A DNA stretch of 64,000 bases, from the sequence record NC_061418.1. One strand, 5' to 3'. Under the pieces are notes generated by a model. That model searched no databases and had not been told where the DNA came from. It saw only the letters and a program-made list of their open reading frames with translations. This document shows positions 1-64,000 of the stretch, piece after piece. The position numbers were made by a program, and so were the translations under genes. Numbering within the stretch: position 1 is the stretch's first letter; the number at the start of each line of letters is the position of its first letter.

Positions 1-137
1 AAGTTTACACCATAAATGGCGTTATAGGTTAAACCTTGTTGACCGGTGGTAATAACAATTTTGCCATCGGCCGCGGATACGCCAGCACTCATGCAAAGTA
101 ACGCTACCGAAATCACGGCAAAAGCAAGTTTCTTCAT
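1..137 (-). CDS. Secreted protein, TAXI/TRAP solute-binding-like (partial, runs off the window start)
   Basis: Hand translation from ATG at 137 gives MKKLAFAVISVALLCMSAGVSAADGKIVITTGQQGLTYNAIYGVN. This is a Sec signal peptide followed by an I-T-T-G-x-x-G-x-T-Y segment like the N-terminus of TAXI-type binding proteins. RBS AAGGGA upstream. Not in the ORF track. Confidence 0.55.
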   Translation of the reverse strand, partial: MKKLAFAVISVALLCMSAGVSAADGKIVITTGQQGLTYNAIYGVN

Positions 138-321
138 TTGCATTCCCTTTAAGGAAAGTATGGGTGTCAAGCGGCATAACCGCCACAGTGAATTTGAGAG
201 GCTGACAAGTTGGCCCAACATGTGCATTAATCATGTCACGGAATAAAGAGGCGCCTTTGTTTCGTGCTACCTGTAAGGGTTTAAGATTAAGTTAGTTGCA
301 AGTCAGCCCCTCAAAAGGGGC

Positions 322-427
322 GATGACATCTACAAACTTTCAGCTTTCCTATCTTTGGATTCCGGGCCACAGTAGGAGTAAGTTGAATTATGCCGATTTA
401 AGGTCAGCCTTATCTGTAGATGTCATC
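322..427. ncRNA. Candidate structured small RNA
   Basis: Perfect 13-bp closing inverted repeat GATGACATCTACA/TGTAGATGTCATC enclosing nested stems AACTT/AAGTT, TCCTA/TAGGA and TAAGG/CCTTA; intergenic. Confidence 0.35.
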
Positions 428-672
428 TATTGTAAAAAGACAGGCGCCTGAATTAGCTAGGCGCCTGCGTCGGTGAAGAAGTGTCGTCGTCTCTCCATTC
501 ATGGAAAGAACCTTGAAAAAGGAATCACCTGTTTATCTTACCAGCCAGCCCGCATTGAGATAAAAGAGTTGTTGTGATTCCCTTGGCGTTCATTCGCAAC
601 GACAGGGGTTTACTACCGTGAAAAGGAACCTGAAGGTTGGGTTCATAAATGACTGACCAGAGTATTTTTTGA

Positions 673-828
673 TCAATTCGAGTCTTCAGGTAAAGGAGTT
701 TGCTGGAAATCATCCGACCCGCAGTTCTTACAAAGTAGTGGTTTATCTTGCAGTTTAAATTCCTTTAACTGCTTATCTGTTGGGGAGGTCAAGCAATTTT
801 TGCATTCGTATTCGTGATGCTTTTTCAT
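673..828 (-). CDS. Small zinc-ribbon protein
   Basis: CKNC-x23-CKNC in MKKHHEYECKNC...CKNCGS; RBS AAGGAGG before ATG at 828. Confidence 0.6.
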   Translation of the reverse strand: MKKHHEYECKNCLTSPTDKQLKEFKLQDKPLLCKNCGSDDFQQTPLPEDSN

Positions 829-851
829 AACCTGTCCCTCCTTGAAGGGAA

Positions 852-1739
852 TTAAATAAAGTTCCACTCTGCCCATTCTGGTCGTTTAGAATAGCAACGG
901 GCGTAAACTTCTCTCGGTTGAATAGATTCTCCCTGAGAGCATTTGAAAGCGTTTTGGTACTCTTTCTTACCTACTTTCACTCTTCGCTTGTAATCCGGGT
1001 TATTCGGATTTTTACTTTTTGGCTTCTGACGAGACTCGGCGAATTTATCACGCCAAACCGGTTTGGTTTTTCTTTCCTGTCCGTAGTCGTCGCTCTGATC
1101 TTCAGTAACCGTAGGGTAACCTTGACGAGTGTCTTTCCACCACATAGAGAAACCTTTTGAAACTGCCCAGCATTTCTCATGGTCGTTCACTAACAAGAAT
1201 CGTGACGCCAGTAAATTGATAGGGGTAGCATCAAAAGCGTTCTGAAGGACTTTGCTACTATGGATACCCAGGCGAAGAAATTCTTCTGTTTGTACTACTG
1301 CGTGCCTTGGCATTCGACTGACTTCACTATAGTACACCGCGGAGTCTTTCGGATGGTAAACTACAACGCCCTCTATCGTCTTATCATTAACGTCGGGAAT
1401 CTTCAATCCGTTAATGATAGTCCAATCCGGGAAATGTTTAGGGTCACGATTTGCAAAGTGTAACCAAACCGTGTCATCTTTCCATTCTGCTTTTTGTAAC
1501 CCGTAACCCATCCGAACCTTAAAGAATTCCTCTTCGTGCTCTTTGAGAAAGCGTTCGTAGAGATCTTTGAAGATAGGGATCAATTCTACCGGTTTACGTG
1601 AAACAAATTGTTGCACCGACCATTCCAATAGGCAATGGGAGAGAATCATCCAATCGCTATTCTCATTAGCCAGTGTAGTCATTGATTTACGGAGCCTATG
1701 GCTCAACGTCAAAATAATGACAACGGTTGAGTTATCCAT
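852..1739 (-). CDS. Hypothetical protein with C-terminal NUMOD1/HTH-like DNA-binding segment
   Basis: C-terminus KRRVKVGKKEYQNAFKCSQGESIQPREVYARCYSKRPEWAEWNFI resembles the DNA-binding tails of phage homing endonucleases; RBS GAGGA. Confidence 0.5.
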   Translation of the reverse strand: MDNSTVVIILTLSHRLRKSMTTLANENSDWMILSHCLLEWSVQQFVSRKPVELIPIFKDLYERFLKEHEEEFFKVRMGYGLQKAEWKDDTVWLHFANRDPKHFPDWTIINGLKIPDVNDKTIEGVVVYHPKDSAVYYSEVSRMPRHAVVQTEEFLRLGIHSSKVLQNAFDATPINLLASRFLLVNDHEKCWAVSKGFSMWWKDTRQGYPTVTEDQSDDYGQERKTKPVWRDKFAESRQKPKSKNPNNPDYKRRVKVGKKEYQNAFKCSQGESIQPREVYARCYSKRPEWAEWNFI

Positions 1740-1798
1740 AAATTCCTCAATTAAAAAGTGTCTTCTACATTAAAACGGTTTACCGTAAAAAAGCATAG

Positions 1799-1826
1799 GA
1801 GAGAGGAGGGAATTCCCTCCTCTCTC
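1799..1826 (-). terminator. Rho-independent terminator
   Basis: 12-bp stem GAGAGAGGAGGG-AATT-CCCTCCTCTCTC with a T-tract shortly downstream on the minus strand. Confidence 0.8.
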
Positions 1827-1992
1827 GATTAATTCATTTATCAAAAAGTGATCTCTTTGAAAAAGAAACTTTTGTGGTAAGAAGGGCGGAGGTAAGGATA
1901 TAACCATCCCCAACACCGCCCATAGCCATTCAGCTATAAACAGAATTTAGCGCGACCTATCTAAGAATAAGATTGGAAGTTTTATTTTATAA

Positions 1993-2087
1993 TCTAGTGC
2001 TCTACCGGCTGAGCTATCTGCCTCCAAGAAACACTCTGTGAATGTGTCCAGGTAGGCAGAGCGGAATTCGAATCCGCGACCTCTAGA
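1993..2087 (-). ncRNA. Circularly permuted tRNA-like module B (YrlA-like)
   Basis: Minus-strand order: TCTAG, AGGTC, T arm GCGGA-TTCGAAT-TCCGC, acceptor 3' strand TCTGCCT-A-CC, hairpin linker, acceptor 5' strand AGGCAGA, TA, D arm GCTC-AGCCGGTA-GAGC, A, CTAGA. All four stems pair. Confidence 0.85.
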
Positions 2088-2190
2088 ATTCTTTCCGTAA
2101 AAGAAAGAAAGTTCAGTCCGCTATTTTACTGTTTACTCTTTATCTTTAAGCGTGTGAGGCGATAAGATAAAGTTAACACTAACCATCTGG

Positions 2191-2305
2191 GTCGCATTAT
2201 GGGTGCATTGATGACTGCGTCTACCAATTCCGCCATTCTCCCATAGTTTGGTGGGAGAAGAAAGAGTCGAACTTCCAGTGGGGTCATCACACCTGCAACA
2301 CGGAC
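2191..2305 (-). ncRNA. Circularly permuted tRNA-like module A (YrlA-like, Leu-type D loop)
   Basis: Minus-strand order: TGATGAC, CCCACT, T arm GGAAG-TTCGACT-CTTTC, TTCTCCC-A-CCA, AACTAT linker, GGGAGAA, TG-GCGGAATTGGTAGACGC, A, GTCATCA. Outer bulged helix GTC(C)GTGT/ATGCGAC. Confidence 0.85.
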
Positions 2306-2378
2306 TAACAATAAAGATAAGGTTGGCCTCAATCTTTATTATCAATGGGCACTCGTGAGAATACCCATTACTAACACA

Positions 2379-3146
2379 TTAAGCAGTGAAGTTTTTCAGA
2401 ATCACGTTGGTCAGTACTTCGCCGATAGAACCCTGAACAACTTCGGTGCAGTTTGCACGCATACGTGCATTAGTGACTTCAACGATCAGTTCGTCGATAT
2501 CACGCAGTGCGTTGGCTTTCTGCATCGGGGTGCAGGCGCCGGAATAACTTTTACGGGTGAAGCTACCAATTACGACGGTGCTTTCCGATTCTTTCACCTG
2601 TGCAGGGTGGTGGTCGGTAGCCGGCGCCAGGATAACCGGAGTGAGTACTTTCTCGGTTTTCGTCGTGACTTCGTCCGTCACGGTACGGAATCCGTAGGTG
2701 CTGTTGCTATCGCGTTCCCATTGTTTGGACGAATCCAGAGTAGGGGCAGCGGCGATCAGTTTGCGCAGTTCCGCCAGGCGTTTTTCCAGGCCCAGGAGTT
2801 CATCTACCGGCACTCCAGAAACGAGGACTTCGCCTTTGAACATGATGTCTGCTTTTGCGACCTGGTTAGTCAGGGCTTTTTGCAGGCGAAGGTCTTCTGC
2901 CGTGGCGAAATATTCGAAGAGGTACTGCAGCGTTTCGGCAACAGTGGTGATCACTGCCTTGCTGGTACTTTCGCTTTTTTCGATCGCGGCGTTGGCGTCG
3001 TTGTCTTCGTGCAGTTTCAGGGTTTTATCAAACCCGCTGAAATATTCAGCCGATTTATTGAATTTTTTACTGGCGTCTTCGATCAGGACTTGCACTTGTT
3101 TGGTGCGAGTGGGTTCTGCTGCCAATACTTCGTGTAACTTAGCCAT
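2379..3146 (-). CDS. Conserved hypothetical coiled-coil-rich protein (family recalled as DUF7873, unverified)
   Basis: 255 aa, strong codon bias, RBS AAGGA. The segments AKADIMFKG..VPV..LL.LEK.L and K.EK...P..L.PAT..HPAQV match a widespread phage/bacterial family I recognise from memory. Confidence 0.6.
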   Translation of the reverse strand: MAKLHEVLAAEPTRTKQVQVLIEDASKKFNKSAEYFSGFDKTLKLHEDNDANAAIEKSESTSKAVITTVAETLQYLFEYFATAEDLRLQKALTNQVAKADIMFKGEVLVSGVPVDELLGLEKRLAELRKLIAAAPTLDSSKQWERDSNSTYGFRTVTDEVTTKTEKVLTPVILAPATDHHPAQVKESESTVVIGSFTRKSYSGACTPMQKANALRDIDELIVEVTNARMRANCTEVVQGSIGEVLTNVILKNFTA

Positions 3147-3247
3147 TTGATTTCCTTACGATAAGAGTGAAAATAAAGTTTGTTCATAAACTAGTTAACG
3201 ACGTAAAATAAAAAAAAAGAAAGGGCGTACCCTTTCTTTTTGGCAGA

Positions 3248-3826
3248 TTAATCTACCATAGCCAACCGTAAAACCACCCCGCTGTAATGACCGCCTAAAT
3301 CCATACGACTGGCCAAAATCCACTGGAAGCCAAACGCTCTCGCAATGTAGCGAAACCCTGCGACATTAACGGCCGGTTCGTACCGATCACCGTCAACATC
3401 ATCCGGCAGATTACGTTGGTGAACTTGTGCCATTAAAGAATCGAAATCTGGGAGTAGCTTATAAGCGTACTCGACTAAAATATCTTTCATCCAGACGACG
3501 TACACCTCGCAGTCAAAACTTTCCATTACCGGAGTAATAGATAACCGCGTAATATTGCGCGCTTTATCTTCCAGCGTATATGCTTTGATTTGACGCACTC
3601 CGGCGGCATAAAGTTCGTCGAGTGTTTCGTTGAGTTCGTAATTAAAAGGGAGATCAAACCCAAGGATATTTTTAGCGTCATTCTCTACGTCCAGGTCAAC
3701 GATGCTCGTTCCAGGGGGCGAGATATGGGTAACCGTGATAAGAATGTGTTTGGCAGTGGAAGCAGAAACTTTTCCGGCCAAGTTAAACGCAGCAACAAAT
3801 TTTCCTAACGAGATTAATTCTGACAT
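3248..3826 (-). CDS. Hypothetical protein
   Basis: 192-aa ORF with RBS AGGAG, bounded by terminator hairpins. Confidence 0.7.
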   Translation of the reverse strand: MSELISLGKFVAAFNLAGKVSASTAKHILITVTHISPPGTSIVDLDVENDAKNILGFDLPFNYELNETLDELYAAGVRQIKAYTLEDKARNITRLSITPVMESFDCEVYVVWMKDILVEYAYKLLPDFDSLMAQVHQRNLPDDVDGDRYEPAVNVAGFRYIARAFGFQWILASRMDLGGHYSGVVLRLAMVD

Positions 3827-3883
3827 GTTATTCTCCTAAAACAAAATAAGGGCAGGTAGGGGTCGAAACCCCTACCCAGTAAA

Positions 3884-4336
3884 TTATTCGGCCATCAGTA
3901 CGTTTTTGCAGGAGAACAAATATTCCTGCTGATCAAAATGATCCCAGTCAACTTCGACATAGATTTTGATCGCATTGGTACGGGCTCCAACTTTGCCCTT
4001 CATGGCGATGTGAACACGCACTGTACCTAAGCCGCATTTACAAACACGGTCAATTGTTTTTGCGACATCCAGCGCGCGAGCACCTTGACCAAAAAGAGAA
4101 ACAAACTCTTTTGCATCAAAACGATCACCATGGGAATGAATGCGATTAGACAAAAGGATACGAGCATTGGCCGCGAAAGCTAACTGTTCGGCTTCTTCCA
4201 GGGTCTCAACGAATTTCACTTCGGGGAGATAACCTGTACTTTCGGCTAAGCCTTTGGTTTTCAGAATGACACGTTGAATCTTGATCTTTTGTTCTTCGGT
4301 AATCATGTACGTACGAATCCTAATTGAGAGTTGCAC
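3884..4336 (-). CDS. Hypothetical protein
   Basis: 150-aa ORF in the minus-strand operon. Confidence 0.6.
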   Translation of the reverse strand: MQLSIRIRTYMITEEQKIKIQRVILKTKGLAESTGYLPEVKFVETLEEAEQLAFAANARILLSNRIHSHGDRFDAKEFVSLFGQGARALDVAKTIDRVCKCGLGTVRVHIAMKGKVGARTNAIKIYVEVDWDHFDQQEYLFSCKNVLMAE

Positions 4337-4364
4337 AAAGAATAATCACAACGTTAAACTTTGA

Positions 4365-4652
4365 TTAACGAAGCGCAGCATTAAAACGCTGTTTAAATAA
4401 CTTCTGGAAACCCGTTTTCACCATCGGATTAAAGCCGGTTTCGGTACGGTGACGGAATTCAATTGTCGATCCGTTAACGATCAACAGGAGTTTTTGATAG
4501 GGTTCCAGGCCGTCTTCTACCGAGAACGACATCGCATCGACGTTAATAAGATCAATCGCGTGGAACGCGTTATCGGTTTCAATCGTAACGACGTTTCCTT
4601 TTTCGCTGGCCTGGGAATCTACTTTGAAGAGATGTTTGGTATAAACAATCAT
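4365..4652 (-). CDS. Hypothetical protein
   Basis: 95-aa ORF, RBS GGAGG. Confidence 0.65.
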   Translation of the reverse strand: MIVYTKHLFKVDSQASEKGNVVTIETDNAFHAIDLINVDAMSFSVEDGLEPYQKLLLIVNGSTIEFRHRTETGFNPMVKTGFQKLFKQRFNAALR

Positions 4653-4664
4653 TTTACCTCCGGA

Positions 4665-5834
4665 TTAAATAAAACTTGTTTTGATCATACTTTCAGTTTC
4701 GATGAAGGTCTCCCAGTTTAATGCTTCCGCCAACGTGATTTTCTCACGACCAGCGAAATCTACCGGTTCGAGATCAACTGCGCTCCGGGCCTTCGCTGCT
4801 TCGGTTTCGTTTAACGTTCTGAATGACAGGGCTTTAAACAAACGGCCGGGGCGAATAATTGCATTATCGACTGACTTGAGGTTAAGTAAGTTAGTTGAGA
4901 TAATGAATTTGACGTTACCGGAAGTGATCCCCTCTGCGGCGTTTAATAAACCGGACATTAAGCTATTACCGTTTTCGCGACGCTCCAGCATAACTAGCTG
5001 GTCTTCGGTGACGAGCCAAGTACCGTCATCCAAATCATGGATATACGGAACAATAGATGGCGAATTGAGTACGTCTGCAGTATCCGCTACAACGACGTTA
5101 TCATTTTTTTGTTCATTTTTCCACCGTATCATTTCACGAATGAACTGACTCTTACCTAACCCTGGTGCACCATAAAGGACTAAAACATTATTGTTTGATT
5201 TATCAAATGCTTCCGCCAATTCCGCAGGGGATAATGAGAAATAAGGCCAGAATCCCTTAAAGTCTTTTATCTCTTTTTTATCTTGCAGTCGTTTGTTCCG
5301 CGCAACGACATTACCGGCAGCATTCAGCGACAAACGAGAAACCGTTTCCGGTAAGCGGGCCGTGAAGAACGTACTGATGATTTCCCCGAACCCTTGACAG
5401 AGATCGTCAGGCCCGTAACAGAATACAAAGTTTTCTGAGACACCGGACCCAAAATAGAGCATCCCTACAATCTCTCCTCGTAGGTTAGCGAGAAGGAATG
5501 CCCCAGGAATAATTTCGGTGTAAACAAAAGTGTCGAATTTCGAGAGGTAATTACGTAACTGATTGGAAAGCAGTTCCTCAACACTTTTCCCTAAGTCGCG
5601 TGCATTCCCTGTTAACCAAAACCCTTTCCTTGAGAAACCCATAGGGCGATTATTGACCCCCAAGAAAATTTTGATCGCTTTTTTAACATGGTCGCCGTTA
5701 CTTCGACCTTCAACATTTATCCGGCAGTAAATATCGAAAAATTCCATCATTTCTTCTTTGAGCTTACCTGAATCGGCGCGTGCATTTGACGTAAAATCTT
5801 TAGTCAAAACATTGTTTTTACTTTCATTAGCCAT
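4665..5834 (-). CDS. AAA+ ATPase with N-terminal extension
   Basis: Walker A GAPGLGKS, Walker B-like LVTED, sensor-1 IISTN, second region of homology DNAIIRPGR. Confidence 0.85.
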   Translation of the reverse strand: MANESKNNVLTKDFTSNARADSGKLKEEMMEFFDIYCRINVEGRSNGDHVKKAIKIFLGVNNRPMGFSRKGFWLTGNARDLGKSVEELLSNQLRNYLSKFDTFVYTEIIPGAFLLANLRGEIVGMLYFGSGVSENFVFCYGPDDLCQGFGEIISTFFTARLPETVSRLSLNAAGNVVARNKRLQDKKEIKDFKGFWPYFSLSPAELAEAFDKSNNNVLVLYGAPGLGKSQFIREMIRWKNEQKNDNVVVADTADVLNSPSIVPYIHDLDDGTWLVTEDQLVMLERRENGNSLMSGLLNAAEGITSGNVKFIISTNLLNLKSVDNAIIRPGRLFKALSFRTLNETEAAKARSAVDLEPVDFAGREKITLAEALNWETFIETESMIKTSFI

Positions 5835-5938
5835 TTAGATTTCCTTATTAAACAAAGTTAGTTATTGACAAGTACAACCACCAGAGAAAATACTCCCGTA
5901 GCACTTTTCGCAGATGACATCTTCAATGGTCAGTATAA

Positions 5939-6283
5939 TCATTTCTTTTTCCTACTTGGGGATTTCATCCCGGTTTCCAAAATACTGAGTTGTACTTCCA
6001 TCTCAGCGAGCGCTTTGTCAACCGACGCTAATTCCTTCACAAGCGTTTTATCCGACCCTGCACTCACTGCGGCAGTGTGGCGGTCAAATTCGATCACTTT
6101 CTCAACGTCCCCTACGGGACATTCTAAAACATGGGCTATTTCTTCATCAGAAAGCCCACGTGCCCTTAAGACTGTAGGAGAGAGCTCTGCACTGAATTCA
6201 GGAAATAACCGCTCACGTTCGATCTGGCGACCTAAACGATACGTTTGGCGATCGAGGCTATTAAACTTCGTTTTGCGTGCCAT
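5939..6283 (-). CDS. Small protein with sigma70 region-4-like HTH
   Basis: RGLSDEEIAHVLECPVGDVEKVI; RBS AAGGAG before ATG at 6283; promoter motif at 6315-6322. Confidence 0.6.
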   Translation of the reverse strand: MARKTKFNSLDRQTYRLGRQIERERLFPEFSAELSPTVLRARGLSDEEIAHVLECPVGDVEKVIEFDRHTAAVSAGSDKTLVKELASVDKALAEMEVQLSILETGMKSPSRKKK

Positions 6284-6314
6284 GTCATTTGGACTCCTTA
6301 GGGTATCTACGTAA

Positions 6315-6322
6315 GTGATATA
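6315..6322 (-). promoter_or_regulatory. Putative early (virion-RNAP) promoter motif TATATCAC
   Basis: Recurs upstream of eight minus-strand genes; resembles the phiKZ early consensus TATATTAC. Confidence 0.5.
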
Positions 6323-6362
6323 TACGTAAATAGACATGGGGCGGGAATTACCGCCCATACGG

Positions 6363-7631
6363 TTAACGACCGATAAAGCCGCCTTGTTTGATCTCGCTTT
6401 GCAGCGCCTGATACGCTTCCCAGTTTAATGCTTCCGCTAAGCTGAGTTTGGACACGTTACCGAAATCAATTGGAGGATGCCCTATCGCAGCGCGGGCGGC
6501 ATTAGCTTGATCAGCTGTTAACGCTTTGAACGGGATGACGCGTAAAGTACGACCTGGACGATACAGGGCATGATCAACGTCTTTTAACGACGTGATGTTA
6601 GTTGAGATAATGAATTTGACATTACCAGAGGTGATCCCTTCGGCAGCATTCAGTATCCCAGCCATCAGACTGTTACCCATATCACGTGCTTCGATCATTT
6701 CATGGGCGTCTTCAGTCACCAACCAGCTGTTACTTGGCATGTCGTGAACGTAAGGTGTAAACCGCGGGGATTTAAATACCGGGTTATCGTCGCAAACAAA
6801 TACGGTACCGTAAGAGTTCTCATCTTTCCACTTGATCATCTCGGCGATATATTGGCTCTTACCTAACCCTGGCTCGCCGTACAAAATCAGTACGTTCGAG
6901 TCACTGGCTTCAAACTCGGCTGCCATCTCACGAGGTGACTTGGGTGCGAATGGCCAAAAGGCTTTTGGATCGGTAACTGTGCGCCGTTGTTTCAGTGTTT
7001 TATATTGACTTTGAACATCATTGTTACCTGTTAAACAGAGCCGACGAATGGTAATATTCTTCTCTTTATTCTGGAAGCTGTTGAAAATATCTTTGAGGAT
7101 TTTCCCGATCGAAAAGTCACCAACGTAAAAAAATCTTTGTTGGCTACCATTATCTTCTATTTGGCATGTCCCTACAATTTTATCATCACGAAAGATAAAG
7201 AAGCTCCTGTGGCTAAATGGTTCAGTATAGATTCCGTACTGATTCATTTTGTCCAAGAAAAGTTTCAGTACTTCCATTTCAAATTGAAAGGCCGTATCAC
7301 CAAAAGGACGTTCGTAGTTAATGAACGTTTGAATACTCACTGCTTCCCTTTCAAGCAGTTGAAAGAAACGCATTAGCAATACCTGACTATTTAAGTTTTC
7401 GCTAACTCGTTCTACCGTGGGGTAAAGTCCTTTAAAAATCAGACGGTGGAATTCTTTAATTTCTTCGTACTTTTTAGCGCGAGATGCTTCATTAAGCGGT
7501 GGGTAATTCAATAATATCTCATGGAAAATCGCAGTACGAGAAGATAATAGAGTATTAGTTTCTTCTTCAACTGCTTCTTCCCAAGGTGCTAGAAGTTCTA
7601 CTGATTCTTCGCGGAAAGCATGTAAGGACAT
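6363..7631 (-). CDS. AAA+ ATPase, paralog of 4665-5834
   Basis: GEPGLGKS, WLVTED, LNAAEGITSGNVKFIISTN, DHALYRPGR. Confidence 0.85.
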   Translation of the reverse strand: MSLHAFREESVELLAPWEEAVEEETNTLLSSRTAIFHEILLNYPPLNEASRAKKYEEIKEFHRLIFKGLYPTVERVSENLNSQVLLMRFFQLLEREAVSIQTFINYERPFGDTAFQFEMEVLKLFLDKMNQYGIYTEPFSHRSFFIFRDDKIVGTCQIEDNGSQQRFFYVGDFSIGKILKDIFNSFQNKEKNITIRRLCLTGNNDVQSQYKTLKQRRTVTDPKAFWPFAPKSPREMAAEFEASDSNVLILYGEPGLGKSQYIAEMIKWKDENSYGTVFVCDDNPVFKSPRFTPYVHDMPSNSWLVTEDAHEMIEARDMGNSLMAGILNAAEGITSGNVKFIISTNITSLKDVDHALYRPGRTLRVIPFKALTADQANAARAAIGHPPIDFGNVSKLSLAEALNWEAYQALQSEIKQGGFIGR

Positions 7632-7657
7632 TGACTGTCTCCTTGAACAAAATGGAT

Positions 7658-8296
7658 TTAATTAATGGGAACTAAAACAGGATGATTCTCTGCTTTACTG
7701 ACTAATTGCGCCTTTGTCTTCTTGTCACCAATCATGGCGTTTCCTTTCCCTGAAACAAACTTCACAAAACCCTCGCCTTTACCCAATTGGTTGGCTATTA
7801 CCCTACCTTGTTTTTCAATAAAACGCCGATCTGTCCCTAAGGCTTTATTCGCCAATTCCCCGTCAACAAAAGCACTTCCGAAATAATTAACGCGAAACAC
7901 CTTTGTCTTGCCGCCCAACAAGTAAGGAACTTCTATTCCTTTTTCGGGTAACGCGTCAACGTACTTTAACGAAGAGAAAATAACGCGCGCACTTCTCCCT
8001 TTCTCAACCCCTTTGTGAATCAACATGACGATATCGTCCGCTAAGGTCTTCCAGCTATAGGGGTATAAGTTCCCGTGGAAATAAATCCCGATCAGTTGCG
8101 ACAATTCCCCTTGGGTATTTATTGCCATTAACCCGTCGAAGTCACGCACTTTGTGCATATCGCAGGTTAAGCTCACAATTGCGCGCTCACCAAAGAAGAT
8201 ACTGGCTTTTACCAACTCCCCGTGTTTACCTACTTCACCGATAATCGATTGTTTTTTATCCGTGTACCGAAAAGTTGTATTCAACACTCGACTCAT
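7658..8296 (-). CDS. Hypothetical protein
   Basis: 212-aa ORF, RBS AGAGGGG. Confidence 0.7.
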   Translation of the reverse strand: MSRVLNTTFRYTDKKQSIIGEVGKHGELVKASIFFGERAIVSLTCDMHKVRDFDGLMAINTQGELSQLIGIYFHGNLYPYSWKTLADDIVMLIHKGVEKGRSARVIFSSLKYVDALPEKGIEVPYLLGGKTKVFRVNYFGSAFVDGELANKALGTDRRFIEKQGRVIANQLGKGEGFVKFVSGKGNAMIGDKKTKAQLVSKAENHPVLVPIN

Positions 8297-8308
8297 GTCG
8301 TCCCCTCT

Positions 8309-8656
8309 TTAAACCAATAACCCTAAAGCAATACCAAAAAGCGTACCGATGAAAATCCCTAAGACAACGGGTTTAAATGCACTACTCAGCGATCCATTAC
8401 GCTCTAAGAGACGTTCCCTTTCTTTGGCCAGTAATTCCTGTTCTTTCTCGTTTAACGCGTCAGCGTGGCGCTGAGCGTCTTCTGCGGTCTCATACACCGA
8501 GAAAGTCCGACAACCAAATTGATCAGTTTCATGCGTATAACGGTATTCGTCGTCGTAGCTCGTGACCTTTCTGTCCATGGGTAAGTCGTTAATCGACAAC
8601 TGATATTTATTGTACATCACGACGTAACCCTTTTTGTATCGATTGATTCCGTACAT
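8309..8656 (-). CDS. Hypothetical protein with C-terminal transmembrane anchor
   Basis: Ends in VVLGIFIGTLFGIALGLLV, preceded by a coiled-coil-like stretch; RBS GGAGG. Confidence 0.65.
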   Translation of the reverse strand: MYGINRYKKGYVVMYNKYQLSINDLPMDRKVTSYDDEYRYTHETDQFGCRTFSVYETAEDAQRHADALNEKEQELLAKERERLLERNGSLSSAFKPVVLGIFIGTLFGIALGLLV

Positions 8657-8700
8657 TTCATTTCCTCCGTTAAGTAATGAATTTTATCGAGGGGTATTTT

Positions 8701-9042
8701 TTATTTTTCCTGTATATCAAATTCCCGGTAGCGTCTAATAAATTCTAACACTCCTTTTGCCCACCGGGCGTTAAAAGTGGCTCTGTCCAGCGAATGGTAC
8801 AGGATGACAGTATCATCCTGCCAACCCTCTTTACTTTTCCGTAGCCAATCGATAAAGAGACGTAACCCTTCGGCTTTTTCAGATTCTTGAATAAAGCGTG
8901 TATACTGGTCGACGTCCTGAGGATCTTCTTTCTTTAAACGTAAGAGATCCTTTTGAAGCTGATTCACGATTAACTCAAAACGAGCAGTGTAACGATCCTC
9001 CTGAGTTAATCGGTTAAAATCCAAATAGGGTTCTTTGGTCAT
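8701..9042 (-). CDS. Hypothetical protein
   Basis: 113-aa ORF, RBS AAGG. Confidence 0.65.
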   Translation of the reverse strand: MTKEPYLDFNRLTQEDRYTARFELIVNQLQKDLLRLKKEDPQDVDQYTRFIQESEKAEGLRLFIDWLRKSKEGWQDDTVILYHSLDRATFNARWAKGVLEFIRRYREFDIQEK

Positions 9043-9066
9043 TTCTTTTCCCTTTCCCTTTAAAAC

Positions 9067-9465
9067 TCAATTGATTGCCGTAGACTTCTCTACACTGCCG
9101 TAACGGTTAATAACTAATTCAGTACCGTCTCGTTCAAAGTACGGCTGAAGAACCATTACCCCATTACTGTTATCAATGACCTTGTAAAAGACGGCTGAAA
9201 CACCGTACTCGTTGTAAACGACGGCTTTAATGCAATGTTCAAAGGTCTCCTCGTTTAACGTTTGGAAGGGGATCATCATGAAACCGTCGCCTTCTTTTTT
9301 GTTGATGTAAATAACATTGTCCCCTGGAACGAGTTCTTCTAACGTACTCGGGTTGTAGAAGTCAAAGTTACCTGCGGGGGTTCCCAGGGTGATATCTTTC
9401 GTTCTTACTTTGGTCATCTGTGGGGTATTCATTTTTCTTCCTTCAATGAAACATAAAACATCCAT
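9067..9465 (-). CDS. Hypothetical protein
   Basis: 132-aa ORF (true start may be MNTPQ at 9432). Confidence 0.6.
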   Translation of the reverse strand: MDVLCFIEGRKMNTPQMTKVRTKDITLGTPAGNFDFYNPSTLEELVPGDNVIYINKKEGDGFMMIPFQTLNEETFEHCIKAVVYNEYGVSAVFYKVIDNSNGVMVLQPYFERDGTELVINRYGSVEKSTAIN

Positions 9466-10103
9466 CTTTGAGTGTTGTGAGCAAAATCACCTTTAATCAC
9501 GACGCTCTCTGTAGGGTTGTTCTCGGACGAGAACAACCTTTCTGCTGCATCCCTGATAATCTGGATGTTATCACGGAAAAGGTCGCTCTGTTGTAGACGG
9601 TGAGTTTCCCTGAAACCAAATGCCTCAAACGGAATATTTTGGAACTCCTTTAAACCCCTTTCGACTAAGAAGTCTTGATCATCCGTATGAAAACCTCCCA
9701 GAGCCTTATAATTTTCTGGGGGAACTATGGCTATCTGCCAATTTCCGGCTGAATAACAAGGGAGTTCAGTCAGAATGAATTCTATCTCTTTGTGCTCAGA
9801 ATCGATAATGTTAGGGCCTTTTAACTCTTTAATAATCTGAGAAATCCTGGCCGAAGAGAGTTCGTACATCTCCGCTAATTTCCTTTGTGGGATACCGGAT
9901 AAAAACCCCACGCCAATATTCAGCTTTTTGATCTCTGCTAAGATCGCTTTTGTTTCCGCAAGCATCTTATCAATCTCAGGGTTAGCTTGACCCAGCTTAT
10001 GCTGATACTCTAACCTTTCAACAATAGTCTTTGTTAAAGTTAATAAGTCAGTCTGTGTATTTGTCCATTTCACTAACTCCTCAATACTCAACGATTTCTT
10101 CAT
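9429..10103 (-). CDS. HTH-containing protein
   Basis: GIPQRKLAEMYELSSARISQIIKEL is an HTH pattern; RBS GAGGAGG before ATG at 10103. Confidence 0.6.
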   Translation of the reverse strand: MKKSLSIEELVKWTNTQTDLLTLTKTIVERLEYQHKLGQANPEIDKMLAETKAILAEIKKLNIGVGFLSGIPQRKLAEMYELSSARISQIIKELKGPNIIDSEHKEIEFILTELPCYSAGNWQIAIVPPENYKALGGFHTDDQDFLVERGLKEFQNIPFEAFGFRETHRLQQSDLFRDNIQIIRDAAERLFSSENNPTESVVIKGDFAHNTQRWMFYVSLKEEK

Positions 10104-10439
10104 CTTTTCCTCCTCAAGAGACATAATCCCAGAGGAGAGTTTTATACTCTCTCTCCAGGTCAATTATTCGTATTGTTAACTACCAGCGTAATCTTCATTT
10201 CAATCAGATTACTTGAAGGAGTATTACTCCCTTCCGGTACCTCTTTACCTTAACCGAGAGTTCACTGTGTTCACTCTCTCTAAGGAAGGTACCTGCAGTA
10301 CGTAATAGCTAACTGTTTCGGATTGGTGCATTATTTAAAACCACCCCCTTTCCCCCAAAACTTTATTTTTACCATTACCCTCAAAGTGACCAGTAAAACG
10401 ACCTTTGATTCACATATAAAGAAAAAGCGTTAAAAAATA

Positions 10440-11411
10440 TTAATTACTTTTCTCAATAAACCGATAACGAAATAATTCAGTTTCAATAATCGGGAAATAG
10501 GATCTGTCACGGTATTCGTTTAAGATCAAATTGTGGTAAAAAATCGCCTTCTTAAACTCGCTATCTGATTTATGAACATCCCTATAACGATTGATAGAGG
10601 GTCTTTCATAATACGCGTAACCAAGAGAAACGATCAGGTTGATGAGTTTACTTTGAGTATCGATCCCATCTAAGGATTCGTAGTGATCGAAATAATCTTT
10701 GTAAACATTATCGGATGGATCTAAAACGAAACGATCAAAATTCCAGCCAGAGTGCCTGATGACCAACTGGTATTTTTCTGGATTGCGTAGAATAAGATCC
10801 AGTGGAACACCCAGTCCAAACTCATCTTCGTTATCGCCATGATAAAGAGAATTAACCTCTCGATCAATGAGTTCAATAACACGTTCCTCTGGTAAATTAA
10901 CCGAAAATTGAAGCTCCTTCATTCTGCGAATATTGGCAATGACCCCAGCTAACTCCGGATCTTTAGGTTTCCTTAATAACCCTACCCCAAAGTCGGTGTC
11001 AATTTGAAAGGTACATTTATCGGAAGTTAAATTTTCGATATACCGCCGGGCAGCCTCTTGAAAATATTCAGTTATTTGACTATCGTCAAGGGCTAAATCG
11101 GTAAAGCAATATTCGGCCTCAGCAAAACGCCGAAATAAATCAACCACGGTTTCTTTCCGTTTCTTCTTATCCCATGAAGGATTAAAATGAGTACTGGTAG
11201 CAACGTTGGATCGGAATAAAGAATCACCCGGTAGCCGTACCATAACCCCATTTCGCTGACTGAAAAATTGTACAGCAATGAGATCTTGTTGATCTATTCC
11301 AAAAAGATGATTGAACCGTTCAATTGAGTTCTCTAAATCTTTACCATCGAAATAAATGTCGAGATCATTATTTTCTTCTACTTGCTCCGTGCGATACAGT
11401 GTCTTTTTCAT
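10440..11411 (-). CDS. Hypothetical protein
   Basis: 323-aa ORF, ATGA-coupled to the upstream gene. Confidence 0.75.
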   Translation of the reverse strand: MKKTLYRTEQVEENNDLDIYFDGKDLENSIERFNHLFGIDQQDLIAVQFFSQRNGVMVRLPGDSLFRSNVATSTHFNPSWDKKKRKETVVDLFRRFAEAEYCFTDLALDDSQITEYFQEAARRYIENLTSDKCTFQIDTDFGVGLLRKPKDPELAGVIANIRRMKELQFSVNLPEERVIELIDREVNSLYHGDNEDEFGLGVPLDLILRNPEKYQLVIRHSGWNFDRFVLDPSDNVYKDYFDHYESLDGIDTQSKLINLIVSLGYAYYERPSINRYRDVHKSDSEFKKAIFYHNLILNEYRDRSYFPIIETELFRYRFIEKSN

Positions 11412-11650
11412 GCGACCTTCTCCCCGTACTTCAAATTGACGACAAACCCAACTTTCTCTAACCCGGAAAGATCTCTCTGACCTAACATGCGAAGGAAAGT
11501 TTGATTAATGACAATCTGGCTACGGATCCCGACAGGCAGTCGTTTTCTTTCACGTAACGCTTCACGAATACGTTTACGAAAATTCTTACAAGTTTCTTCA
11601 TCCAGCGTCGCCAGCTTTTTCAGATCGTGTTCAATCAGTGCTAAAGTCAT
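11408..11650 (-). CDS. Hypothetical protein
   Basis: 80-aa ORF, RBS AAGGA. Confidence 0.6.
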   Translation of the reverse strand: MTLALIEHDLKKLATLDEETCKNFRKRIREALRERKRLPVGIRSQIVINQTFLRMLGQRDLSGLEKVGFVVNLKYGEKVA

Positions 11651-11663
11651 GTTATTTTCCTTT

Positions 11664-12029
11664 TTAGTGTTTAATGAGTCTGTTGAAGTATTCGTCAGGG
11701 ATAGTAACTAAGGGTTGAGATTTCCCTTCGCTGATTAATCCGATCGGAAAACCCTGATCACTGTACCCGATGATTTTCACTAATCGGATATGTTTAAGGT
11801 GTCCCGATTGATAAACAACATTATTCCGTCGTTTCCATTCTTCGATCAACCGCTGTTCTTCGAAGAAGTCATTGGCGGTCGTTAAATAACCCTCAGGAAT
11901 CTCTGAGGGCGTTTTCACTGCAATAAGGTAGTACTTATCCAAAACTAACTGATCGATGCTCAGAGGCGCATTCAGGAACCCTGACATCGGTCGAGTTTGG
12001 TTAGCGGTAATATCGATCGTGACTTTCAT
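11664..12029 (-). CDS. Hypothetical protein
   Basis: 121-aa ORF, RBS AAGGA. Confidence 0.65.
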   Translation of the reverse strand: MKVTIDITANQTRPMSGFLNAPLSIDQLVLDKYYLIAVKTPSEIPEGYLTTANDFFEEQRLIEEWKRRNNVVYQSGHLKHIRLVKIIGYSDQGFPIGLISEGKSQPLVTIPDEYFNRLIKH

Positions 12030-12038
12030 CCTTCGTCC

Positions 12039-12482
12039 TTAAAAATACAAATGAACATCAACTAAGGCTGCACCCAATTCATCGTCTGTCATCCTCCTCA
12101 CGATGACCGGGTCTAACTTACCGTTACCACAGCCCAAATGCGTTAATGCAAGCGTGTTGACCTGTTCCCGTTCTACAAAGACTGCGATCCGTTTTAAACA
12201 GGCTTCTACCCACGGGTACCGAGAAGGGTAACGCCAATGGTCTTTAGTCGCCGCCAGTAACAGTCGCGTCCCGTCGTTCGCTTCCGTATACCAGACGTTC
12301 CCTGGTTTCCATTGGGCTTTATCGCACTGCGCTCTATACCGCGCGTAGACCTCAGGGTAGCGTTGCTTGCATGTCAAGGCGACTCCAGCACCCATTGCCC
12401 CTACGCAATTTACGGTTACGACCTTTACGACCTCAGCCTCTTCCTCAAACAAATCCCCTTTCCGCAAATATAAAATACCCAC
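12039..12482 (-). CDS. Macrodomain protein (Poa1p/DarG-like ADP-ribose hydrolase fold)
   Basis: KGDLF...VVTVNCVGAMGAGVALTCKQRYP...TK.HWR.PS....E..L...LG.GNGKL. Confidence 0.85.
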   Translation of the reverse strand: MGILYLRKGDLFEEEAEVVKVVTVNCVGAMGAGVALTCKQRYPEVYARYRAQCDKAQWKPGNVWYTEANDGTRLLLAATKDHWRYPSRYPWVEACLKRIAVFVEREQVNTLALTHLGCGNGKLDPVIVRRMTDDELGAALVDVHLYF

Positions 12483-12584
12483 TTTCTTCTCCTGTTCTCA
12501 TTATCGTTAAATGCTTCACAGAATCCATCCTCAGCGGTTTTCTCTTCAAACCCGACCAAAGATATCTCTAAACAAAGAAAATGG

Positions 12585-13265
12585 TTAACGTTGCCAAATA
12601 GGGAGATTTCTTTTCTTCAGGTCTTTTACCCGTGACATCCAAAACCGATGACTCAGTCGATACGGATACGGTAACAATACCCGACCATTATCCACAGGTT
12701 CAATCGAGTCAGTAAAGTACGCGTTCGGACTGGAGATCGGATAGGTCGTCACGACGACATCGGTACCTGCCTTCTGTCTCTTTTCTAAACGCCTTTGAAA
12801 CCGCCGGAGCTTGTAACGGTTTGCTTTTCGTCTTTGAGGTTCTACCGCCAACCCGTAGTACTGCACAAACGCTTTGAGCGCTACAGTTAAACGAGCGTAG
12901 GGAGAGAGTGCCACTTTATCCCAATCCACTACGTGCCCTGAACCATCGTGTTCCACATCCATATTCGGGAACATCTCACCGACCAACCAATACTCGCTGA
13001 CACTGGTACTATAGCCCAGGGGTTGGAGCGAATCGAAGGCTTTCCCATCGACCTCAATCCACGCGTGCCAGCCGTGGTCATTCCAGACGGCGCTATAGCC
13101 TTTCTTCAGGAGCGCGACACTCAGCGCTTGTCGAACTTGATAACAGCACCCGTTACTGAGAATGAATCGACTCTCGTCGACTGTTTCGTATTTCGGTCCT
13201 GTCAGATGAAATAATGTAATCAACGTTTTTAAGCAATCTTGTACGTACAACTGAGCTTCGGTCAT
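12585..13265 (-). CDS. Putative Cys-His-Asp (transglutaminase/papain-like) fold protein
   Basis: NGCCYQV...WHAWIEVDGKAFDSLQPLG motif spacing. Confidence 0.45.
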   Translation of the reverse strand: MTEAQLYVQDCLKTLITLFHLTGPKYETVDESRFILSNGCCYQVRQALSVALLKKGYSAVWNDHGWHAWIEVDGKAFDSLQPLGYSTSVSEYWLVGEMFPNMDVEHDGSGHVVDWDKVALSPYARLTVALKAFVQYYGLAVEPQRRKANRYKLRRFQRRLEKRQKAGTDVVVTTYPISSPNAYFTDSIEPVDNGRVLLPYPYRLSHRFWMSRVKDLKKRNLPIWQR

Positions 13266-13717
13266 TTCTCCTCCGTTTGGTATTTTAAGAGCATAAAACG
13301 AAGTCCCTCACGGACTCCGATAAATAGTTAATCAAATAGTATTTAAAAAATGATTACCCTAAAAGAATAGGTCAACCCCAGTAACCGGCAAGGATGTCGT
13401 TCAGTCTACTCGATCTCGCTCCGTTCCGTATCCTCCCCCTCTACGAGTGTGAGTCTACTACACTACTCTCGCTCTCGTTCCCTTCACTCCTCTCTTCTTG
13501 CCGGTTTCAATTTTGTTCATAATAATAAAAGTAGTAAAATTTTAATTTCCTCTATTCGAACGTTAGAGAGAATAGATTAGGAATATTTATTTCTTAGTTT
13601 ATTTAATCCTTGAATTAACGATACTAAAGAATCTTTCGATAGAAAGAAATAAAACTCTCCCTCCTTCCGTCAGGAGAGAGATTGCCGTTCGGTATAAGTG
13701 AATAGGCGGCGGGGCGA

Positions 13718-14200
13718 TCAGCAGCGGCGAACCAGGTTGGCGGCTTTGAACATGGCCCGCGCCTTGTCGTCGAAGTGCGTCTCGTTTAAAATTCCTTCTC
13801 GTTTTAATTTCGTAAAGAAGCCGCAGCTTTGCAAGTCCCATGGATGCCAATAGACTTCTTTATCCTCTGCCTCTGGCATAATCGCTTTTACCAATTCTAC
13901 TGCTAAGCCGGTTCCCCGATAACTAGACCTCACGTAAAGCATTCCTTCCCAGACTCGTTTGTTCCCGCGTTCCCCTGGTATTAATACCACAACAGCGTCT
14001 TCCCGGTAGAAAATCGCTCGGCATGGAATCTCTCCTTGCCGTTGGTCGTAGAGCGCCTCTAACATTTTCCCTTTGTACAAATAGAGTTCGTGTTCCAGAC
14101 ACAAACGATAAATCTCGCTGCTGTCGTTAATCTGTACGAAAGTCTCTTTAAAACGTTCCGTGATAGTCTCTACGCTTTTTATTAGTTTTGGACGAGTCAT
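13718..14200 (-). CDS. GNAT-family acetyltransferase
   Basis: Acetyl-CoA-binding motif A LYVRSSYRGTGLAVELV and later GFFTKL. Confidence 0.75.
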   Translation of the reverse strand: MTRPKLIKSVETITERFKETFVQINDSSEIYRLCLEHELYLYKGKMLEALYDQRQGEIPCRAIFYREDAVVVLIPGERGNKRVWEGMLYVRSSYRGTGLAVELVKAIMPEAEDKEVYWHPWDLQSCGFFTKLKREGILNETHFDDKARAMFKAANLVRRC

Positions 14201-14254
14201 TTTATTCCCCTGAAAATGAAATCGCTTACAGAGCTTCCTGTTAGCTCTATTAAG

Positions 14255-14262
14255 GTAATATA
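14255..14262 (-). promoter_or_regulatory. Putative early promoter motif TATATTAC
   Basis: Exact match to the phiKZ early consensus, 55 nt upstream of the GNAT gene. Confidence 0.6.
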
Positions 14263-14377
14263 TGTTTTAAACCAACTTCACTGGTTAATTAACTTCTTAC
14301 TATTTTAACGATAACAAAATAATTACACAGGCGCACGACTGAGAGAGGCAAAACCTCTCTCAGTCGATGTGTTTTAC

Positions 14378-16561
14378 TTAGATGATCTGATTCAAGTGTG
14401 CGGTACGTGTGCTCAATACCCTTCCCCGGAAGAGTACCTCTTTACTCCGCCAGTAGTCGAGATGTTTATCAATGTTCATGCAAACAAAGCAATGATAACT
14501 CTGTGGGAATTTCTTCTCCCCTTTGAGTTCACGCAAACGCCCTAACGCCTGAACGTTCGCGTTTGGTGAGTCAATCGCAACGGTCAGATAGGCTTGCGTC
14601 AAGTTAGGGATATCCACCGCGGTACCGGATTTACCAATCGTACTGAAAATGATATCCGAATCCAGTAACAATTGATAATCGTCTCCTGATGTAAAGGAGT
14701 TGATCACCAGTTCCGGGAGACGTTTCCTGAAGAACGTGGCCAGGCGCTGGCACATCTCAATAGTCGCCGAGAAGATTAACAGCTTATGTTCCCTTTTCCT
14801 CTTCTCTAACCAGTTATCCTTGGTGTAGTCAAAAAGCGATTCTTGCCACCGTTGCTCTCGTTGCCTGTCTGCCATGATCCAGGCTTCGTACGTCGTATGA
14901 CTGTACGACCCTTGACCTCCGACGACTTTCGCTTTCTGCCAATCCTTCAGATTATACTGGACTTTCACCAGATCGATATACCTACTTGGTTGCCCGCCAT
15001 TTCGCCGCAGTTTTTTCGGTAAGAAGGTTTCGTAGATGAAAAGTTGAAAATCCATCTTAGCCAATAACGTAGCGGTCAAATAAATCTTTTTCGGAACATG
15101 CGAATAGAGATCAGAGACAAAGTTCGCATGAATTTCTTTATGCGCTTCATCAATGATAACCAGACCTATCCCCAGAAACTCCCAGAGATCTCTCGGATTG
15201 ATATCTTCGCAATCAGTCCCAACCACTCTCCCGTTATTCCAGTTCTTGTAAAAGTCCCTCAACGTGGCTGTGGAAATGAAAATCGCCTTAACATTATCAA
15301 TACCGGTAGTCTTCGCTTCCCGTAATAAACGATAGAGCTTTACACAACCGCAGCACGAACGAACCTCTTCCGGCTTGAGATTGAGTTTAGCGTAAAACTC
15401 CGGTATCCATCGATCCTCGTAGCCGCCGAGTGTTACCACCGCAAAACGGGTTCCGTTATTCTTTGCCATCGCCAATGAACAAGCCGTGTTATGGGTCACG
15501 ATATAGTCATCGGTGATGTAGAGATGTTCAGGGTCATCAATCATGATGCACTGAGTGGCCTCAGGCTCGCGTTCTTCGATTGAAGTAATAGCTAACCGCT
15601 CTTGGGTGAAATCGACACGTAATGTGTCCCTTGCCTCATCTAAGTAGGCAAGGCCACCATAAGCCCGTGCGGTATATTGTATTGCCTCCAACAATTCAAG
15701 GCCCCCTAAACTAACCGTAAACTCCATTTCGTCCTGCGAGGTCTCTGTTACCATTCGGAAGTCGGCAGGTAAAGTCTGACCGAGAATGAGCGGCACAGAG
15801 AAAGAACTTTCCCCTAGCCGGTCTTTTATTTCGCGGGTCGTGATAACTTTATCTTGTTGTTCCTCGTTTTCTCGTACTGACCAGAGATGTTCCGGGTTAA
15901 CATCGGTATACCGCCCATCAGCAAAGTGGATACGCCAGACGTCAGTCACGCCCTGCGGGAAGACCCCTATGACAGAAGCGAGGCGCCTCTTAGGTGTCAC
16001 GACCTGTTGCCCGACTTTCATCTCGCCCATGGTTAACCAACCGTCAGGGACTCTGATCTTAGAAGAAAGCGTCTGAGCCTTACCGAACCCAGGCTCTGCG
16101 GTGATCGCTTTCTGGATACCGGGACCCGAACCGAATTCAATAATCGGCACCTGGTTATCCCACGGTGTGAAGTCCATCTCAAACTCAAACTTCACCGGTT
16201 CGTACATCGGAACAACATCGATTTCAAACGTGCAGCCATTCCATTGGTATTTTTCCGCTTCCTGTTTAAAGCGTTCCAGTGTGTTGATGTGGAAACACGT
16301 CTCTTCCGTTTCAAGGTCTCGGCGTGCGTAAACCTTGGTAGGTTCCATTCGGAATCGCCCACGTTTCTTCACTAAGTTTTTCTCAATAAAGTGCTCAGTG
16401 AATTGTCGACGGAATTGTCGGCCTTTGGCGGTATAGGCAAAAACGGAAAAGTAGTGGCTATATTGCGTGATACGTAGATCCAATGTCTTAGCCCTCACAG
16501 GTGATAATCGAATCTCGTAGATTCTTTTCTCTAGGTATAGGTCTCTATAGGAATTACTCAC
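14378..16561 (-). CDS. SF2 (DEAH-type) helicase, phiKZ gp75-like, intein-containing
   Basis: Walker A AEPGFGK|T split by the intein, IIDEAH, YLTAT, QALGRLR; directly follows the nvRNAP beta-prime gene as in phiKZ. Confidence 0.9.
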   Translation of the reverse strand: MSNSYRDLYLEKRIYEIRLSPVRAKTLDLRITQYSHYFSVFAYTAKGRQFRRQFTEHFIEKNLVKKRGRFRMEPTKVYARRDLETEETCFHINTLERFKQEAEKYQWNGCTFEIDVVPMYEPVKFEFEMDFTPWDNQVPIIEFGSGPGIQKAITAEPGFGKAQTLSSKIRVPDGWLTMGEMKVGQQVVTPKRRLASVIGVFPQGVTDVWRIHFADGRYTDVNPEHLWSVRENEEQQDKVITTREIKDRLGESSFSVPLILGQTLPADFRMVTETSQDEMEFTVSLGGLELLEAIQYTARAYGGLAYLDEARDTLRVDFTQERLAITSIEEREPEATQCIMIDDPEHLYITDDYIVTHNTACSLAMAKNNGTRFAVVTLGGYEDRWIPEFYAKLNLKPEEVRSCCGCVKLYRLLREAKTTGIDNVKAIFISTATLRDFYKNWNNGRVVGTDCEDINPRDLWEFLGIGLVIIDEAHKEIHANFVSDLYSHVPKKIYLTATLLAKMDFQLFIYETFLPKKLRRNGGQPSRYIDLVKVQYNLKDWQKAKVVGGQGSYSHTTYEAWIMADRQREQRWQESLFDYTKDNWLEKRKREHKLLIFSATIEMCQRLATFFRKRLPELVINSFTSGDDYQLLLDSDIIFSTIGKSGTAVDIPNLTQAYLTVAIDSPNANVQALGRLRELKGEKKFPQSYHCFVCMNIDKHLDYWRSKEVLFRGRVLSTRTAHLNQII
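15488..16078 (-). mobile_element. Mini-intein (197 aa, class-3 signature) in the helicase P-loop
   Basis: aa162-358: begins AQTLSSKIRVPDGW, block B EHLW, block F QCIMID, ends VTHN, followed by Thr+1. Removing it restores GFGKT. Confidence 0.9.
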
Positions 16562-16627
16562 TTAGTGTAAAAATACCGTAGATAAAACAAAAAAAAGAAG
16601 GAGGGAATTACCCCTCCTTCTCTCACC

Positions 16628-18595
16628 TTAGATACGTTTTAAACGCATTTCCTTATCGACATCCAACAACAGATAGTCGAAGGGATGGTTCTCTTTAATC
16701 GGGTCATACGAGCCCGGAGAGAGCATGTTTTGATACTGCTTCTCGTAAGCACATTTCACCGAGAGACTCCGTCCAGACATGATATCGGATTTCGTAGCGA
16801 AGTAACGTCCCGTCCCTTTCTTCGGTAAACGGAAATCGCCATTCTTCGGATCACGCGACATCATGGCGTAAAGGACAATTTCCACAATCGCCAGGTTAAC
16901 CGAGAACTTACGGTTCGTCATTTCCGAAATGTCTTTCAACGCCATCGCCAGAATGTCAGGGTCGGTTAAGTCATACCGTAACCGCTCTTTCGATTCCTTA
17001 CTCGACATGAAGATATTGGATTTTAACTCCATCATCATCTCGAGCGTCGAGCTATGACGTTCCGGGAATTTCAGAATACTTTCTGAAGGGTCCCAGTTTT
17101 TCAGATCAACCCGAATCTTACGCCCTAAGTTCTGGAAACCGTAATCCTTCATGTGCTGAATAAAGGCAGCGGTTAAGAACGGTTTATAAGACGAATGACT
17201 TGTAGCGATCAATTCTTCCTTGATAGTCCCTTTGACATCGCCTTGGTGAACGATGATCATGACGTCTTCTACGCCTGAAATACGGCGGAGGTCATTTTGA
17301 CTGAACTCGGTCATCGCATGAATATCGGAAAGACGTGGCAGATACGCCATATCGATTTCGATTTCCACATGATGATTCCAGATCGCCTCAGACAGCATCA
17401 GCTCAGAAATATCCGACGCATTGACCATATAGTCCTTATAGAACGGATCGATTTCAAAACCTTCCGTCTCAGCAGAGCGCAGAAGGTGTTTCGTCGAGAT
17501 AACGTCCTGAGAGACCTTTTCGTTCTGGGTTACGGTTGCAGCATGTCCCAGGTTAGTGCCTCGTTGTACGGATCGCGCCAACTGGCCCATACAGGTGCTA
17601 CAGACTACGCCGTCATCGGGGTGCCAACAACACGCCACATTCCGCAGCTGGATCGTTTTCCCTACCAGGAAGACGTCTCCTGCCTTAATGGCTTTGAGTT
17701 GTCCTGTTTCAGTGAGATAAAACTTACCGGGTAAGATATTATCCAGTTCGTTTTTCTTCACCGTCCACGGGATCGTTTCCGTACTTCCGCAATCCCCCAT
17801 CCAAATGCTCTTCACAACGTACGTAAAGAGCTGCAGCTCACGGTTATAATACTCCGTCTGCTTAACAGGATCGTCCGTCGCCTGGAGCGCTTTAGAGGCG
17901 TCTCTGGAGATCATGGCGAAGAAACTGGCCCGATGTATCCCTTCGAAGAAACCCGCATTGACGACGTTAGGAAAGATGCTCTGATCAACTTCAGAACACC
18001 ACCCTCGTTTCCCGATGACCTGGTGGAACTGCGCCATCTTCGTCTGACCGATGTGACAGGCCAGCGCCATGCTGTTCCCTTGTAAGAAGGGGTCAGTGGC
18101 AATCACACGGGAAATCACCCCGTATGCACGGTTGACCCCGCCAGGGCTCGGTTCCATGTTATAGAGCGCATTCTGGATCTCAGGGCGGTCGTAGATATCC
18201 AATAACGTCAGAACATCAACGGTATCGATATACGCCTCGCCGCGCGTCGTGAAGGCATTGTGTAACCGGTTATTGCCGCGATAGATAGCAGCCTGTAGGT
18301 TTTCAATGTCTTCATGCGGATACGCTTCGAGAACAACCTCCTTCATGCGGTTGAGGATTTTTAATTCCAACCCCGGCGAATCAAAGTCATCCCAGAGATG
18401 ATGACGAATACTGATTTGTGCGTCAGGGTAGTCTCGAAATACCTCCCAGAAATACCAACTAACAATCGTCTGCGACCAATCTGTAATGATCTCGCCATCA
18501 CTGAAGACTAAACGAAATCGATCGTGGTCGTGTTCCTTTTTCCAGAGTTCTTCCTCGGTCCAGTGTACGATGTCTTCTGCCCACACAACTTGCAT
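16628..18595 (-). CDS. Non-virion RNA polymerase beta-prime C-terminal subunit (phiKZ gp74-like)
   Basis: DCGS...LRNVACC...VCSTCMG zinc site, QDVISTKH; synteny with the beta subunit and the helicase. Confidence 0.85.
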   Translation of the reverse strand: MQVVWAEDIVHWTEEELWKKEHDHDRFRLVFSDGEIITDWSQTIVSWYFWEVFRDYPDAQISIRHHLWDDFDSPGLELKILNRMKEVVLEAYPHEDIENLQAAIYRGNNRLHNAFTTRGEAYIDTVDVLTLLDIYDRPEIQNALYNMEPSPGGVNRAYGVISRVIATDPFLQGNSMALACHIGQTKMAQFHQVIGKRGWCSEVDQSIFPNVVNAGFFEGIHRASFFAMISRDASKALQATDDPVKQTEYYNRELQLFTYVVKSIWMGDCGSTETIPWTVKKNELDNILPGKFYLTETGQLKAIKAGDVFLVGKTIQLRNVACCWHPDDGVVCSTCMGQLARSVQRGTNLGHAATVTQNEKVSQDVISTKHLLRSAETEGFEIDPFYKDYMVNASDISELMLSEAIWNHHVEIEIDMAYLPRLSDIHAMTEFSQNDLRRISGVEDVMIIVHQGDVKGTIKEELIATSHSSYKPFLTAAFIQHMKDYGFQNLGRKIRVDLKNWDPSESILKFPERHSSTLEMMMELKSNIFMSSKESKERLRYDLTDPDILAMALKDISEMTNRKFSVNLAIVEIVLYAMMSRDPKNGDFRLPKKGTGRYFATKSDIMSGRSLSVKCAYEKQYQNMLSPGSYDPIKENHPFDYLLLDVDKEMRLKRI

Positions 18596-20865
18596 TATTC
18601 ATCCTCTTCGAGCGCGTCGTTATCTTCTTCTGGAATTTCAAACTCATCTTCCAGTTCCGGGTCTTCATCGTAGTTGATTTCTATTTCAGGAATGTCGGAG
18701 AAATCGTCTCTGTAACCCGGCTTGGTTCGGGTTGCCGCTCGGATTTTCTCTTCTTCCACTGGGGTAATGTTATCCACGTTCATGTACGCCATTTTCACCC
18801 CTGAGCAATAGAGTGTATTGTTCAGATAGTTCAGCGCCATGCTGTTACCCAGCGGGATCTCGTTACGGTCAATACAGAAATCGAGATCAACAGGGTTTTC
18901 CGCAGAGATAATCTTACTCCATTGGTATTCCTGCGCTTTCGGGTTATTGGCACGATCCAGCATATCAGCCGCCCACTTCCCGCCAACGATACCAACATAG
19001 TTTCGAATCTCCGATTCACCGAAGAGACGGAACGGGATTTTACGGAAAGGTAAGTTGAAACGCTCACGACCGGAAGGCTTGGTAGGAACACCATGCACCT
19101 GTCGTTTAGCGATATCCACTGCACCCCAGTCATGGCCGGTTTTCTCAAGGACAATGACCTTGATTTCCCCGATCATCGTTGGCTTCGTACTGGTAACACG
19201 TTCGCCCAGATCATTGATCCAGGTAACATGCTCAACCGGTTCAGGAAATGCCTCACGTAACCGCCGACATTGTTCTGCCCCCAGGCCCGGTGTGTACGGC
19301 GGCATATAGGCGAAAATCGCATCTTCTGCCACGGCATCAACGTGTTGTTTAATCCGATCAAACGACCAATTTTGCTGATCAATCTTATCGAGATAAACAG
19401 GCGTCGCCGCCCGATAATAACGACGAAGTAATTCGTAACATTCGAGATACGTCTCCTTACTCTTACTCTCCTTCAGCATGGCACGAATCGGTTTCTCCAC
19501 CCGCTGTTCGGCGATGTAATTACAATACTGCTCGATGAACATACTGGGGTTCATTCGGTTTGCAATGCTGAAACCGTCAACGATCAGGTCAGCAGTCGTT
19601 CCGTCTTCATAACGCGGCATTTTAGCACGAGGTTTCTTCGCACAGATAACGCCTTTCATGCCATAGTCAGTCGAGAGCTTATAACCGATAGTGGGGGTGA
19701 TGTCGTACATGAAAGAGATCTTCACGTACAGCGTGGGGATGCTCTGTTTCTTTAAACGGAAACGTCGTTTTCCTTCTGGGGCCGAAGTGAAGACGATTGC
19801 ATCGGTGATAAGTCGATGAAGTTTCTTCGACAACGCGGGTTCCTTTCCTTGCCCTGCTTCACGACGCAGTTGACGATAGACTTTGACGATCGCATCCATG
19901 TAACGCAATTTCGCTTTCCACAGACGTGTGATAGCATCATCTTCACCGTATTCTTTCCCGGTGAACTCCGGCATGGCATCCAGTTTATCCCCATCAGACA
20001 TCCACAGGTCGATATCAACGACTCGCGCATTCTCAACGCCTGCTTCGATAAAATATTTCTCATCGAAATAGTAGTCGTAATCTTCCATGGCCTCCGCCGT
20101 CATTTCGACACAACCTAACATGTCGTCATATTCGCGCAGCGCCATTAAGAGTCCGTCTTTACGAATCTGCTCACCTGGTAACGGAAGAGGACGATAACGT
20201 TTACTGTTCCCGTAGGTATTGATCGGATACTTACCTTTAGGAACAATAATCGTGACCTCGCCAAAGCCCGTGGTCTGATTCTCCTTACACCATTCTTCTG
20301 ACACCAGAAAACCGTCTTCGGTCACAGCGTGATGACTTTGGAAGGTTGTTTTGGTACGGGTAGCATAAATGTAATCGCCGTCTGGCGTTACCCCCGGAGA
20401 ACGATTGAGTCGAACTCCTCGTTGAAGAATCTCGCCAGGTCGCATGAGTTTTTGATTCTCTATGACCGGGACGAATTCAAAGCCGAAGCTAGTGTGATGA
20501 GAACAATAGGTATCGTAGTCCAGGTAGTCGTATTCACGCGTTTCCATGTTACGTACGATAACAATCTTTTTCGGGTTACTTTTAAAACTCTCGGAACCTC
20601 GACCCACCTCAAACTTGTCGATTACCGCAATCACTTCCGCAGGGAACTGAACGCGACAACCGAAAGTATATTCGGCATACTCTTTCTCAACACCCACGAA
20701 AAAGCGGGGTCGATTGATCCCTTTTGTGATCAGTTTTTGCTGTATCTGCGATGCCAGCATAACCAAACGAGAAGGCGATGTACAAACTGCCCAGGGTCCG
20801 AGGTGAGTGGCTGTCCCTATCAGATCAACATCCATTTGATGTTCATTAGGTAACTTTTCTCTCAT
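18595..20865 (-). CDS. Non-virion RNA polymerase beta C-terminal subunit (phiKZ gp71-73-like)
   Basis: SPSRLVMLASQIQQ, EDGFLVS, GYKLSTDYGMKGVI, RMNPS, RLFGESEIR; uninterrupted ORF. Confidence 0.9.
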   Translation of the reverse strand: MREKLPNEHQMDVDLIGTATHLGPWAVCTSPSRLVMLASQIQQKLITKGINRPRFFVGVEKEYAEYTFGCRVQFPAEVIAVIDKFEVGRGSESFKSNPKKIVIVRNMETREYDYLDYDTYCSHHTSFGFEFVPVIENQKLMRPGEILQRGVRLNRSPGVTPDGDYIYATRTKTTFQSHHAVTEDGFLVSEEWCKENQTTGFGEVTIIVPKGKYPINTYGNSKRYRPLPLPGEQIRKDGLLMALREYDDMLGCVEMTAEAMEDYDYYFDEKYFIEAGVENARVVDIDLWMSDGDKLDAMPEFTGKEYGEDDAITRLWKAKLRYMDAIVKVYRQLRREAGQGKEPALSKKLHRLITDAIVFTSAPEGKRRFRLKKQSIPTLYVKISFMYDITPTIGYKLSTDYGMKGVICAKKPRAKMPRYEDGTTADLIVDGFSIANRMNPSMFIEQYCNYIAEQRVEKPIRAMLKESKSKETYLECYELLRRYYRAATPVYLDKIDQQNWSFDRIKQHVDAVAEDAIFAYMPPYTPGLGAEQCRRLREAFPEPVEHVTWINDLGERVTSTKPTMIGEIKVIVLEKTGHDWGAVDIAKRQVHGVPTKPSGRERFNLPFRKIPFRLFGESEIRNYVGIVGGKWAADMLDRANNPKAQEYQWSKIISAENPVDLDFCIDRNEIPLGNSMALNYLNNTLYCSGVKMAYMNVDNITPVEEEKIRAATRTKPGYRDDFSDIPEIEINYDEDPELEDEFEIPEEDNDALEEDE

Positions 20866-20945
20866 GACAGACTAAACCCCTTTATGCTTCTTTCACGATA
20901 GTTAAAAATAGATTTAGACTCAGTGTCTAAACAGCCTTCAATAGA

Positions 20946-20953
20946 GTGATATA
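20946..20953 (-). promoter_or_regulatory. Putative early promoter motif TATATCAC
   Basis: Context ATATATCACTCTATTGAA upstream of the nvRNAP beta gene. Confidence 0.6.
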
Positions 20954-20982
20954 TTCTTTAAGTCAGTTGGAGAAACCTTGTT

Positions 20983-21333
20983 ATGGCAGAACCTTTAATA
21001 ACGAAATTGAGGAACCCAGGACAACCTCAATATTACACGGAAAGTTGGCTGAATTGTGTTGAAGATCATTTACTGTTCCTTCAAGACCCAGGGAACGGCG
21101 AAACTTACCGTCCCACGGGAATGGAGCGAGCACGGTATAAAGGAAGGTTCTACGCTTTCCTCCGTGACGTAGCGAAGGTAACACAACCACAATACTTTTA
21201 CCCTTATCTTCGTGCTAACAACATGACATCACCTGATCAATTCGGGGAAAAGTTTGATTTGCTCATCTTCCCTTCAATCAATAAAATCGAGCAGATATAC
21301 ACGCGGTATACGTCGTCTCTGCCGACGAATTAA
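20983..21333 (+). CDS. Conserved small hypothetical protein (possible LysM-like fold)
   Basis: 116 aa, RBS GGAGA; segment FYAFLR..QYFYPYLRANNMTSP.QF; followed by a hairpin terminator near 21388. Confidence 0.6.
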   Translation: MAEPLITKLRNPGQPQYYTESWLNCVEDHLLFLQDPGNGETYRPTGMERARYKGRFYAFLRDVAKVTQPQYFYPYLRANNMTSPDQFGEKFDLLIFPSINKIEQIYTRYTSSLPTN

Positions 21334-21424
21334 AAGGTTTTCTATATCATTAGACCCAGCCGTTGAAAATGAGAAAACAAAAAATAAAGAGAAGAGGCGA
21401 AAACCTCTTCTCGTTTATAACGAA

Positions 21425-21655
21425 TTAATTGGGTTCGAAAACATCGGGCGAGTAGCTAAGAAAGTTGTCTACAGCACCGACCGGTATTTCCAGAAACGCA
21501 GCAATTTCTTCGTTGAGATAACCCCGTTCAGCCGCCGATACCACCAAACGATGTAAGTGATTATCGATCGTTGTCCGGTAGAGATTAACTTGTGCCTCGA
21601 CGTCGTCGAGGATAAGTTTCATCTGCGAATCTTCTTTTGATTGACGCATTTTCAT
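21425..21655 (-). CDS. Small sigma70 region-4-like HTH protein
   Basis: RGYLNEEIAAFLEIPVGAVDNFL; RBS AAGGAG. Confidence 0.6.
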   Translation of the reverse strand: MKMRQSKEDSQMKLILDDVEAQVNLYRTTIDNHLHRLVVSAAERGYLNEEIAAFLEIPVGAVDNFLSYSPDVFEPN

Positions 21656-21709
21656 CTCCTTAAAAGAACAGATTGAGAGAGGGCAAATGCCCTCTCTCGG
21701 TTTTATGTC

Positions 21710-22963
21710 TTAACGATGGAAACGGTTGCGAGAACCAAACGCGCTTCGTTCTCCGAATCCGCTTCCGCGACGGTCGTAGTCACGATCATCATAACGGTCG
21801 AGCAAGGAGCGAGGACGTGAACCACGACGGTCATCGTCATAATCACGATCGTCCCGGTCGTCATGAGAAACACGACGCAATAAACCACCGCCACGGCGAT
21901 CGTCTTCGTAACGACGATCATTACGACTCCCGCCGATTAAACTCCGCGGTTCATCACGACGCTCATCTGTTGAACGAAGTACTTGCCGACGGCCAGAGGA
22001 AACTTCACGACGTTGTTCGCGTTCTTCACGAATACGTTCGCGGTTTTCCGCTTTAGCCTTAGGCTTCGCCAGCTCGTCTTCGTTCGCTTCGCCTTCGTTA
22101 CCTTCCAGCGGCGGAATGTCATTACGATACTCCGTCAGCTCCGCCATGTTCTTAACCCAGTTCGTTCCGATCAACAGACCTTTCATTTCTTCAAAGTCTT
22201 CCTGGAATACTTTCGTGACCTTATTCAGATCAAACGCCAGATTTGCAAACGCCATCATCAGCGAATGGAAATTTGGCGCGACCGATGAACGACTACCATA
22301 GCTGTATTCGTCAATCGATTTATCGAAGTTGGGGAAAATGTGACGGAGCAGGTTAAACAGCGCTGCACGGTCACGAACGCGGAAGGTGACATCGAAGATT
22401 TTCTTATCTTCGTTATTCTCCTGGTCCGCAATCGGGAAGGTGGTTACCGCCACGCGAGAATACTCCTCGCCTTTCCATACGCCGCCACGTTTGATGAAGA
22501 TGTTGATAAACGCGTTATCGCCTTTAAAGGTCAACTTCGACATCATCAATTTACGGGTATCTTCAACCGTACGTTTATCGGCTTCCGGTAAGAGGCGAAG
22601 ATAGTCGCGTTGCTCCGGCGTCAGTTTTGCATGGCGATCTGTGTCCGCGGCCAGTTCGGTCAGGAAACAGATCATCGTTGCCCCAACCTGATAGAGTCGG
22701 TTACAAACACAGAGCGTCAAACGTTCCAGTACTTCGGACTTTTTCCGTTGGGTGTTTTCGGATAGCGGGTGGAACGGGATAGTATTTTCCCAATCCGGAT
22801 TTTTCAGCCATTCGTCGGTCGGAATAACCAACTGACGTTTGTTCATGGTGAAAGGTGCTCTGACGCCCAATGCTTCAAAATAGACGCCGCCCTTCTCATC
22901 CACCTCAAAACCTAACGCGGTAAGAATCTCGCGATAGATTGTAGTCAACTTTTTCTTGTTCAT
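21710..22963 (-). CDS. Conserved nucleus-block protein (phiKZ gp70-like) with Arg/Asp-rich disordered tail
   Basis: Position between the PicA-like gene and the nvRNAP beta gene; last ~120 aa are R/D/E/G-rich. Confidence 0.7.
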   Translation of the reverse strand: MNKKKLTTIYREILTALGFEVDEKGGVYFEALGVRAPFTMNKRQLVIPTDEWLKNPDWENTIPFHPLSENTQRKKSEVLERLTLCVCNRLYQVGATMICFLTELAADTDRHAKLTPEQRDYLRLLPEADKRTVEDTRKLMMSKLTFKGDNAFINIFIKRGGVWKGEEYSRVAVTTFPIADQENNEDKKIFDVTFRVRDRAALFNLLRHIFPNFDKSIDEYSYGSRSSVAPNFHSLMMAFANLAFDLNKVTKVFQEDFEEMKGLLIGTNWVKNMAELTEYRNDIPPLEGNEGEANEDELAKPKAKAENRERIREEREQRREVSSGRRQVLRSTDERRDEPRSLIGGSRNDRRYEDDRRGGGLLRRVSHDDRDDRDYDDDRRGSRPRSLLDRYDDRDYDRRGSGFGERSAFGSRNRFHR

Positions 22964-22991
22964 TTCTTTTCCTCAAAGAGAATCTTATCGT

Positions 22992-24515
22992 TTAAAAACG
23001 GCCGTTCCCGCCCCAACTGAAACCAGTCAACGCGTCATCGATACGGTTTTCTTCCATGGAGAATTGACTGTCTGCCAATTCGGTGATCGTACTTTGCAAG
23101 TCAGTGACGATCTTAGATGCCAGATCGTAGTCATCGGTTTTCTGCGGTGAGATAAGACCATCGCAATACATCGGAATAACGTAAAGCTCTTCCGGTTGGC
23201 CGTCTAACGACAGATTGATTTTAATGTCCGTGATTGCAGAACAGTCGATCGTACAGGTAACGATCATCTGACCGTTATGGGAAACGGGTTTCGCTACTTG
23301 ATACTCAATCAACTGACGAACCGCGTTCACCGCGCCCGAGACGTTCGAACCCGGAATCAACGGACGTTCACCCCAGACCTCAACCTGCATTTCTCCGATA
23401 TCGTTATCATTACTGAAAGCGATCATGGCATCAGAGATGTGGTTGGTCATCAGGATAGAAGGTACGGCTTGAGAGATGATACGAACGGCTACTGCATCAA
23501 CACCTGCACCGCCGAGGTTGTTCCCACGTCCACGTTCGTAGCTTTTATAACCACGCTCTTCGACCTGTTTCGGATTGATAAACTGCGTGACGGGCTGACC
23601 ACGATAAGTCTCTGGCCAATCTACCATCCGCGCTAAGTCTTCGAGGCGAATGACGCCTTCTTGATAGAAGTCGCATTCTTGCAGGAACTGTGCAAAGAGT
23701 GGGTTATCTTCTGTTTTGCTCAGGTTAACTGCTCCTGCCGCCAGTTCCGATTTTGACATCTCTTCCCCTGCTAACGCAGAGTCGGGGTTCCAGCTCGGCT
23801 GCTCCATTGTCTCCGCCAGTACACCCGCCTTCAACACCGTCGAGATGTAGTCCGCCGCATTATTCTCACGACGAGAACCCATCTTGATATCGCCCACCAG
23901 ATCAGCACGGGTATCAATAATCTGATCGCCGCCGGAATGGTAACGCTGATAATCCTGGATACCTACGTCATTGAAGATATCGTGCGGACGAATTAAACGC
24001 TCGCCACGGTCACGGCGAAGACCACGCTGGCCTTCGTTACGACCCCGACCACGGATAACGTACTCAGAGGATTCAATTCGTGGACGCAGAATACGGCCAC
24101 GGCCCGTATCGAGAACGGTGTCACGGATGATGATGGAGTTATTGATGAAGAGATCCATTTGGTCATCCAGTTCACCGCTGACCATGCTGACGCCGTTATA
24201 ATCGGTGAACCCGGTCAGTACCTGACGTTGGGTAGATCCCGCATAGTCAGAGATCAGGAACGTGATAATGAAACTCAAACGTTTCTCACCCCAACCCCCG
24301 GGGATATCAATAATCGAACCGCGTTTTGCAGTCATGCTGATCGCATCGTTAACGGCTGTAGATAACGAAATCGAGTTGATGTTTCTGCCGCGATCAGTTG
24401 CTTTGACAAGACGGTCTTTCACGCCATTGTCGAAATGAGTCGTGAATGAGCTACCGTATTGGTCATCGTAATTAGAAGTGGTGAAGAAGAATGCACTAAT
24501 TACTGTCGGTTTCAT
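22992..24515 (-). CDS. picA: Putative nuclear-shell import protein PicA/Imp1 (phiKZ gp69-like)
   Basis: 507 aa, immediately downstream of the gp68-like gene. Assignment is by synteny and size, not by alignment. Confidence 0.65.
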   Translation of the reverse strand: MKPTVISAFFFTTSNYDDQYGSSFTTHFDNGVKDRLVKATDRGRNINSISLSTAVNDAISMTAKRGSIIDIPGGWGEKRLSFIITFLISDYAGSTQRQVLTGFTDYNGVSMVSGELDDQMDLFINNSIIIRDTVLDTGRGRILRPRIESSEYVIRGRGRNEGQRGLRRDRGERLIRPHDIFNDVGIQDYQRYHSGGDQIIDTRADLVGDIKMGSRRENNAADYISTVLKAGVLAETMEQPSWNPDSALAGEEMSKSELAAGAVNLSKTEDNPLFAQFLQECDFYQEGVIRLEDLARMVDWPETYRGQPVTQFINPKQVEERGYKSYERGRGNNLGGAGVDAVAVRIISQAVPSILMTNHISDAMIAFSNDNDIGEMQVEVWGERPLIPGSNVSGAVNAVRQLIEYQVAKPVSHNGQMIVTCTIDCSAITDIKINLSLDGQPEELYVIPMYCDGLISPQKTDDYDLASKIVTDLQSTITELADSQFSMEENRIDDALTGFSWGGNGRF

Positions 24516-24543
24516 TTACAGGTTCCTTTTCGGTAGTTTGGTA

Positions 24544-26085
24544 TTAAGGTTTAGCAATGGTAGAACGCGTCTTAATGAAGATAATGAACTCAGCCAATAA
24601 CTGTTTAAAGTTAGGCGGTACCATTAATCCGCGATGATTATCTTCAATCATCGTACTTTCGTTTGCGATCTCAGCAACGACGTCGCGTTGCCAATAGTTG
24701 TTCGCAAATTCATTATAGAAGGCGTTAACGGCGATTTCGCCGGGAGTTTTTAGCATGGCTTTAGAGCGGGCAGACCCTAAAGTTGAATAGCGTCGATATG
24801 GATAAATTTCATTGAAGACATTCAGTTGCTCCTCTTTGATTTGTCCTGCATTGAAGATATTTTGGATTCTTTCTTTCTGCGTAGCACCAATCAAGTCCGC
24901 CAGCGCCGCGAACCCGTTTTGATAAAGATAGACCTGCGCAATAGAGATCAGATCAATCGCTCCGCTGCGCTCCGTATGCGGAATAGAACGCGTAACAACC
25001 TGTTGATGTAACGTCACCGCCACCAACTTCAGTTGCGCTTCGTTCGGGTTGAAAAACTTCCTGGACTTATTACGCGCAATCACCGAGAAAAGTAACGCTT
25101 GGTCGTAGTCATCACCGAGAATACGACTGGCTTTCGCCCGCAGTTCTTTCGCCCAATAGTCAAATGCGATACGTTCGCCGTCAGAAATACTTTCCCTGAC
25201 TTTATAACTTTCCGCCGTAGACAGGTTATCTTCTTCCCCGCCTGAGTCTTTGACCATGGTCTTTGGCCTGACGTCATCTTTGCCGCTCCGTCCGCCGTCA
25301 CTTGGAAGCTGCGTTTTGATCGCGCTCCACATCTTACTGATCAGGTTAACGGTTTCGACTTGATCATCGTCATCATCATGACTCAACTGAATCACTGACA
25401 GCCGACTCACCACGAGATACGCCAACATCCATTCGGGAATATCCGCTGAACCGATCCCAAAGATGATATTCTTCATCCCCGGTGTCGTCCCCGAAACCAC
25501 CGCATCTACGAATTCACGGAAACGTTCCATCGCCTGTGATTCATAGATTTCAGTTCGACGTAAAAGCTGTTGCGCGTAGATCTCTTTGTTGGATTCTGCC
25601 ATTGCGGATTCCAACGCCAAGAACTCACTCCAGATCGGCACCATTGCTTTCAGAGCAATCGACATCACGGTCAGTTGACGATAATCCGGTTCCAGATATG
25701 TTTGCTCTGGACGATCATCTTCCAGCAAAGACGTTTTCAAATCTGGGGGTAAACGGATATCGCTGTAGTGACGCATCCAGTGATCGATCAAGGCTAACGG
25801 CAAGAACTGATAAAGTTCAATGATGTCCTCGTTGACCATTTTACTCGTGGTATTGAATTCGTACGCATTGTCCAGTTTATCACGAATGTTACGATAAACT
25901 AAGAAGACCTTTTCCTGAATGTCTTCTTCGAGATAAGAGAAGAATCGATTAATGTCACGAAACGTTGTTTCGTTCCAGGTTAATTTCTTCATCTCCCAAA
26001 AGAGCGTGTCGTATTCCCCGTGACTCATGCAGAGTACACGTGTTTTTGCTCGACCACCTAAACTTTCATCAAAATAAAATTGCAT
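24544..26085 (-). CDS. nvRNAP promoter-specificity (sigma-like) subunit, phiKZ gp68-like
   Basis: 513 aa; FRDINRFF..L....Q..VF..Y and YL..DY.QL...S..LKAMVPIWSEF segments; synteny. Confidence 0.7.
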   Translation of the reverse strand: MQFYFDESLGGRAKTRVLCMSHGEYDTLFWEMKKLTWNETTFRDINRFFSYLEEDIQEKVFLVYRNIRDKLDNAYEFNTTSKMVNEDIIELYQFLPLALIDHWMRHYSDIRLPPDLKTSLLEDDRPEQTYLEPDYRQLTVMSIALKAMVPIWSEFLALESAMAESNKEIYAQQLLRRTEIYESQAMERFREFVDAVVSGTTPGMKNIIFGIGSADIPEWMLAYLVVSRLSVIQLSHDDDDDQVETVNLISKMWSAIKTQLPSDGGRSGKDDVRPKTMVKDSGGEEDNLSTAESYKVRESISDGERIAFDYWAKELRAKASRILGDDYDQALLFSVIARNKSRKFFNPNEAQLKLVAVTLHQQVVTRSIPHTERSGAIDLISIAQVYLYQNGFAALADLIGATQKERIQNIFNAGQIKEEQLNVFNEIYPYRRYSTLGSARSKAMLKTPGEIAVNAFYNEFANNYWQRDVVAEIANESTMIEDNHRGLMVPPNFKQLLAEFIIFIKTRSTIAKP

Positions 26086-26117
26086 GGTTTTTCCTCGGGT
26101 TTACGGCTATCAATAGA

Positions 26118-26125
26118 GTAATATA
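26118..26125 (-). promoter_or_regulatory. Putative early promoter motif TATATTAC
   Basis: Context ATATATTACTCTATTGA, 33 nt upstream of the gp68-like start. Confidence 0.6.
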
Positions 26126-26179
26126 TGCACGAAAACAAATGGAACCGAGCGAGTCTCACGACTCGCTCGGGTATTCCTG

Positions 26180-26998
26180 TTACCAAGGAACGTCGTTATC
26201 AAAAGTGCCTTGCGGCGCCGCAGGTGCAGCAGGTTGAGAAGACGCTTGGTTGCCGCCACCCCAACTATTACCGCCGTTACCGCCACCGGAATTGTTGTTC
26301 CAGTTCCCGCCGCCGTTACCGCCTTGACGTTTAGCGAAGTTCTGCTGGTTCTGCTGACGGTTACGGTCTTTCGCTTCTTGAACTTCTTGGTCAGACATAT
26401 AACCCGCTTTCAGAATGCTGTTAACGTGATCCCACCAGATGTCTGCACGAGCACGGGCCGCCAGAGAAGAAACATAACCGTTAGTCAGGACTTCACCGGA
26501 AGAAAGACGCAGCTGTGTCATCTTCGGCGGAGTGAAGTAGAACTTCACGTTATCGCGCCCTTTCATCATCAGACCAATGAAAACGCCTTCCTGGTCTTTA
26601 CCTACAACAACCATGACTTCGGTTTCAGGGCGATCGAGCTTTTTGCCGAACATGAAAGTTGTCATACTTTCAAGTTTAACGATCGAAAGCGGCTGTCCGT
26701 TCTCATCCTGTGCGCGACCCGAAGCAATGTCTTCGATCGCTATTGTGATCATTCTGAACTGCGTCAACGAAGGGTAGAAATCGATTTTCCCGTCACGACC
26801 TTGTTTACGCAGGTTCACACCCATTTTGATATCACGGACTTTAACGTGATTACCATCAACTTTGTGATAACGGAAATCGACGAACAGAAACGGTTCTTTA
26901 CCGTCACTGCTTTGTGTTGCAGGTGCGCTCAAACGGCAGTCCCAAGCATCCATCGCGCGAAGAGGACGTCCGAGATCAAATGTACTGTTGTTAGCCAT
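26180..26998 (-). CDS. chmC: Putative ChmC-like nucleic-acid-binding protein (phiKZ gp67 position)
   Basis: Directly upstream of the gp68-like gene; beta-rich folded N-terminus followed by a G/N/Q-rich disordered tail ending FDNDVPW. Confidence 0.65.
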   Translation of the reverse strand: MANNSTFDLGRPLRAMDAWDCRLSAPATQSSDGKEPFLFVDFRYHKVDGNHVKVRDIKMGVNLRKQGRDGKIDFYPSLTQFRMITIAIEDIASGRAQDENGQPLSIVKLESMTTFMFGKKLDRPETEVMVVVGKDQEGVFIGLMMKGRDNVKFYFTPPKMTQLRLSSGEVLTNGYVSSLAARARADIWWDHVNSILKAGYMSDQEVQEAKDRNRQQNQQNFAKRQGGNGGGNWNNNSGGGNGGNSWGGGNQASSQPAAPAAPQGTFDNDVPW

Positions 26999-27068
26999 AA
27001 CTAGCCTTAATTTCACGGTTAAGAAAAGGGTATCGTATTAACTCACCCTCGCGTAAAAACTGAGACTC

Positions 27069-27914
27069 TTAGAAAAGTCTTTTTAGCATCTCAGCAGTGT
27101 AGCGGTCGTTCATCCAGTTCAGGTTGAGCCTTATTTTGTCCATCGTTGTCATCGTTGTCCATTTGAAACGTTCTGACAATTCAAGAACAGCCTCCCTCAC
27201 CGGTTTGGGGTAACGCATAAAAAGAATATTTCGGTCACCGAAGACCTGAATCGTGAACGCGTTAAATGGAATCCTCGGGTAGAGCTTTCCATCCGTCAAT
27301 TTGGTGTTCCACTGACTCTTCGATTTGATCGCACCTGAATACGATTCAATCAAACGTAATTGCGTAAACTCAGTACGGGAAAGTAAGTCAATGGAGTAAT
27401 GAGTCATAATCAGAGCTTTGATCGGTTCCCCTTTTAACTGAGAGCCTTTATCAAAGTCGACATAGCGTCCGATGGGTCGACGTAAAACCTCATCGATAAC
27501 ATTGTCCATTAAATGACGAAACGTTTTCTGAAGCGGAGTCTTCGGGTTAAACAAAATCGCGTGACGATAATCCCGTAGCAAGTTGGCGTATTCACGGTGA
27601 TATAAGGTAACTTTGTCAAGTTTCCCTTGCCCGTACTGAAGAATTTGATGGAGCTCTTCTTCGAGGGTATCAGCAAATGCTGCAACCACCGCCTGATTAG
27701 TACGCTGGCTTTTATCCTGCATCAGAGACCCTACAAGCGCTTTTCTGTCTTCGCCGTCTAACGCATCGTAGATGTTACGATAAAGCGTCCGTGTGTTGAT
27801 CCAGAGCCCTCCGTAACGTTTGTTTGGTTCAAGGGTCTCCATAGCCAAACTGGTACCAATGCTGAGCGGTAGTTCCCCTACCGCTCTTCTCGCAAGGATG
27901 TCGTAGATATTCAT
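27069..27914 (-). CDS. Conserved hypothetical protein (phiKZ gp66 position)
   Basis: 281 aa; PLSIGTSLA.E, LWINTRTLYRN and LIESYSG segments; synteny. Confidence 0.65.
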   Translation of the reverse strand: MNIYDILARRAVGELPLSIGTSLAMETLEPNKRYGGLWINTRTLYRNIYDALDGEDRKALVGSLMQDKSQRTNQAVVAAFADTLEEELHQILQYGQGKLDKVTLYHREYANLLRDYRHAILFNPKTPLQKTFRHLMDNVIDEVLRRPIGRYVDFDKGSQLKGEPIKALIMTHYSIDLLSRTEFTQLRLIESYSGAIKSKSQWNTKLTDGKLYPRIPFNAFTIQVFGDRNILFMRYPKPVREAVLELSERFKWTTMTTMDKIRLNLNWMNDRYTAEMLKRLF

Positions 27915-28147
27915 TCTGCTCCTTGGTCGACGTTCTTACTTTTGGTCACCGAGCTTAAAATCGCATAGATGACCCGGGCCAAAATCAATGCGAACAACGC
28001 TAATGTCGCATGAGCGGGAACGTTGTAGTCATTAGGGTGAAAGAGACTGGCGAAAGAGGACATAAACCAAAATAAAAACCAAAATCCTGATGCCGCAATA
28101 ATCTCCAGAATAATGTTCGTCGCCGGCTTATCCATCTTATTCCTCAA
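27911..28147 (-). CDS. Small two-helix membrane protein
   Basis: Two hydrophobic stretches, IILEIIAASGFWFLFWFMSSFASLF and ATLALFALILARVIYAILSSV; overlaps both neighbours. Confidence 0.6.
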   Translation of the reverse strand: MRNKMDKPATNIILEIIAASGFWFLFWFMSSFASLFHPNDYNVPAHATLALFALILARVIYAILSSVTKSKNVDQGAE

Positions 28148-29258
28148 TTAATTCATTCAATAACGAAAGAGTCTTTTCAATTTTACTTGCCGGGATTTGT
28201 TCGTTCTCCCAGCGCTGTTTGAACAGAGGTTGAATACTTGACGGCGTGATAGGAGTAAACTCAAAACGTTTCTGAGTGAACGTGCTCCCCGCCACCGTTT
28301 GGGTTTTCTTTCCTCTTCTGATCTCACTGAGTTCATAATCAGGGAAAGTAGATTTAAGAATTTCCATCCACGCCGTCACCGGGTCATCGGACATAAACTC
28401 TAACCTTATCGCCGAGCCTTTCGGGAGATCACTCTGCCTGTCGATGAGATCGATAATTTCCGGGAAATCTAAACCGATAGTAGAAAGCGTACGGTATATT
28501 TTCGCCTGCTGATTAATCCGGCGTTTAAAGTCGACCTCTTTCCCGTTTAAGAACGTCAGTTCGATCACACCTTTAGGTTCTTCTTCCCCATGACCAAGTC
28601 GCTCCAATGAACCCACAGAGACCCATTTCAGATACCGACTGTGGTTATGGATATGCCCAGAGAGAATGACCAGGGAGACAAGATCACTCCATTTCACCGC
28701 ATCGTGTAACGCAGGGGAATGAATCCCAGGCAACTGATAAGTACAACCCCCATGAACAATAGCGATATCGACTTTTTCCAGCCCGCGAGAATGAATCAAA
28801 TCCTTAACCTGCTGGAGCGTTAGTTCCGCGTTATGAGTCCATTCATCGGGAAGGTAAAGTACGTTGATATCCCACGCCTCAAAATATTCGATACTCAACG
28901 TATCAACGTATTTCAGTTGCGCGTCAATCCCCTCGCCGTCGTTGATAAAATCGAAAATCTGATTCTGTCGACGGTCATGAGAGTTGGTCCCTTCTAATAC
29001 ACGGAGTAAAATGTTCCATTTTTTACAATAGCGCAAGAGGTGACGAACACCTTCAATTGCGTAGTAGATATCGGGTTCATTGAAACTGACCAAATGATCG
29101 AAGTAATCCCCTGACACCGTGAGGATGTCTAAATCGGGCTTTTCTTCCATCGGGTAAAGTCGCCTTAACCCCGCAAGCATTCGAGGGGATTTGGTTCGCT
29201 TATGGAAGAAGTGAATATCGCTGACAGCACCTATTGTGAGTTTTTTGTCAGAAATCAT
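28137..29258 (-). CDS. SbcD/Mre11-like metallophosphoesterase nuclease
   Basis: SDIH, SGDYFD, EGTNSHD, VHG and SGHIH motifs. Confidence 0.9.
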   Translation of the reverse strand: MISDKKLTIGAVSDIHFFHKRTKSPRMLAGLRRLYPMEEKPDLDILTVSGDYFDHLVSFNEPDIYYAIEGVRHLLRYCKKWNILLRVLEGTNSHDRRQNQIFDFINDGEGIDAQLKYVDTLSIEYFEAWDINVLYLPDEWTHNAELTLQQVKDLIHSRGLEKVDIAIVHGGCTYQLPGIHSPALHDAVKWSDLVSLVILSGHIHNHSRYLKWVSVGSLERLGHGEEEPKGVIELTFLNGKEVDFKRRINQQAKIYRTLSTIGLDFPEIIDLIDRQSDLPKGSAIRLEFMSDDPVTAWMEILKSTFPDYELSEIRRGKKTQTVAGSTFTQKRFEFTPITPSSIQPLFKQRWENEQIPASKIEKTLSLLNELIEE

Positions 29259-29805
29259 AATCGTCCGGTTGACTCAGTGAAGAGGGAGTTACAGGAGCAG
29301 CGTTCCCTTTACCTGTCGTTATTGTCGTTTGGCCAGGATAAGGGTAACCACAGTGCATCCTGATTTCGTGGAGGTGACGTTGCCACATTTCTTTATCGGC
29401 TGTTTCAAGCGCGAGTGAGGAGTAGATTTTCTCGCTCATGGCTTCGCCCTGTTTACGCATCCGATTCATAACCGTTTTTATCTCCATCCCGATGGAAAAT
29501 AACGAATTATGTTCGCCGGTGTAACGAGGTTGGAAATCGCCGAGAATAGGCGGGAAAACCCATTTAATCGTTCTATCCTCATCGAAGAGGAAAACCGGTT
29601 TATTCCGCCCAAACGCAATCAGGCGTTCCCACTCCTCTAACGCTTGTGTTTGGACAGCGGGTTCGGTATTAAAGAAACGTGGCGCCCAATTGGCTGCAAA
29701 ATCCCGCATACTGAGCTTACTGATCATCTCTGCGGAATATTGCATAACGTCGCTCAGATCCCGTTCCAGGTCTTCTCGTGTTAGCTTAGGCGTTGCATCA
29801 GTCAT
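29248..29805 (-). CDS. Conserved hypothetical protein
   Basis: 185-aa ORF in the core block, coupled to its neighbours. Confidence 0.7.
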   Translation of the reverse strand: MTDATPKLTREDLERDLSDVMQYSAEMISKLSMRDFAANWAPRFFNTEPAVQTQALEEWERLIAFGRNKPVFLFDEDRTIKWVFPPILGDFQPRYTGEHNSLFSIGMEIKTVMNRMRKQGEAMSEKIYSSLALETADKEMWQRHLHEIRMHCGYPYPGQTTITTGKGNAAPVTPSSLSQPDDYDF

Positions 29806-30196
29806 TGTTTAAAACCCCCAAAACATTTTTAATTACACCGTTGTAATACTCAATAATTCGTGAGAAGTCGTAACTCTTCCCTTCTCGCGTAAAACGCACT
29901 TTGAAGATTACACCGAAGGTATCTTTTGTCTCGTCGATTTCAGGCGTAACCAGGACTTTTACGTCGGAAAAATGCGTACTGAATAAAGTAGTGTATTGTT
30001 CCGTCATTTCCGTACAAAGGCTATTCGGGTCATCCGAGTACCTTTGTATCATCATGTCAAGGGAAATGATTTGACCGTGATACAGTTCAGACTGACTGTC
30101 CTTTGCCCAAATAGAGGAAGCGAATAATTCATCGGCAATCACAAAAGGATTTTTCGTATAACCGTGACCGTTTAAACTGGGGTGTACAGTGGCCAT
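29798..30196 (-). CDS. Conserved hypothetical protein
   Basis: 132-aa ORF, RBS AGGAG. Confidence 0.7.
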   Translation of the reverse strand: MATVHPSLNGHGYTKNPFVIADELFASSIWAKDSQSELYHGQIISLDMMIQRYSDDPNSLCTEMTEQYTTLFSTHFSDVKVLVTPEIDETKDTFGVIFKVRFTREGKSYDFSRIIEYYNGVIKNVLGVLNND

Positions 30197-30282
30197 TTTT
30201 TACTCCTAGTTATTAAGTTTGGTCTACAGAAATACAGAACAGAAACAAAAAAGAAAGGGGCGAACCCCTTTCTTTTATTATT

Positions 30283-30903
30283 TTACAGTTTCTCACCTAA
30301 CGGACTGAAGGGGTCAATGCCTTCATCAATCGCGTTATTGATCACGTCAAAGGTCGCGCAAAGTTCCATCTGCTGTTCCAACGTCAGATGTTCTTCACCT
30401 TCAACATCACAAGCGCCATAGGTGTATTCCACCCACCACTCCCCTTTACTGTTTTTCTCTGCAACTCCATTGCGAATCGCTTTCCAGTAAGGGTCGTTTT
30501 CCGGCGTAGTCTCAAACACAAAGGCGTCGCGTTTAGAACCCCAGCCGTGCGTACTCTGGCGATCCCAAAGTGAACGGGTTCTCGGACTACTGAGTAACCA
30601 ACGTCGCATCTTCAGCGGTGCACTGGCCACTTCCTCAGGACTGTCCAAGAACTGAATAATGTTATCACGATAGAGACCGCGTTTACTGCTGTTCAAACGC
30701 TTGAGCTGACTTCTGACTGTGTCATCATAAAGCGATGAAATCATTGTCTTCGCCGAGTTCAGCATTCCTTTCGCCCGGTCAGACAGATTGGAACTAAAAC
30801 GCTCCAGTCTATCGTAAGAGCGCTGAATGTCCTCACGATCGGGAAGACCGAAGGCCGCTGCCCTAAAAACAGACTCACCGCCATCGATAATTGCAATTTT
30901 CAA
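30283..30903 (-). CDS. Conserved nucleus-block protein (phiKZ gp59 position, possible import cofactor)
   Basis: TTG start overlapping the stop of the beta-prime gene; C-terminal GIDPFSP. Assignment by synteny only. Confidence 0.55.
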   Translation of the reverse strand: MKIAIIDGGESVFRAAAFGLPDREDIQRSYDRLERFSSNLSDRAKGMLNSAKTMISSLYDDTVRSQLKRLNSSKRGLYRDNIIQFLDSPEEVASAPLKMRRWLLSSPRTRSLWDRQSTHGWGSKRDAFVFETTPENDPYWKAIRNGVAEKNSKGEWWVEYTYGACDVEGEEHLTLEQQMELCATFDVINNAIDEGIDPFSPLGEKL

Positions 30904-32354
30904 AAGTGTCTCCCGTATAAGAAATTGTTGATTGTGGAACGCACAGGTTTCCCAATCTCCATGTTGCTATTCAAACTCAGAGGTTTATTGAGATCGAAAG
31001 TCCCCGTGTGCGGAGAAAGCTTCCGTATAGCAATAAAGTCCTCACGTGAAAGAATAGGCATTCCCGCGAGCTGGTCCCCATCGAAATCGCAGTTAGGGGC
31101 TCGGAGCACGAGTAAGCTTAGGCCGATGGTATTGTCGTGAGGGTCTGTCTTGAAGCGTGTAACGAACAGAGACTGTACTGAACGCAGGTTTAAGGTCGGG
31201 TTACGACCCAAGATCTGCGGTAAGCCACGTTTACCCTGAAGCGTTTCGTAAGGAGAACGATCAATCAGACGATTGAGAAGATCGTGCATGTACGGGTCGT
31301 ATTGCCCTACACAATCCAAAATGAACCGCTCACTCTGCGCCAAGGTTAATCCGTCACGCATTAACATCCCAAGAAGATGCGTATGATACAAGGTTATACC
31401 CATACCCCAAGGCATGTGCATTTCTTCGTAGTCATGTGCACCGGACAACGAACTCACCACGCCACGATAAGTCGGTCCTGTACGAGAACCGAAGATCTGT
31501 TTACGATACCAACCAGGTTTCGAACCCAAAACATTCTTATCGACAAACTCACGATACGCAATCAGCATTGTTAATGCTTTAAACGTATTATGCTCACGGG
31601 TGTTTTGATAACGGGGTTCCTCTTTCCCAACGAGTCCGTAAATGGCCCTTGCTGCGTCAACCACATTGACATAGCCCTCCGCGCAAAAGCGCGTTTTGTT
31701 TGAGAGTTCTGTAATGATACTACGCCGACTGGGTAACGGGATATATTGCGAAAAGAGGAGATGACGATTGTTGCGCATGAAGTCATAAACTTCGGTTCGC
31801 TTCTGGTCGGGTTTGAAGACAGGGGCCGTCATCAGTAATTCCAGAATTTCGTCGAAGTGATCAATGAAGTGGTTATACCCTCTTGGTATCCCTAACTTCT
31901 TGAATCGTTCATAGACTATGCTGTTGCGATTCTTAGGCTCATACCGCGTATTACAGAGCCATTCTATCGCACTAAAATCGTCTTGCTTAAAAGCCCGCAT
32001 TAACATATCGAGCGCATTAACGCGTATAAAGGCTCTAACGCCATGAGGGACTTTCATCCAAACACTGGACTCAAAACCTCGGTCAATCGGTGACATCACT
32101 TCAGTGTCACAATACGGACACACGGTATTGGCGGTGCCAGGTTTGGTTGAGGTATTATAACGACCAGTGGTCATCCCACATTCACACGAGGGTAACGTAT
32201 CGATCACGTCGCCTTCATACTCTGTCATGGTTAATTCACGGACAGGGTCAATGAGTTCATATTCGTCGGAACGAATTTCATTGAGAATAATAGGAGGACG
32301 TTTGAGCCGTTGTATGTCTTTGTCGTAGTCAGGTAACGCGTAATAAATGCCCAT
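30900..32354 (-). CDS. Non-virion RNA polymerase beta-prime N-terminal subunit (phiKZ gp55-like)
   Basis: CECG...CPYC zinc finger, GRNPTL, catalytic NCDFDGDQ; directly follows chimallin. Confidence 0.92.
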   Translation of the reverse strand: MGIYYALPDYDKDIQRLKRPPIILNEIRSDEYELIDPVRELTMTEYEGDVIDTLPSCECGMTTGRYNTSTKPGTANTVCPYCDTEVMSPIDRGFESSVWMKVPHGVRAFIRVNALDMLMRAFKQDDFSAIEWLCNTRYEPKNRNSIVYERFKKLGIPRGYNHFIDHFDEILELLMTAPVFKPDQKRTEVYDFMRNNRHLLFSQYIPLPSRRSIITELSNKTRFCAEGYVNVVDAARAIYGLVGKEEPRYQNTREHNTFKALTMLIAYREFVDKNVLGSKPGWYRKQIFGSRTGPTYRGVVSSLSGAHDYEEMHMPWGMGITLYHTHLLGMLMRDGLTLAQSERFILDCVGQYDPYMHDLLNRLIDRSPYETLQGKRGLPQILGRNPTLNLRSVQSLFVTRFKTDPHDNTIGLSLLVLRAPNCDFDGDQLAGMPILSREDFIAIRKLSPHTGTFDLNKPLSLNSNMEIGKPVRSTINNFLYGRHF

Positions 32355-32437
32355 GATTCCCCTCTAAGCATTAAAAGTCAAGACAAAAAAAGAAAGGACC
32401 GAAGTCCTTTCTTTTTAGAGTATTACCAAACTACGAA

Positions 32438-34339
32438 TTAACGACCGCCGAAACCGTAAGAAGAACGGGCACGAGAACGGAAACCTGCACCGTCATAGCC
32501 GTTGGATTCGTAACGAGAGGTATAACCACGACGGCTGGTACGGCCATCCTGAGTAATACCATCAGCGGTAACCACCATGCCTGCTGCAGACAGTGCGCGG
32601 GTCAGGCCGAACAGCCAGTTGGCGTTCACTTCGATGACGTCTGCACGGTCGGTGATCTGATACTGACCGCCGGTGTAGTCTTCGATGATTTTTTCCATCT
32701 GGTCCATACGGACTTGCAGATCGATCGAATCGTCGTTCAGGCAACGATCGTAATCGGCAACCACCTGCGGAGATTTCAGACCGAAGTTGGTCAGAATTTC
32801 GTAGTAACCGATTTCACGCAGGTCACGTTTATGACCCTGTTCGTCGATCCAGGTGCCCAGCAGTTGCGGCATGTCGCGGATGATACCCACGTCGTACAGA
32901 TCTGAGGTGTTCATGATGGTAGAGAAACGATCGCCGGAGATGTTGTCGGCGGCTTCGATCAGCACGTCAACAGCTTCTTTACGGTTCGGGTTCGTTTCGT
33001 CGCACGCATCAACCAGCAGCTGCAGCAGCGGGGTGTTGATGGAAGAACGCGGGATCTGGATCTGAACGATCTGGCTGTTCTCACGAACAACGTTAGCCAC
33101 CAGGCCAGCCCATTCGTCGTCGTTCAGAACTTCCGGGAGTTTTTCAAACTCGCCTTTCAGTTCATAGGTCAGAGCTTCAGCGGTACGCAGCGCGCCTTTG
33201 GTGTTCAGCGGACGCAGACCCTGAATCAGAGCCGGTTCAGTCATCAGTGCAGATACCTGTGCCAGAGAGAACATCAGGTATTCAGGAATCGCCACGCATT
33301 TCAGATCGCTGATCACCAGAGCGATACCGTAGATACGGGTATCGAAGTCTTCCGCTTTCTTTTTGCGCAGTGCAAAGAAACTGTTGGACTGCTCTTCTTC
33401 GCCTTTGTAATACAGGTCGACGTGGGAGATCAGACCGGCCAGCTGAGTGGACTCACGCTCGGACAATACGTTAACAATACCGCCACGACGTTCGTCACGC
33501 GGCGCCACCATCAGATCAACAACGATATCGGCGCGATGCGGCATTTCGGTGATGTCGTCAGCAACGTCACCTTGATGGAACGCGATGTTCGCCAGCAGAT
33601 CGTTATTTTTCAGGTCCAGCGCCGCAATGCTGAACTCGTTAGTGGTCAGGATCGCGTTAACGGAATAGATGATCTGGTTGATCACGGCAGAAGCGATACG
33701 CTCCAGTTCTGCGTCGGTCGGTTTGTCCAGGAAGATCGGGGACGCCGCCAGATGCTGAACCTGGCCGGTGAATGCCGGGTTGGACAGGGCAATCAGATCG
33801 TCCAGGGACTCTTTATAGCCGATCGCTTCGTACTGGTCGTTAGCGGTGGTGGTGAAACGCACGGTGTGGTCACGACCAACCTGCACGGCCTGTTTCGGCA
33901 TCACGGTGTTACCCACGAAGATCACGGTAGACGCGAAGATCATGCCGTTGTCTTTCAGACGGGCAGCGATGACCGCAGCGTCCAGTTTCATTTGGGTATC
34001 TTTGCCTGTTGCCGGCGTTACCGTCCATTCCAGGACACCGTTCAGGCTGATCGCGGCGCTGTGCTGTTTCTGGATTTCTTTGGTCAGTTCGACGAATTTG
34101 GCTACGTCGCCTGCCGCAGAGTTCAGGGACAGTACTGGCGCATCTTTACGGAAGTTATAGGATGAAGTCACTTTTTTCTCCTGACGGGAATCATTTTCGT
34201 TGGAACGGGTGTAAAAGGAACGGCGGCGTGCAGAGGATTCTTCCTGGCGACCTTCGTCGCGAGAAGTTTCCTGCGCACCAGTTTCTACTGCTGCTTCTTC
34301 TGCTTTGTTTTTGTTGTGATCGTCATCACGTAAGGCCAT
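32438..34339 (-). CDS. chmA: Chimallin, phage nuclear shell protein
   Basis: 633 aa with very strong codon bias and disordered charged N-terminus; located between the gp52-like gene and the gp55-like RNAP gene, as in phiKZ and 201phi2-1. Confidence 0.85.
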   Translation of the reverse strand: MALRDDDHNKNKAEEAAVETGAQETSRDEGRQEESSARRRSFYTRSNENDSRQEKKVTSSYNFRKDAPVLSLNSAAGDVAKFVELTKEIQKQHSAAISLNGVLEWTVTPATGKDTQMKLDAAVIAARLKDNGMIFASTVIFVGNTVMPKQAVQVGRDHTVRFTTTANDQYEAIGYKESLDDLIALSNPAFTGQVQHLAASPIFLDKPTDAELERIASAVINQIIYSVNAILTTNEFSIAALDLKNNDLLANIAFHQGDVADDITEMPHRADIVVDLMVAPRDERRGGIVNVLSERESTQLAGLISHVDLYYKGEEEQSNSFFALRKKKAEDFDTRIYGIALVISDLKCVAIPEYLMFSLAQVSALMTEPALIQGLRPLNTKGALRTAEALTYELKGEFEKLPEVLNDDEWAGLVANVVRENSQIVQIQIPRSSINTPLLQLLVDACDETNPNRKEAVDVLIEAADNISGDRFSTIMNTSDLYDVGIIRDMPQLLGTWIDEQGHKRDLREIGYYEILTNFGLKSPQVVADYDRCLNDDSIDLQVRMDQMEKIIEDYTGGQYQITDRADVIEVNANWLFGLTRALSAAGMVVTADGITQDGRTSRRGYTSRYESNGYDGAGFRSRARSSYGFGGR

Positions 34340-34410
34340 CTTTAAATCTCCTAGGAGTTAAAACAATTTTTATCGCGATTCTGAAGGTACTCATTACCTT
34401 CTTCACTATT

Positions 34411-34418
34411 GTGATATA
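34411..34418 (-). promoter_or_regulatory. Putative early promoter motif TATATCAC for chimallin
   Basis: Motif 72 nt upstream of the chmA ATG. Confidence 0.55.
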
Positions 34419-34623
34419 GATGTGAAAAAAGTTTGAAATGGGTCTTTTATAGCGATGAGATATAATAGACCTCACTCAATAGAGAGTCAATCGGGTTTCC
34501 GATTAGAACTTTCTACATATAATAGTCATTATGCCCATTTAGGGCTAGTCCTTCGTTATGAAGGAGTTCTTTCATAATATAGCAGATGCACTTTAAAAAT
34601 GATTAGTCGCTCGGAGAAAACTA

Positions 34624-35718
34624 ATGATCTCAGCTTTCGAATTTCTAAACCGTCAATCCGTGAAGACGTTTTTTCCGGGACAACTCACCTTGCTGCGCAA
34701 CAATGCCGACATTAATTTAAAGAACATTAAACAACATTACCGTAATAGCATCCGTGCTGTTGAGAGTGATCATATACTGATTCAGATACTTCAACATTTA
34801 CCGTCACGGGTAGACATGAACGATGAACAGTATTATCGATTCTGCCACTCCGCCAGTAAACTGACACACAGGGCGTTGAACCTCAATACGGAAACCGTGC
34901 TTTCTGGTAAAGCCAGTAAACCATGGTTTTACGGTCAAGGTATGACCGAGTTCTACATCGTTGAGGAAAAAGATCTCCCTTATCGATTCGACGCAAAGAA
35001 CTACTGGCAAGAACTTATTCCAGTACGCCCAATTTCGCACAATCTGACAGGGCTTTCTTTTAACGCCCGTGACGGGCAGTACTTTAGTCACTATAAAGGA
35101 AACGCTTTCCTGTCTATCGACATCGGTCTTCTGGCAGTCCAGTATCGGCACTGGTCGCAGTTTAACGTCGGTACAGAAGCGAACCCGCATCCCGTTTCTA
35201 TCAACCAATTTGTTTATCAGTACCCTTTAGTCAACATGATCGAAGAGGACATGAATTTTTGTTTCTTCAATCGTCTTCGGTTGTCGACAGGGTATATCCC
35301 GGTTAACGATGACGCCGCACGACACGGCTTGGCAATCTACGATTTACGTCCACTGGTTGATAAAGTCTGGGAACAGTGGTTACAACGCGCCAGAAGCGCT
35401 CCGCGGCGCTTCATTGACCTTCCGGCACAAATCCCCGGGTTATTTACAGAAACACTTCTTGAAGCGATTACGATCCCGGATATCTTTTTCAACCGTCAGA
35501 ACCTCGGTCTTTACACATTGGCAAATTTACCGTACTTAAGTACCCTGTCCCGTCTTTCTGGTGAAACAGGGTCTAAAGACAACGGTAGTGTAAAAACTCA
35601 ACTGGAACGTTGGTACGCGCGTTTTGTTAACGGAGGTTACCTGACACCGATAACGGGGATTAATCCTCAAGATACTCTACAGGTTCTGTTGGACGAAGTG
35701 CTGATTCCACTTCGTTAA
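34624..35718 (+). CDS. Conserved protein (phiKZ gp52-like)
   Basis: 364 aa, divergent from chimallin and convergent with the DNA polymerase, matching the phiKZ arrangement. Confidence 0.65.
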   Translation: MISAFEFLNRQSVKTFFPGQLTLLRNNADINLKNIKQHYRNSIRAVESDHILIQILQHLPSRVDMNDEQYYRFCHSASKLTHRALNLNTETVLSGKASKPWFYGQGMTEFYIVEEKDLPYRFDAKNYWQELIPVRPISHNLTGLSFNARDGQYFSHYKGNAFLSIDIGLLAVQYRHWSQFNVGTEANPHPVSINQFVYQYPLVNMIEEDMNFCFFNRLRLSTGYIPVNDDAARHGLAIYDLRPLVDKVWEQWLQRARSAPRRFIDLPAQIPGLFTETLLEAITIPDIFFNRQNLGLYTLANLPYLSTLSRLSGETGSKDNGSVKTQLERWYARFVNGGYLTPITGINPQDTLQVLLDEVLIPLR

Positions 35719-37876
35719 AGTCAGAGAAAGCATCCTCACGAGAAATTTGATCAAAGACCAGTTTAGATTGGTCTTTATCAAAGAGGTAGTATTCCAGTGA
35801 CTCAAGAACCAGGTAGAAAGGTGACATGGCGCTGCCGATAATTTTACGAATGTTTGTCGCCTCAAGGATATCCTCTGGAATCCCGATTGACATGACAATA
35901 CTTTCTGGCAGCAGGATACGACCCAAATAAGTCTTATTCTTCGCTGCCAGGAATTGTCGCATTCGTTTCGCCATTTCCTGATCTTTCCAGTTCGCTAACC
36001 ATTTCTCCGTTTTGGTTTTCGTATCGTGGATAATACTGAACGACAACGCTGAGTATGGCGGCGGTTCAATAAGACCAAACTTCGGCGCAAAGACTTCTTG
36101 CCACAGTTCGTAGTTCAGATACGGCGTATTCTGTTCTTCGGTCTTCTTAGTGTACCCTTCCTCTTCTTTAACACGTGCCGCTTTAAGGTACGTGGTCTCC
36201 CCTTTACGAATCGATTCGTAGATCGTATACTCCCACCGGGCTACCCACCGTAAGTAACGGCTCAGTTCCAACATTTTCCCTTCCGTAACACTGTCGACAA
36301 TCTCTTCGATCATCAAATCAAGATCTTTACGTACTCCGGCTGGTGAGTTGGAAGCAATGAGCTCTACGCCTTTCTTCTCTCGGTCTTCGATATAGACCCC
36401 TTCTTGTACGCGTTTGTTTGCCGCATAGTGCTTAGCACGACTGGTCAACATGAACACCGGGAAAAGGAATTCGTTCTTCATTGCCAGACGGAAGACTTCT
36501 TTCTCGTCCTGAACACCCATGTTTACGGTCATGGTAGCAAGGTTATGCGTGGTCGTCTGCGAGACAAGGAACGCAATCCCTTCAGCTAGAATGATGTTTT
36601 CTTTCGTTAGCAAATCATTATCAGAGTACCAACGAATCCAATCCTGAACCGTAAAGATAGCGGAGTCGGTATCAGACCCTACACCACTGCGTCTAACGGC
36701 ATGGGGGAAGTCAGAAATCAGGAACGGGATGTTTCTTGACATCAGGAACGTATCGATGATTTCTTTATATTTGTCCAGCGTCTGGTAAATGAGTGCACAG
36801 GTGGAACCTAAACGCCAGTAATCGGCTTTAGCAATAACTTCTTCGTGGAACGGGTTTTTATCGCCAATGATTTCCGGGAACATAACCGTGATCTGTGCGA
36901 TGGTGTCTTCATCGACAAACTTCATCCATCCTTCGTAGTCAGGTACCGGCGTTTCTGCTGGAGTGACTAAACCACGAATCAGATCCCTTACAATCGCCTC
37001 GTTGAACTGACGAATATGATAAAGGTCGCCCATGTAAACGAACGCTGCTCGTTCGTAATCGCTACAGCCTTTCAGGAAACGTTTTAAATTGCGGTCTCCC
37101 CCTTCTGATCGCCAGTAGAGGTCAGACGAATACGACAGTACCGCTAACGTTTCTTCAACCGACGGGATATGCAGATTAAACTTCTTAACGGTATTTTCTA
37201 CTTTTGCCCAATCGGTCAGTTCAAGAATACTGGTCAAGTTAGCGTAGACAACATCAGGTCGCCAATAGTGGCGAGAGCCAGACAATAAACGGTCATTGTT
37301 GGAGTTGGCAATACCGTTGGCAATACGACAGCAACTTGTCAATACCGGGTGCGTTGAGCGGTCGTAAAGCGGTGAGTGCTCAGAACGGTGGTTACCGGAG
37401 ATGGCGTTGTTCAGAATCTTTTTGTTGTTCTGATTGTTGTTGTGGAAGGTTGCCTTAATAAAGTTACCGACTTTCTTCGCTTCAAACATTTCATGTTTTT
37501 CGGCGGAGCGCTTTTTCAAGTTACCTTTGATATATTCAGAGAGTAACGATAACTTTTGGTGCGGCGGTAACACGGTCGTGAACGTAGGTGCCATTAACCA
37601 TTCGTTATCGAGAATGTCTTTGAGGTACTGTGAGAAAGGTACCATAATCGGTTTTTGATCCAGATTCTCATCGCGTTCCAACATGCAAAAAACAGGATCG
37701 GTCACGCCGTTATCCGGGTTTTTCAGTTCCTCGACAACAAAGTCACGACATTCTTCGAAAGGTCTTCCAGTGCTGCGTTGTATGAATAAAGCAGTTTGAA
37801 TAATGTACGACTCGTGCACGCCAAGGTCTCGATGGTAATCCTTAGCGGTGCGCGTAAATGGGTTAGAAACTTTCAC
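35660..37876 (-). CDS. Divergent family-B DNA polymerase, polymerase-domain subunit (phiKZ gp50-like)
   Basis: Motif B-like KKILNNAISG and motif C-like GSDTDSAIF; no exonuclease motifs seen. Confidence 0.85.
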   Translation of the reverse strand: MKVSNPFTRTAKDYHRDLGVHESYIIQTALFIQRSTGRPFEECRDFVVEELKNPDNGVTDPVFCMLERDENLDQKPIMVPFSQYLKDILDNEWLMAPTFTTVLPPHQKLSLLSEYIKGNLKKRSAEKHEMFEAKKVGNFIKATFHNNNQNNKKILNNAISGNHRSEHSPLYDRSTHPVLTSCCRIANGIANSNNDRLLSGSRHYWRPDVVYANLTSILELTDWAKVENTVKKFNLHIPSVEETLAVLSYSSDLYWRSEGGDRNLKRFLKGCSDYERAAFVYMGDLYHIRQFNEAIVRDLIRGLVTPAETPVPDYEGWMKFVDEDTIAQITVMFPEIIGDKNPFHEEVIAKADYWRLGSTCALIYQTLDKYKEIIDTFLMSRNIPFLISDFPHAVRRSGVGSDTDSAIFTVQDWIRWYSDNDLLTKENIILAEGIAFLVSQTTTHNLATMTVNMGVQDEKEVFRLAMKNEFLFPVFMLTSRAKHYAANKRVQEGVYIEDREKKGVELIASNSPAGVRKDLDLMIEEIVDSVTEGKMLELSRYLRWVARWEYTIYESIRKGETTYLKAARVKEEEGYTKKTEEQNTPYLNYELWQEVFAPKFGLIEPPPYSALSFSIIHDTKTKTEKWLANWKDQEMAKRMRQFLAAKNKTYLGRILLPESIVMSIGIPEDILEATNIRKIIGSAMSPFYLVLESLEYYLFDKDQSKLVFDQISREDAFSDFNEVESALRPTEPVEYLED

Positions 37877-37988
37877 GCTATCGTCCTATGTAATCGGTCT
37901 TCTACAGGAATAGTACGGTCACTGAAAAAAGAAAAAAAGAAAAGATAACCTTCTCCTGTAACCTTTCGGTTACAGGAGAAGAGAATAG

Positions 37989-38411
37989 TTAACTGGTGAC
38001 GATGGTGAAATTGTTGAAGCCTGCGCTGTTAATCGCCAGCCGGATCTTTTCAATATCGCCTGTACCAATCCCGGGAATAGTGACAAGGGCATTCACTGTC
38101 TCAACAACGTTGATCGTATCAACTTTGATCCAGGGTAATCCGATGACGCGTTCTGTGCCGTCTTCTAAGGCCAATACCAACCAGTTGTAAGAACGGGCAT
38201 TGTCTTCAACGCTACCCGATGGCAGAAGAGGATAAACCTTCGCGTGCTCTGCTTCCGGGTCAATACCGAATTTAGTAGCACCTCTGGCCGACACAATGTC
38301 AGTCGGAACCACGTTACGGAAAACATCCCCGTAAAGCGCAGACGGATAAACCTGAAAGGTCACCGTGGAGTTCAGTGTAAATTTACCGAGGATGAGGTCT
38401 GTAGACGTCAT
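37989..38411 (-). CDS. Conserved SH3-like protein (phiKZ gp49 position)
   Basis: 140 aa beta-rich, IGLPWIK segment; directly upstream of the DNA polymerase. Confidence 0.6.
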   Translation of the reverse strand: MTSTDLILGKFTLNSTVTFQVYPSALYGDVFRNVVPTDIVSARGATKFGIDPEAEHAKVYPLLPSGSVEDNARSYNWLVLALEDGTERVIGLPWIKVDTINVVETVNALVTIPGIGTGDIEKIRLAINSAGFNNFTIVTS

Positions 38412-38771
38412 TTAATTTTCTCCCGATTCGAAAAGCAACATTAACGTAGTAGAGTCGAAGTACTCGAGGTCTACATAACGAAAGGTTGTTTTACTGGTGA
38501 TTTCTTCCACTCGTTCTTTCAAGGTTTCGTGGGTGAGAAAAAGATGACCAGCAATCTCACCGTGTTCAATAGAAGGAACAGTAGTTTTCAATCCGCTGTC
38601 AATGACTTCCAATACGAGCTTCCTGGTCGAGTCCTTTAGGTATTCGATGTCAATAACCGTATCATCATCTTCATCGCATTGGACTTCGTCTAAAAGACCC
38701 TGATAAAAATAACTAAAGATTAAAGGGAGTCGTACAAGGGAAGTAAGAACTTTTATTTTCATGTTCTTCAA
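38412..38771 (-). CDS. Small acidic protein, array member 10
   Basis: 119 aa; C-terminal hairpin FRYVDLEYFDSTTLMLLF. Confidence 0.65.
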   Translation of the reverse strand: MKNMKIKVLTSLVRLPLIFSYFYQGLLDEVQCDEDDDTVIDIEYLKDSTRKLVLEVIDSGLKTTVPSIEHGEIAGHLFLTHETLKERVEEITSKTTFRYVDLEYFDSTTLMLLFESGEN

Positions 38772-39141
38772 TCCTTAAACCAAGAGAATAACTTCCCGTG
38801 TACAGGAATAAGTTCTCAAGATGATAACGTTTCTCTAATAGGAAGGGATGGACTTTCTCCATCTCACGGTAAAGTCGAGTATGGAGACAATCGTAGTTTT
38901 CCAGAATGATTTCCATGCCGTACTCGAGTAAACCAGGATCACTCGCAATAAAGAATCCTTTTAAGACCTCGGGGTGCATCGCCATTTTTTCCGGTTCCAA
39001 AATATCTTCGACAAAAAGCGACGAAAGATCACGTGCTTTTATCCAGACATCTCTTGGCATATTATCTAGGAGCGTCGATAAACCAGAATAAAAAGACTGG
39101 CAGGGTAAAACAACCAACGTTGCATTTTTGTTTTTCACCAT
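38713..39141 (-). CDS. Small protein, array member 9
   Basis: 142 aa; N-terminal strand LVVLP; C-terminal YHLENLFLYTGSYSLGLRI. Confidence 0.65.
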   Translation of the reverse strand: MVKNKNATLVVLPCQSFYSGLSTLLDNMPRDVWIKARDLSSLFVEDILEPEKMAMHPEVLKGFFIASDPGLLEYGMEIILENYDCLHTRLYREMEKVHPFLLEKRYHLENLFLYTGSYSLGLRIEEHENKSSYFPCTTPFNL

Positions 39142-39599
39142 ACCTCCCGGCTAAGGTCCTCCACTACAAATGAGATTGCGTTGTTTCGTAAGAGTACGTC
39201 GCCGATATCGATATCTTCGTGATATCGGAGTTGACTCCTCTCGAAGGACAACAGTAAATCGGTCGCAATCACTTCAGCCATATCTTCAATGTAACAAAGC
39301 AACCGGTGTCGAGTACCCCTATCTAACCGTAACTGATCGCTGGGATCATCTGCATCAGGGACAAAGAAAAGATCAATCGTGTCATCGAGTCTTTCCGATG
39401 CCTCCTGCTGACCGAAGTGCTTAACGTCCAATACATAAGCGATGGTACAGCCGATAAAGTCAGTCACTTCAAAACGAATTTTGTTTCGGGGGATATAACG
39501 ATTAAACCCATCGATATATCGACTGAAGAAAAGGTGAAAGTTTGACGTTGGCCAATCCTTCACCGTAAAGATTAAGATAGTACGAAAGAAACGGGACAT
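39135..39599 (-). CDS. Small protein, array member 8
   Basis: 154 aa; ILIFTV ... IGDVLLRNNAISFVV. Confidence 0.7.
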   Translation of the reverse strand: MSRFFRTILIFTVKDWPTSNFHLFFSRYIDGFNRYIPRNKIRFEVTDFIGCTIAYVLDVKHFGQQEASERLDDTIDLFFVPDADDPSDQLRLDRGTRHRLLCYIEDMAEVIATDLLLSFERSQLRYHEDIDIGDVLLRNNAISFVVEDLSREVW

Positions 39600-40009
39600 T
39601 AAGATCCTCTGCGAACAGTCAGTTGGAAGGCGATGCCGTGGTGGCGTAATTCTACAAAATCAATACGGGGGGAACGTGAAAAGTTACTTCGTATCTCCCG
39701 TCGATAATCACGATAAAACGAGACGAAGAGTTCTTCTGCTGTCTCTATCAACTCTTGCGTCGTAACATCCGGCATCTTAGCGTGCGGATACGAACGTAAG
39801 AAATTCTCGATTTCAACTCTGATACGCCGCGTACCCGATAACGATAGATTTTCTTCGTCGGTGCCGATAATGAAGTCGAATATCATTTGCAGAACAAGTC
39901 GGCGATAGAGTAAATCGCAATACATCAGTTCGTGCAGTATGGCAGCGGTCTCTCTTCGATAAGGCAAAACAAAAAGACGTGTCGTAGTTTCAGTCACTGA
40001 CGGTAACAT
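39599..40009 (-). CDS. Small protein, array member 7
   Basis: 136 aa; LFVLP ... IDFVELRHHGIAFQL. Confidence 0.7.
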   Translation of the reverse strand: MLPSVTETTTRLFVLPYRRETAAILHELMYCDLLYRRLVLQMIFDFIIGTDEENLSLSGTRRIRVEIENFLRSYPHAKMPDVTTQELIETAEELFVSFYRDYRREIRSNFSRSPRIDFVELRHHGIAFQLTVRRGS

Positions 40010-40457
40010 AGAGGTCTCCTCTAACGAATCTTACGTTTCTGATTTGATCAGGACTCAAAACGATATCTTTCATGGCTAAAGTCTTCCTTGATATCTTCGA
40101 GCCTAATAATTGAATATCGATGTAGAAATTTCGCTTGAATTCTTCTTTGAGCTTCTCGTCCAGATGTTCCATTCCGTCGGAGCACAATAAGTTATCTAAG
40201 ACCTTTTCCGCTTCTTCGTTAGCCTTGAAAAAGAAGGGCATGAAGAAGGTTCTTTGGTAACGTGATAAAGAAAATAGAAAAGCCGGGAGAATAATCTCCC
40301 GGCTGTGTATTGAGTATAGGTTTTCTATTTTCTTTATTTCTGACGCGTCCCAATGCAGGTCATAGATGAAGGTTTGTGAATAATCTAATCGACCGTTGGT
40401 CACGTGAGATCTCCCATCCATAATAGTCAATGATACGTTCTTCGCTTGTTTTCTCAA
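39990..40457 (-). CDS. Small protein, array member 6
   Basis: 155 aa (start uncertain); FIYDL ... IRNVRFVRGDLYVTV. Confidence 0.65.
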   Translation of the reverse strand: MRKQAKNVSLTIMDGRSHVTNGRLDYSQTFIYDLHWDASEIKKIENLYSIHSREIILPAFLFSLSRYQRTFFMPFFFKANEEAEKVLDNLLCSDGMEHLDEKLKEEFKRNFYIDIQLLGSKISRKTLAMKDIVLSPDQIRNVRFVRGDLYVTVSD

Positions 40458-40782
40458 GAAACGTTTTGATTTCTTGTAGCGACAATTCCAGAAGTGCGTC
40501 AGTATCAGATAAATTTAGTTCAGGCGTAGAAAAAACGGAAAGTAACCGCTGTTCCATCGTAGAGTAACCATAAATCAGTTTCTCCAGACTAAAGAGCAAA
40601 AGTAAACCATACGCCTCGCCAAACGTCACCGGCTCTAAAGTGTCAGAGAAAAAGCAACGGTAGATCTTCTCGAGGCGAGGTCGTAATAACGCGATGTCAA
40701 TAATCTCTATTTTGTTCTTCACGTTTTTCTCGTTGTATCCTTTCCCAATCCCGAATTCGCCAATCGCCAAGGTTCTCGACAA
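40360..40782 (-). CDS. Small protein, array member 5
   Basis: 140 aa (start uncertain); IEIIDI ... YYGWEISRDQRSIRLF. Confidence 0.6.
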   Translation of the reverse strand: MSRTLAIGEFGIGKGYNEKNVKNKIEIIDIALLRPRLEKIYRCFFSDTLEPVTFGEAYGLLLLFSLEKLIYGYSTMEQRLLSVFSTPELNLSDTDALLELSLQEIKTFLEKTSEERIIDYYGWEISRDQRSIRLFTNLHL

Positions 40783-41224
40783 TCAATGCGTTGTTTCTGA
40801 CTTCGACCACCACAATTTCATCCCAGAACCTATTTTTTCGTATCCCCATGTCACGAAAATACTCTACCGCGAACACGATAAAGATATCGATAACTTCGCG
40901 GTAGAGTTCTTGGGACGGCTCATCCACGATCTCTTCGTTGTACGGATTAAAACCAATAGGCTCTAACGTGTAACCTTTAAACCAACCACGAATAGCAGCA
41001 TCGTCGTCCCAACATTCCCAAGGATATTTAGCGTCTTTATTGATGGCATTCCAAAAGAGACGGAGGGCGGTTTCCTTAAGATCTTCTACACGAAGGTTCT
41101 TGTCAGCGTACCGGTCGATAACACTGTGTTGGCGACGGACTGAATAGAGAATGGACGATAGTCGTCTGGCGAGATAATCAATATCAATAACATAACGCAT
41201 AATAGAGACCTTATCGATAAACAA
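40697..41224 (-). CDS. Small protein, array member 4
   Basis: 175 aa; RYVIDI ... IVVVEVRNNALIVE. Confidence 0.7.
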   Translation of the reverse strand: MFIDKVSIMRYVIDIDYLARRLSSILYSVRRQHSVIDRYADKNLRVEDLKETALRLFWNAINKDAKYPWECWDDDAAIRGWFKGYTLEPIGFNPYNEEIVDEPSQELYREVIDIFIVFAVEYFRDMGIRKNRFWDEIVVVEVRNNALIVENLGDWRIRDWERIQREKREEQNRDY

Positions 41225-41615
41225 GATAGGTACGTGAGTTCATCCGTTCCGTGTAACATTCACCGTAAATACCGTATCGATCCCATTGAGAACGAAGATC
41301 GCTAAGGATTTTTTCTAATACGCCTGTATTTTTCATTTTTTCAATTTCTTCCTGAAGAGACATGTAAAACGATAACTGGTCCCGATAATAAGGATCATCG
41401 GGAATCGTTTCAAAATCGCTTTCCAGCGGGTCAATGTTGTTCGAGTAATAAATCTCAATGAACAGTTTGTTATAATCTTTAGCTTTTCCTTTTTCCCAGT
41501 GGTACGCGGTAGAAAGGAAAGCGTCTATAATCTGATCCCGCCAGAGACCCTTATAGCCGTCGGTGAAGACCTTAAGCGCCGGGGGGATTTCGAAGAGATA
41601 TTTTTGCACTGCCAT
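41211..41615 (-). CDS. Small protein, array member 3
   Basis: 134 aa; KYLFEI ... CYTERMNSRTYLVY. Confidence 0.7.
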   Translation of the reverse strand: MAVQKYLFEIPPALKVFTDGYKGLWRDQIIDAFLSTAYHWEKGKAKDYNKLFIEIYYSNNIDPLESDFETIPDDPYYRDQLSFYMSLQEEIEKMKNTGVLEKILSDLRSQWDRYGIYGECYTERMNSRTYLVYR

Positions 41616-41929
41616 AAATCAGGATTCCTCTGACGAAACTCTTCATCATCTACCCAAACCATTAATGCGTTCCGTTGTATATCGAGCGATTCGATATGAA
41701 GCAGATTAACCGGAAGTTTCAATGGTACGCCACCGTACTCTTTTTCCAATACCCTGGCTACTTGCCATATCTTCTCTGTCTCCCAATGGTCATTATCAAT
41801 AATTAAATACTCAGGCGGAATCGTGTTATACGTCCGGTCTAACCAGTGGGCTAAAATCCTTAACCGATAGAACCGATCCATTGTCGGTGTCATATCGAGA
41901 AAATGCTTAATATCGATGACAATCAACAT
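41525..41929 (-). CDS. Small protein, array member 2
   Basis: Likely start MLIVIDIKH at 41929; ... HIESLDIQRNALMVWV. Confidence 0.65.
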   Translation of the reverse strand: MLIVIDIKHFLDMTPTMDRFYRLRILAHWLDRTYNTIPPEYLIIDNDHWETEKIWQVARVLEKEYGGVPLKLPVNLLHIESLDIQRNALMVWVDDEEFRQRNPDLWQCKNISSKSPRRLRSSPTAIRVSGGIRL

Positions 41930-42356
41930 GGTCTTCAGTTCCCAGTGTAATTTCAAAATGATTGTGTTGGAAAGAAAAGTCGAGGACACGATAATGACGC
42001 GGGACACCCTCCAATTGAAAGAGCGTAGTGAGTTCCTTTTCTTTTTCATTAACTCGATTGAAGATCGCTTCGATCATTGCGTTAAAATCACGTTTATCTC
42101 TACCCGGTAGCATTTTGCTGGGTTCTACCTTATCGGTTAACAAATAGATCCCTTGCGCCCAATGCTTTCTTTCCCGGAAATGAAACCACGTCATCCAGGT
42201 CGCGTAGAAAATTTCTTTCACGGTGAAAATACCGTGATAAGGTGAATTAATCCAGTAAAAGATCTTTGGGATCTCGCCTTTAACAATCATGACGTCACCA
42301 GACTTCCTGTAAGTCATTCTAAGCCTCTTTTTACTGTCAGTAGTACTATCTATCAA
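41907..42356 (-). CDS. Small protein, array member 1
   Basis: 149 aa (start uncertain); ... YRVLDFSFQHNHFEITL; first gene after the promoter motif at 42404. Confidence 0.65.
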   Translation of the reverse strand: MIDSTTDSKKRLRMTYRKSGDVMIVKGEIPKIFYWINSPYHGIFTVKEIFYATWMTWFHFRERKHWAQGIYLLTDKVEPSKMLPGRDKRDFNAMIEAIFNRVNEKEKELTTLFQLEGVPRHYRVLDFSFQHNHFEITLGTEDHVDCHRY

Positions 42357-42403
42357 ATAAATTGATAAACCCGTACAAAGCGATTACAACTATGTTCAAT
42401 AGG

Positions 42404-42411
42404 GTAATATA
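42404..42411 (-). promoter_or_regulatory. Putative early promoter motif TATATTAC
   Basis: Context ATATATTACCCTATTGAA at the head of the ten-gene array. Confidence 0.6.
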
Positions 42412-42521
42412 TGTCCTATTTCTTTTCCAACAAAACAAAATAAAAAAGACGGAGCGGGAAAACCCCGCTCCGTTGATGATCTTAAATGATTGAAGCAGAT
42501 AAAAGTCCTACATACTAACGA

Positions 42522-43490
42522 CTAGAGTTCCATCCCGTCGCCCTGAACATCGCCACGGATAAAGTTCTGCGCAGCCTTGGACTTCTTATCGCGTGCAGCG
42601 CGACGTTGTTCGTAGTCGTCAAACGTTTGGCGAAGTTCCATTAAGATCTCATTCAGTCCATCTGTATGAATGACAAAATAAAGCGAATCTTCCCCTGTAC
42701 GTTTACGGGTACCGAACGTGTTATAGTCCGCTGGGATAGTACCGGCTACCGGCTTGTTGTCGCCGTAGAGTTCCGCAACTGAAATAGGTGCGTTAACGCT
42801 CACTGCATCATCACGGTCCTGGAAGACGTCAAGGAGACCGAGCTCCGGGCTTACGCCTGCACCAAGAACGGGTTTCGCCCAGGTCAGTACGTCCGCAGAA
42901 TCCAGTCCATGATGTTTCCCGGAATAAAGATCCAGAACGGCGCGGATGGTAGCGATCATGATCGCATCGACTTCGGCGTTGCGCAGGTTGTTCTCATTGC
43001 TCTCGTAACAGACGTTACAGAACTGATTGTTCTTGATCGCAATGTTACGCAGCGACGAAATAGTCTTCATGGTGTTTTCGGTGGTATTACCCGATTCTGT
43101 CGAACCGACTAAAAAGACCAGCACCGCTTTATTCTGCGCATAAAGCGCTTCGATCAGTTTCGGACCAATGACCGAACCGCTGCCGCCGGAGGCGGAGAAG
43201 ATCAGAATGTTGAGATCGGACGGCTTCAACTTAAAGAGAATGTCGCTGATGCTTCGGTTCGTGACGTCGTAGTTGGTTTTACGGATTTTCCCTGCGCCGT
43301 CTACGCCCTCGAGGAAATACCATTTGTCAGGGTCTTGAACAGACCGCTCGGAAACGTTGGAACGACTACCGTCAACATACGCTTCTTTGACGTTAGCAAG
43401 TTCAGAAAGATCGGTGCGCATGAGTTTAGTGAGGATGTCGATACCCGCACCACCTGCGCCGTAAATAGTTACTGTGTTATTCGATGACAT
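42522..43490 (-). CDS. phuZ: Phage tubulin PhuZ
   Basis: IYGAGGAGIDI, GAGK.R, tubulin signature ASGGSGS.IGP, charged C-terminal tail. Confidence 0.92.
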   Translation of the reverse strand: MSSNNTVTIYGAGGAGIDILTKLMRTDLSELANVKEAYVDGSRSNVSERSVQDPDKWYFLEGVDGAGKIRKTNYDVTNRSISDILFKLKPSDLNILIFSASGGSGSVIGPKLIEALYAQNKAVLVFLVGSTESGNTTENTMKTISSLRNIAIKNNQFCNVCYESNENNLRNAEVDAIMIATIRAVLDLYSGKHHGLDSADVLTWAKPVLGAGVSPELGLLDVFQDRDDAVSVNAPISVAELYGDNKPVAGTIPADYNTFGTRKRTGEDSLYFVIHTDGLNEILMELRQTFDDYEQRRAARDKKSKAAQNFIRGDVQGDGMEL

Positions 43491-43576
43491 AATACGGTCG
43501 CTCCTTATGTTGGACCAAAAGTCGTATCATAGTACTTTATAACAAGACGTAAAATAATCGATGGAGGATCTCAAAG

Positions 43577-44407
43577 ATGGTGTTACAGAAAGTGATTTCT
43601 GATATTCGTTTTATCATTCCTAAAGAGGTACTCGAAGTTGCCTTTTTAGGTGACGTCGGGTTGGAAAGAAAACGACCCGGTTCATTGGATTGGGAAATTC
43701 GTAACAAAGTGATCGACGCGAAAGTCAGACCCGATTGTAATTTACTGGGTGCGCTGGAAATGAACATTCCGCTGGCAAACGCAGAAGTAACTTACGATAC
43801 CAGCGGTCTTTACCGCAACACGGTAAGAATCCCTAAGTCATTAACCGGCGGACGTTCTATCGTGCTCCCCACTTACTTTAACTATTACTACTACACCGGG
43901 GCGATCGGTCAAGTTGGTGGCTACATGGCCAATAACTACTCGAGCAACACGTGTGGTAACTCACCGTTAATGGCACAGGCCAGTCGAATCCTACAATCCT
44001 CCGCGAACTCCGATGCTACCGGTACCGCGGCAGTAAGATTGATCGGTGAAAACACGGTAACGATTAACGACTATATCGGCTCGATTACACAAGGTTCATT
44101 GGTTTGTTTAGTGAGCCACGATTCCGAGATGAATTCTATCGGTCCCCGTGCAGTTCCACAGTTCTCCAAACTCTGTCAACTGGCTTGTAAAGCGTACATC
44201 TACAACACGTTAAAAGTTAAGTTGAACGGCGGGTATCTTTCAGGTGGTACCGAGCTGGGAGAGATCCAAAATGTCGTGGACAGCTACTCTGATGCTGCTG
44301 AACAGTATTCTGAGTATTACGAGAACGAATGGCAGATGGTTCAGTTCAGTAACGATGATACACGTAACTCGTGGTATCTCCGTAATTTGATTGGCGGTGG
44401 CGCATAA
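43577..44407 (+). CDS. Conserved hypothetical, probably virion-associated
   Basis: 276 aa, divergent from phuZ; IPKEVLEVAF and L..ACKAYIYN segments seen in phiKZ-like phages (from memory). Confidence 0.6.
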   Translation: MVLQKVISDIRFIIPKEVLEVAFLGDVGLERKRPGSLDWEIRNKVIDAKVRPDCNLLGALEMNIPLANAEVTYDTSGLYRNTVRIPKSLTGGRSIVLPTYFNYYYYTGAIGQVGGYMANNYSSNTCGNSPLMAQASRILQSSANSDATGTAAVRLIGENTVTINDYIGSITQGSLVCLVSHDSEMNSIGPRAVPQFSKLCQLACKAYIYNTLKVKLNGGYLSGGTELGEIQNVVDSYSDAAEQYSEYYENEWQMVQFSNDDTRNSWYLRNLIGGGA

Positions 44408-44441
44408 CGGGTAGGAGGGGTAAACCCTCCTACCTCTATGT

Positions 44442-45263
44442 TTAGTGTAGTCGTAATACGACGCAACTAGCGTCGAGATCAATCGCAGTGACCCCTTCGT
44501 TTTCTTTATCGGAGATAGCAAGGCGGTAAAAGTTGACCTCGTTCACTGCGCCCATTAATCGATCGCTGTAAACGGTTTCTTCAATCTCGGTTTTTCCGCT
44601 GGCAAACGTATAACCTTCGACCGTCCCGTAGCACATCGCAAGCATGGAACCGATAACGTAGTTCCATTCTGATTCCTGCCACGTTTCTCCCTGAAAGACA
44701 GAGAACAGGATTCTGGCGTTGGTTCTCTCTTCGATGAGTAAGAGCGCATCTTTACCAATGAAGTGCGGGTTATTCTGGTCAGCGTATTGATAGACCAACA
44801 AAGTTTTGCTGGTCTTGCTGTCCTTTATTTCAAAACCTTCTTCGATATTCCAAAAGATGAAATAATCTTCATTGTTCTTCGCCATCAGTTCGTAGAAATC
44901 TAAAATACCGTCAGCGTCAAAGGTGGGCCTGGCGTACACTCCACCATTGACGTAAGGGAACGGTGAGCCTTCGTTAAGTTCCTTTATCTGGAACACTGCA
45001 GCGACTACCGCGTCGTCCGGTATCGCATCGACATCCGACAGCAACAAAGAAACTTCTAGTAACGATAGCGAAGGTGTCTCGGTTTCAGGGACGCCGGTAA
45101 ACGATATCGCCCAAACCGTGTGACCACCGGTAGGGAACGTCATCGTGACGAGAATCGTCCCAATACCGATGTCACTCTTTTTAGGAAGCGGATGTATACT
45201 GACAGTACCCTTCGATTTCTCTGATGTAGACAAGCCCACTGCATTTTCAACTACCGTCTCCAT
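44442..45263 (-). CDS. Hypothetical protein
   Basis: 273-aa acidic ORF. Confidence 0.7.
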   Translation of the reverse strand: METVVENAVGLSTSEKSKGTVSIHPLPKKSDIGIGTILVTMTFPTGGHTVWAISFTGVPETETPSLSLLEVSLLLSDVDAIPDDAVVAAVFQIKELNEGSPFPYVNGGVYARPTFDADGILDFYELMAKNNEDYFIFWNIEEGFEIKDSKTSKTLLVYQYADQNNPHFIGKDALLLIEERTNARILFSVFQGETWQESEWNYVIGSMLAMCYGTVEGYTFASGKTEIEETVYSDRLMGAVNEVNFYRLAISDKENEGVTAIDLDASCVVLRLH

Positions 45264-45283
45264 TCCTACCCCCAGGTATAAAC

Positions 45284-45745
45284 TCAGTTTGTTTCTAATC
45301 TTTTAAACACAGCCGTATTTCTAACGCTATTAAAATATTGGAGCAACTGCGTCTTATCGGTAACAACAATGTTATACTTGTCTAAAATTTCCTGGAATAA
45401 AGCAGATAAGTTACCCAACTCATCAATGATTGGGATTTCGTTTAAGAGCCACCACCATCGCCCTTTGATCCGGGTGATTGCAGGCTGCCCCCAGACTAAC
45501 CCTTTCATCTCGAAATGATAATGCGAAGAAAGGTTCTCTTCTACCTGATTTAACAGGCTTCTAATCGGACCAGCTTCTTTACTCTTCCTGAGAATACGGT
45601 AAACAACGAGTGTTCCGTCAATGGCAACTACCACGCTATGTCGAATTGTCTTCGAGGAAAGCGAAAGGGTTAAAAGACAATCCGTGTCGTTCATTAAAGT
45701 GAGATCAAGAAGATGGCCATCGGTAAAACGAACTGTAGTACTCAT
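45284..45745 (-). CDS. Hypothetical protein
   Basis: 153-aa ORF, RBS GGAGG. Confidence 0.7.
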   Translation of the reverse strand: MSTTVRFTDGHLLDLTLMNDTDCLLTLSLSSKTIRHSVVVAIDGTLVVYRILRKSKEAGPIRSLLNQVEENLSSHYHFEMKGLVWGQPAITRIKGRWWWLLNEIPIIDELGNLSALFQEILDKYNIVVTDKTQLLQYFNSVRNTAVFKRLETN

Positions 45746-45775
45746 TCAACGCCTCCCGTGGCCAGTGTGTATTTA

Positions 45776-46462
45776 TTAGAGTAAATTCCAACGTTTTTCC
45801 ATTAATTCGCTAATGCGATCTTTGATTCGCGGACTGGCGATCCATGGCGGGTTGATCAGTTCAGAAATGACAATCCCGAGATCAGGGAGTTTTTTCAACA
45901 GCGCCGTAATCTGTCCGGTAGTGAATCCCTCTGGTGGTGTATTGATGTCGAGTTTACAATAGCGGCCAAAGTCATTCTCTTCTTTATCGAAGTACCAGTC
46001 CAGTTCCCCAATTATCCCGTTACCCAGATCAATCAGTGAGCGTCTTTTTTGGTAAAGACGTTCGCCGAACGGTAATGCCATTTCATACTCTTCTGGTGTA
46101 ATGACCTTTTCAAGTTCAATGCACCGAGATGTCTGAGTTTTAGCATCGTAAGGTAAACGATACTTCGTCGCCGCTTCATAAACCACTTGACCAGCAACGT
46201 CTTTGCTTTCGGAGAAAACTTCAGTTCGTCTAACCCGAACGGTAATGCGGGTATTGTTTGTTGTTAACGCATTCGTTTCTGATTGCGTTATTTGGTAATA
46301 GTCGCCTGTACTTTCTTTTAGTCTTCGGAAACTCGCCTCATCGACCTTAAAGAAAATGGCTACTTCATTTTCGTTACTCTTTTTATTACCCATGAAGAAG
46401 CTCGTTATTCTGTAGTTAATTTGGACGGTAGGGAACCACTGGTCATTTCGCCTACCTTGCAT
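45776..46462 (-). CDS. CYTH / triphosphate-tunnel-fold protein
   Basis: ENEV, VRVRR, YEAATKY, IELEK.I, KRR and ELDWY in canonical CYTH order. Confidence 0.65.
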   Translation of the reverse strand: MQGRRNDQWFPTVQINYRITSFFMGNKKSNENEVAIFFKVDEASFRRLKESTGDYYQITQSETNALTTNNTRITVRVRRTEVFSESKDVAGQVVYEAATKYRLPYDAKTQTSRCIELEKVITPEEYEMALPFGERLYQKRRSLIDLGNGIIGELDWYFDKEENDFGRYCKLDINTPPEGFTTGQITALLKKLPDLGIVISELINPPWIASPRIKDRISELMEKRWNLL

Positions 46463-46566
46463 AAGTAACGTCCGAAGGCCAAAAAAGAAACAGAAAAAAT
46501 AAAAAAAGAAGGTGTGAAAACACCTTCTTTCGTGACAGATGCACTATAAATAGCAAGAGGAATAAA

Positions 46567-47121
46567 TTATGAAAACCCGGCCAAAAGACGTTGGAAAGAA
46601 TTCAACTCTTTAATGTATTTAGCGAGCACCGCAGCCTTCAGTTGGATATCTAATCCAGGCGGGAGTTGTTCCTTCAGCCTGATCTGTCCGAACTGACTTT
46701 CGAACGTTGCGTAGAGAAAAACTTTACCAAGCTCTAACCGTAACCCTGCGTTGATCGCTCTTAACGGTAACGGATGTTTCTCGGTGAGAATGTCCCACTG
46801 CTCGGTGAACCCGCGAACGTTAAGGCAATACCCTCCTTCTGACGCGAGACGATTGATGTCGTCACCGGTCATGGAAAGATAGAGGTCTGCTATGTCAACC
46901 CCCAACTGGGTAACTGGGAATCGTTTGTTCGGTTCTTTCAGCGCGTATTTAAGTACCAGCGTACTGTAGTGTTCTTTGACGATGTTCTGAATATCAGTTT
47001 TCGCCTCTTTCGTTTTAAACGACGTCACTAACGAGCCGTAGTGTCGTAATTCATGGATGACGTTCCCTTGTGTCACGTAACTCTTCGCTCTAATTTTGCC
47101 CAGATCAAAATTATAGTACAT
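46567..47121 (-). CDS. Hypothetical protein
   Basis: 184-aa ORF, RBS AAGGAG. Confidence 0.7.
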   Translation of the reverse strand: MYYNFDLGKIRAKSYVTQGNVIHELRHYGSLVTSFKTKEAKTDIQNIVKEHYSTLVLKYALKEPNKRFPVTQLGVDIADLYLSMTGDDINRLASEGGYCLNVRGFTEQWDILTEKHPLPLRAINAGLRLELGKVFLYATFESQFGQIRLKEQLPPGLDIQLKAAVLAKYIKELNSFQRLLAGFS

Positions 47122-47155
47122 TACTCGCTCCTTATTTACTGGCGTGGCGGTACGG

Positions 47156-47608
47156 TTATTGACCAGCGATTAACGCGTTCTCTAACACCAAACGAAGAAT
47201 CTTATCGTTCAGGTCGTCACGGTTAGTGGGCGAAGTAATCCGCTTTTTACGCAGTCCTTCTGCGACCGTTCCCGTATTGAACTCGAGTGTAAGGTAGCCC
47301 ACGTCTTCTTTCTTGTCTTCCAGCCAACGATATTCATACTCGAATTTTCTGTCATCATACGCGACAGGGTGGCGAGAAACAATACGGTAGGTGCGGCACA
47401 TCACTTTATTTTGAAGATCACTGTAGAGCTTGTAGATCTCCATTTTAGTGACTTGACCTTTGACTTCCCGGTAATTCTCTGCCGAGAGTTCCGCGATCAG
47501 TTTACCGTCCTTTGCCAAGAGCAGGTTTCCGTGATGGATAGTCGCAACCATCCCGTCTTCACGGCGCTCTTGTAGACCGGCGCAGCCTGTTAGTTCAAAT
47601 GTAATCAC
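47156..47608 (-). CDS. Hypothetical protein
   Basis: 150-aa ORF. Confidence 0.65.
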   Translation of the reverse strand: MITFELTGCAGLQERREDGMVATIHHGNLLLAKDGKLIAELSAENYREVKGQVTKMEIYKLYSDLQNKVMCRTYRIVSRHPVAYDDRKFEYEYRWLEDKKEDVGYLTLEFNTGTVAEGLRKKRITSPTNRDDLNDKILRLVLENALIAGQ

Positions 47609-48113
47609 TGAGTAATCCTTTAAAAAGTTTGAAAGCTTCTGGTTGGTAACCGATTTGTTCTGGGGCTTCCGAAGGACTGAGAAGGTAAAACCGATTCTCC
47701 TCGTCTTCTTGCCAAAGGAAATGATCCCGATAATCTAATAACCCATCAGGGTATAAAAGATCGTAATAATAATCCCCTACTTTCAATAACGAATGACCAA
47801 AACAAAAATCAGTCGGCGTATTGTCGTCGTAAGAAATCTCTTGGTAATAAAATAAAAATTCTTCCGGGTGATCGGTACACAGTTCTTTACCTAAATCACT
47901 GATGGCTAAGCAACACCCTGAATAGACTTCGCCAGGGCCTTGATCCGCTGAACCGTATAACCAGATATCAAAATCATCGCCTGGAACAAAACCGATTTCT
48001 TTCGCCCGCACTATCCCCCAGTCCCAACAATGTTGACCGAGATTTAGGTTGTTAGTCAGAAAGAACTCCTTGTAGACTTTCCTCAACAAATGCAGGTATT
48101 CACTTGTCGTCAT
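47595..48113 (-). CDS. Putative Cys-His-Asp fold protein, distant relative of 12585-13265
   Basis: Likely start MTTSEY at 48113; GQHCWDW...GHSLLKVGDYYYDLLYPDG. Confidence 0.5.
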   Translation of the reverse strand: MTTSEYLHLLRKVYKEFFLTNNLNLGQHCWDWGIVRAKEIGFVPGDDFDIWLYGSADQGPGEVYSGCCLAISDLGKELCTDHPEEFLFYYQEISYDDNTPTDFCFGHSLLKVGDYYYDLLYPDGLLDYRDHFLWQEDEENRFYLLSPSEAPEQIGYQPEAFKLFKGLLSDYI

Positions 48114-48114
48114 C

Positions 48115-48459
48115 TTATTCGATCCTGTCGGTGTAATTTCCGTACCACCATCCATCCGGCGCCAACGTGACAACGATCCGACTTCCGCCTTCCAATGGAA
48201 TCCATTCCTTATCAAAAACGTATTTAACAGGCCATGATGTCTCGTTGGCACGGACGCGTCTTCCCACGTTACTCTCTAAAGGAAGAAACCGGAATCGAAA
48301 CATTTCTTTATTTTCCAGGGTTCCAATTTCTACCTTGACGTCAGGTATTCGACAACTTCTACGAACCGCCCGGGAAAAGGTAGCGATGATTCTTTTTTCA
48401 TTGCGATAAAATTTAACACAAGGTGTAGTTTTAATTATACTCATAGGCAATTTCATCAA
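48115..48459 (-). CDS. Hypothetical basic protein
   Basis: 114-aa ORF. Confidence 0.55.
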   Translation of the reverse strand: MMKLPMSIIKTTPCVKFYRNEKRIIATFSRAVRRSCRIPDVKVEIGTLENKEMFRFRFLPLESNVGRRVRANETSWPVKYVFDKEWIPLEGGSRIVVTLAPDGWWYGNYTDRIE

Positions 48460-48524
48460 AAAAACCCTCTTAACGATTATAGAACCTCTAGAGACGGAAA
48501 CGTCTCTAGAGGGGAGTATTTTAT

Positions 48525-49205
48525 TCAGCGAGGTGAATGGTTATCTGCAAGGGCTATAGGTAACTGGTTCTGAAACGCGTAAAGCGTGACTTCCTGTTTA
48601 TACGCCTTGCGGTGATTTGAAACGACGGAGTTGACGTATTGCTTGAATCCGGCAACTGTGCGGGGTTTACCTTTATCAGTGTAGAAGTACGCGCGATTAC
48701 CTGCTGCGCCTCCTGCCACCCTTACCGCTAACCGATCATTTCGTGCCTTCAATATTTTCACTGCACCGCCGGGTCCTAACAGATGGGCCATGTAGATTTC
48801 ATTGATCCCGACCTGACGCTGGAGTGAACGCTCTAAAAACTCTTTGTTCTCCTTCATGTACGCTACCGCCATAAGCGTGTTCGCACGTGAGTTTTTTACA
48901 CTGGTTCCGGGTTTGACCCCGTACTGTTTACCGTACTTCTTTACCGTGGCTCGCCACGTTCGATCTGTAAAACCAAATAGTCCTTTTGCTGAAGAGTGTT
49001 TATTGTGCATACCGGCGCCCATCGTACTTTCAATGGAAGCCATGGTAACCAAGTCAATCATTTTAACGTCGGTTTTTTGAGATACTCGATATAAGGTATC
49101 GCTATGCTTTGCAAAGCCTACGCTATTAGTCGAGACAGATGCGGTTGCTGGGGTAGCAATAATGCTTACCAGGCAAAGGACAAGCGCCCAGAAATAGTTT
49201 GGCAT
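48525..49205 (-). CDS. Lytic transglycosylase (SLT, phiKZ gp144-like catalytic domain) with signal peptide
   Basis: N-terminal signal peptide; catalytic ASIES, SAKGLFGF...TW, YMAHLLGPGGA. Confidence 0.85.
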   Translation of the reverse strand: MPNYFWALVLCLVSIIATPATASVSTNSVGFAKHSDTLYRVSQKTDVKMIDLVTMASIESTMGAGMHNKHSSAKGLFGFTDRTWRATVKKYGKQYGVKPGTSVKNSRANTLMAVAYMKENKEFLERSLQRQVGINEIYMAHLLGPGGAVKILKARNDRLAVRVAGGAAGNRAYFYTDKGKPRTVAGFKQYVNSVVSNHRKAYKQEVTLYAFQNQLPIALADNHSPR

Positions 49206-49301
49206 TTCTCATATTTCCTATTCAAATCAAAAGAAAGCCAAGGTAACCCTTGGTTACGTATCTCAACGTAACCGGGCATACCCTGACTATAGAAAGGCGA
49301 A

Positions 49302-49949
49302 CTATTGTACCGAAATCACCCGCTCTTTCATCAAAGGGAAATCAAGATTCGTCCGGAAATCGACAATCTCGTGATCAAAGAAGCTGATATAGACGCGTTC
49401 ACGGTCAACCAGATTACCAATAACAAAACGCGTAGTACCGAGTCGGATATGTTCCGCGACGACACTGAATGCGTACAGCAGCTCACCCGGATTAAACGGT
49501 ATACTGTTCCCCTCGACGTTATCGACAGGCAATGACAATACTTCTGCCGCCACGAAGATGTGTGTTGTTCCTCGATGCCACCATGCGTATTTGTGCACGC
49601 CTTCTTTCACCTTCAACATCACCGCAGGAATATCCGGGCGAGTGAGATCAAGAGCAATCTGCTGCACTGTTGGGAAAGTCGCACAGAGTTCAAAGAGTAC
49701 CCAGAAGAGATCTTTGTGATCCTCTCCTACCGCTGCATTCAGTTCCTCAATAGCGGTTGCGCTACCGTACTGACCGATAACACTACTGAAGACAACGGGT
49801 TCGTCCAATAACTTGCTCCCTGGGTGTGGCACGTTCTCGAAGTTTTGAGTTTCTTCCGCACTGATTGGAACGGTCAGGGTCAAAGTTTCCGTAGCGTTAT
49901 CCAACGTGAAGTTACCGGTCTGGAAGATTTTAAGTTCTGGTTTACTCAT
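49302..49949 (-). CDS. Hypothetical protein
   Basis: 215-aa ORF. Confidence 0.7.
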   Translation of the reverse strand: MSKPELKIFQTGNFTLDNATETLTLTVPISAEETQNFENVPHPGSKLLDEPVVFSSVIGQYGSATAIEELNAAVGEDHKDLFWVLFELCATFPTVQQIALDLTRPDIPAVMLKVKEGVHKYAWWHRGTTHIFVAAEVLSLPVDNVEGNSIPFNPGELLYAFSVVAEHIRLGTTRFVIGNLVDRERVYISFFDHEIVDFRTNLDFPLMKERVISVQ

Positions 49950-50148
49950 TTTCTTTTCCGTATTAAGGTTAGTCTAACAAATCAAGAGAAGGTAACGTGA
50001 CTTTGCAAATCGAAGTCAAGGTCAACTACTTAACCGTTATGACTTTTAGAGTCATAACTCTAAGGATGGACCTACGGTCTAATTAACGCACAGGCTTCGC
50101 CGTGCGAAGGTCAACAGATAAATATAAATAAATTTATTTTTCGATGAA

Positions 50149-50556
50149 TCAACTTTTGTACAACGCGATTACCTTCAAAATCTCACTGACCATCGAATCG
50201 GGAAGTTTGAAATCGTTCCGTTCCATTTGTTCCTTAAAGAGACGAATCTCTTTCAATGACCGATCCACTCGTAAACCGAAACGATCTCCTAACCAGAACA
50301 ACATCGGGTTTTTCATAAAACGTTTCAGTAGGCGTTGCTCGGGTTCCGTCAGTTCGTCAAACGTCCGTAAGACTTTAATGCGTAAGAGCAGCGGACGGCG
50401 TTTCGGGGATTCTAAGTAACGAGAGAGACGTTCAAAGAGTTCATTGTCAGAAATCTCTGGATTTTTCTCAGAAGGGATTAACCGATCGATATAGTCATCA
50501 CTGAATCCAAAAGAGCGAAGGAAACGTTCCGCAACGTCATAGTGGCGAATGGCCAT
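50149..50556 (-). CDS. Hypothetical protein
   Basis: 135-aa ORF with RBS GAGGAG and promoter motif at 50590-50597. Confidence 0.7.
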   Translation of the reverse strand: MAIRHYDVAERFLRSFGFSDDYIDRLIPSEKNPEISDNELFERLSRYLESPKRRPLLLRIKVLRTFDELTEPEQRLLKRFMKNPMLFWLGDRFGLRVDRSLKEIRLFKEQMERNDFKLPDSMVSEILKVIALYKS

Positions 50557-50589
50557 GGTAATACTCCTCTAGTTAGTACATTCAATAAC

Positions 50590-50597
50590 GTGATATA
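50590..50597 (-). promoter_or_regulatory. Putative early promoter motif TATATCAC
   Basis: Context TATATCACGTTATTGAA. Confidence 0.55.
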
Positions 50598-50650
50598 GTT
50601 TTTAATTCAATTTGAAACAAAAAAAAAGAAAGGGGCGAACCCCTCTCTTT

Positions 50651-51016
50651 TCAGCTGATCGGAACGATCTCGAGAAACCGTTTACTGACAGTAATACGGC
50701 TCCGTTTTCGTTTCGCCAACGCACGTTCCAGCACCGCCCGCAGTTTGATTGCTTGTAGCCGGGTTAAGTCCCAGACAATCTCTTTGCGCGTGACACATTT
50801 CCAGAACCCCCAGTAAGCGCCCGTGGAGATACGGATGATATTGTTCTCAGAAGCGATGAGACGCTCTCTCAGCGTCGGTAATTCCAACGTCAGTAAATGA
50901 CCAGGGGTTTTGATAGAGTCGGTTAGCTTGTCATTCAGCGCGTTATAGAGCGCTTTCATTTCACGGGGCTCGATAACCATATCTCGATACCCGTAAACTT
51001 GAATCTCAACGGCCAT
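50651..51016 (-). CDS. Hypothetical protein, paralog of 51006-51371
   Basis: WDLTRLQAIKLRAVLERALAKR. Confidence 0.7.
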   Translation of the reverse strand: MAVEIQVYGYRDMVIEPREMKALYNALNDKLTDSIKTPGHLLTLELPTLRERLIASENNIIRISTGAYWGFWKCVTRKEIVWDLTRLQAIKLRAVLERALAKRKRSRITVSKRFLEIVPIS

Positions 51017-51371
51017 TTTTATTTACCGCCATCAGCTGAATTTGAGAAAAACGCACTTGGTTAAAAGACATCACCAGTCGATCAGATTGACGTTTCGCTA
51101 AGAAAGCTTCGCAACGTAACATCAAACGAAACGCCTGACTGCGAGTTAGCTTCCAGTAGTGACGATTGCCTAACCAGATCTGAAGAAGACCGTCGTCAAT
51201 ATCGATGACACGGACCAGAATATCTTCGCCCTGATTTTCTTCAAGGTCAGCGGCGATAGTCGCCCGGAGCTTTTTGGCGTAGTGACGACTAAGAACCATC
51301 TTAGGGACAATAGTATTTTCTTTTTCTTTCGCTGAGTCCCATTGTTTGGCAACGTTCTGAGTAAAGTTCAT
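51006..51371 (-). CDS. Hypothetical protein, paralog of 50651-51016
   Basis: WKLTRSQAFRLMLRCEAFLAKR. Confidence 0.7.
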   Translation of the reverse strand: MNFTQNVAKQWDSAKEKENTIVPKMVLSRHYAKKLRATIAADLEENQGEDILVRVIDIDDGLLQIWLGNRHYWKLTRSQAFRLMLRCEAFLAKRQSDRLVMSFNQVRFSQIQLMAVNKNGR

Positions 51372-51439
51372 TTTGAATTCCTTATTGGTTTAGTTAGCAT
51401 AGTCCTTCGGTCAAACGACCGAAGGAAGTGTAAATAGGA

Positions 51440-51829
51440 TTAAGCGGCTTCAGCCATTTTGATACGAATTTCTGAAGGGAAATCGAAACCAACTTCTTTC
51501 CCTGGGCGCAATGCTTCCTGACGAGAAGCAACTTCGATGCGAACGTTTTTACGAATCTGAATACCAAAGCCCAGATCGGTTTTGTAACATTCGATGTCAC
51601 GGTATTTATCGTTGGTGTTTTCAATGGCGTTCAGTAACAGCCATTTGATATCACCTTTACGGTCGAAGGCAATGTCTTGCAGCTGCGCATAAAGCGGGTA
51701 GTATTCGGTTTCGAAAAGAATCTGTGCCGGAGTATCGACGAATTCAGTTTCGTGGTAAAGCGCTCTCAGTAAACCGGCGATGCGAGCAGCGGTGATAGCG
51801 AGGGTTTGTTTATCAGTGAAAGTGATCAT
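51440..51829 (-). CDS. Hypothetical protein
   Basis: 129-aa ORF, RBS GGAG, followed by a hairpin. Confidence 0.7.
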   Translation of the reverse strand: MITFTDKQTLAITAARIAGLLRALYHETEFVDTPAQILFETEYYPLYAQLQDIAFDRKGDIKWLLLNAIENTNDKYRDIECYKTDLGFGIQIRKNVRIEVASRQEALRPGKEVGFDFPSEIRIKMAEAA

Positions 51830-51870
51830 TTTTGGATACTCCGGTAGAATTGTTGAGGTAAAAGAATGTC

Positions 51871-52191
51871 TTAGGAAATGTTTTTAACTAACCGTTTGAA
51901 GACGCCCGCATCGATAGTGAAGCAAACGATGCTCGCGGGTTCGACGTAATGATTGGTCAGCGTGAAGATGTAGTCGTCGTAGGTTTGCAGTATCTTCAAT
52001 GCCGCCTCGTAGACGCTATGGTCTGCTTTACGAACTAATACAACGGTGTTGTACGAATCCCCGGGCAGGAGAAGGCGATCGCCCAGCGCGTTGGCGTCAT
52101 CGTGGGAAAAGATCAGCTCGATACTGCGGACGTCGTTTGATTCGATATCGTTCTCGAGAAAGACCACGGAGTTCATTTTTGAAAAGCGCAT
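51871..52191 (-). CDS. Hypothetical protein
   Basis: 106-aa ORF. Confidence 0.6.
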   Translation of the reverse strand: MRFSKMNSVVFLENDIESNDVRSIELIFSHDDANALGDRLLLPGDSYNTVVLVRKADHSVYEAALKILQTYDDYIFTLTNHYVEPASIVCFTIDAGVFKRLVKNIS

Positions 52192-52200
52192 GTTTAACCT

Positions 52201-52878
52201 CTATTGGTTGAAAACGGAAATGAAGCGACTTACAACGCGAATACGACCTTTACCCGGACCACGTTTAATTGGGCTCGACAGCGTGAGACGATATGCTTTT
52301 ATTACATCGCCATCAAAATCTACAAAGCCAGGGGCGCTAGGTCCTTTATTTGCATAAAGACCAATGACCGGACTACCAGAAATACCATAACCATTACTTG
52401 GCTCCGTAGAAAACATAGAGTGGTTGGTGGTTTGCTCCGAAAGTCGGAGTAATGCTGCGACATCTTTATCGTTGATTGTGTCAGCGTCTTCAAAAACAAC
52501 GACTTTAGAATTATCGGGTGTGCCGTAGATATCTACCTGAGGAGTATCTTCGAGACGAACTACTTCAAACGGTTCTTCTGAAAGCGTAATAATTTCTTTC
52601 AATCCATCAATGATCGAAGACGCCGCAATAAGGGTTAACTCTTCCCCAGATGGTGTTGAATCACGAATAGAACCTCGCGTTGTTGATACAGAAATTAGCA
52701 TCCTTCTCACTGCGCTATTCATTATAAACACTTCGGTTAACGGTAGGTTGTAGAACACCTCTGCGCGCTGAATCAACTGGTAAGCAATTTCAATCCGGGA
52801 AATTTCCGTGTCCTTTACAGTGTCAAACCATGCCAGAATATCTTTAGCCGTTTCTACGGTTGTTTTTAAGTCAGTCAT
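52201..52878 (-). CDS. Hypothetical protein
   Basis: 225-aa ORF, RBS GAGGA. Confidence 0.7.
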   Translation of the reverse strand: MTDLKTTVETAKDILAWFDTVKDTEISRIEIAYQLIQRAEVFYNLPLTEVFIMNSAVRRMLISVSTTRGSIRDSTPSGEELTLIAASSIIDGLKEIITLSEEPFEVVRLEDTPQVDIYGTPDNSKVVVFEDADTINDKDVAALLRLSEQTTNHSMFSTEPSNGYGISGSPVIGLYANKGPSAPGFVDFDGDVIKAYRLTLSSPIKRGPGKGRIRVVSRFISVFNQ

Positions 52879-52985
52879 TTTCTTTTCCTCTAAGCTTAGT
52901 TATTCAGAAAGGTCTTTCCTTTCCTTCTTCACCTTGGCTATATATACATCAAAAAAACTGCATTTCATTCTCTTAGAAAGTTTTT

Positions 52986-54272
52986 ATGTTACCCATTCTA
53001 ATTTTGAAGGACACTGTTGTGGAAATCAAAAACCTTTTTGACGATCGTTTTAAGAACGTCGTTTACGATAGTCGCTTTGCCAGGGATGTCGCTGTTTTCA
53101 CGAAGACCTTCGAAAACAAAGGCGAACATGCAAACTTCTTTGGTAGCGGTCTACTCGGCACCGTCAGGATTCGTTGGACAAACACCGAAACCAACGGGTT
53201 CTTTGATGACATTTTAAAAATCGACCCCGATGACCTGAAAGCTGACATCGACGAACTGGATTGCATCGATCCAAGTCATATCGTGACTACGGACGCCTTT
53301 AACTTGATGATCGTCTACTGCGTCCATCGTGCGATGACCAGTGGTAAACTCTCAGCGGTACAACGAAAAGAAACCGCGATTAACCTGTTAAGAATTCTCC
53401 ACTTTAAATTCATCTGCGGGATCATCACCCGTTACTTCCCGCATGGAACAGACGTACAGATCGCACTGCGGACGTATGAGGCCATGACTAACCGCTTCGA
53501 CCTCAAGATCTACAAGACTTGGGGCAAACTCATTACGGCCCGCGCACAGTCAATTATTGAGCCTCACGGCATCCACGCGAAAACGATCCAGACCTTCACT
53601 GACGACGACGCTGTCAAGTACATGCTCTCGGATATCCAGACCCGTATTCGAACCGTGATCAAAACGTTAACGGCGCTCTATTACCAGGTCAGAGAAAACG
53701 ATGGTCGAGTTATCTCGGTCTCCAGTATGGTTGAGGTCGAGGGTAACCTCGAGCTGCGAGACGTTAAACGTGCCTTCCCGAAATACCGGCGTTACCTCTT
53801 TGAACAAATGACTGACCCGGCTAGTTTTATACGTTTGGAGTTAGTGGATATTCTGACAAAGAATGCCCCTTCGCAGAAAAAAGCGTTAATTGCCACGTTG
53901 CAATATACCAGCTTGCATGTCATTAACCCGGAAACGTTATTTAACACCAACCGTGGGAAAGAAGTTAAGCAGAGTAAAGAAACGCGTCAATTGGTTGAGT
54001 TTACGGAAAGAACGCTCGAATATACTTTCGACTTTATTCACGGTAAGGGAATCAACCCACGCAACCTCGTCGAGTTAATCGGCAGCATCAAAGCGGTATT
54101 GAACGCCTCCCGTAACAAAGAACCGGAGGTCATGTACCTCAGAACCGAAGGCGATAAGATTGTGCGTGCAGCCACCGGTAAACGCGAACCTACGCCAGTC
54201 TCTGCGGAACGAACATCGTTTATTCTGTATTTGATTCTGCGTACCCTGACAATGAACTACTACCAAAATTAA
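52986..54272 (+). CDS. Conserved structural protein (phiKZ gp32-like)
   Basis: 428 aa; H..FFG.GLLG, F.LK.YKTW.....ARA, LSDIQTRIR and RT.FILY.ILR segments typical of this phiKZ-like family (from memory). Confidence 0.65.
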   Translation: MLPILILKDTVVEIKNLFDDRFKNVVYDSRFARDVAVFTKTFENKGEHANFFGSGLLGTVRIRWTNTETNGFFDDILKIDPDDLKADIDELDCIDPSHIVTTDAFNLMIVYCVHRAMTSGKLSAVQRKETAINLLRILHFKFICGIITRYFPHGTDVQIALRTYEAMTNRFDLKIYKTWGKLITARAQSIIEPHGIHAKTIQTFTDDDAVKYMLSDIQTRIRTVIKTLTALYYQVRENDGRVISVSSMVEVEGNLELRDVKRAFPKYRRYLFEQMTDPASFIRLELVDILTKNAPSQKKALIATLQYTSLHVINPETLFNTNRGKEVKQSKETRQLVEFTERTLEYTFDFIHGKGINPRNLVELIGSIKAVLNASRNKEPEVMYLRTEGDKIVRAATGKREPTPVSAERTSFILYLILRTLTMNYYQN

Positions 54273-54316
54273 ACCAAAAAAAAAGAGAGGGGTAACCCTC
54301 TCTTTTTATATTTTCG

Positions 54317-55363
54317 TTATAACCCGATTTGTTTCGCCAGTCGGCAATAACCACGATAGAATGCGTCGATCAGAAGATTCTCCAGAAGCGGAATGGAAGC
54401 GATACTCTGTCCAAAGACGTTGTAGTTCCAGGTGACGTGTTTGCGTACCGCACAGGTGTTCTCGGGTCGTGGGCCTTTCACCATATAGGCAATATCACCT
54501 ACGCTGGAAGTTAACACCCAACGCCCCTGATCTTCCCGGTATTCGACGTCCGTGATAAAGCGATCGGTTTTAAACTCTTCTTCGCTCAACGGTGAACCGA
54601 TGATATCTTCCACTGCTTTTCGCATGTAAGAATCAATCAGCGGGATTTTCTCGACGTTTCCGTCGATATGGTAACCAAACCCCTTACCGAGTATTGACCC
54701 TACGTAGAAGCCTTCACAGGTGTCTTTATCGTTGGATCGATTAATCAGCTTTAGAACAAGGTCGGTTGTGCTGTCAAAGAACAGGGCAACGTTCGGGAGA
54801 AACTGGTATTCACCGCGGCGTTGACAAACCACTTTGTGCGCCCAGCTTAATTCGAAGTGTTCCCGCATGTACAGGATAAAATCTTCACCCAGTTGTTTCT
54901 GCCAGGTACGGCCGTAAAAGTCACCGGTCCACGTACTCTTGTCGTCGGCCATGGTTCCGACTGCGATCGGGCGACCATTCATCAACAACGTCCGCTGCAT
55001 GACATGAATTTTAAAACGACAGTTGAGCATAAACCGTGCTCGCGCTTTCTGACCAATAAACCCTTGGAAAGCGTGTTGGATCGCCAGGAAACTAAACGGG
55101 CTTTTCGTTTCCTGAGTGAAATGATACCGCGTAGTATCGCCGCCTTCGGTAACGAAGACAAGGTGTTTCATTTCTAAGGTAGGGTTAGTGCTAAACCGTA
55201 AAACAATATTGTCGTCCTTGTCCGTAAAGATAAATCCGTTTTCGTTACGATAACCAAAAAGACGATCTTTTTTACTGATCTCCAAAACCCCTTCGTAGTG
55301 AAAATCAGTCCCTGTTTTCTTATCGTAAACGGTACTGTAAACAAACGTTTCTATCGTTGCCAT
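54317..55363 (-). CDS. Hypothetical protein
   Basis: 348-aa ORF, RBS AAGGAG, promoter motif at 55440. Confidence 0.75.
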   Translation of the reverse strand: MATIETFVYSTVYDKKTGTDFHYEGVLEISKKDRLFGYRNENGFIFTDKDDNIVLRFSTNPTLEMKHLVFVTEGGDTTRYHFTQETKSPFSFLAIQHAFQGFIGQKARARFMLNCRFKIHVMQRTLLMNGRPIAVGTMADDKSTWTGDFYGRTWQKQLGEDFILYMREHFELSWAHKVVCQRRGEYQFLPNVALFFDSTTDLVLKLINRSNDKDTCEGFYVGSILGKGFGYHIDGNVEKIPLIDSYMRKAVEDIIGSPLSEEEFKTDRFITDVEYREDQGRWVLTSSVGDIAYMVKGPRPENTCAVRKHVTWNYNVFGQSIASIPLLENLLIDAFYRGYCRLAKQIGL

Positions 55364-55439
55364 GTCGATCTCCTTTTAGTGTGGATAATAAAAAGAATGT
55401 CAGCAATAACGCCGACATTCTGTTGCGTATTTCAATAGA

Positions 55440-55447
55440 GTGATATA
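55440..55447 (-). promoter_or_regulatory. Putative early promoter motif TATATCAC
   Basis: Context ATATATCACTCTATTGAA. Confidence 0.6.
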
Positions 55448-55465
55448 TTCGTCTATTGTTTTCGA

Positions 55466-57658
55466 TTACCTATAGAAATTCGTCCCCATGTATTTTTGGA
55501 AGTCAGCGTGACGATTAGCGTTCATCTCCTCGATCTTACCTGCCACGTTAATCGGCTCTGCACCCGCCTCTTGTAAACACTCGTTAAGGTAATTGAGACG
55601 TCGTTCAAGCTTCATACTGATAATTGGATTATCGGCATTTTCGATGGCTGACAATGTCTTTTCAATTTCACGGTGGAGGAAATCAATCTCTTCCTGCTGC
55701 TCGTCAATTTCCTGCGCATTCCCTGCCAACGCATCTACTGCCCCCGTCAATACCCTTCTGGAATCTAACCCGTAATAGTCTAAGTTCGACCCGTACAATA
55801 ACAGATAGACGGTCAGAAGGTAGGCGATAACGGTATCGTCATGTCCACCCGGTGGATGGTCAATTCTTCCGTTCTTCTCGACCAACCCGGTCAATTCCGC
55901 AATGAGAATTTTATCATGAAGTCGTGTAGCCCCTTTCTGCATGGCGATCTTCAAAACGGTTTCGTAAAGCTGACGTCGGGTGGTGGTTCCCGTGCAGAAA
56001 CCAAACTTCGTTTTACGACGAATATAGAATGCGTCATCACGACGGTTCATGTCACCCTGCAGCTCAAGGAACGCCGCGGTGTCCACTGACTTATTATCGA
56101 CAATTAAGTTAAAGATTCGTTTGAACGGATCAATTCCCTTGCTGTGCAATATCAGACAGAGGTAATCAATAAACGTTTGTCCGGTGGATTTACGTTCTGG
56201 GATGAAGACAGCCTTAGGATAAGAAATTAACAGATCACCTAAGAACTCAGCGTATTTAGGAATCAGTGCTTCGTTGATTACTGAAATCCCGATAACGTCC
56301 GCAGTATAAGGATCAAGGAACACCAACGACAGCGCATCTCGTCCACCGCCTTCTGAGGTATCGGCCCCAATGACAAAGGTCATTGTCTTACGATTTGCAT
56401 CCAGATATTCTTTGGAGACATACCAGTGGACAATGTAACCGTTCCTGAAGATTTCGGAATAATCGGAATAACGCTGTGAGGCAATGGCTTTCGCTAACAA
56501 CTCTTTATCAATTGGGTTGTTCGTCCCTGCTGCGGTCCAGATGTTAAAGAAGTCACGGTCTGCTTCTGGACCACGTGCCATAGCACGACGCATGTTCTCG
56601 TAATGCTGTTCGTCAGAGACCCCAACCTGGTTGTGACTCCACGTTCCGTTGATTAAGAGTTTCGCATCAGAGGATTTCAGATTGCGCTGAACGATCTCAC
56701 GAAGTTCTTCTTGACTCCCTGCGTCGTAAAAGTGCTCAGACCACCGAGCAGCTTCGTTCCACATTTTGAAAACAAAGCGACCATCACGAGACGTTTGGTC
56801 ACCCGCGGTAGTGGTCATGATACTGCCCCAGGGCATGTTTCTCGCTTTCGCTTTTTGAATCGCGGCGTTCATACCGGGCATTGCTGCTTTAAACGCAATT
56901 TCGATATAGTTGATGAAGGGGGTTTCATCCCAGCCTACCGTAGGCGAGGTGTTACCACGGCCAACTTTATTCGCACCACCTGGGTCAGAACGAGATACTG
57001 CTACCGCAAACAAGTTACCACGGGTGTTATAGGTCACCTTCTCGTTAGCAATCGTGTCTGAACGGTCTGTTACTGTCAGATAAGGTGGTAAGTATTCACG
57101 GATACGACGTATCATCGTGGTTGTTTCAGAACGTAATTCGTCTGATTTGGTCACGAGTGAGATACGGGCCTTTGTATATCGCATATACAGCAGCCAGGAG
57201 TAAAGACAATAAGAGATAAGTGACTTACCAGTCTGACGGGGTTGTATCAACAGGTAATCGATATGGTTCATGTACGACCAGATCAAAGACATGTTCGCGC
57301 GGTTTGCTCTTAAAAGATCACCTTCTTCACCGACAACCGGCGGAACGCGAAGACACTCTCTGAGATAATACCAGATGTTATATTCCGCTTCGATCTTAAT
57401 TGCGATCATCTGTTCTTCAGTCAGATCGGGACTGAAAGGATCGACACCGACAAGGTCCGGGTTTAAAAGTGCAATCGGCCAGTGGTGGTTTTTAATTCCC
57501 ATGTTTTGTAAGACACCGACAAAACGTAGGAATTCTTTGTTTGGTGTATCCCAATCCGGGATAGCAGAGGGATGATAATCCCAATCGCTAAGGTGGAGAA
57601 TAGGACGCGAATCATTCTCTAGAATAATGGAGGAGGTCATAGAGTTTCCCTCTGACAA
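55466..57658 (-). CDS. terL: Terminase large subunit
   Basis: Walker A QPRQTGKS, Walker B WDE, nuclease GADTSEGGG, C-terminal HDDTVIA. Confidence 0.92.
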   Translation of the reverse strand: MSEGNSMTSSIILENDSRPILHLSDWDYHPSAIPDWDTPNKEFLRFVGVLQNMGIKNHHWPIALLNPDLVGVDPFSPDLTEEQMIAIKIEAEYNIWYYLRECLRVPPVVGEEGDLLRANRANMSLIWSYMNHIDYLLIQPRQTGKSLISYCLYSWLLYMRYTKARISLVTKSDELRSETTTMIRRIREYLPPYLTVTDRSDTIANEKVTYNTRGNLFAVAVSRSDPGGANKVGRGNTSPTVGWDETPFINYIEIAFKAAMPGMNAAIQKAKARNMPWGSIMTTTAGDQTSRDGRFVFKMWNEAARWSEHFYDAGSQEELREIVQRNLKSSDAKLLINGTWSHNQVGVSDEQHYENMRRAMARGPEADRDFFNIWTAAGTNNPIDKELLAKAIASQRYSDYSEIFRNGYIVHWYVSKEYLDANRKTMTFVIGADTSEGGGRDALSLVFLDPYTADVIGISVINEALIPKYAEFLGDLLISYPKAVFIPERKSTGQTFIDYLCLILHSKGIDPFKRIFNLIVDNKSVDTAAFLELQGDMNRRDDAFYIRRKTKFGFCTGTTTRRQLYETVLKIAMQKGATRLHDKILIAELTGLVEKNGRIDHPPGGHDDTVIAYLLTVYLLLYGSNLDYYGLDSRRVLTGAVDALAGNAQEIDEQQEEIDFLHREIEKTLSAIENADNPIISMKLERRLNYLNECLQEAGAEPINVAGKIEEMNANRHADFQKYMGTNFYR

Positions 57659-57731
57659 CGAAAAGACAATATCATAGGGAATATAGCGGTACAGGAGGCC
57701 ATTAAGCCTCCTGTACCAAGGGTTTGTACTT

Positions 57732-59441
57732 TTAACTCAGTGTTTGACGTATGATCAAACCGGAAGACGCGAGTTGTAAATCCACCCCGTTCACTGAACG
57801 TACCCAATGAACGAGCGCCAATTCACCTACGTGCCCACCAGTTGCAATGGTAAACGTCGTGTTCCAGGCAGAGATCGGTTGTCTGACTCGAATGTTATCC
57901 ACCTGAAGAATGAAGTGCGTCGGCATCGGCGCTTCCGTTTCTGTCTCAGTGTCAAACAACGGGTGAAGACGGTAGTATAACCGATCCAACCATTCGTTCT
58001 GTGTCTGGGCTCCCATGGTAAGGTCAGTCGACCAAACCTGAGACGAAATGTATTTCAGACGACATTCTAACGATCCGCCGTAGTCTTCGTCACCCAGTTC
58101 GTAGTTGACGTACCACGGACTATCAACGCCCGATTCACCATTGGCCATCAGGGTGATGTCGTTGCTCTGTACATGTCGATAGGAGCCAAACGAAGCAGAG
58201 ACTTTGGAAATATCAAGCGCAAAGATCATGTGCTGTTTGGTGTTGTAAAGCGTAGGGTCCCAAACCGCCGAACCCGGCGACGCTTCGATGATATCGGTCA
58301 CTTCGTACATCGCCAGACGATCGAGCGAATACATAAAGTGACGGAGCTTAAACCCGTTACCGTTCCGCTGCCATTCCGGGAACATGAAGAGCTTAACCGC
58401 ATAGGCATTCGGTAAAGTTACAGTTTCGATCGTATAGGGAACCGTGATCGTTCCAGAAGCTGTCGTTGTCCCTTTAAAGCTCTCTGTCGTGTCGAGCTGA
58501 TAGAAAAGCGTCAGTGGGCTGTTTTGACCCGATTGCGTCGGGATAAACTCCGCTAAACCAGACAGGTAGATCTTACTGCCGTCCACCGGTTTAATGACCG
58601 AGCTGCCATCAGTGTACGTTACCTTCGCGCTGACATCGATGGAGGTCATCAGAAGATTGACCGGAACATTCAGGCGGTTAGGGTCGGTTGCCGACAGGTA
58701 ACTGCTGACCAAGGCGACCGAGTCAATAGAACGTTTCGCTGAATTCGATTGACGAATAATACCAGAGTCAACAACGGTCATTGTGAAACGGGACGTCGGC
58801 AACCCCGCAGCGTCGTAGAACACCACCAGGACTGTCTCACCGTTGGTGATTTTACGCGTAGCGTTGGCAGTCACGGGAATACGGTAATTACCGGTTCCAT
58901 CCCCTTCGATTGTCATCAGAGGGATTTTATCGCTTTCGAGTTCACCGGACTGATTGTAATACGCTGAAAGCACTTCGAGGTTACCAGTACTGGACATGTT
59001 AGAGAAAACTCGCACGTAAGTCGCAGTAGGTTGATAGGCTCTCATTAAACTGTCGAATGCCATCTCCGGTGGTGAAACGGTATTGTCGACATAAACGAAA
59101 TAGCCAGGTTGCGGGTAACGGCTACCGACTCCCAGCAGAATATCGATGGAGTTATCAATCGTAGTAGGAACGTTGTACGCAATCCACTTAGAAAGTAATG
59201 TTGAGGTATCGACTTCGGTAACAATATAGAGACCTGAAGTTTTGTCGAAGATACGGTTACCAACATTCGGCACAAACCGGCCTTTGTTACCGCTACCAAT
59301 CCCTGCTGGTCCGACATAGATCTCGGACATGTCCCATTCTTTCCATAATCCATTCGGGTTCCAAATGGGGACGTCAGACGGCGTACTGTCCGTTAACGCT
59401 AATGCGTAACGCACCCCACTACTCGTGGTCGATGTGGTCAT
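57732..59441 (-). CDS. Virion structural protein (phiKZ gp26-like)
   Basis: 569 aa beta-rich; adjacent to terL as in the phiKZ gp25-29 block. Confidence 0.7.
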   Translation of the reverse strand: MTTSTTSSGVRYALALTDSTPSDVPIWNPNGLWKEWDMSEIYVGPAGIGSGNKGRFVPNVGNRIFDKTSGLYIVTEVDTSTLLSKWIAYNVPTTIDNSIDILLGVGSRYPQPGYFVYVDNTVSPPEMAFDSLMRAYQPTATYVRVFSNMSSTGNLEVLSAYYNQSGELESDKIPLMTIEGDGTGNYRIPVTANATRKITNGETVLVVFYDAAGLPTSRFTMTVVDSGIIRQSNSAKRSIDSVALVSSYLSATDPNRLNVPVNLLMTSIDVSAKVTYTDGSSVIKPVDGSKIYLSGLAEFIPTQSGQNSPLTLFYQLDTTESFKGTTTASGTITVPYTIETVTLPNAYAVKLFMFPEWQRNGNGFKLRHFMYSLDRLAMYEVTDIIEASPGSAVWDPTLYNTKQHMIFALDISKVSASFGSYRHVQSNDITLMANGESGVDSPWYVNYELGDEDYGGSLECRLKYISSQVWSTDLTMGAQTQNEWLDRLYYRLHPLFDTETETEAPMPTHFILQVDNIRVRQPISAWNTTFTIATGGHVGELALVHWVRSVNGVDLQLASSGLIIRQTLS

Positions 59442-59442
59442 T

Positions 59443-62001
59443 TCAGGATTCCTTTATAAAGAAATAATTATTAAGCGACAGACGATTATTCAGGTAATAC
59501 TGATTGACGTTCTGAAGGAACTTCCAGCGCTTTGTGGTTACCGCGACGGCGGAGCTAAACGGATGTGCGTCAATGAAAATGTAGTTTGTATTCCAGACGC
59601 TTCGGCACGGGTCAATATCGAGGTACTCGCTGTAGTTCTTCATGACACGGTCAAGCGAGACTTTGTCATTAACGTTCAGCGGCTCAGTGATGGTTCCGTT
59701 ATCAAGATCGAAGATCAGTCGTGTGATCACCACCGAGAACATCCGATAACGTTCGCTGATTGGGTTAGGGCCGGTTAAGACCTTCTCCGGGTACTTCAAC
59801 GTCATGTAGTCACTGACACGTTTATCGCTCTCGGCGCCCATCTGAATCAACTCAGCGTTCGCATTCGTCGATATCCCGTACAGCGGAACGAAAACCGTCT
59901 CTTCGCAGTAAGGTAAGCCGTTAGGGAGCAACGGGATTTGTTTTTCGTCAGCGTCTTCAATAAACGGTACTGTTGAAGGGTCAACCACTTTCCCGTCAAT
60001 AATCGTACGTATAACCTTGTCGTCACGAATATCAAACGTACCGTTCACACTGACATAACCGTGATCCACGAATCCGATATTCAGCGGTCTTTTGTACTTC
60101 GCGCTTGGCGTTTCCCAACCTAAACAGGCAAAGGTAAAGTTTTGACTGTTACCTAACGTTTCATCGTAGTAACGATTGGTGATGACCGTTCCTTTATTTC
60201 CGTCCAGGATATAGTCGAGCCCTTCAATCAACGGATGGCCATTCATCCACACGCGCAGTTGTTGTGGCCGAATAGGAAGAATCGTCCCGAGCGTCTTACC
60301 GTAGGTCAGTGTAAAGCGGAAGATCCCGTCCGAACTCCCTACAACCTGATCGTATACAAGCGCCTCAGAGCTACTGAGGATCAGGCCCATGTTTCTGGCC
60401 TTGACGTGAATCCACGTGACGACATTATTTAAGACCGTGTAATCCGTCCCTTCTACGGCAGGTACCCAGACGTCGGAGACAACTCCTTTGTTGATCGCCG
60501 CTTTAAAGAAGTAGTATTGGTACTTATCGTCCAGCGTGTAGTTGTTGTTACTGGGCGCCCAGGTAATGGCTTTCTTACCCCACCCCATGAACCCCTCTAC
60601 CAGCGCAGCCCGCTCATTCTTCACGAAGTAGCGTTCCGAGTAACCGTGCTGATTCCAGCCCAACAACACCCCGTCTTCGTCGTACTCAAAGAGCGTAGAA
60701 CAGAGCGAGAGTCCAAAGGGTAGATCGACAAAACCGCCGTTCGAGGAAGGTGTCACCTTCGTTGGGTTTAACGCAAAGAGTTTTGCTAATGCGTTGTAGC
60801 CGTAAGCGTTGATGACATCCGTCGCTGTAAACGAGCCCCAGAAGTTTCGCATGATCGCCGTATAAAGAGAGTTTTCCAGGTTCTCTACACGCCACTCAGC
60901 CAACGTGGAATCGAGTCCAATCATTGCTCTGAGAATGTCAGTGTCGCTTAAACGGTAAAGTGTTTCAATCCGATTCACCTCGTCGATGAGAGGGCGTTTA
61001 AAACCGGACTCACGAAGATGAAGACGAATATAAAGGTTGTCGTACGTTGTCCAGCCATCATTCAGATAAGCCGAAACATAACCCGTCGGAATACTGTAAT
61101 CAGCATGAGTTACGTTACGCAGACTGTTCTCTTTATTGCGGTGATAATAGCGACCTGAAACCGAATCATTCGCGCCGACTTTGTACATGAACAAATCGAT
61201 ATCGTCGACGTAATAGATTTCGTTATCGTGCGTATTTTTACTCGGGTGCAGCAGATACTTCTTCAGGTTGTCTAACGTCGACGTATAGTCGTACAGCGAC
61301 GAGACTTTGAAGTCCACTACGTGACTCACCGCGGCGTCGTAAACTGCCTCAACCAGGTCACCAATGGAAATATCAGTCGATTTGATTTCCGGCTTCCACA
61401 CGCCATTATGGTAAATATTGGTTACACCGGTTAAGGTTTGCAGCGGCCGCAACCCATTAATAAACGCAGCGATATCAGTTTGCTTAGTAATCTCTCTGCC
61501 GATATAAGCCACTTTCTGACCGATGTTATTACTTCGCTCTGAACGGAAAAAGGCGTTGTTGTAAATTCTGAGATACGCTTTCTTTTCACTTAACTCGCCA
61601 AAGATAGCGTGCTCTTTAATCGCAATGATCAAATTGTCGTCGTAGGTACGAAGAACGTAACTGCTAAAGAGCGGGAGTTTAACGCCCGTTTCCAGATAGA
61701 GGTCAATGATCAGCGCAGTCGCTTCGCTGTAAGGTCCCAGCGCCATCCATTTTCCGCGAACGTCAGGGAGACCTGTACGCCAACGACTGTTTGCCCCGAT
61801 CTGATAAAGATGATAAACGTCGCCTTCGGTAGGTAATGGGGTATCAACCCAGAGAATGGTACTGGAAACTTTCGCACCACTGTCTCGACTGATTCGCGTC
61901 AGATCGAGAATGACCTGACGATCCTGAATAGGTGCACACCACAAATTCGTGCGTGCATGATCGAGAAGGAAACTTTCGGTTACGGAATTCATTACACGCA
62001 C
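59443..62001 (-). CDS. Virion structural protein (phiKZ gp27-like)
   Basis: 852 aa; NLWCAP.QD.Q N-terminus; synteny. Confidence 0.7.
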   Translation of the reverse strand: MRVMNSVTESFLLDHARTNLWCAPIQDRQVILDLTRISRDSGAKVSSTILWVDTPLPTEGDVYHLYQIGANSRWRTGLPDVRGKWMALGPYSEATALIIDLYLETGVKLPLFSSYVLRTYDDNLIIAIKEHAIFGELSEKKAYLRIYNNAFFRSERSNNIGQKVAYIGREITKQTDIAAFINGLRPLQTLTGVTNIYHNGVWKPEIKSTDISIGDLVEAVYDAAVSHVVDFKVSSLYDYTSTLDNLKKYLLHPSKNTHDNEIYYVDDIDLFMYKVGANDSVSGRYYHRNKENSLRNVTHADYSIPTGYVSAYLNDGWTTYDNLYIRLHLRESGFKRPLIDEVNRIETLYRLSDTDILRAMIGLDSTLAEWRVENLENSLYTAIMRNFWGSFTATDVINAYGYNALAKLFALNPTKVTPSSNGGFVDLPFGLSLCSTLFEYDEDGVLLGWNQHGYSERYFVKNERAALVEGFMGWGKKAITWAPSNNNYTLDDKYQYYFFKAAINKGVVSDVWVPAVEGTDYTVLNNVVTWIHVKARNMGLILSSSEALVYDQVVGSSDGIFRFTLTYGKTLGTILPIRPQQLRVWMNGHPLIEGLDYILDGNKGTVITNRYYDETLGNSQNFTFACLGWETPSAKYKRPLNIGFVDHGYVSVNGTFDIRDDKVIRTIIDGKVVDPSTVPFIEDADEKQIPLLPNGLPYCEETVFVPLYGISTNANAELIQMGAESDKRVSDYMTLKYPEKVLTGPNPISERYRMFSVVITRLIFDLDNGTITEPLNVNDKVSLDRVMKNYSEYLDIDPCRSVWNTNYIFIDAHPFSSAVAVTTKRWKFLQNVNQYYLNNRLSLNNYFFIKES

Positions 62002-62009
62002 CTTCTACT

Positions 62010-62948
62010 TTAATAAGTTTTCTCGTGATGATTCGCCGTCAATGCGATCAGGTCGTTAACACGAGCAACGAAATCGTCGGTTTTCAGATTACGACCTTCA
62101 CGGTCAATCAACTGCGTTAACCATGCTTTACGGTATTGCTTTTCACCTGCACACGCTGAATAAATCATGGCAATAAACATCGGTGGGTATTCGAGCGCCA
62201 CGGCCAATTGCTCACGGACTTCTGAACTACCAAACCAGCTAGTTGATGTCAACGTCCAGAGAATGCGTTTGTCAATTCGTTTCAGTGATAAGCTCTCACC
62301 GAATTCAGCTAACGCTTTGCAATAGTCATCGAGGTTCGCCATGTAGCCAACCGGACGCAACCACAGATCCAGTTTCTGGTAAGGGATATTCAGGATGCGA
62401 CTGATCTTCACGCAGAAGACCTCGTGACGACGATCGTTAAAGTCTTTCGCATCGCAGTGTAAGCAGTAGTAATAATAAGCAGTGATTGCTTTGAGTTTCT
62501 CTGCAACCAGCTCATTCAGGTTCAGTTTGTTTTTGAGCAGCCCAGTTAACCACTTAGCAAAGATTGCCAACGGGACATCGACGTTGAAATAGAACGCATC
62601 GATATTCCCTTCCGACCAAGCCATCTCCAGAACAGCACGGCGGAAAATGATCCCGACAGAACCTTCATTAACAAAGTCTGTGGTACCGTCTGCATTTAAT
62701 TTTAACGTCCCGCGGTAAGGGCGAAGATCAATATATGTATACGGTATACTTTGAACTTCTTGAGAAAGGGGATGACGAAAGACAGGGATGGCTTCCAATT
62801 CTGGGGTTTTCTCCAGTACCGCGAACAGCCCTTTAAAGTGGTTAATTGGGGTTAATGCACCTTCTGCGTTCGCCACCAACATCTTCCCGGGTAGACTCGC
62901 AGGAAAAATAGAACTGCCGGCTGAGGTGTCAAAACTGTGTTTAAACAT
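62010..62948 (-). CDS. Conserved virion-associated protein (phiKZ gp28-like)
   Basis: 312 aa; IP.F.HPL, IDLRPY and ALEYPP.F segments; synteny. Confidence 0.65.
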   Translation of the reverse strand: MFKHSFDTSAGSSIFPASLPGKMLVANAEGALTPINHFKGLFAVLEKTPELEAIPVFRHPLSQEVQSIPYTYIDLRPYRGTLKLNADGTTDFVNEGSVGIIFRRAVLEMAWSEGNIDAFYFNVDVPLAIFAKWLTGLLKNKLNLNELVAEKLKAITAYYYYCLHCDAKDFNDRRHEVFCVKISRILNIPYQKLDLWLRPVGYMANLDDYCKALAEFGESLSLKRIDKRILWTLTSTSWFGSSEVREQLAVALEYPPMFIAMIYSACAGEKQYRKAWLTQLIDREGRNLKTDDFVARVNDLIALTANHHEKTY

Positions 62949-63111
62949 TGCTTAATTCTCCGATAATGACCGTGACCTATAGAATGTTAATATGACGACG
63001 TTTCCGTATTACCGGTAAACTATGGTTTAAAAACCACCCAAGCTTGGATTTAGCGTCATCAAGTAGCTACATAATTTATGCGGTACCCACTCTTTTTAAG
63101 AGGCAAAAGAC

Positions 63112-64000
63112 ATGTCAGAACAAATTACGGGATCAACACCCAGAATTTATTACCGCGGTACGAAGGATATTTCGTTCACCCGTTCTACGGGTTCAACGAC
63201 GACCCTGGCTCTTCATCGACCGCTCATCATGTTCTTCGGCCAGAAAGGTCCAACTGTCCCTACCTGGATCGATCCGGTAAAATTCGAAGACATTTACGGT
63301 AGCGAAACTACCAACCTTTCCGGCGTTTATGCGACCCACAGTACTCCTTTTATTAAGGAAGCGATTGCAGCGGGTAACCAGTTCCTGGCCTTGCGTCTGG
63401 AACCGGCAGATATCCCTGACGTCGCCACGCTGGGTCTCTCCGTCGATTGGGTAAAAACCAAAATCGACGACTATGAGCGTAACGACGACGGAACTTATAA
63501 AACCGATACCAACGGTGACAAAATTCCGCTGGCCACGCAAGTAGACGGGATCAAGTTCCGCTTTGTTCTCTCTAAAATCGAGACGGACGAGTCGGGCGTT
63601 TCCCAGTACAAAAAACGTACCGCTTCTGCGGGGACAATCGGTACCGCTGAGAACCCGTCAACGATCACGCCACTGGCCGATTTCCGTTGCCGTTATAAAT
63701 CGTCTCTCGGCGCGAATACAGCGATCCGTATTTGGGCACCGACTGTCAATTCGACTCAGGCCGCTGATGCCGATCTGCAAGAACGTATCAAATCGTTCCT
63801 GTACCGCTTCCAGCTCCTGACCCGTACCGATAAAAACAGTTCACCAACTATTTTTGAGACGATCTATAATGAAGCGTCTCTGTCGGTCGGTTTCGGTGAG
63901 AACTTAGTCGATCCGCAGACCGAAGTGGTTTACGATTTCGCGGAACGTATCGAAAGTCGTTACAACGACGAAGATCCATCGACTTACCTGATGTCGCCGA
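63112..64000 (+). CDS. Tail sheath protein (partial, runs off the window end)
   Basis: Hand translation MSEQITGSTPRIYYRGTKDISFTRSTGSTTTLALHRPLIMFFGQKGPTVPTWIDP...; open to the window end; divergent from the gp28-like gene as phiKZ gp29 is. Confidence 0.85.
   Translation, partial: MSEQITGSTPRIYYRGTKDISFTRSTGSTTTLALHRPLIMFFGQKGPTVPTWIDPVKFEDIYGSETTNLSGVYATHSTPFIKEAIAAGNQFLALRLEPADIPDVATLGLSVDWVKTKIDDYERNDDGTYKTDTNGDKIPLATQVDGIKFRFVLSKIETDESGVSQYKKRTASAGTIGTAENPSTITPLADFRCRYKSSLGANTAIRIWAPTVNSTQAADADLQERIKSFLYRFQLLTRTDKNSSPTIFETIYNEASLSVGFGENLVDPQTEVVYDFAERIESRYNDEDPSTYLMSP

Follow-up and report, generated by a model that had tools for sequence, protein, structure and literature searches.

The window analysed here, 64,000 nucleotides of sequence record NC_061418.1 (window position = record position - 186000), belongs to a jumbo phage that forms a phage nucleus, the Klebsiella phage KpLz-2_45. 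An operon of eleven tightly coupled genes lies on its minus strand between the gene for the tubulin PhuZ upstream (42522..43490, minus strand, RefSeq annotation; PhuZ was present in 161 phage records by tblastn) and the DNA polymerase gene downstream (35660..37876, minus strand). One terminator was found at each end of the unit. The first, after phuZ, is an intrinsic terminator (42449..42473, minus strand) with an 11-bp stem containing 8 GC pairs and followed by a T-run, at a site that is also annotated as such in the FBKp24 record. The second (37949..37982, minus strand; 15-bp stem) closes the transcription unit between the eleventh gene, g11, and the polymerase gene.

The strong upstream terminator (42473-42449) lies before the motif TATATTAC (42404..42411, minus strand), which the initial annotation had placed correctly and which we take to be an early promoter of the phiKZ type, served by the virion RNA polymerase. 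There are three copies of the motif in the window, no more than in shuffled sequence. At this site, the form ATATAT(T/C)ACC is kept in four lineages and is followed by a conserved leader block, Moabite retains TATTAC, and a promoter is annotated in FBKp24. Ten overlapping ORFs with products of about 120-175 aa had been described behind the motif. The ORFs are indeed present, and all peptide strings quoted from them occur in the translations, but the unit extends to an eleventh gene, and likely internal ATG or GTG starts with ribosome-binding sites give sizes of 116-167 aa for the ten products (g01-g10). Stops and starts overlap, so that translation would be coupled along the operon.

Genes of the array and their orthologs

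All eleven genes are on the minus strand. The first, g01 (41907..42317, 136 aa), is read from ATG 42317, which has a ribosome-binding site and makes TTG 42356 an unlikely start; it is the ortholog of Moabite position 1 (phmmer E 6e-9; hhalign 96.6%). The next gene, g02 (41525..41929, 134 aa), is annotated in none of the public records examined. Yet four lineages retain its ORF and protein, and it matches Moabite position 2 (hhalign 93%); the conserved part stops exactly at the ATG of g03 (41211..41615, 134 aa), and the 91-nt overlap codes for an unconserved tail. A core chimallivirus gene follows, g04 (40697..41200, 167 aa), whose ortholog in phiKZ is the N-terminal half of gp43 and whose family was traced to about 65-68 loci, including gp43, by iterative HMM search. 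For g05 (40360..40722, 120 aa, GTG start) sequence and profile searches found no relatives beyond the four closest lineages.

The gene g06 (39990..40403, 137 aa) starts at GTG 40403 as in RefSeq, with ATG 40421 as an alternative, and has weak collinear links to Moabite position 6 and PhiEaH1 gp029. Its coding sequence contains a terminator-like hairpin (40281..40304, minus strand) where a terminator is annotated in FBKp24; the CCGGGAGA/TCTCCCGG stem and the U-rich tail are retained in all four lineages, across which nearly all synonymous sites of the hairpin are unchanged. Borderline matches away from its own position, to the g04 family and to position 8, were obtained for g07 (39599..40009, 136 aa; hhalign 44% and 27%, phmmer E 0.05), and a full-length collinear match to Moabite position 8 for g08 (39135..39599, 154 aa; hhalign 47%). 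The last two members of the set are g09 (38713..39141, 142 aa) and g10 (38412..38762, 116 aa), the latter with a weak link to Moabite position 10 (hhalign 13.8%). The eleventh gene, g11 (37989..38411, 140 aa), lies past the span described initially. It is the ortholog of phiKZ gp49 and a full-length member of an already described family found in 82 loci, the "SH3 fold domain associated with phage DNA polymerases" (SH3DP; Pfam PF20287, E 2.6e-37). This domain family differs from that of g01-g10, and g11 stands outside the shared-fold set discussed below.

In line with the remark in the initial annotation that pairwise identity is not obvious, BLASTP, phmmer and hhalign found no significant similarity between positions among the ten genes, nor were the deep families of other chimalliviruses linked to one another by profiles. 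Across phages the picture is one of collinearity. The best or near-best matches of the array genes occur at the same array position in Moabite, Totoro, PhiEaH1, PCH45 and SPLA10, and position-by-position orthology extends over Moabite, PhiEaH1, PCH45 and phiKZ. The order PhuZ, 7-14 small genes, SH3DP gene and polymerase gene was found at 59 loci, the number of small genes in the interval varying between phages from about 7 to 14. Because of this collinear positional orthology with distant chimalliviruses, the array is ancient rather than a recent expansion, and the earlier description of it as an "expanded repertoire" is misleading: it is an old set with one-to-one positional counterparts. Tandem duplication does happen at array positions, judging from sequence. 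In 42 loci of uncultivated relatives, one family (C0) is present in two to four copies immediately upstream of the SH3DP gene, and these are recognizable as paralogs, since cross-matches between their position-specific HMMs go down to E 1e-22 and hhalign reaches 97.7-98.7% along the entire length. The operon is both old and fast-evolving.

Predicted fold of g04 and g09

AlphaFold2 models were made for two of the ten array genes. The g04 model (pLDDT 87.5, pTM 0.78) consists of E2-6, helices, E127-135 and E138-146, and the g09 model (pLDDT 80.8, pTM 0.76, from an alignment of just 8 sequences) of E7-13, helices, E107-114 and E119-125. The two have a common order of elements: an N-terminal strand, helices and a C-terminal hairpin. 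For g04 no match was found in the PDB, its matches among the predicted viral structures of BFVD were orthologs, and neither Imp2 nor an identifiable FBKp24 array protein was among its best 50 matches. The BFVD matches of the g09 model were nearly all small jumbo-phage proteins, many of them from known nucleus-forming phages. All three matches from PhiEaH1 are array genes (gp027, gp028 and gp029; TM 0.36-0.68), in a record where the array makes up about 10 of the 241 annotated features, and gp027, at the same position as g09, gave TM 0.64/0.68. With distant members of the g04 family the g09 model reached TMq 0.39-0.44, compared to 0.38-0.47 for the g04 model itself on the same four targets.

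These models support one unusual fold for g04 and g09. For the remaining eight genes, the same fold is plausible. Their layout was read by eye in the sequences; a Chou-Fasman test of this layout could not separate array from control proteins, as 8 of 31 controls passed too. The initial proposal of a shared strand-helix-hairpin layout and a single fold therefore stands for the two modelled proteins, and its extension to all ten is weakened: no sequence or profile link joins any two of the genes, the g04 model lacks Imp2 among its best 50 matches, the layout is not distinct from controls, and the cross-family TM-scores (mostly 0.36-0.50, in the twilight zone) mostly fall below the value of 0.5 originally put forward as support for one fold.

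The same observations could be explained by ten unrelated small early proteins, e.g. for host takeover or anti-defence, that have a common alpha/beta layout and occupy an early-expression slot rather than form a family. Genes caught in an arms race with the host typically diverge extremely and are expressed early, and the rapid divergence of this early operon would fit such a role too. We nevertheless consider this explanation unlikely, since the g09 matches concentrate in PhuZ-to-polymerase array genes, the g04 and g09 models agree in element order, and another clade has sequence-detectable tandem paralogs at these positions. Weapons directed at a particular host are also difficult to reconcile with one-to-one positions that are conserved across very distant phages with different hosts. 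An anti-defence role is not favoured by PADLOC, which gave zero hits with a library that models defence systems, not counter-defence proteins.

Relation to the nuclear import factors of phiKZ

The initial annotation mentioned that phiKZ gp47 and gp48 had been implicated in nuclear import, and this is correct: orf47 is imp2 and orf48 is imp4, both located in the PhuZ-to-polymerase interval (10.1101/2024.03.27.586873). Imp2 is needed for the import of Nlp1/UvsX and is itself imported, whereas Imp4 is needed for the import of TopA; both are cargo-specific import factors, the defects of the mutants not being general (10.1101/2024.03.27.586873). Both genes are without disruptive transposon insertions (PMC12676376).

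By predicted structure and gene position, g09 is the counterpart of Imp2. Its model matched the SL2 protein A0A2D1GRC6, from the 90% cluster of PHIKZ047, in BFVD (E 1.6e-3, probability 1.00, TMq 0.50). A weaker match was to PhiPA3 gp044 (E 0.087), an Imp2 homolog according to the Kokontis preprint. Furthermore, g09, PhiEaH1 gp027 and phiKZ gp47 share a place in the operon between phuZ and the polymerase gene: counted upstream from the SH3DP gene, each of them comes second. The structural match could also stem from a common fold instead of specific orthology. The two proteins differ in length (142 aa for g09, 178 aa for gp47). Further searches extended the sequence family of g09. In comparison with phiKZ, profile searches connected g04 to gp43, but showed no sequence homology between g09 and gp47 (hmmsearch E about 5; hhalign about 1%) and no sequence or profile link between g10 and gp48. 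A correspondence of g10 to Imp4 is suggested by gene position, as both genes lie directly upstream of the SH3DP gene, and the proteins are of similar size (116 and 127 aa). By sequence and structure g04 is a member of the uncharacterised core family of phiKZ gp43, PhiPA3 gp039 and Goslar A0A482GE47, in which the 167 aa of g04 form a single domain, whereas extra C-terminal parts are present in phiKZ gp43 (357 aa) and in the Erwinia Ea35-70 group (429 aa).

Other components of the import system are encoded in KpLz-2_45 as well. Homologs were found of phiKZ gp69 (Imp1/PicA; 22992..24515, minus strand, phmmer E 4e-33), the proposed partner of the adaptors, of Imp6 (26180-26998, phmmer E 1e-10) and of Imp3 (30283-30903, phmmer E 3e-15), and the near-identical relatives KpSz_1 and KpXa_1 carry a UvsX/Nlp1 homolog. 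Taken with the model and the gene position of g09, the link between the array and import appears real but indirect.

A shared fold may also have been put to another use, with the array proteins acting as accessory factors of replication and recombination that work with the polymerase and the SH3DP protein inside the nucleus; they would then be cargo or cofactors, and the imp2 and imp4 phenotypes special cases. The array is always directly upstream of the SH3DP gene, whose Pfam family is tied by its name to phage DNA polymerases, and of the polymerase gene; g04 is a core gene; and Imp2, which serves a recombinase, itself builds up in the nucleus (10.1101/2024.03.27.586873). This role seems improbable to us, as a terminator stands between the array and the polymerase gene, no nucleic-acid-binding or enzymatic family was detected in the array proteins, and the sole genetic data on array genes concern import. 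A single hetero-oligomeric structure, ring or pore, built from the ten proteins at the nuclear shell is very improbable: although translational coupling favours equimolar co-expression and the proteins may share a fold, the number of genes in the interval is variable, the imp2 and imp4 mutants of phiKZ show cargo-specific defects, and Imp2 is imported, not shell-bound (10.1101/2024.03.27.586873).

We tentatively favour, at a little short of an even chance for the reading as a whole, an ancient early operon of one-fold small proteins that act as cargo-specific import adaptors. The operon is retained across the jumbo phages that form a nucleus, in the interval from phuZ to the DNA polymerase gene; in KpLz-2_45 it would begin at a promoter of virion-polymerase type and span eleven translationally coupled genes before it ends at a terminator. 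Its ten very fast-evolving small proteins may descend from old tandem duplications of a single chimallivirus-specific domain, in which a helical bundle lies between an N-terminal beta-strand and a C-terminal beta-hairpin. An adaptor role for the array proteins is plausible by analogy with phiKZ. Each protein would bind a single class of nuclear cargo, the UvsX-like recombinase in the case of g09. It would present this cargo to a dedicated surface on Imp1/PicA, the importer encoded 14 kb away, and would itself be carried into the phage nucleus along with it. Imp2 has been described as restricted to Pseudomonas phages on the basis of sequence searches (10.1101/2024.03.27.586873). The structural match of g09 suggests that a Klebsiella phage may possess a counterpart of this adaptor, which was believed to be confined to the phages of Pseudomonas.

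The operon between phuZ and the DNA polymerase gene

Over the queried stretch 37900-42600, the window matches Klebsiella phage KpLz-2_45, a jumbo phage that forms a nucleus, at 100% identity (NC_061418, genus Siatvirus; subtracting 186000 from a record position gives the window position). The array of ten small minus-strand genes (g01-g10) is located between the PhuZ gene (42522-43490) and the divergent DNA polymerase gene (35660-37876). The window also contains a gene (32438-34339) with a homolog that Pfam names Chimallin_Phikzvirus in related contigs, as well as homologs, all annotated as hypothetical proteins, of phiKZ Imp1/PicA (22992-24515; E = 4e-33), gp68 (nvRNAP; 24544-26085; E = 3e-35), Imp6/ChmC (26180-26998; E = 1e-10) and Imp3 (30283-30903; E = 3e-15). 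Upstream of phuZ (45284-52878, minus strand) there is another run of ~14 small genes, several of which passed a crude test for an N-terminal strand and a C-terminal hairpin.

A strong terminator downstream of phuZ (42473-42449, minus strand) and a second terminator ahead of the polymerase gene (37982-37949, minus strand) enclose eleven minus-strand genes, whose starts and stops abut or overlap by 1-91 nt, with a single gap of 10 nt. The promoter-like motif TATATTAC (42411-42404, minus strand), which we take to be an early promoter of the phiKZ type, shows no enrichment across the window (3 copies vs 1.65 expected). At this site it is conserved across four lineages, Moabite retains the core TATTAC, and a promoter is annotated there in the FBKp24 record. 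Between the motif and the ribosome-binding site of g01 a conserved leader block was observed (42330-42400, minus strand), consisting of AATCGMTTTGTACG and then TTTATTTGA; it is common to the four lineages, and Moabite too retains the core TTGTACG (L003, 10140-10180). A terminator-like hairpin is present within the coding sequence of g06 (40281-40304, minus strand; stem CCGGGAGA/TCTCCCGG, U-rich tail, ~-20 kcal/mol). This hairpin is kept in 4/4 lineages, where almost no synonymous site has changed even though protein identity is just ~55%, and the FBKp24 annotation places a terminator at the same hairpin. It may act as an attenuator or a processing site within the operon.

The peptide strings quoted in the initial annotation were all found in the translations and the ORFs are real, but the sizes of about 120-175 aa given there were too large: translation probably begins at internal ATG or GTG codons preceded by Shine-Dalgarno sequences, which yields products of 116-167 aa. 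Similarly, the array genes are present but do not form a unit of ten, as an eleventh gene, g11, lies just beyond them. The g11 product is a full-length SH3DP protein (Pfam PF20287; 127.6 bits vs a gathering cut-off of 25), a family described as 'SH3 fold domain associated with phage DNA polymerases' (Pfam), and is the ortholog of phiKZ gp49.

The gene g02 (41525-41929, minus strand) is conserved: ORF and protein are well kept in four lineages, and comparison with position 2 of Moabite gave an hhalign probability of 93%. It is missing from the RefSeq/GenBank records of KpLz-2_45, MJ359 and FBKp24 and was likewise not called on two Logan contigs; gene callers probably drop it because of its 91-nt overlap with g03. 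Its conservation ends exactly at the ATG of g03, and the tail encoded by the overlap is unconserved. A programmed frameshift joining g02 and g03 was considered and rejected, given this unconserved tail, the lack of a slippery heptamer, and the presence of a ribosome-binding site and ATG belonging to g03 itself.

Collinear orthologs and tandem paralogs

The order PhuZ, small genes, SH3DP gene and polymerase was found in 59 loci with both anchors, at an inter-anchor interval of 2.8-9 kb, and also in FBKp24, Moabite, Totoro, PhiEaH1, PCH45, SPLA10, Ea35-70 and phiKZ. Wide sequence families are limited to two genes of the operon, g11 (82 loci) and g04 (68 loci). The g04 family, obtained by iterated profile search, takes in the N-terminal half of phiKZ gp43, and g04 matches the cluster C2 with an hhalign probability of 97.5%. 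Both sequence homology and structural agreement identify g04 as a member of a phiKZ gp43-like core chimallivirus family. In phiKZ gp43 (L006, 12342-13415) the C-terminal half ends, as judged by eye, in a hairpin-plus-GDY segment that resembles the end of the N-terminal g04-like domain, and gp43 may represent an internal tandem duplication of that domain.

The other operon genes were found just in the closest lineages, FBKp24 and the Logan contigs L091 and L092. In profile comparisons, positions 1, 2, 4 and 11 showed same-position hhalign probabilities of 93-100%. For positions 8, 9 and 10 the top match of each group was the same-position Moabite gene (47%, 18% and 14%, respectively), the alignments being full-length and collinear for positions 8 and 9 and covering only the first 50 residues for position 10. 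Positions 5 and 6 had low-rank collinear matches. Seven genes follow the g04 ortholog in KpLz, Moabite, Totoro, PhiEaH1, PCH45 and phiKZ. Based on the same-position matches and the equal gene number after g04, we conclude that the array is an old collinear set that diverges extremely fast. Its genes are orthologs shared with distant relatives, and the "expanded repertoire" initially proposed does not hold for KpLz. A polymerase scan of metagenome contigs for further relatives yielded one useless fragment. Many short GenBank proteins labelled 'partial [Klebsiella pneumoniae]' (MFO57..., WP_4101...; contigs of 235-745 bp) share the 90% clusters of PHIKZ043-PHIKZ048, which suggests that phiKZ-like phage reads contaminate some K. 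pneumoniae assemblies.

Paralogy between the positions was not apparent from the KpLz sequences. The best BLASTP match among array positions had an E-value of 0.39, and hhalign probabilities between window positions remained at <=2.4% with thin profiles and <=6.4% with four-lineage profiles. An all-against-all hhalign comparison of 96 groups (4560 pairs), followed by one of four-lineage profiles (990 pairs), yielded same-position links only, the deep families of uncultivated chimalliviruses showed no links among one another, and searches of the ten array genes against Pfam, PHROGs, NCBIfam, PADLOC and PDB sequences gave nothing above noise. The sole repeated off-position signal was borderline and linked g07 both with the g04 family and with position 8 (hhalign 44% and 27%; phmmer E = 0.05-0.08). 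Inter-family hhalign values were slightly higher for array-array than for array-control pairs (Mann-Whitney p = 2e-5), an excess to which we give little weight because it is confounded by unrecognised distant orthologs and non-independent pairs. A Chou-Fasman layout detector did not discriminate, and missed even the hairpin of g09.

In another clade, the corresponding positions do carry tandem paralogs. The family C0 comprises 97 proteins from 42 uncultivated chimallivirus loci, each of which has 2-4 copies in tandem immediately upstream of its SH3DP gene (e.g. L016, 7934-9118, and L065, 7890-9071). HMMs built from single C0 positions match the other positions with E-values down to 1e-22, and the copies align with one another over their full length (hhalign 97.7-98.7%). 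By sequence comparison, tandem duplication has thus occurred in the phuZ-to-polymerase interval, at the positions of Imp2 and Imp4 in phiKZ and of g08-g10 in KpLz. The three C0 copies of L016 share, by eye, a C-terminal LGL-x3-G-x3-Y motif.

Predicted structures of g04 and g09

Structures were predicted for two of the array genes, g04 (from a 35-sequence alignment) and g09 (8 sequences, gathered by large-scale database searches). The g04 model (pLDDT 87.5, pTM 0.78) starts with a strand (2-6) and continues with helices, followed by a long helix (94-118), a hairpin (127-135/138-146) and a final helix (147-165). A Foldseek search against the PDB gave no counterpart for this model (best E = 0.66, TM mostly <0.3), and its confident matches in BFVD were its own orthologs (TM up to 0.95). 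The g09 model (pLDDT 80.8, pTM 0.76) begins with a strand (7-13), passes through helices to a hairpin (107-114/119-125) and ends in a disordered tail. The library's own g09 model, BFVD UPI001F140FF9 (91% identity in the alignment), superposed on ours with a TM of 0.34 and an rmsd of 17.9.

The order of elements (strand, helices, long helix, hairpin) is identical in the two predicted structures. The BFVD matches of the g09 model are nearly all small uncharacterised jumbo-phage proteins, many from known nucleus-forming phages; accessions were mapped to genes for PhiEaH1 and phiKZ/SL2, leaving out W6ATG4 and W6AT02 of Ea35-70 and the UPI identifiers. All three PhiEaH1 matches are array genes, where the array makes up ~10 of the 241 annotated features of that record: gp027, at the position of g09 (TM 0.64/0.68, E = 1.4e-4), and gp028 and gp029, at different positions (TM 0.46 and 0.36, respectively). 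Further matches were SL2 A0A2D1GRC6, which falls within the 90% PHIKZ047 cluster (Imp2; E = 1.6e-3, probability 1.00, TMq 0.50, TMt 0.42), and PhiPA3 gp044, the Imp2 homolog of the import preprint (E = 0.087). On distant members of the g04 family (PS119XW, Goslar, Psa21 and PhiPA3 gp039) the g09 model scored a TMq of 0.39-0.44 and the g04 model 0.38-0.47, so that g09 resembles these proteins about as well as g04 does. Between different array families, the TM-scores of g09 mostly fall short of the 0.5 initially named as support for one fold. Library models of such orphan proteins are unreliable, and low TM-scores against BFVD therefore need not signify different folds; those of g09 are probably underestimated.

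The initial proposal of one fold for all ten genes is thus in line with the two models, which share the proposed layout, but finds no sequence or profile similarity between positions to support it. The latter is what one would expect if the ten genes encoded early proteins that are unrelated and share only a generic layout. Given the agreement between the two models and the matches of g09 to array genes at other positions, we regard that alternative as unlikely, and suggest that all ten array genes may share a fold.

The initial statement that phiKZ gp47 and gp48 are implicated in nuclear import proved correct, as orf47 is imp2 and orf48 is imp4. Imp2 is needed for the import of Nlp1 (gp152, UvsX-like) and is itself imported via Imp1, and Imp4 is needed for the import of TopA (10.1101/2024.03.27.586873). 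From sequence searches, Imp2 and Imp4 were reported to be confined to the Pseudomonas phiKZ-like phages (10.1101/2024.03.27.586873). A later preprint terms Imp2 and Imp4 cargo-specific adaptors, and in transposon sequencing both genes were without disruptive insertions (PMC12676376).

Counting upstream from the SH3DP gene, g09 comes second, as do PhiEaH1 gp027 and phiKZ gp47. The predicted fold of g09 is the same as that of gp47, but other array families match similarly and the likeness is thus not specific for Imp2. Sequence homology was not detected: a 19-sequence g09 profile matched gp47 with an E-value of 4.8 (hhalign 1.1%), and group-versus-group profile comparisons gave no link. The g09 family was also extended using a 5.8-billion-protein set and a HMMER search of 1.84 billion representatives, with subsequent local iteration; it took in new lineages as well as the PCH45/SPLA10 orthologs, and never reached gp47. 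The partners of Imp2 co-occur with g09 in KpLz-like phages, which have homologs of Imp1 (E = 4e-33) and of UvsX (Nlp1; E = 4e-77), the latter in the near-identical relatives KpSz_1 and KpXa_1. By its predicted structure and its gene position, g09 matches Imp2. The case of g10 parallels that of gp48 by position only, each being the first gene upstream of the SH3DP gene. The g10 group showed no sequence link to the gp48 family, and g10 would correspond to Imp4 on the basis of its location. The literature searched, which included the import study in its preprint form, contained no fold superfamily covering the operon and no Imp2 counterparts outside the Pseudomonas phages. JADA, the Avs5 activator, was considered as a link and rejected, as it is phiKZ gp124 and unrelated.

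Candidate adaptors for nuclear import

We propose that the array proteins would function as cargo-specific adaptors for Imp1. The evidence, two models and TM-scores in the twilight zone, is partial, and we give the full adaptor-family explanation slightly less than an even chance. Replication accessory factors of the same fold would equally agree with the shared order of elements and lie next to the polymerase and SH3DP genes, but such a role is not the one reported for phiKZ Imp2 and Imp4; this alternative appears rather improbable. The hetero-oligomeric ring suggested in the initial annotation has nothing in its favour and is very improbable.

The adaptor reading can be extended to the phuZ-to-polymerase early operon of all Chimalliviridae, which would then encode one ancient import-adaptor superfamily (an 'Imp2/Imp4 superfamily'), each member licensing a different cargo class at a different surface of Imp1/PicA. 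We consider this extension possible though doubtful. The array does not represent a new kind of system, since its genes had been deposited as hypothetical proteins and their phiKZ counterparts are partly characterised. New are the putative structural and positional counterpart of Imp2 in an enterobacterial phage, the possibility that the entire conserved operon is a single adaptor superfamily, and the missing annotation of g02, a conserved operon gene that is lacking in every public record of the phage group of KpLz-2_45.

These observations bear on cargo selection by the phage nucleus. The cargo-specific factors Imp2, Imp4 and Imp5 are reported to be limited to Pseudomonas phiKZ-like phages, yet their cargoes, the UvsX recombinase among them, occur throughout the nucleus-forming phages. 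Should g09 be a true counterpart of Imp2 and its neighbours share the fold, then every nucleus-forming phage would carry candidate adaptors at a fixed genomic address. A superfamily of this kind would account for the potential of import specificity to evolve quickly alongside a conserved Imp1, and direct and cheap experiments would be open to tractable systems (phiKZ/PAO1, Goslar/E. coli, RAY). If the superfamily reading were true as well, Imp2 and Imp4 would not be inventions of the Pseudomonas phages, but would belong to a set of transport receptors spanning the family, comparable to the karyopherin repertoire of eukaryotes.
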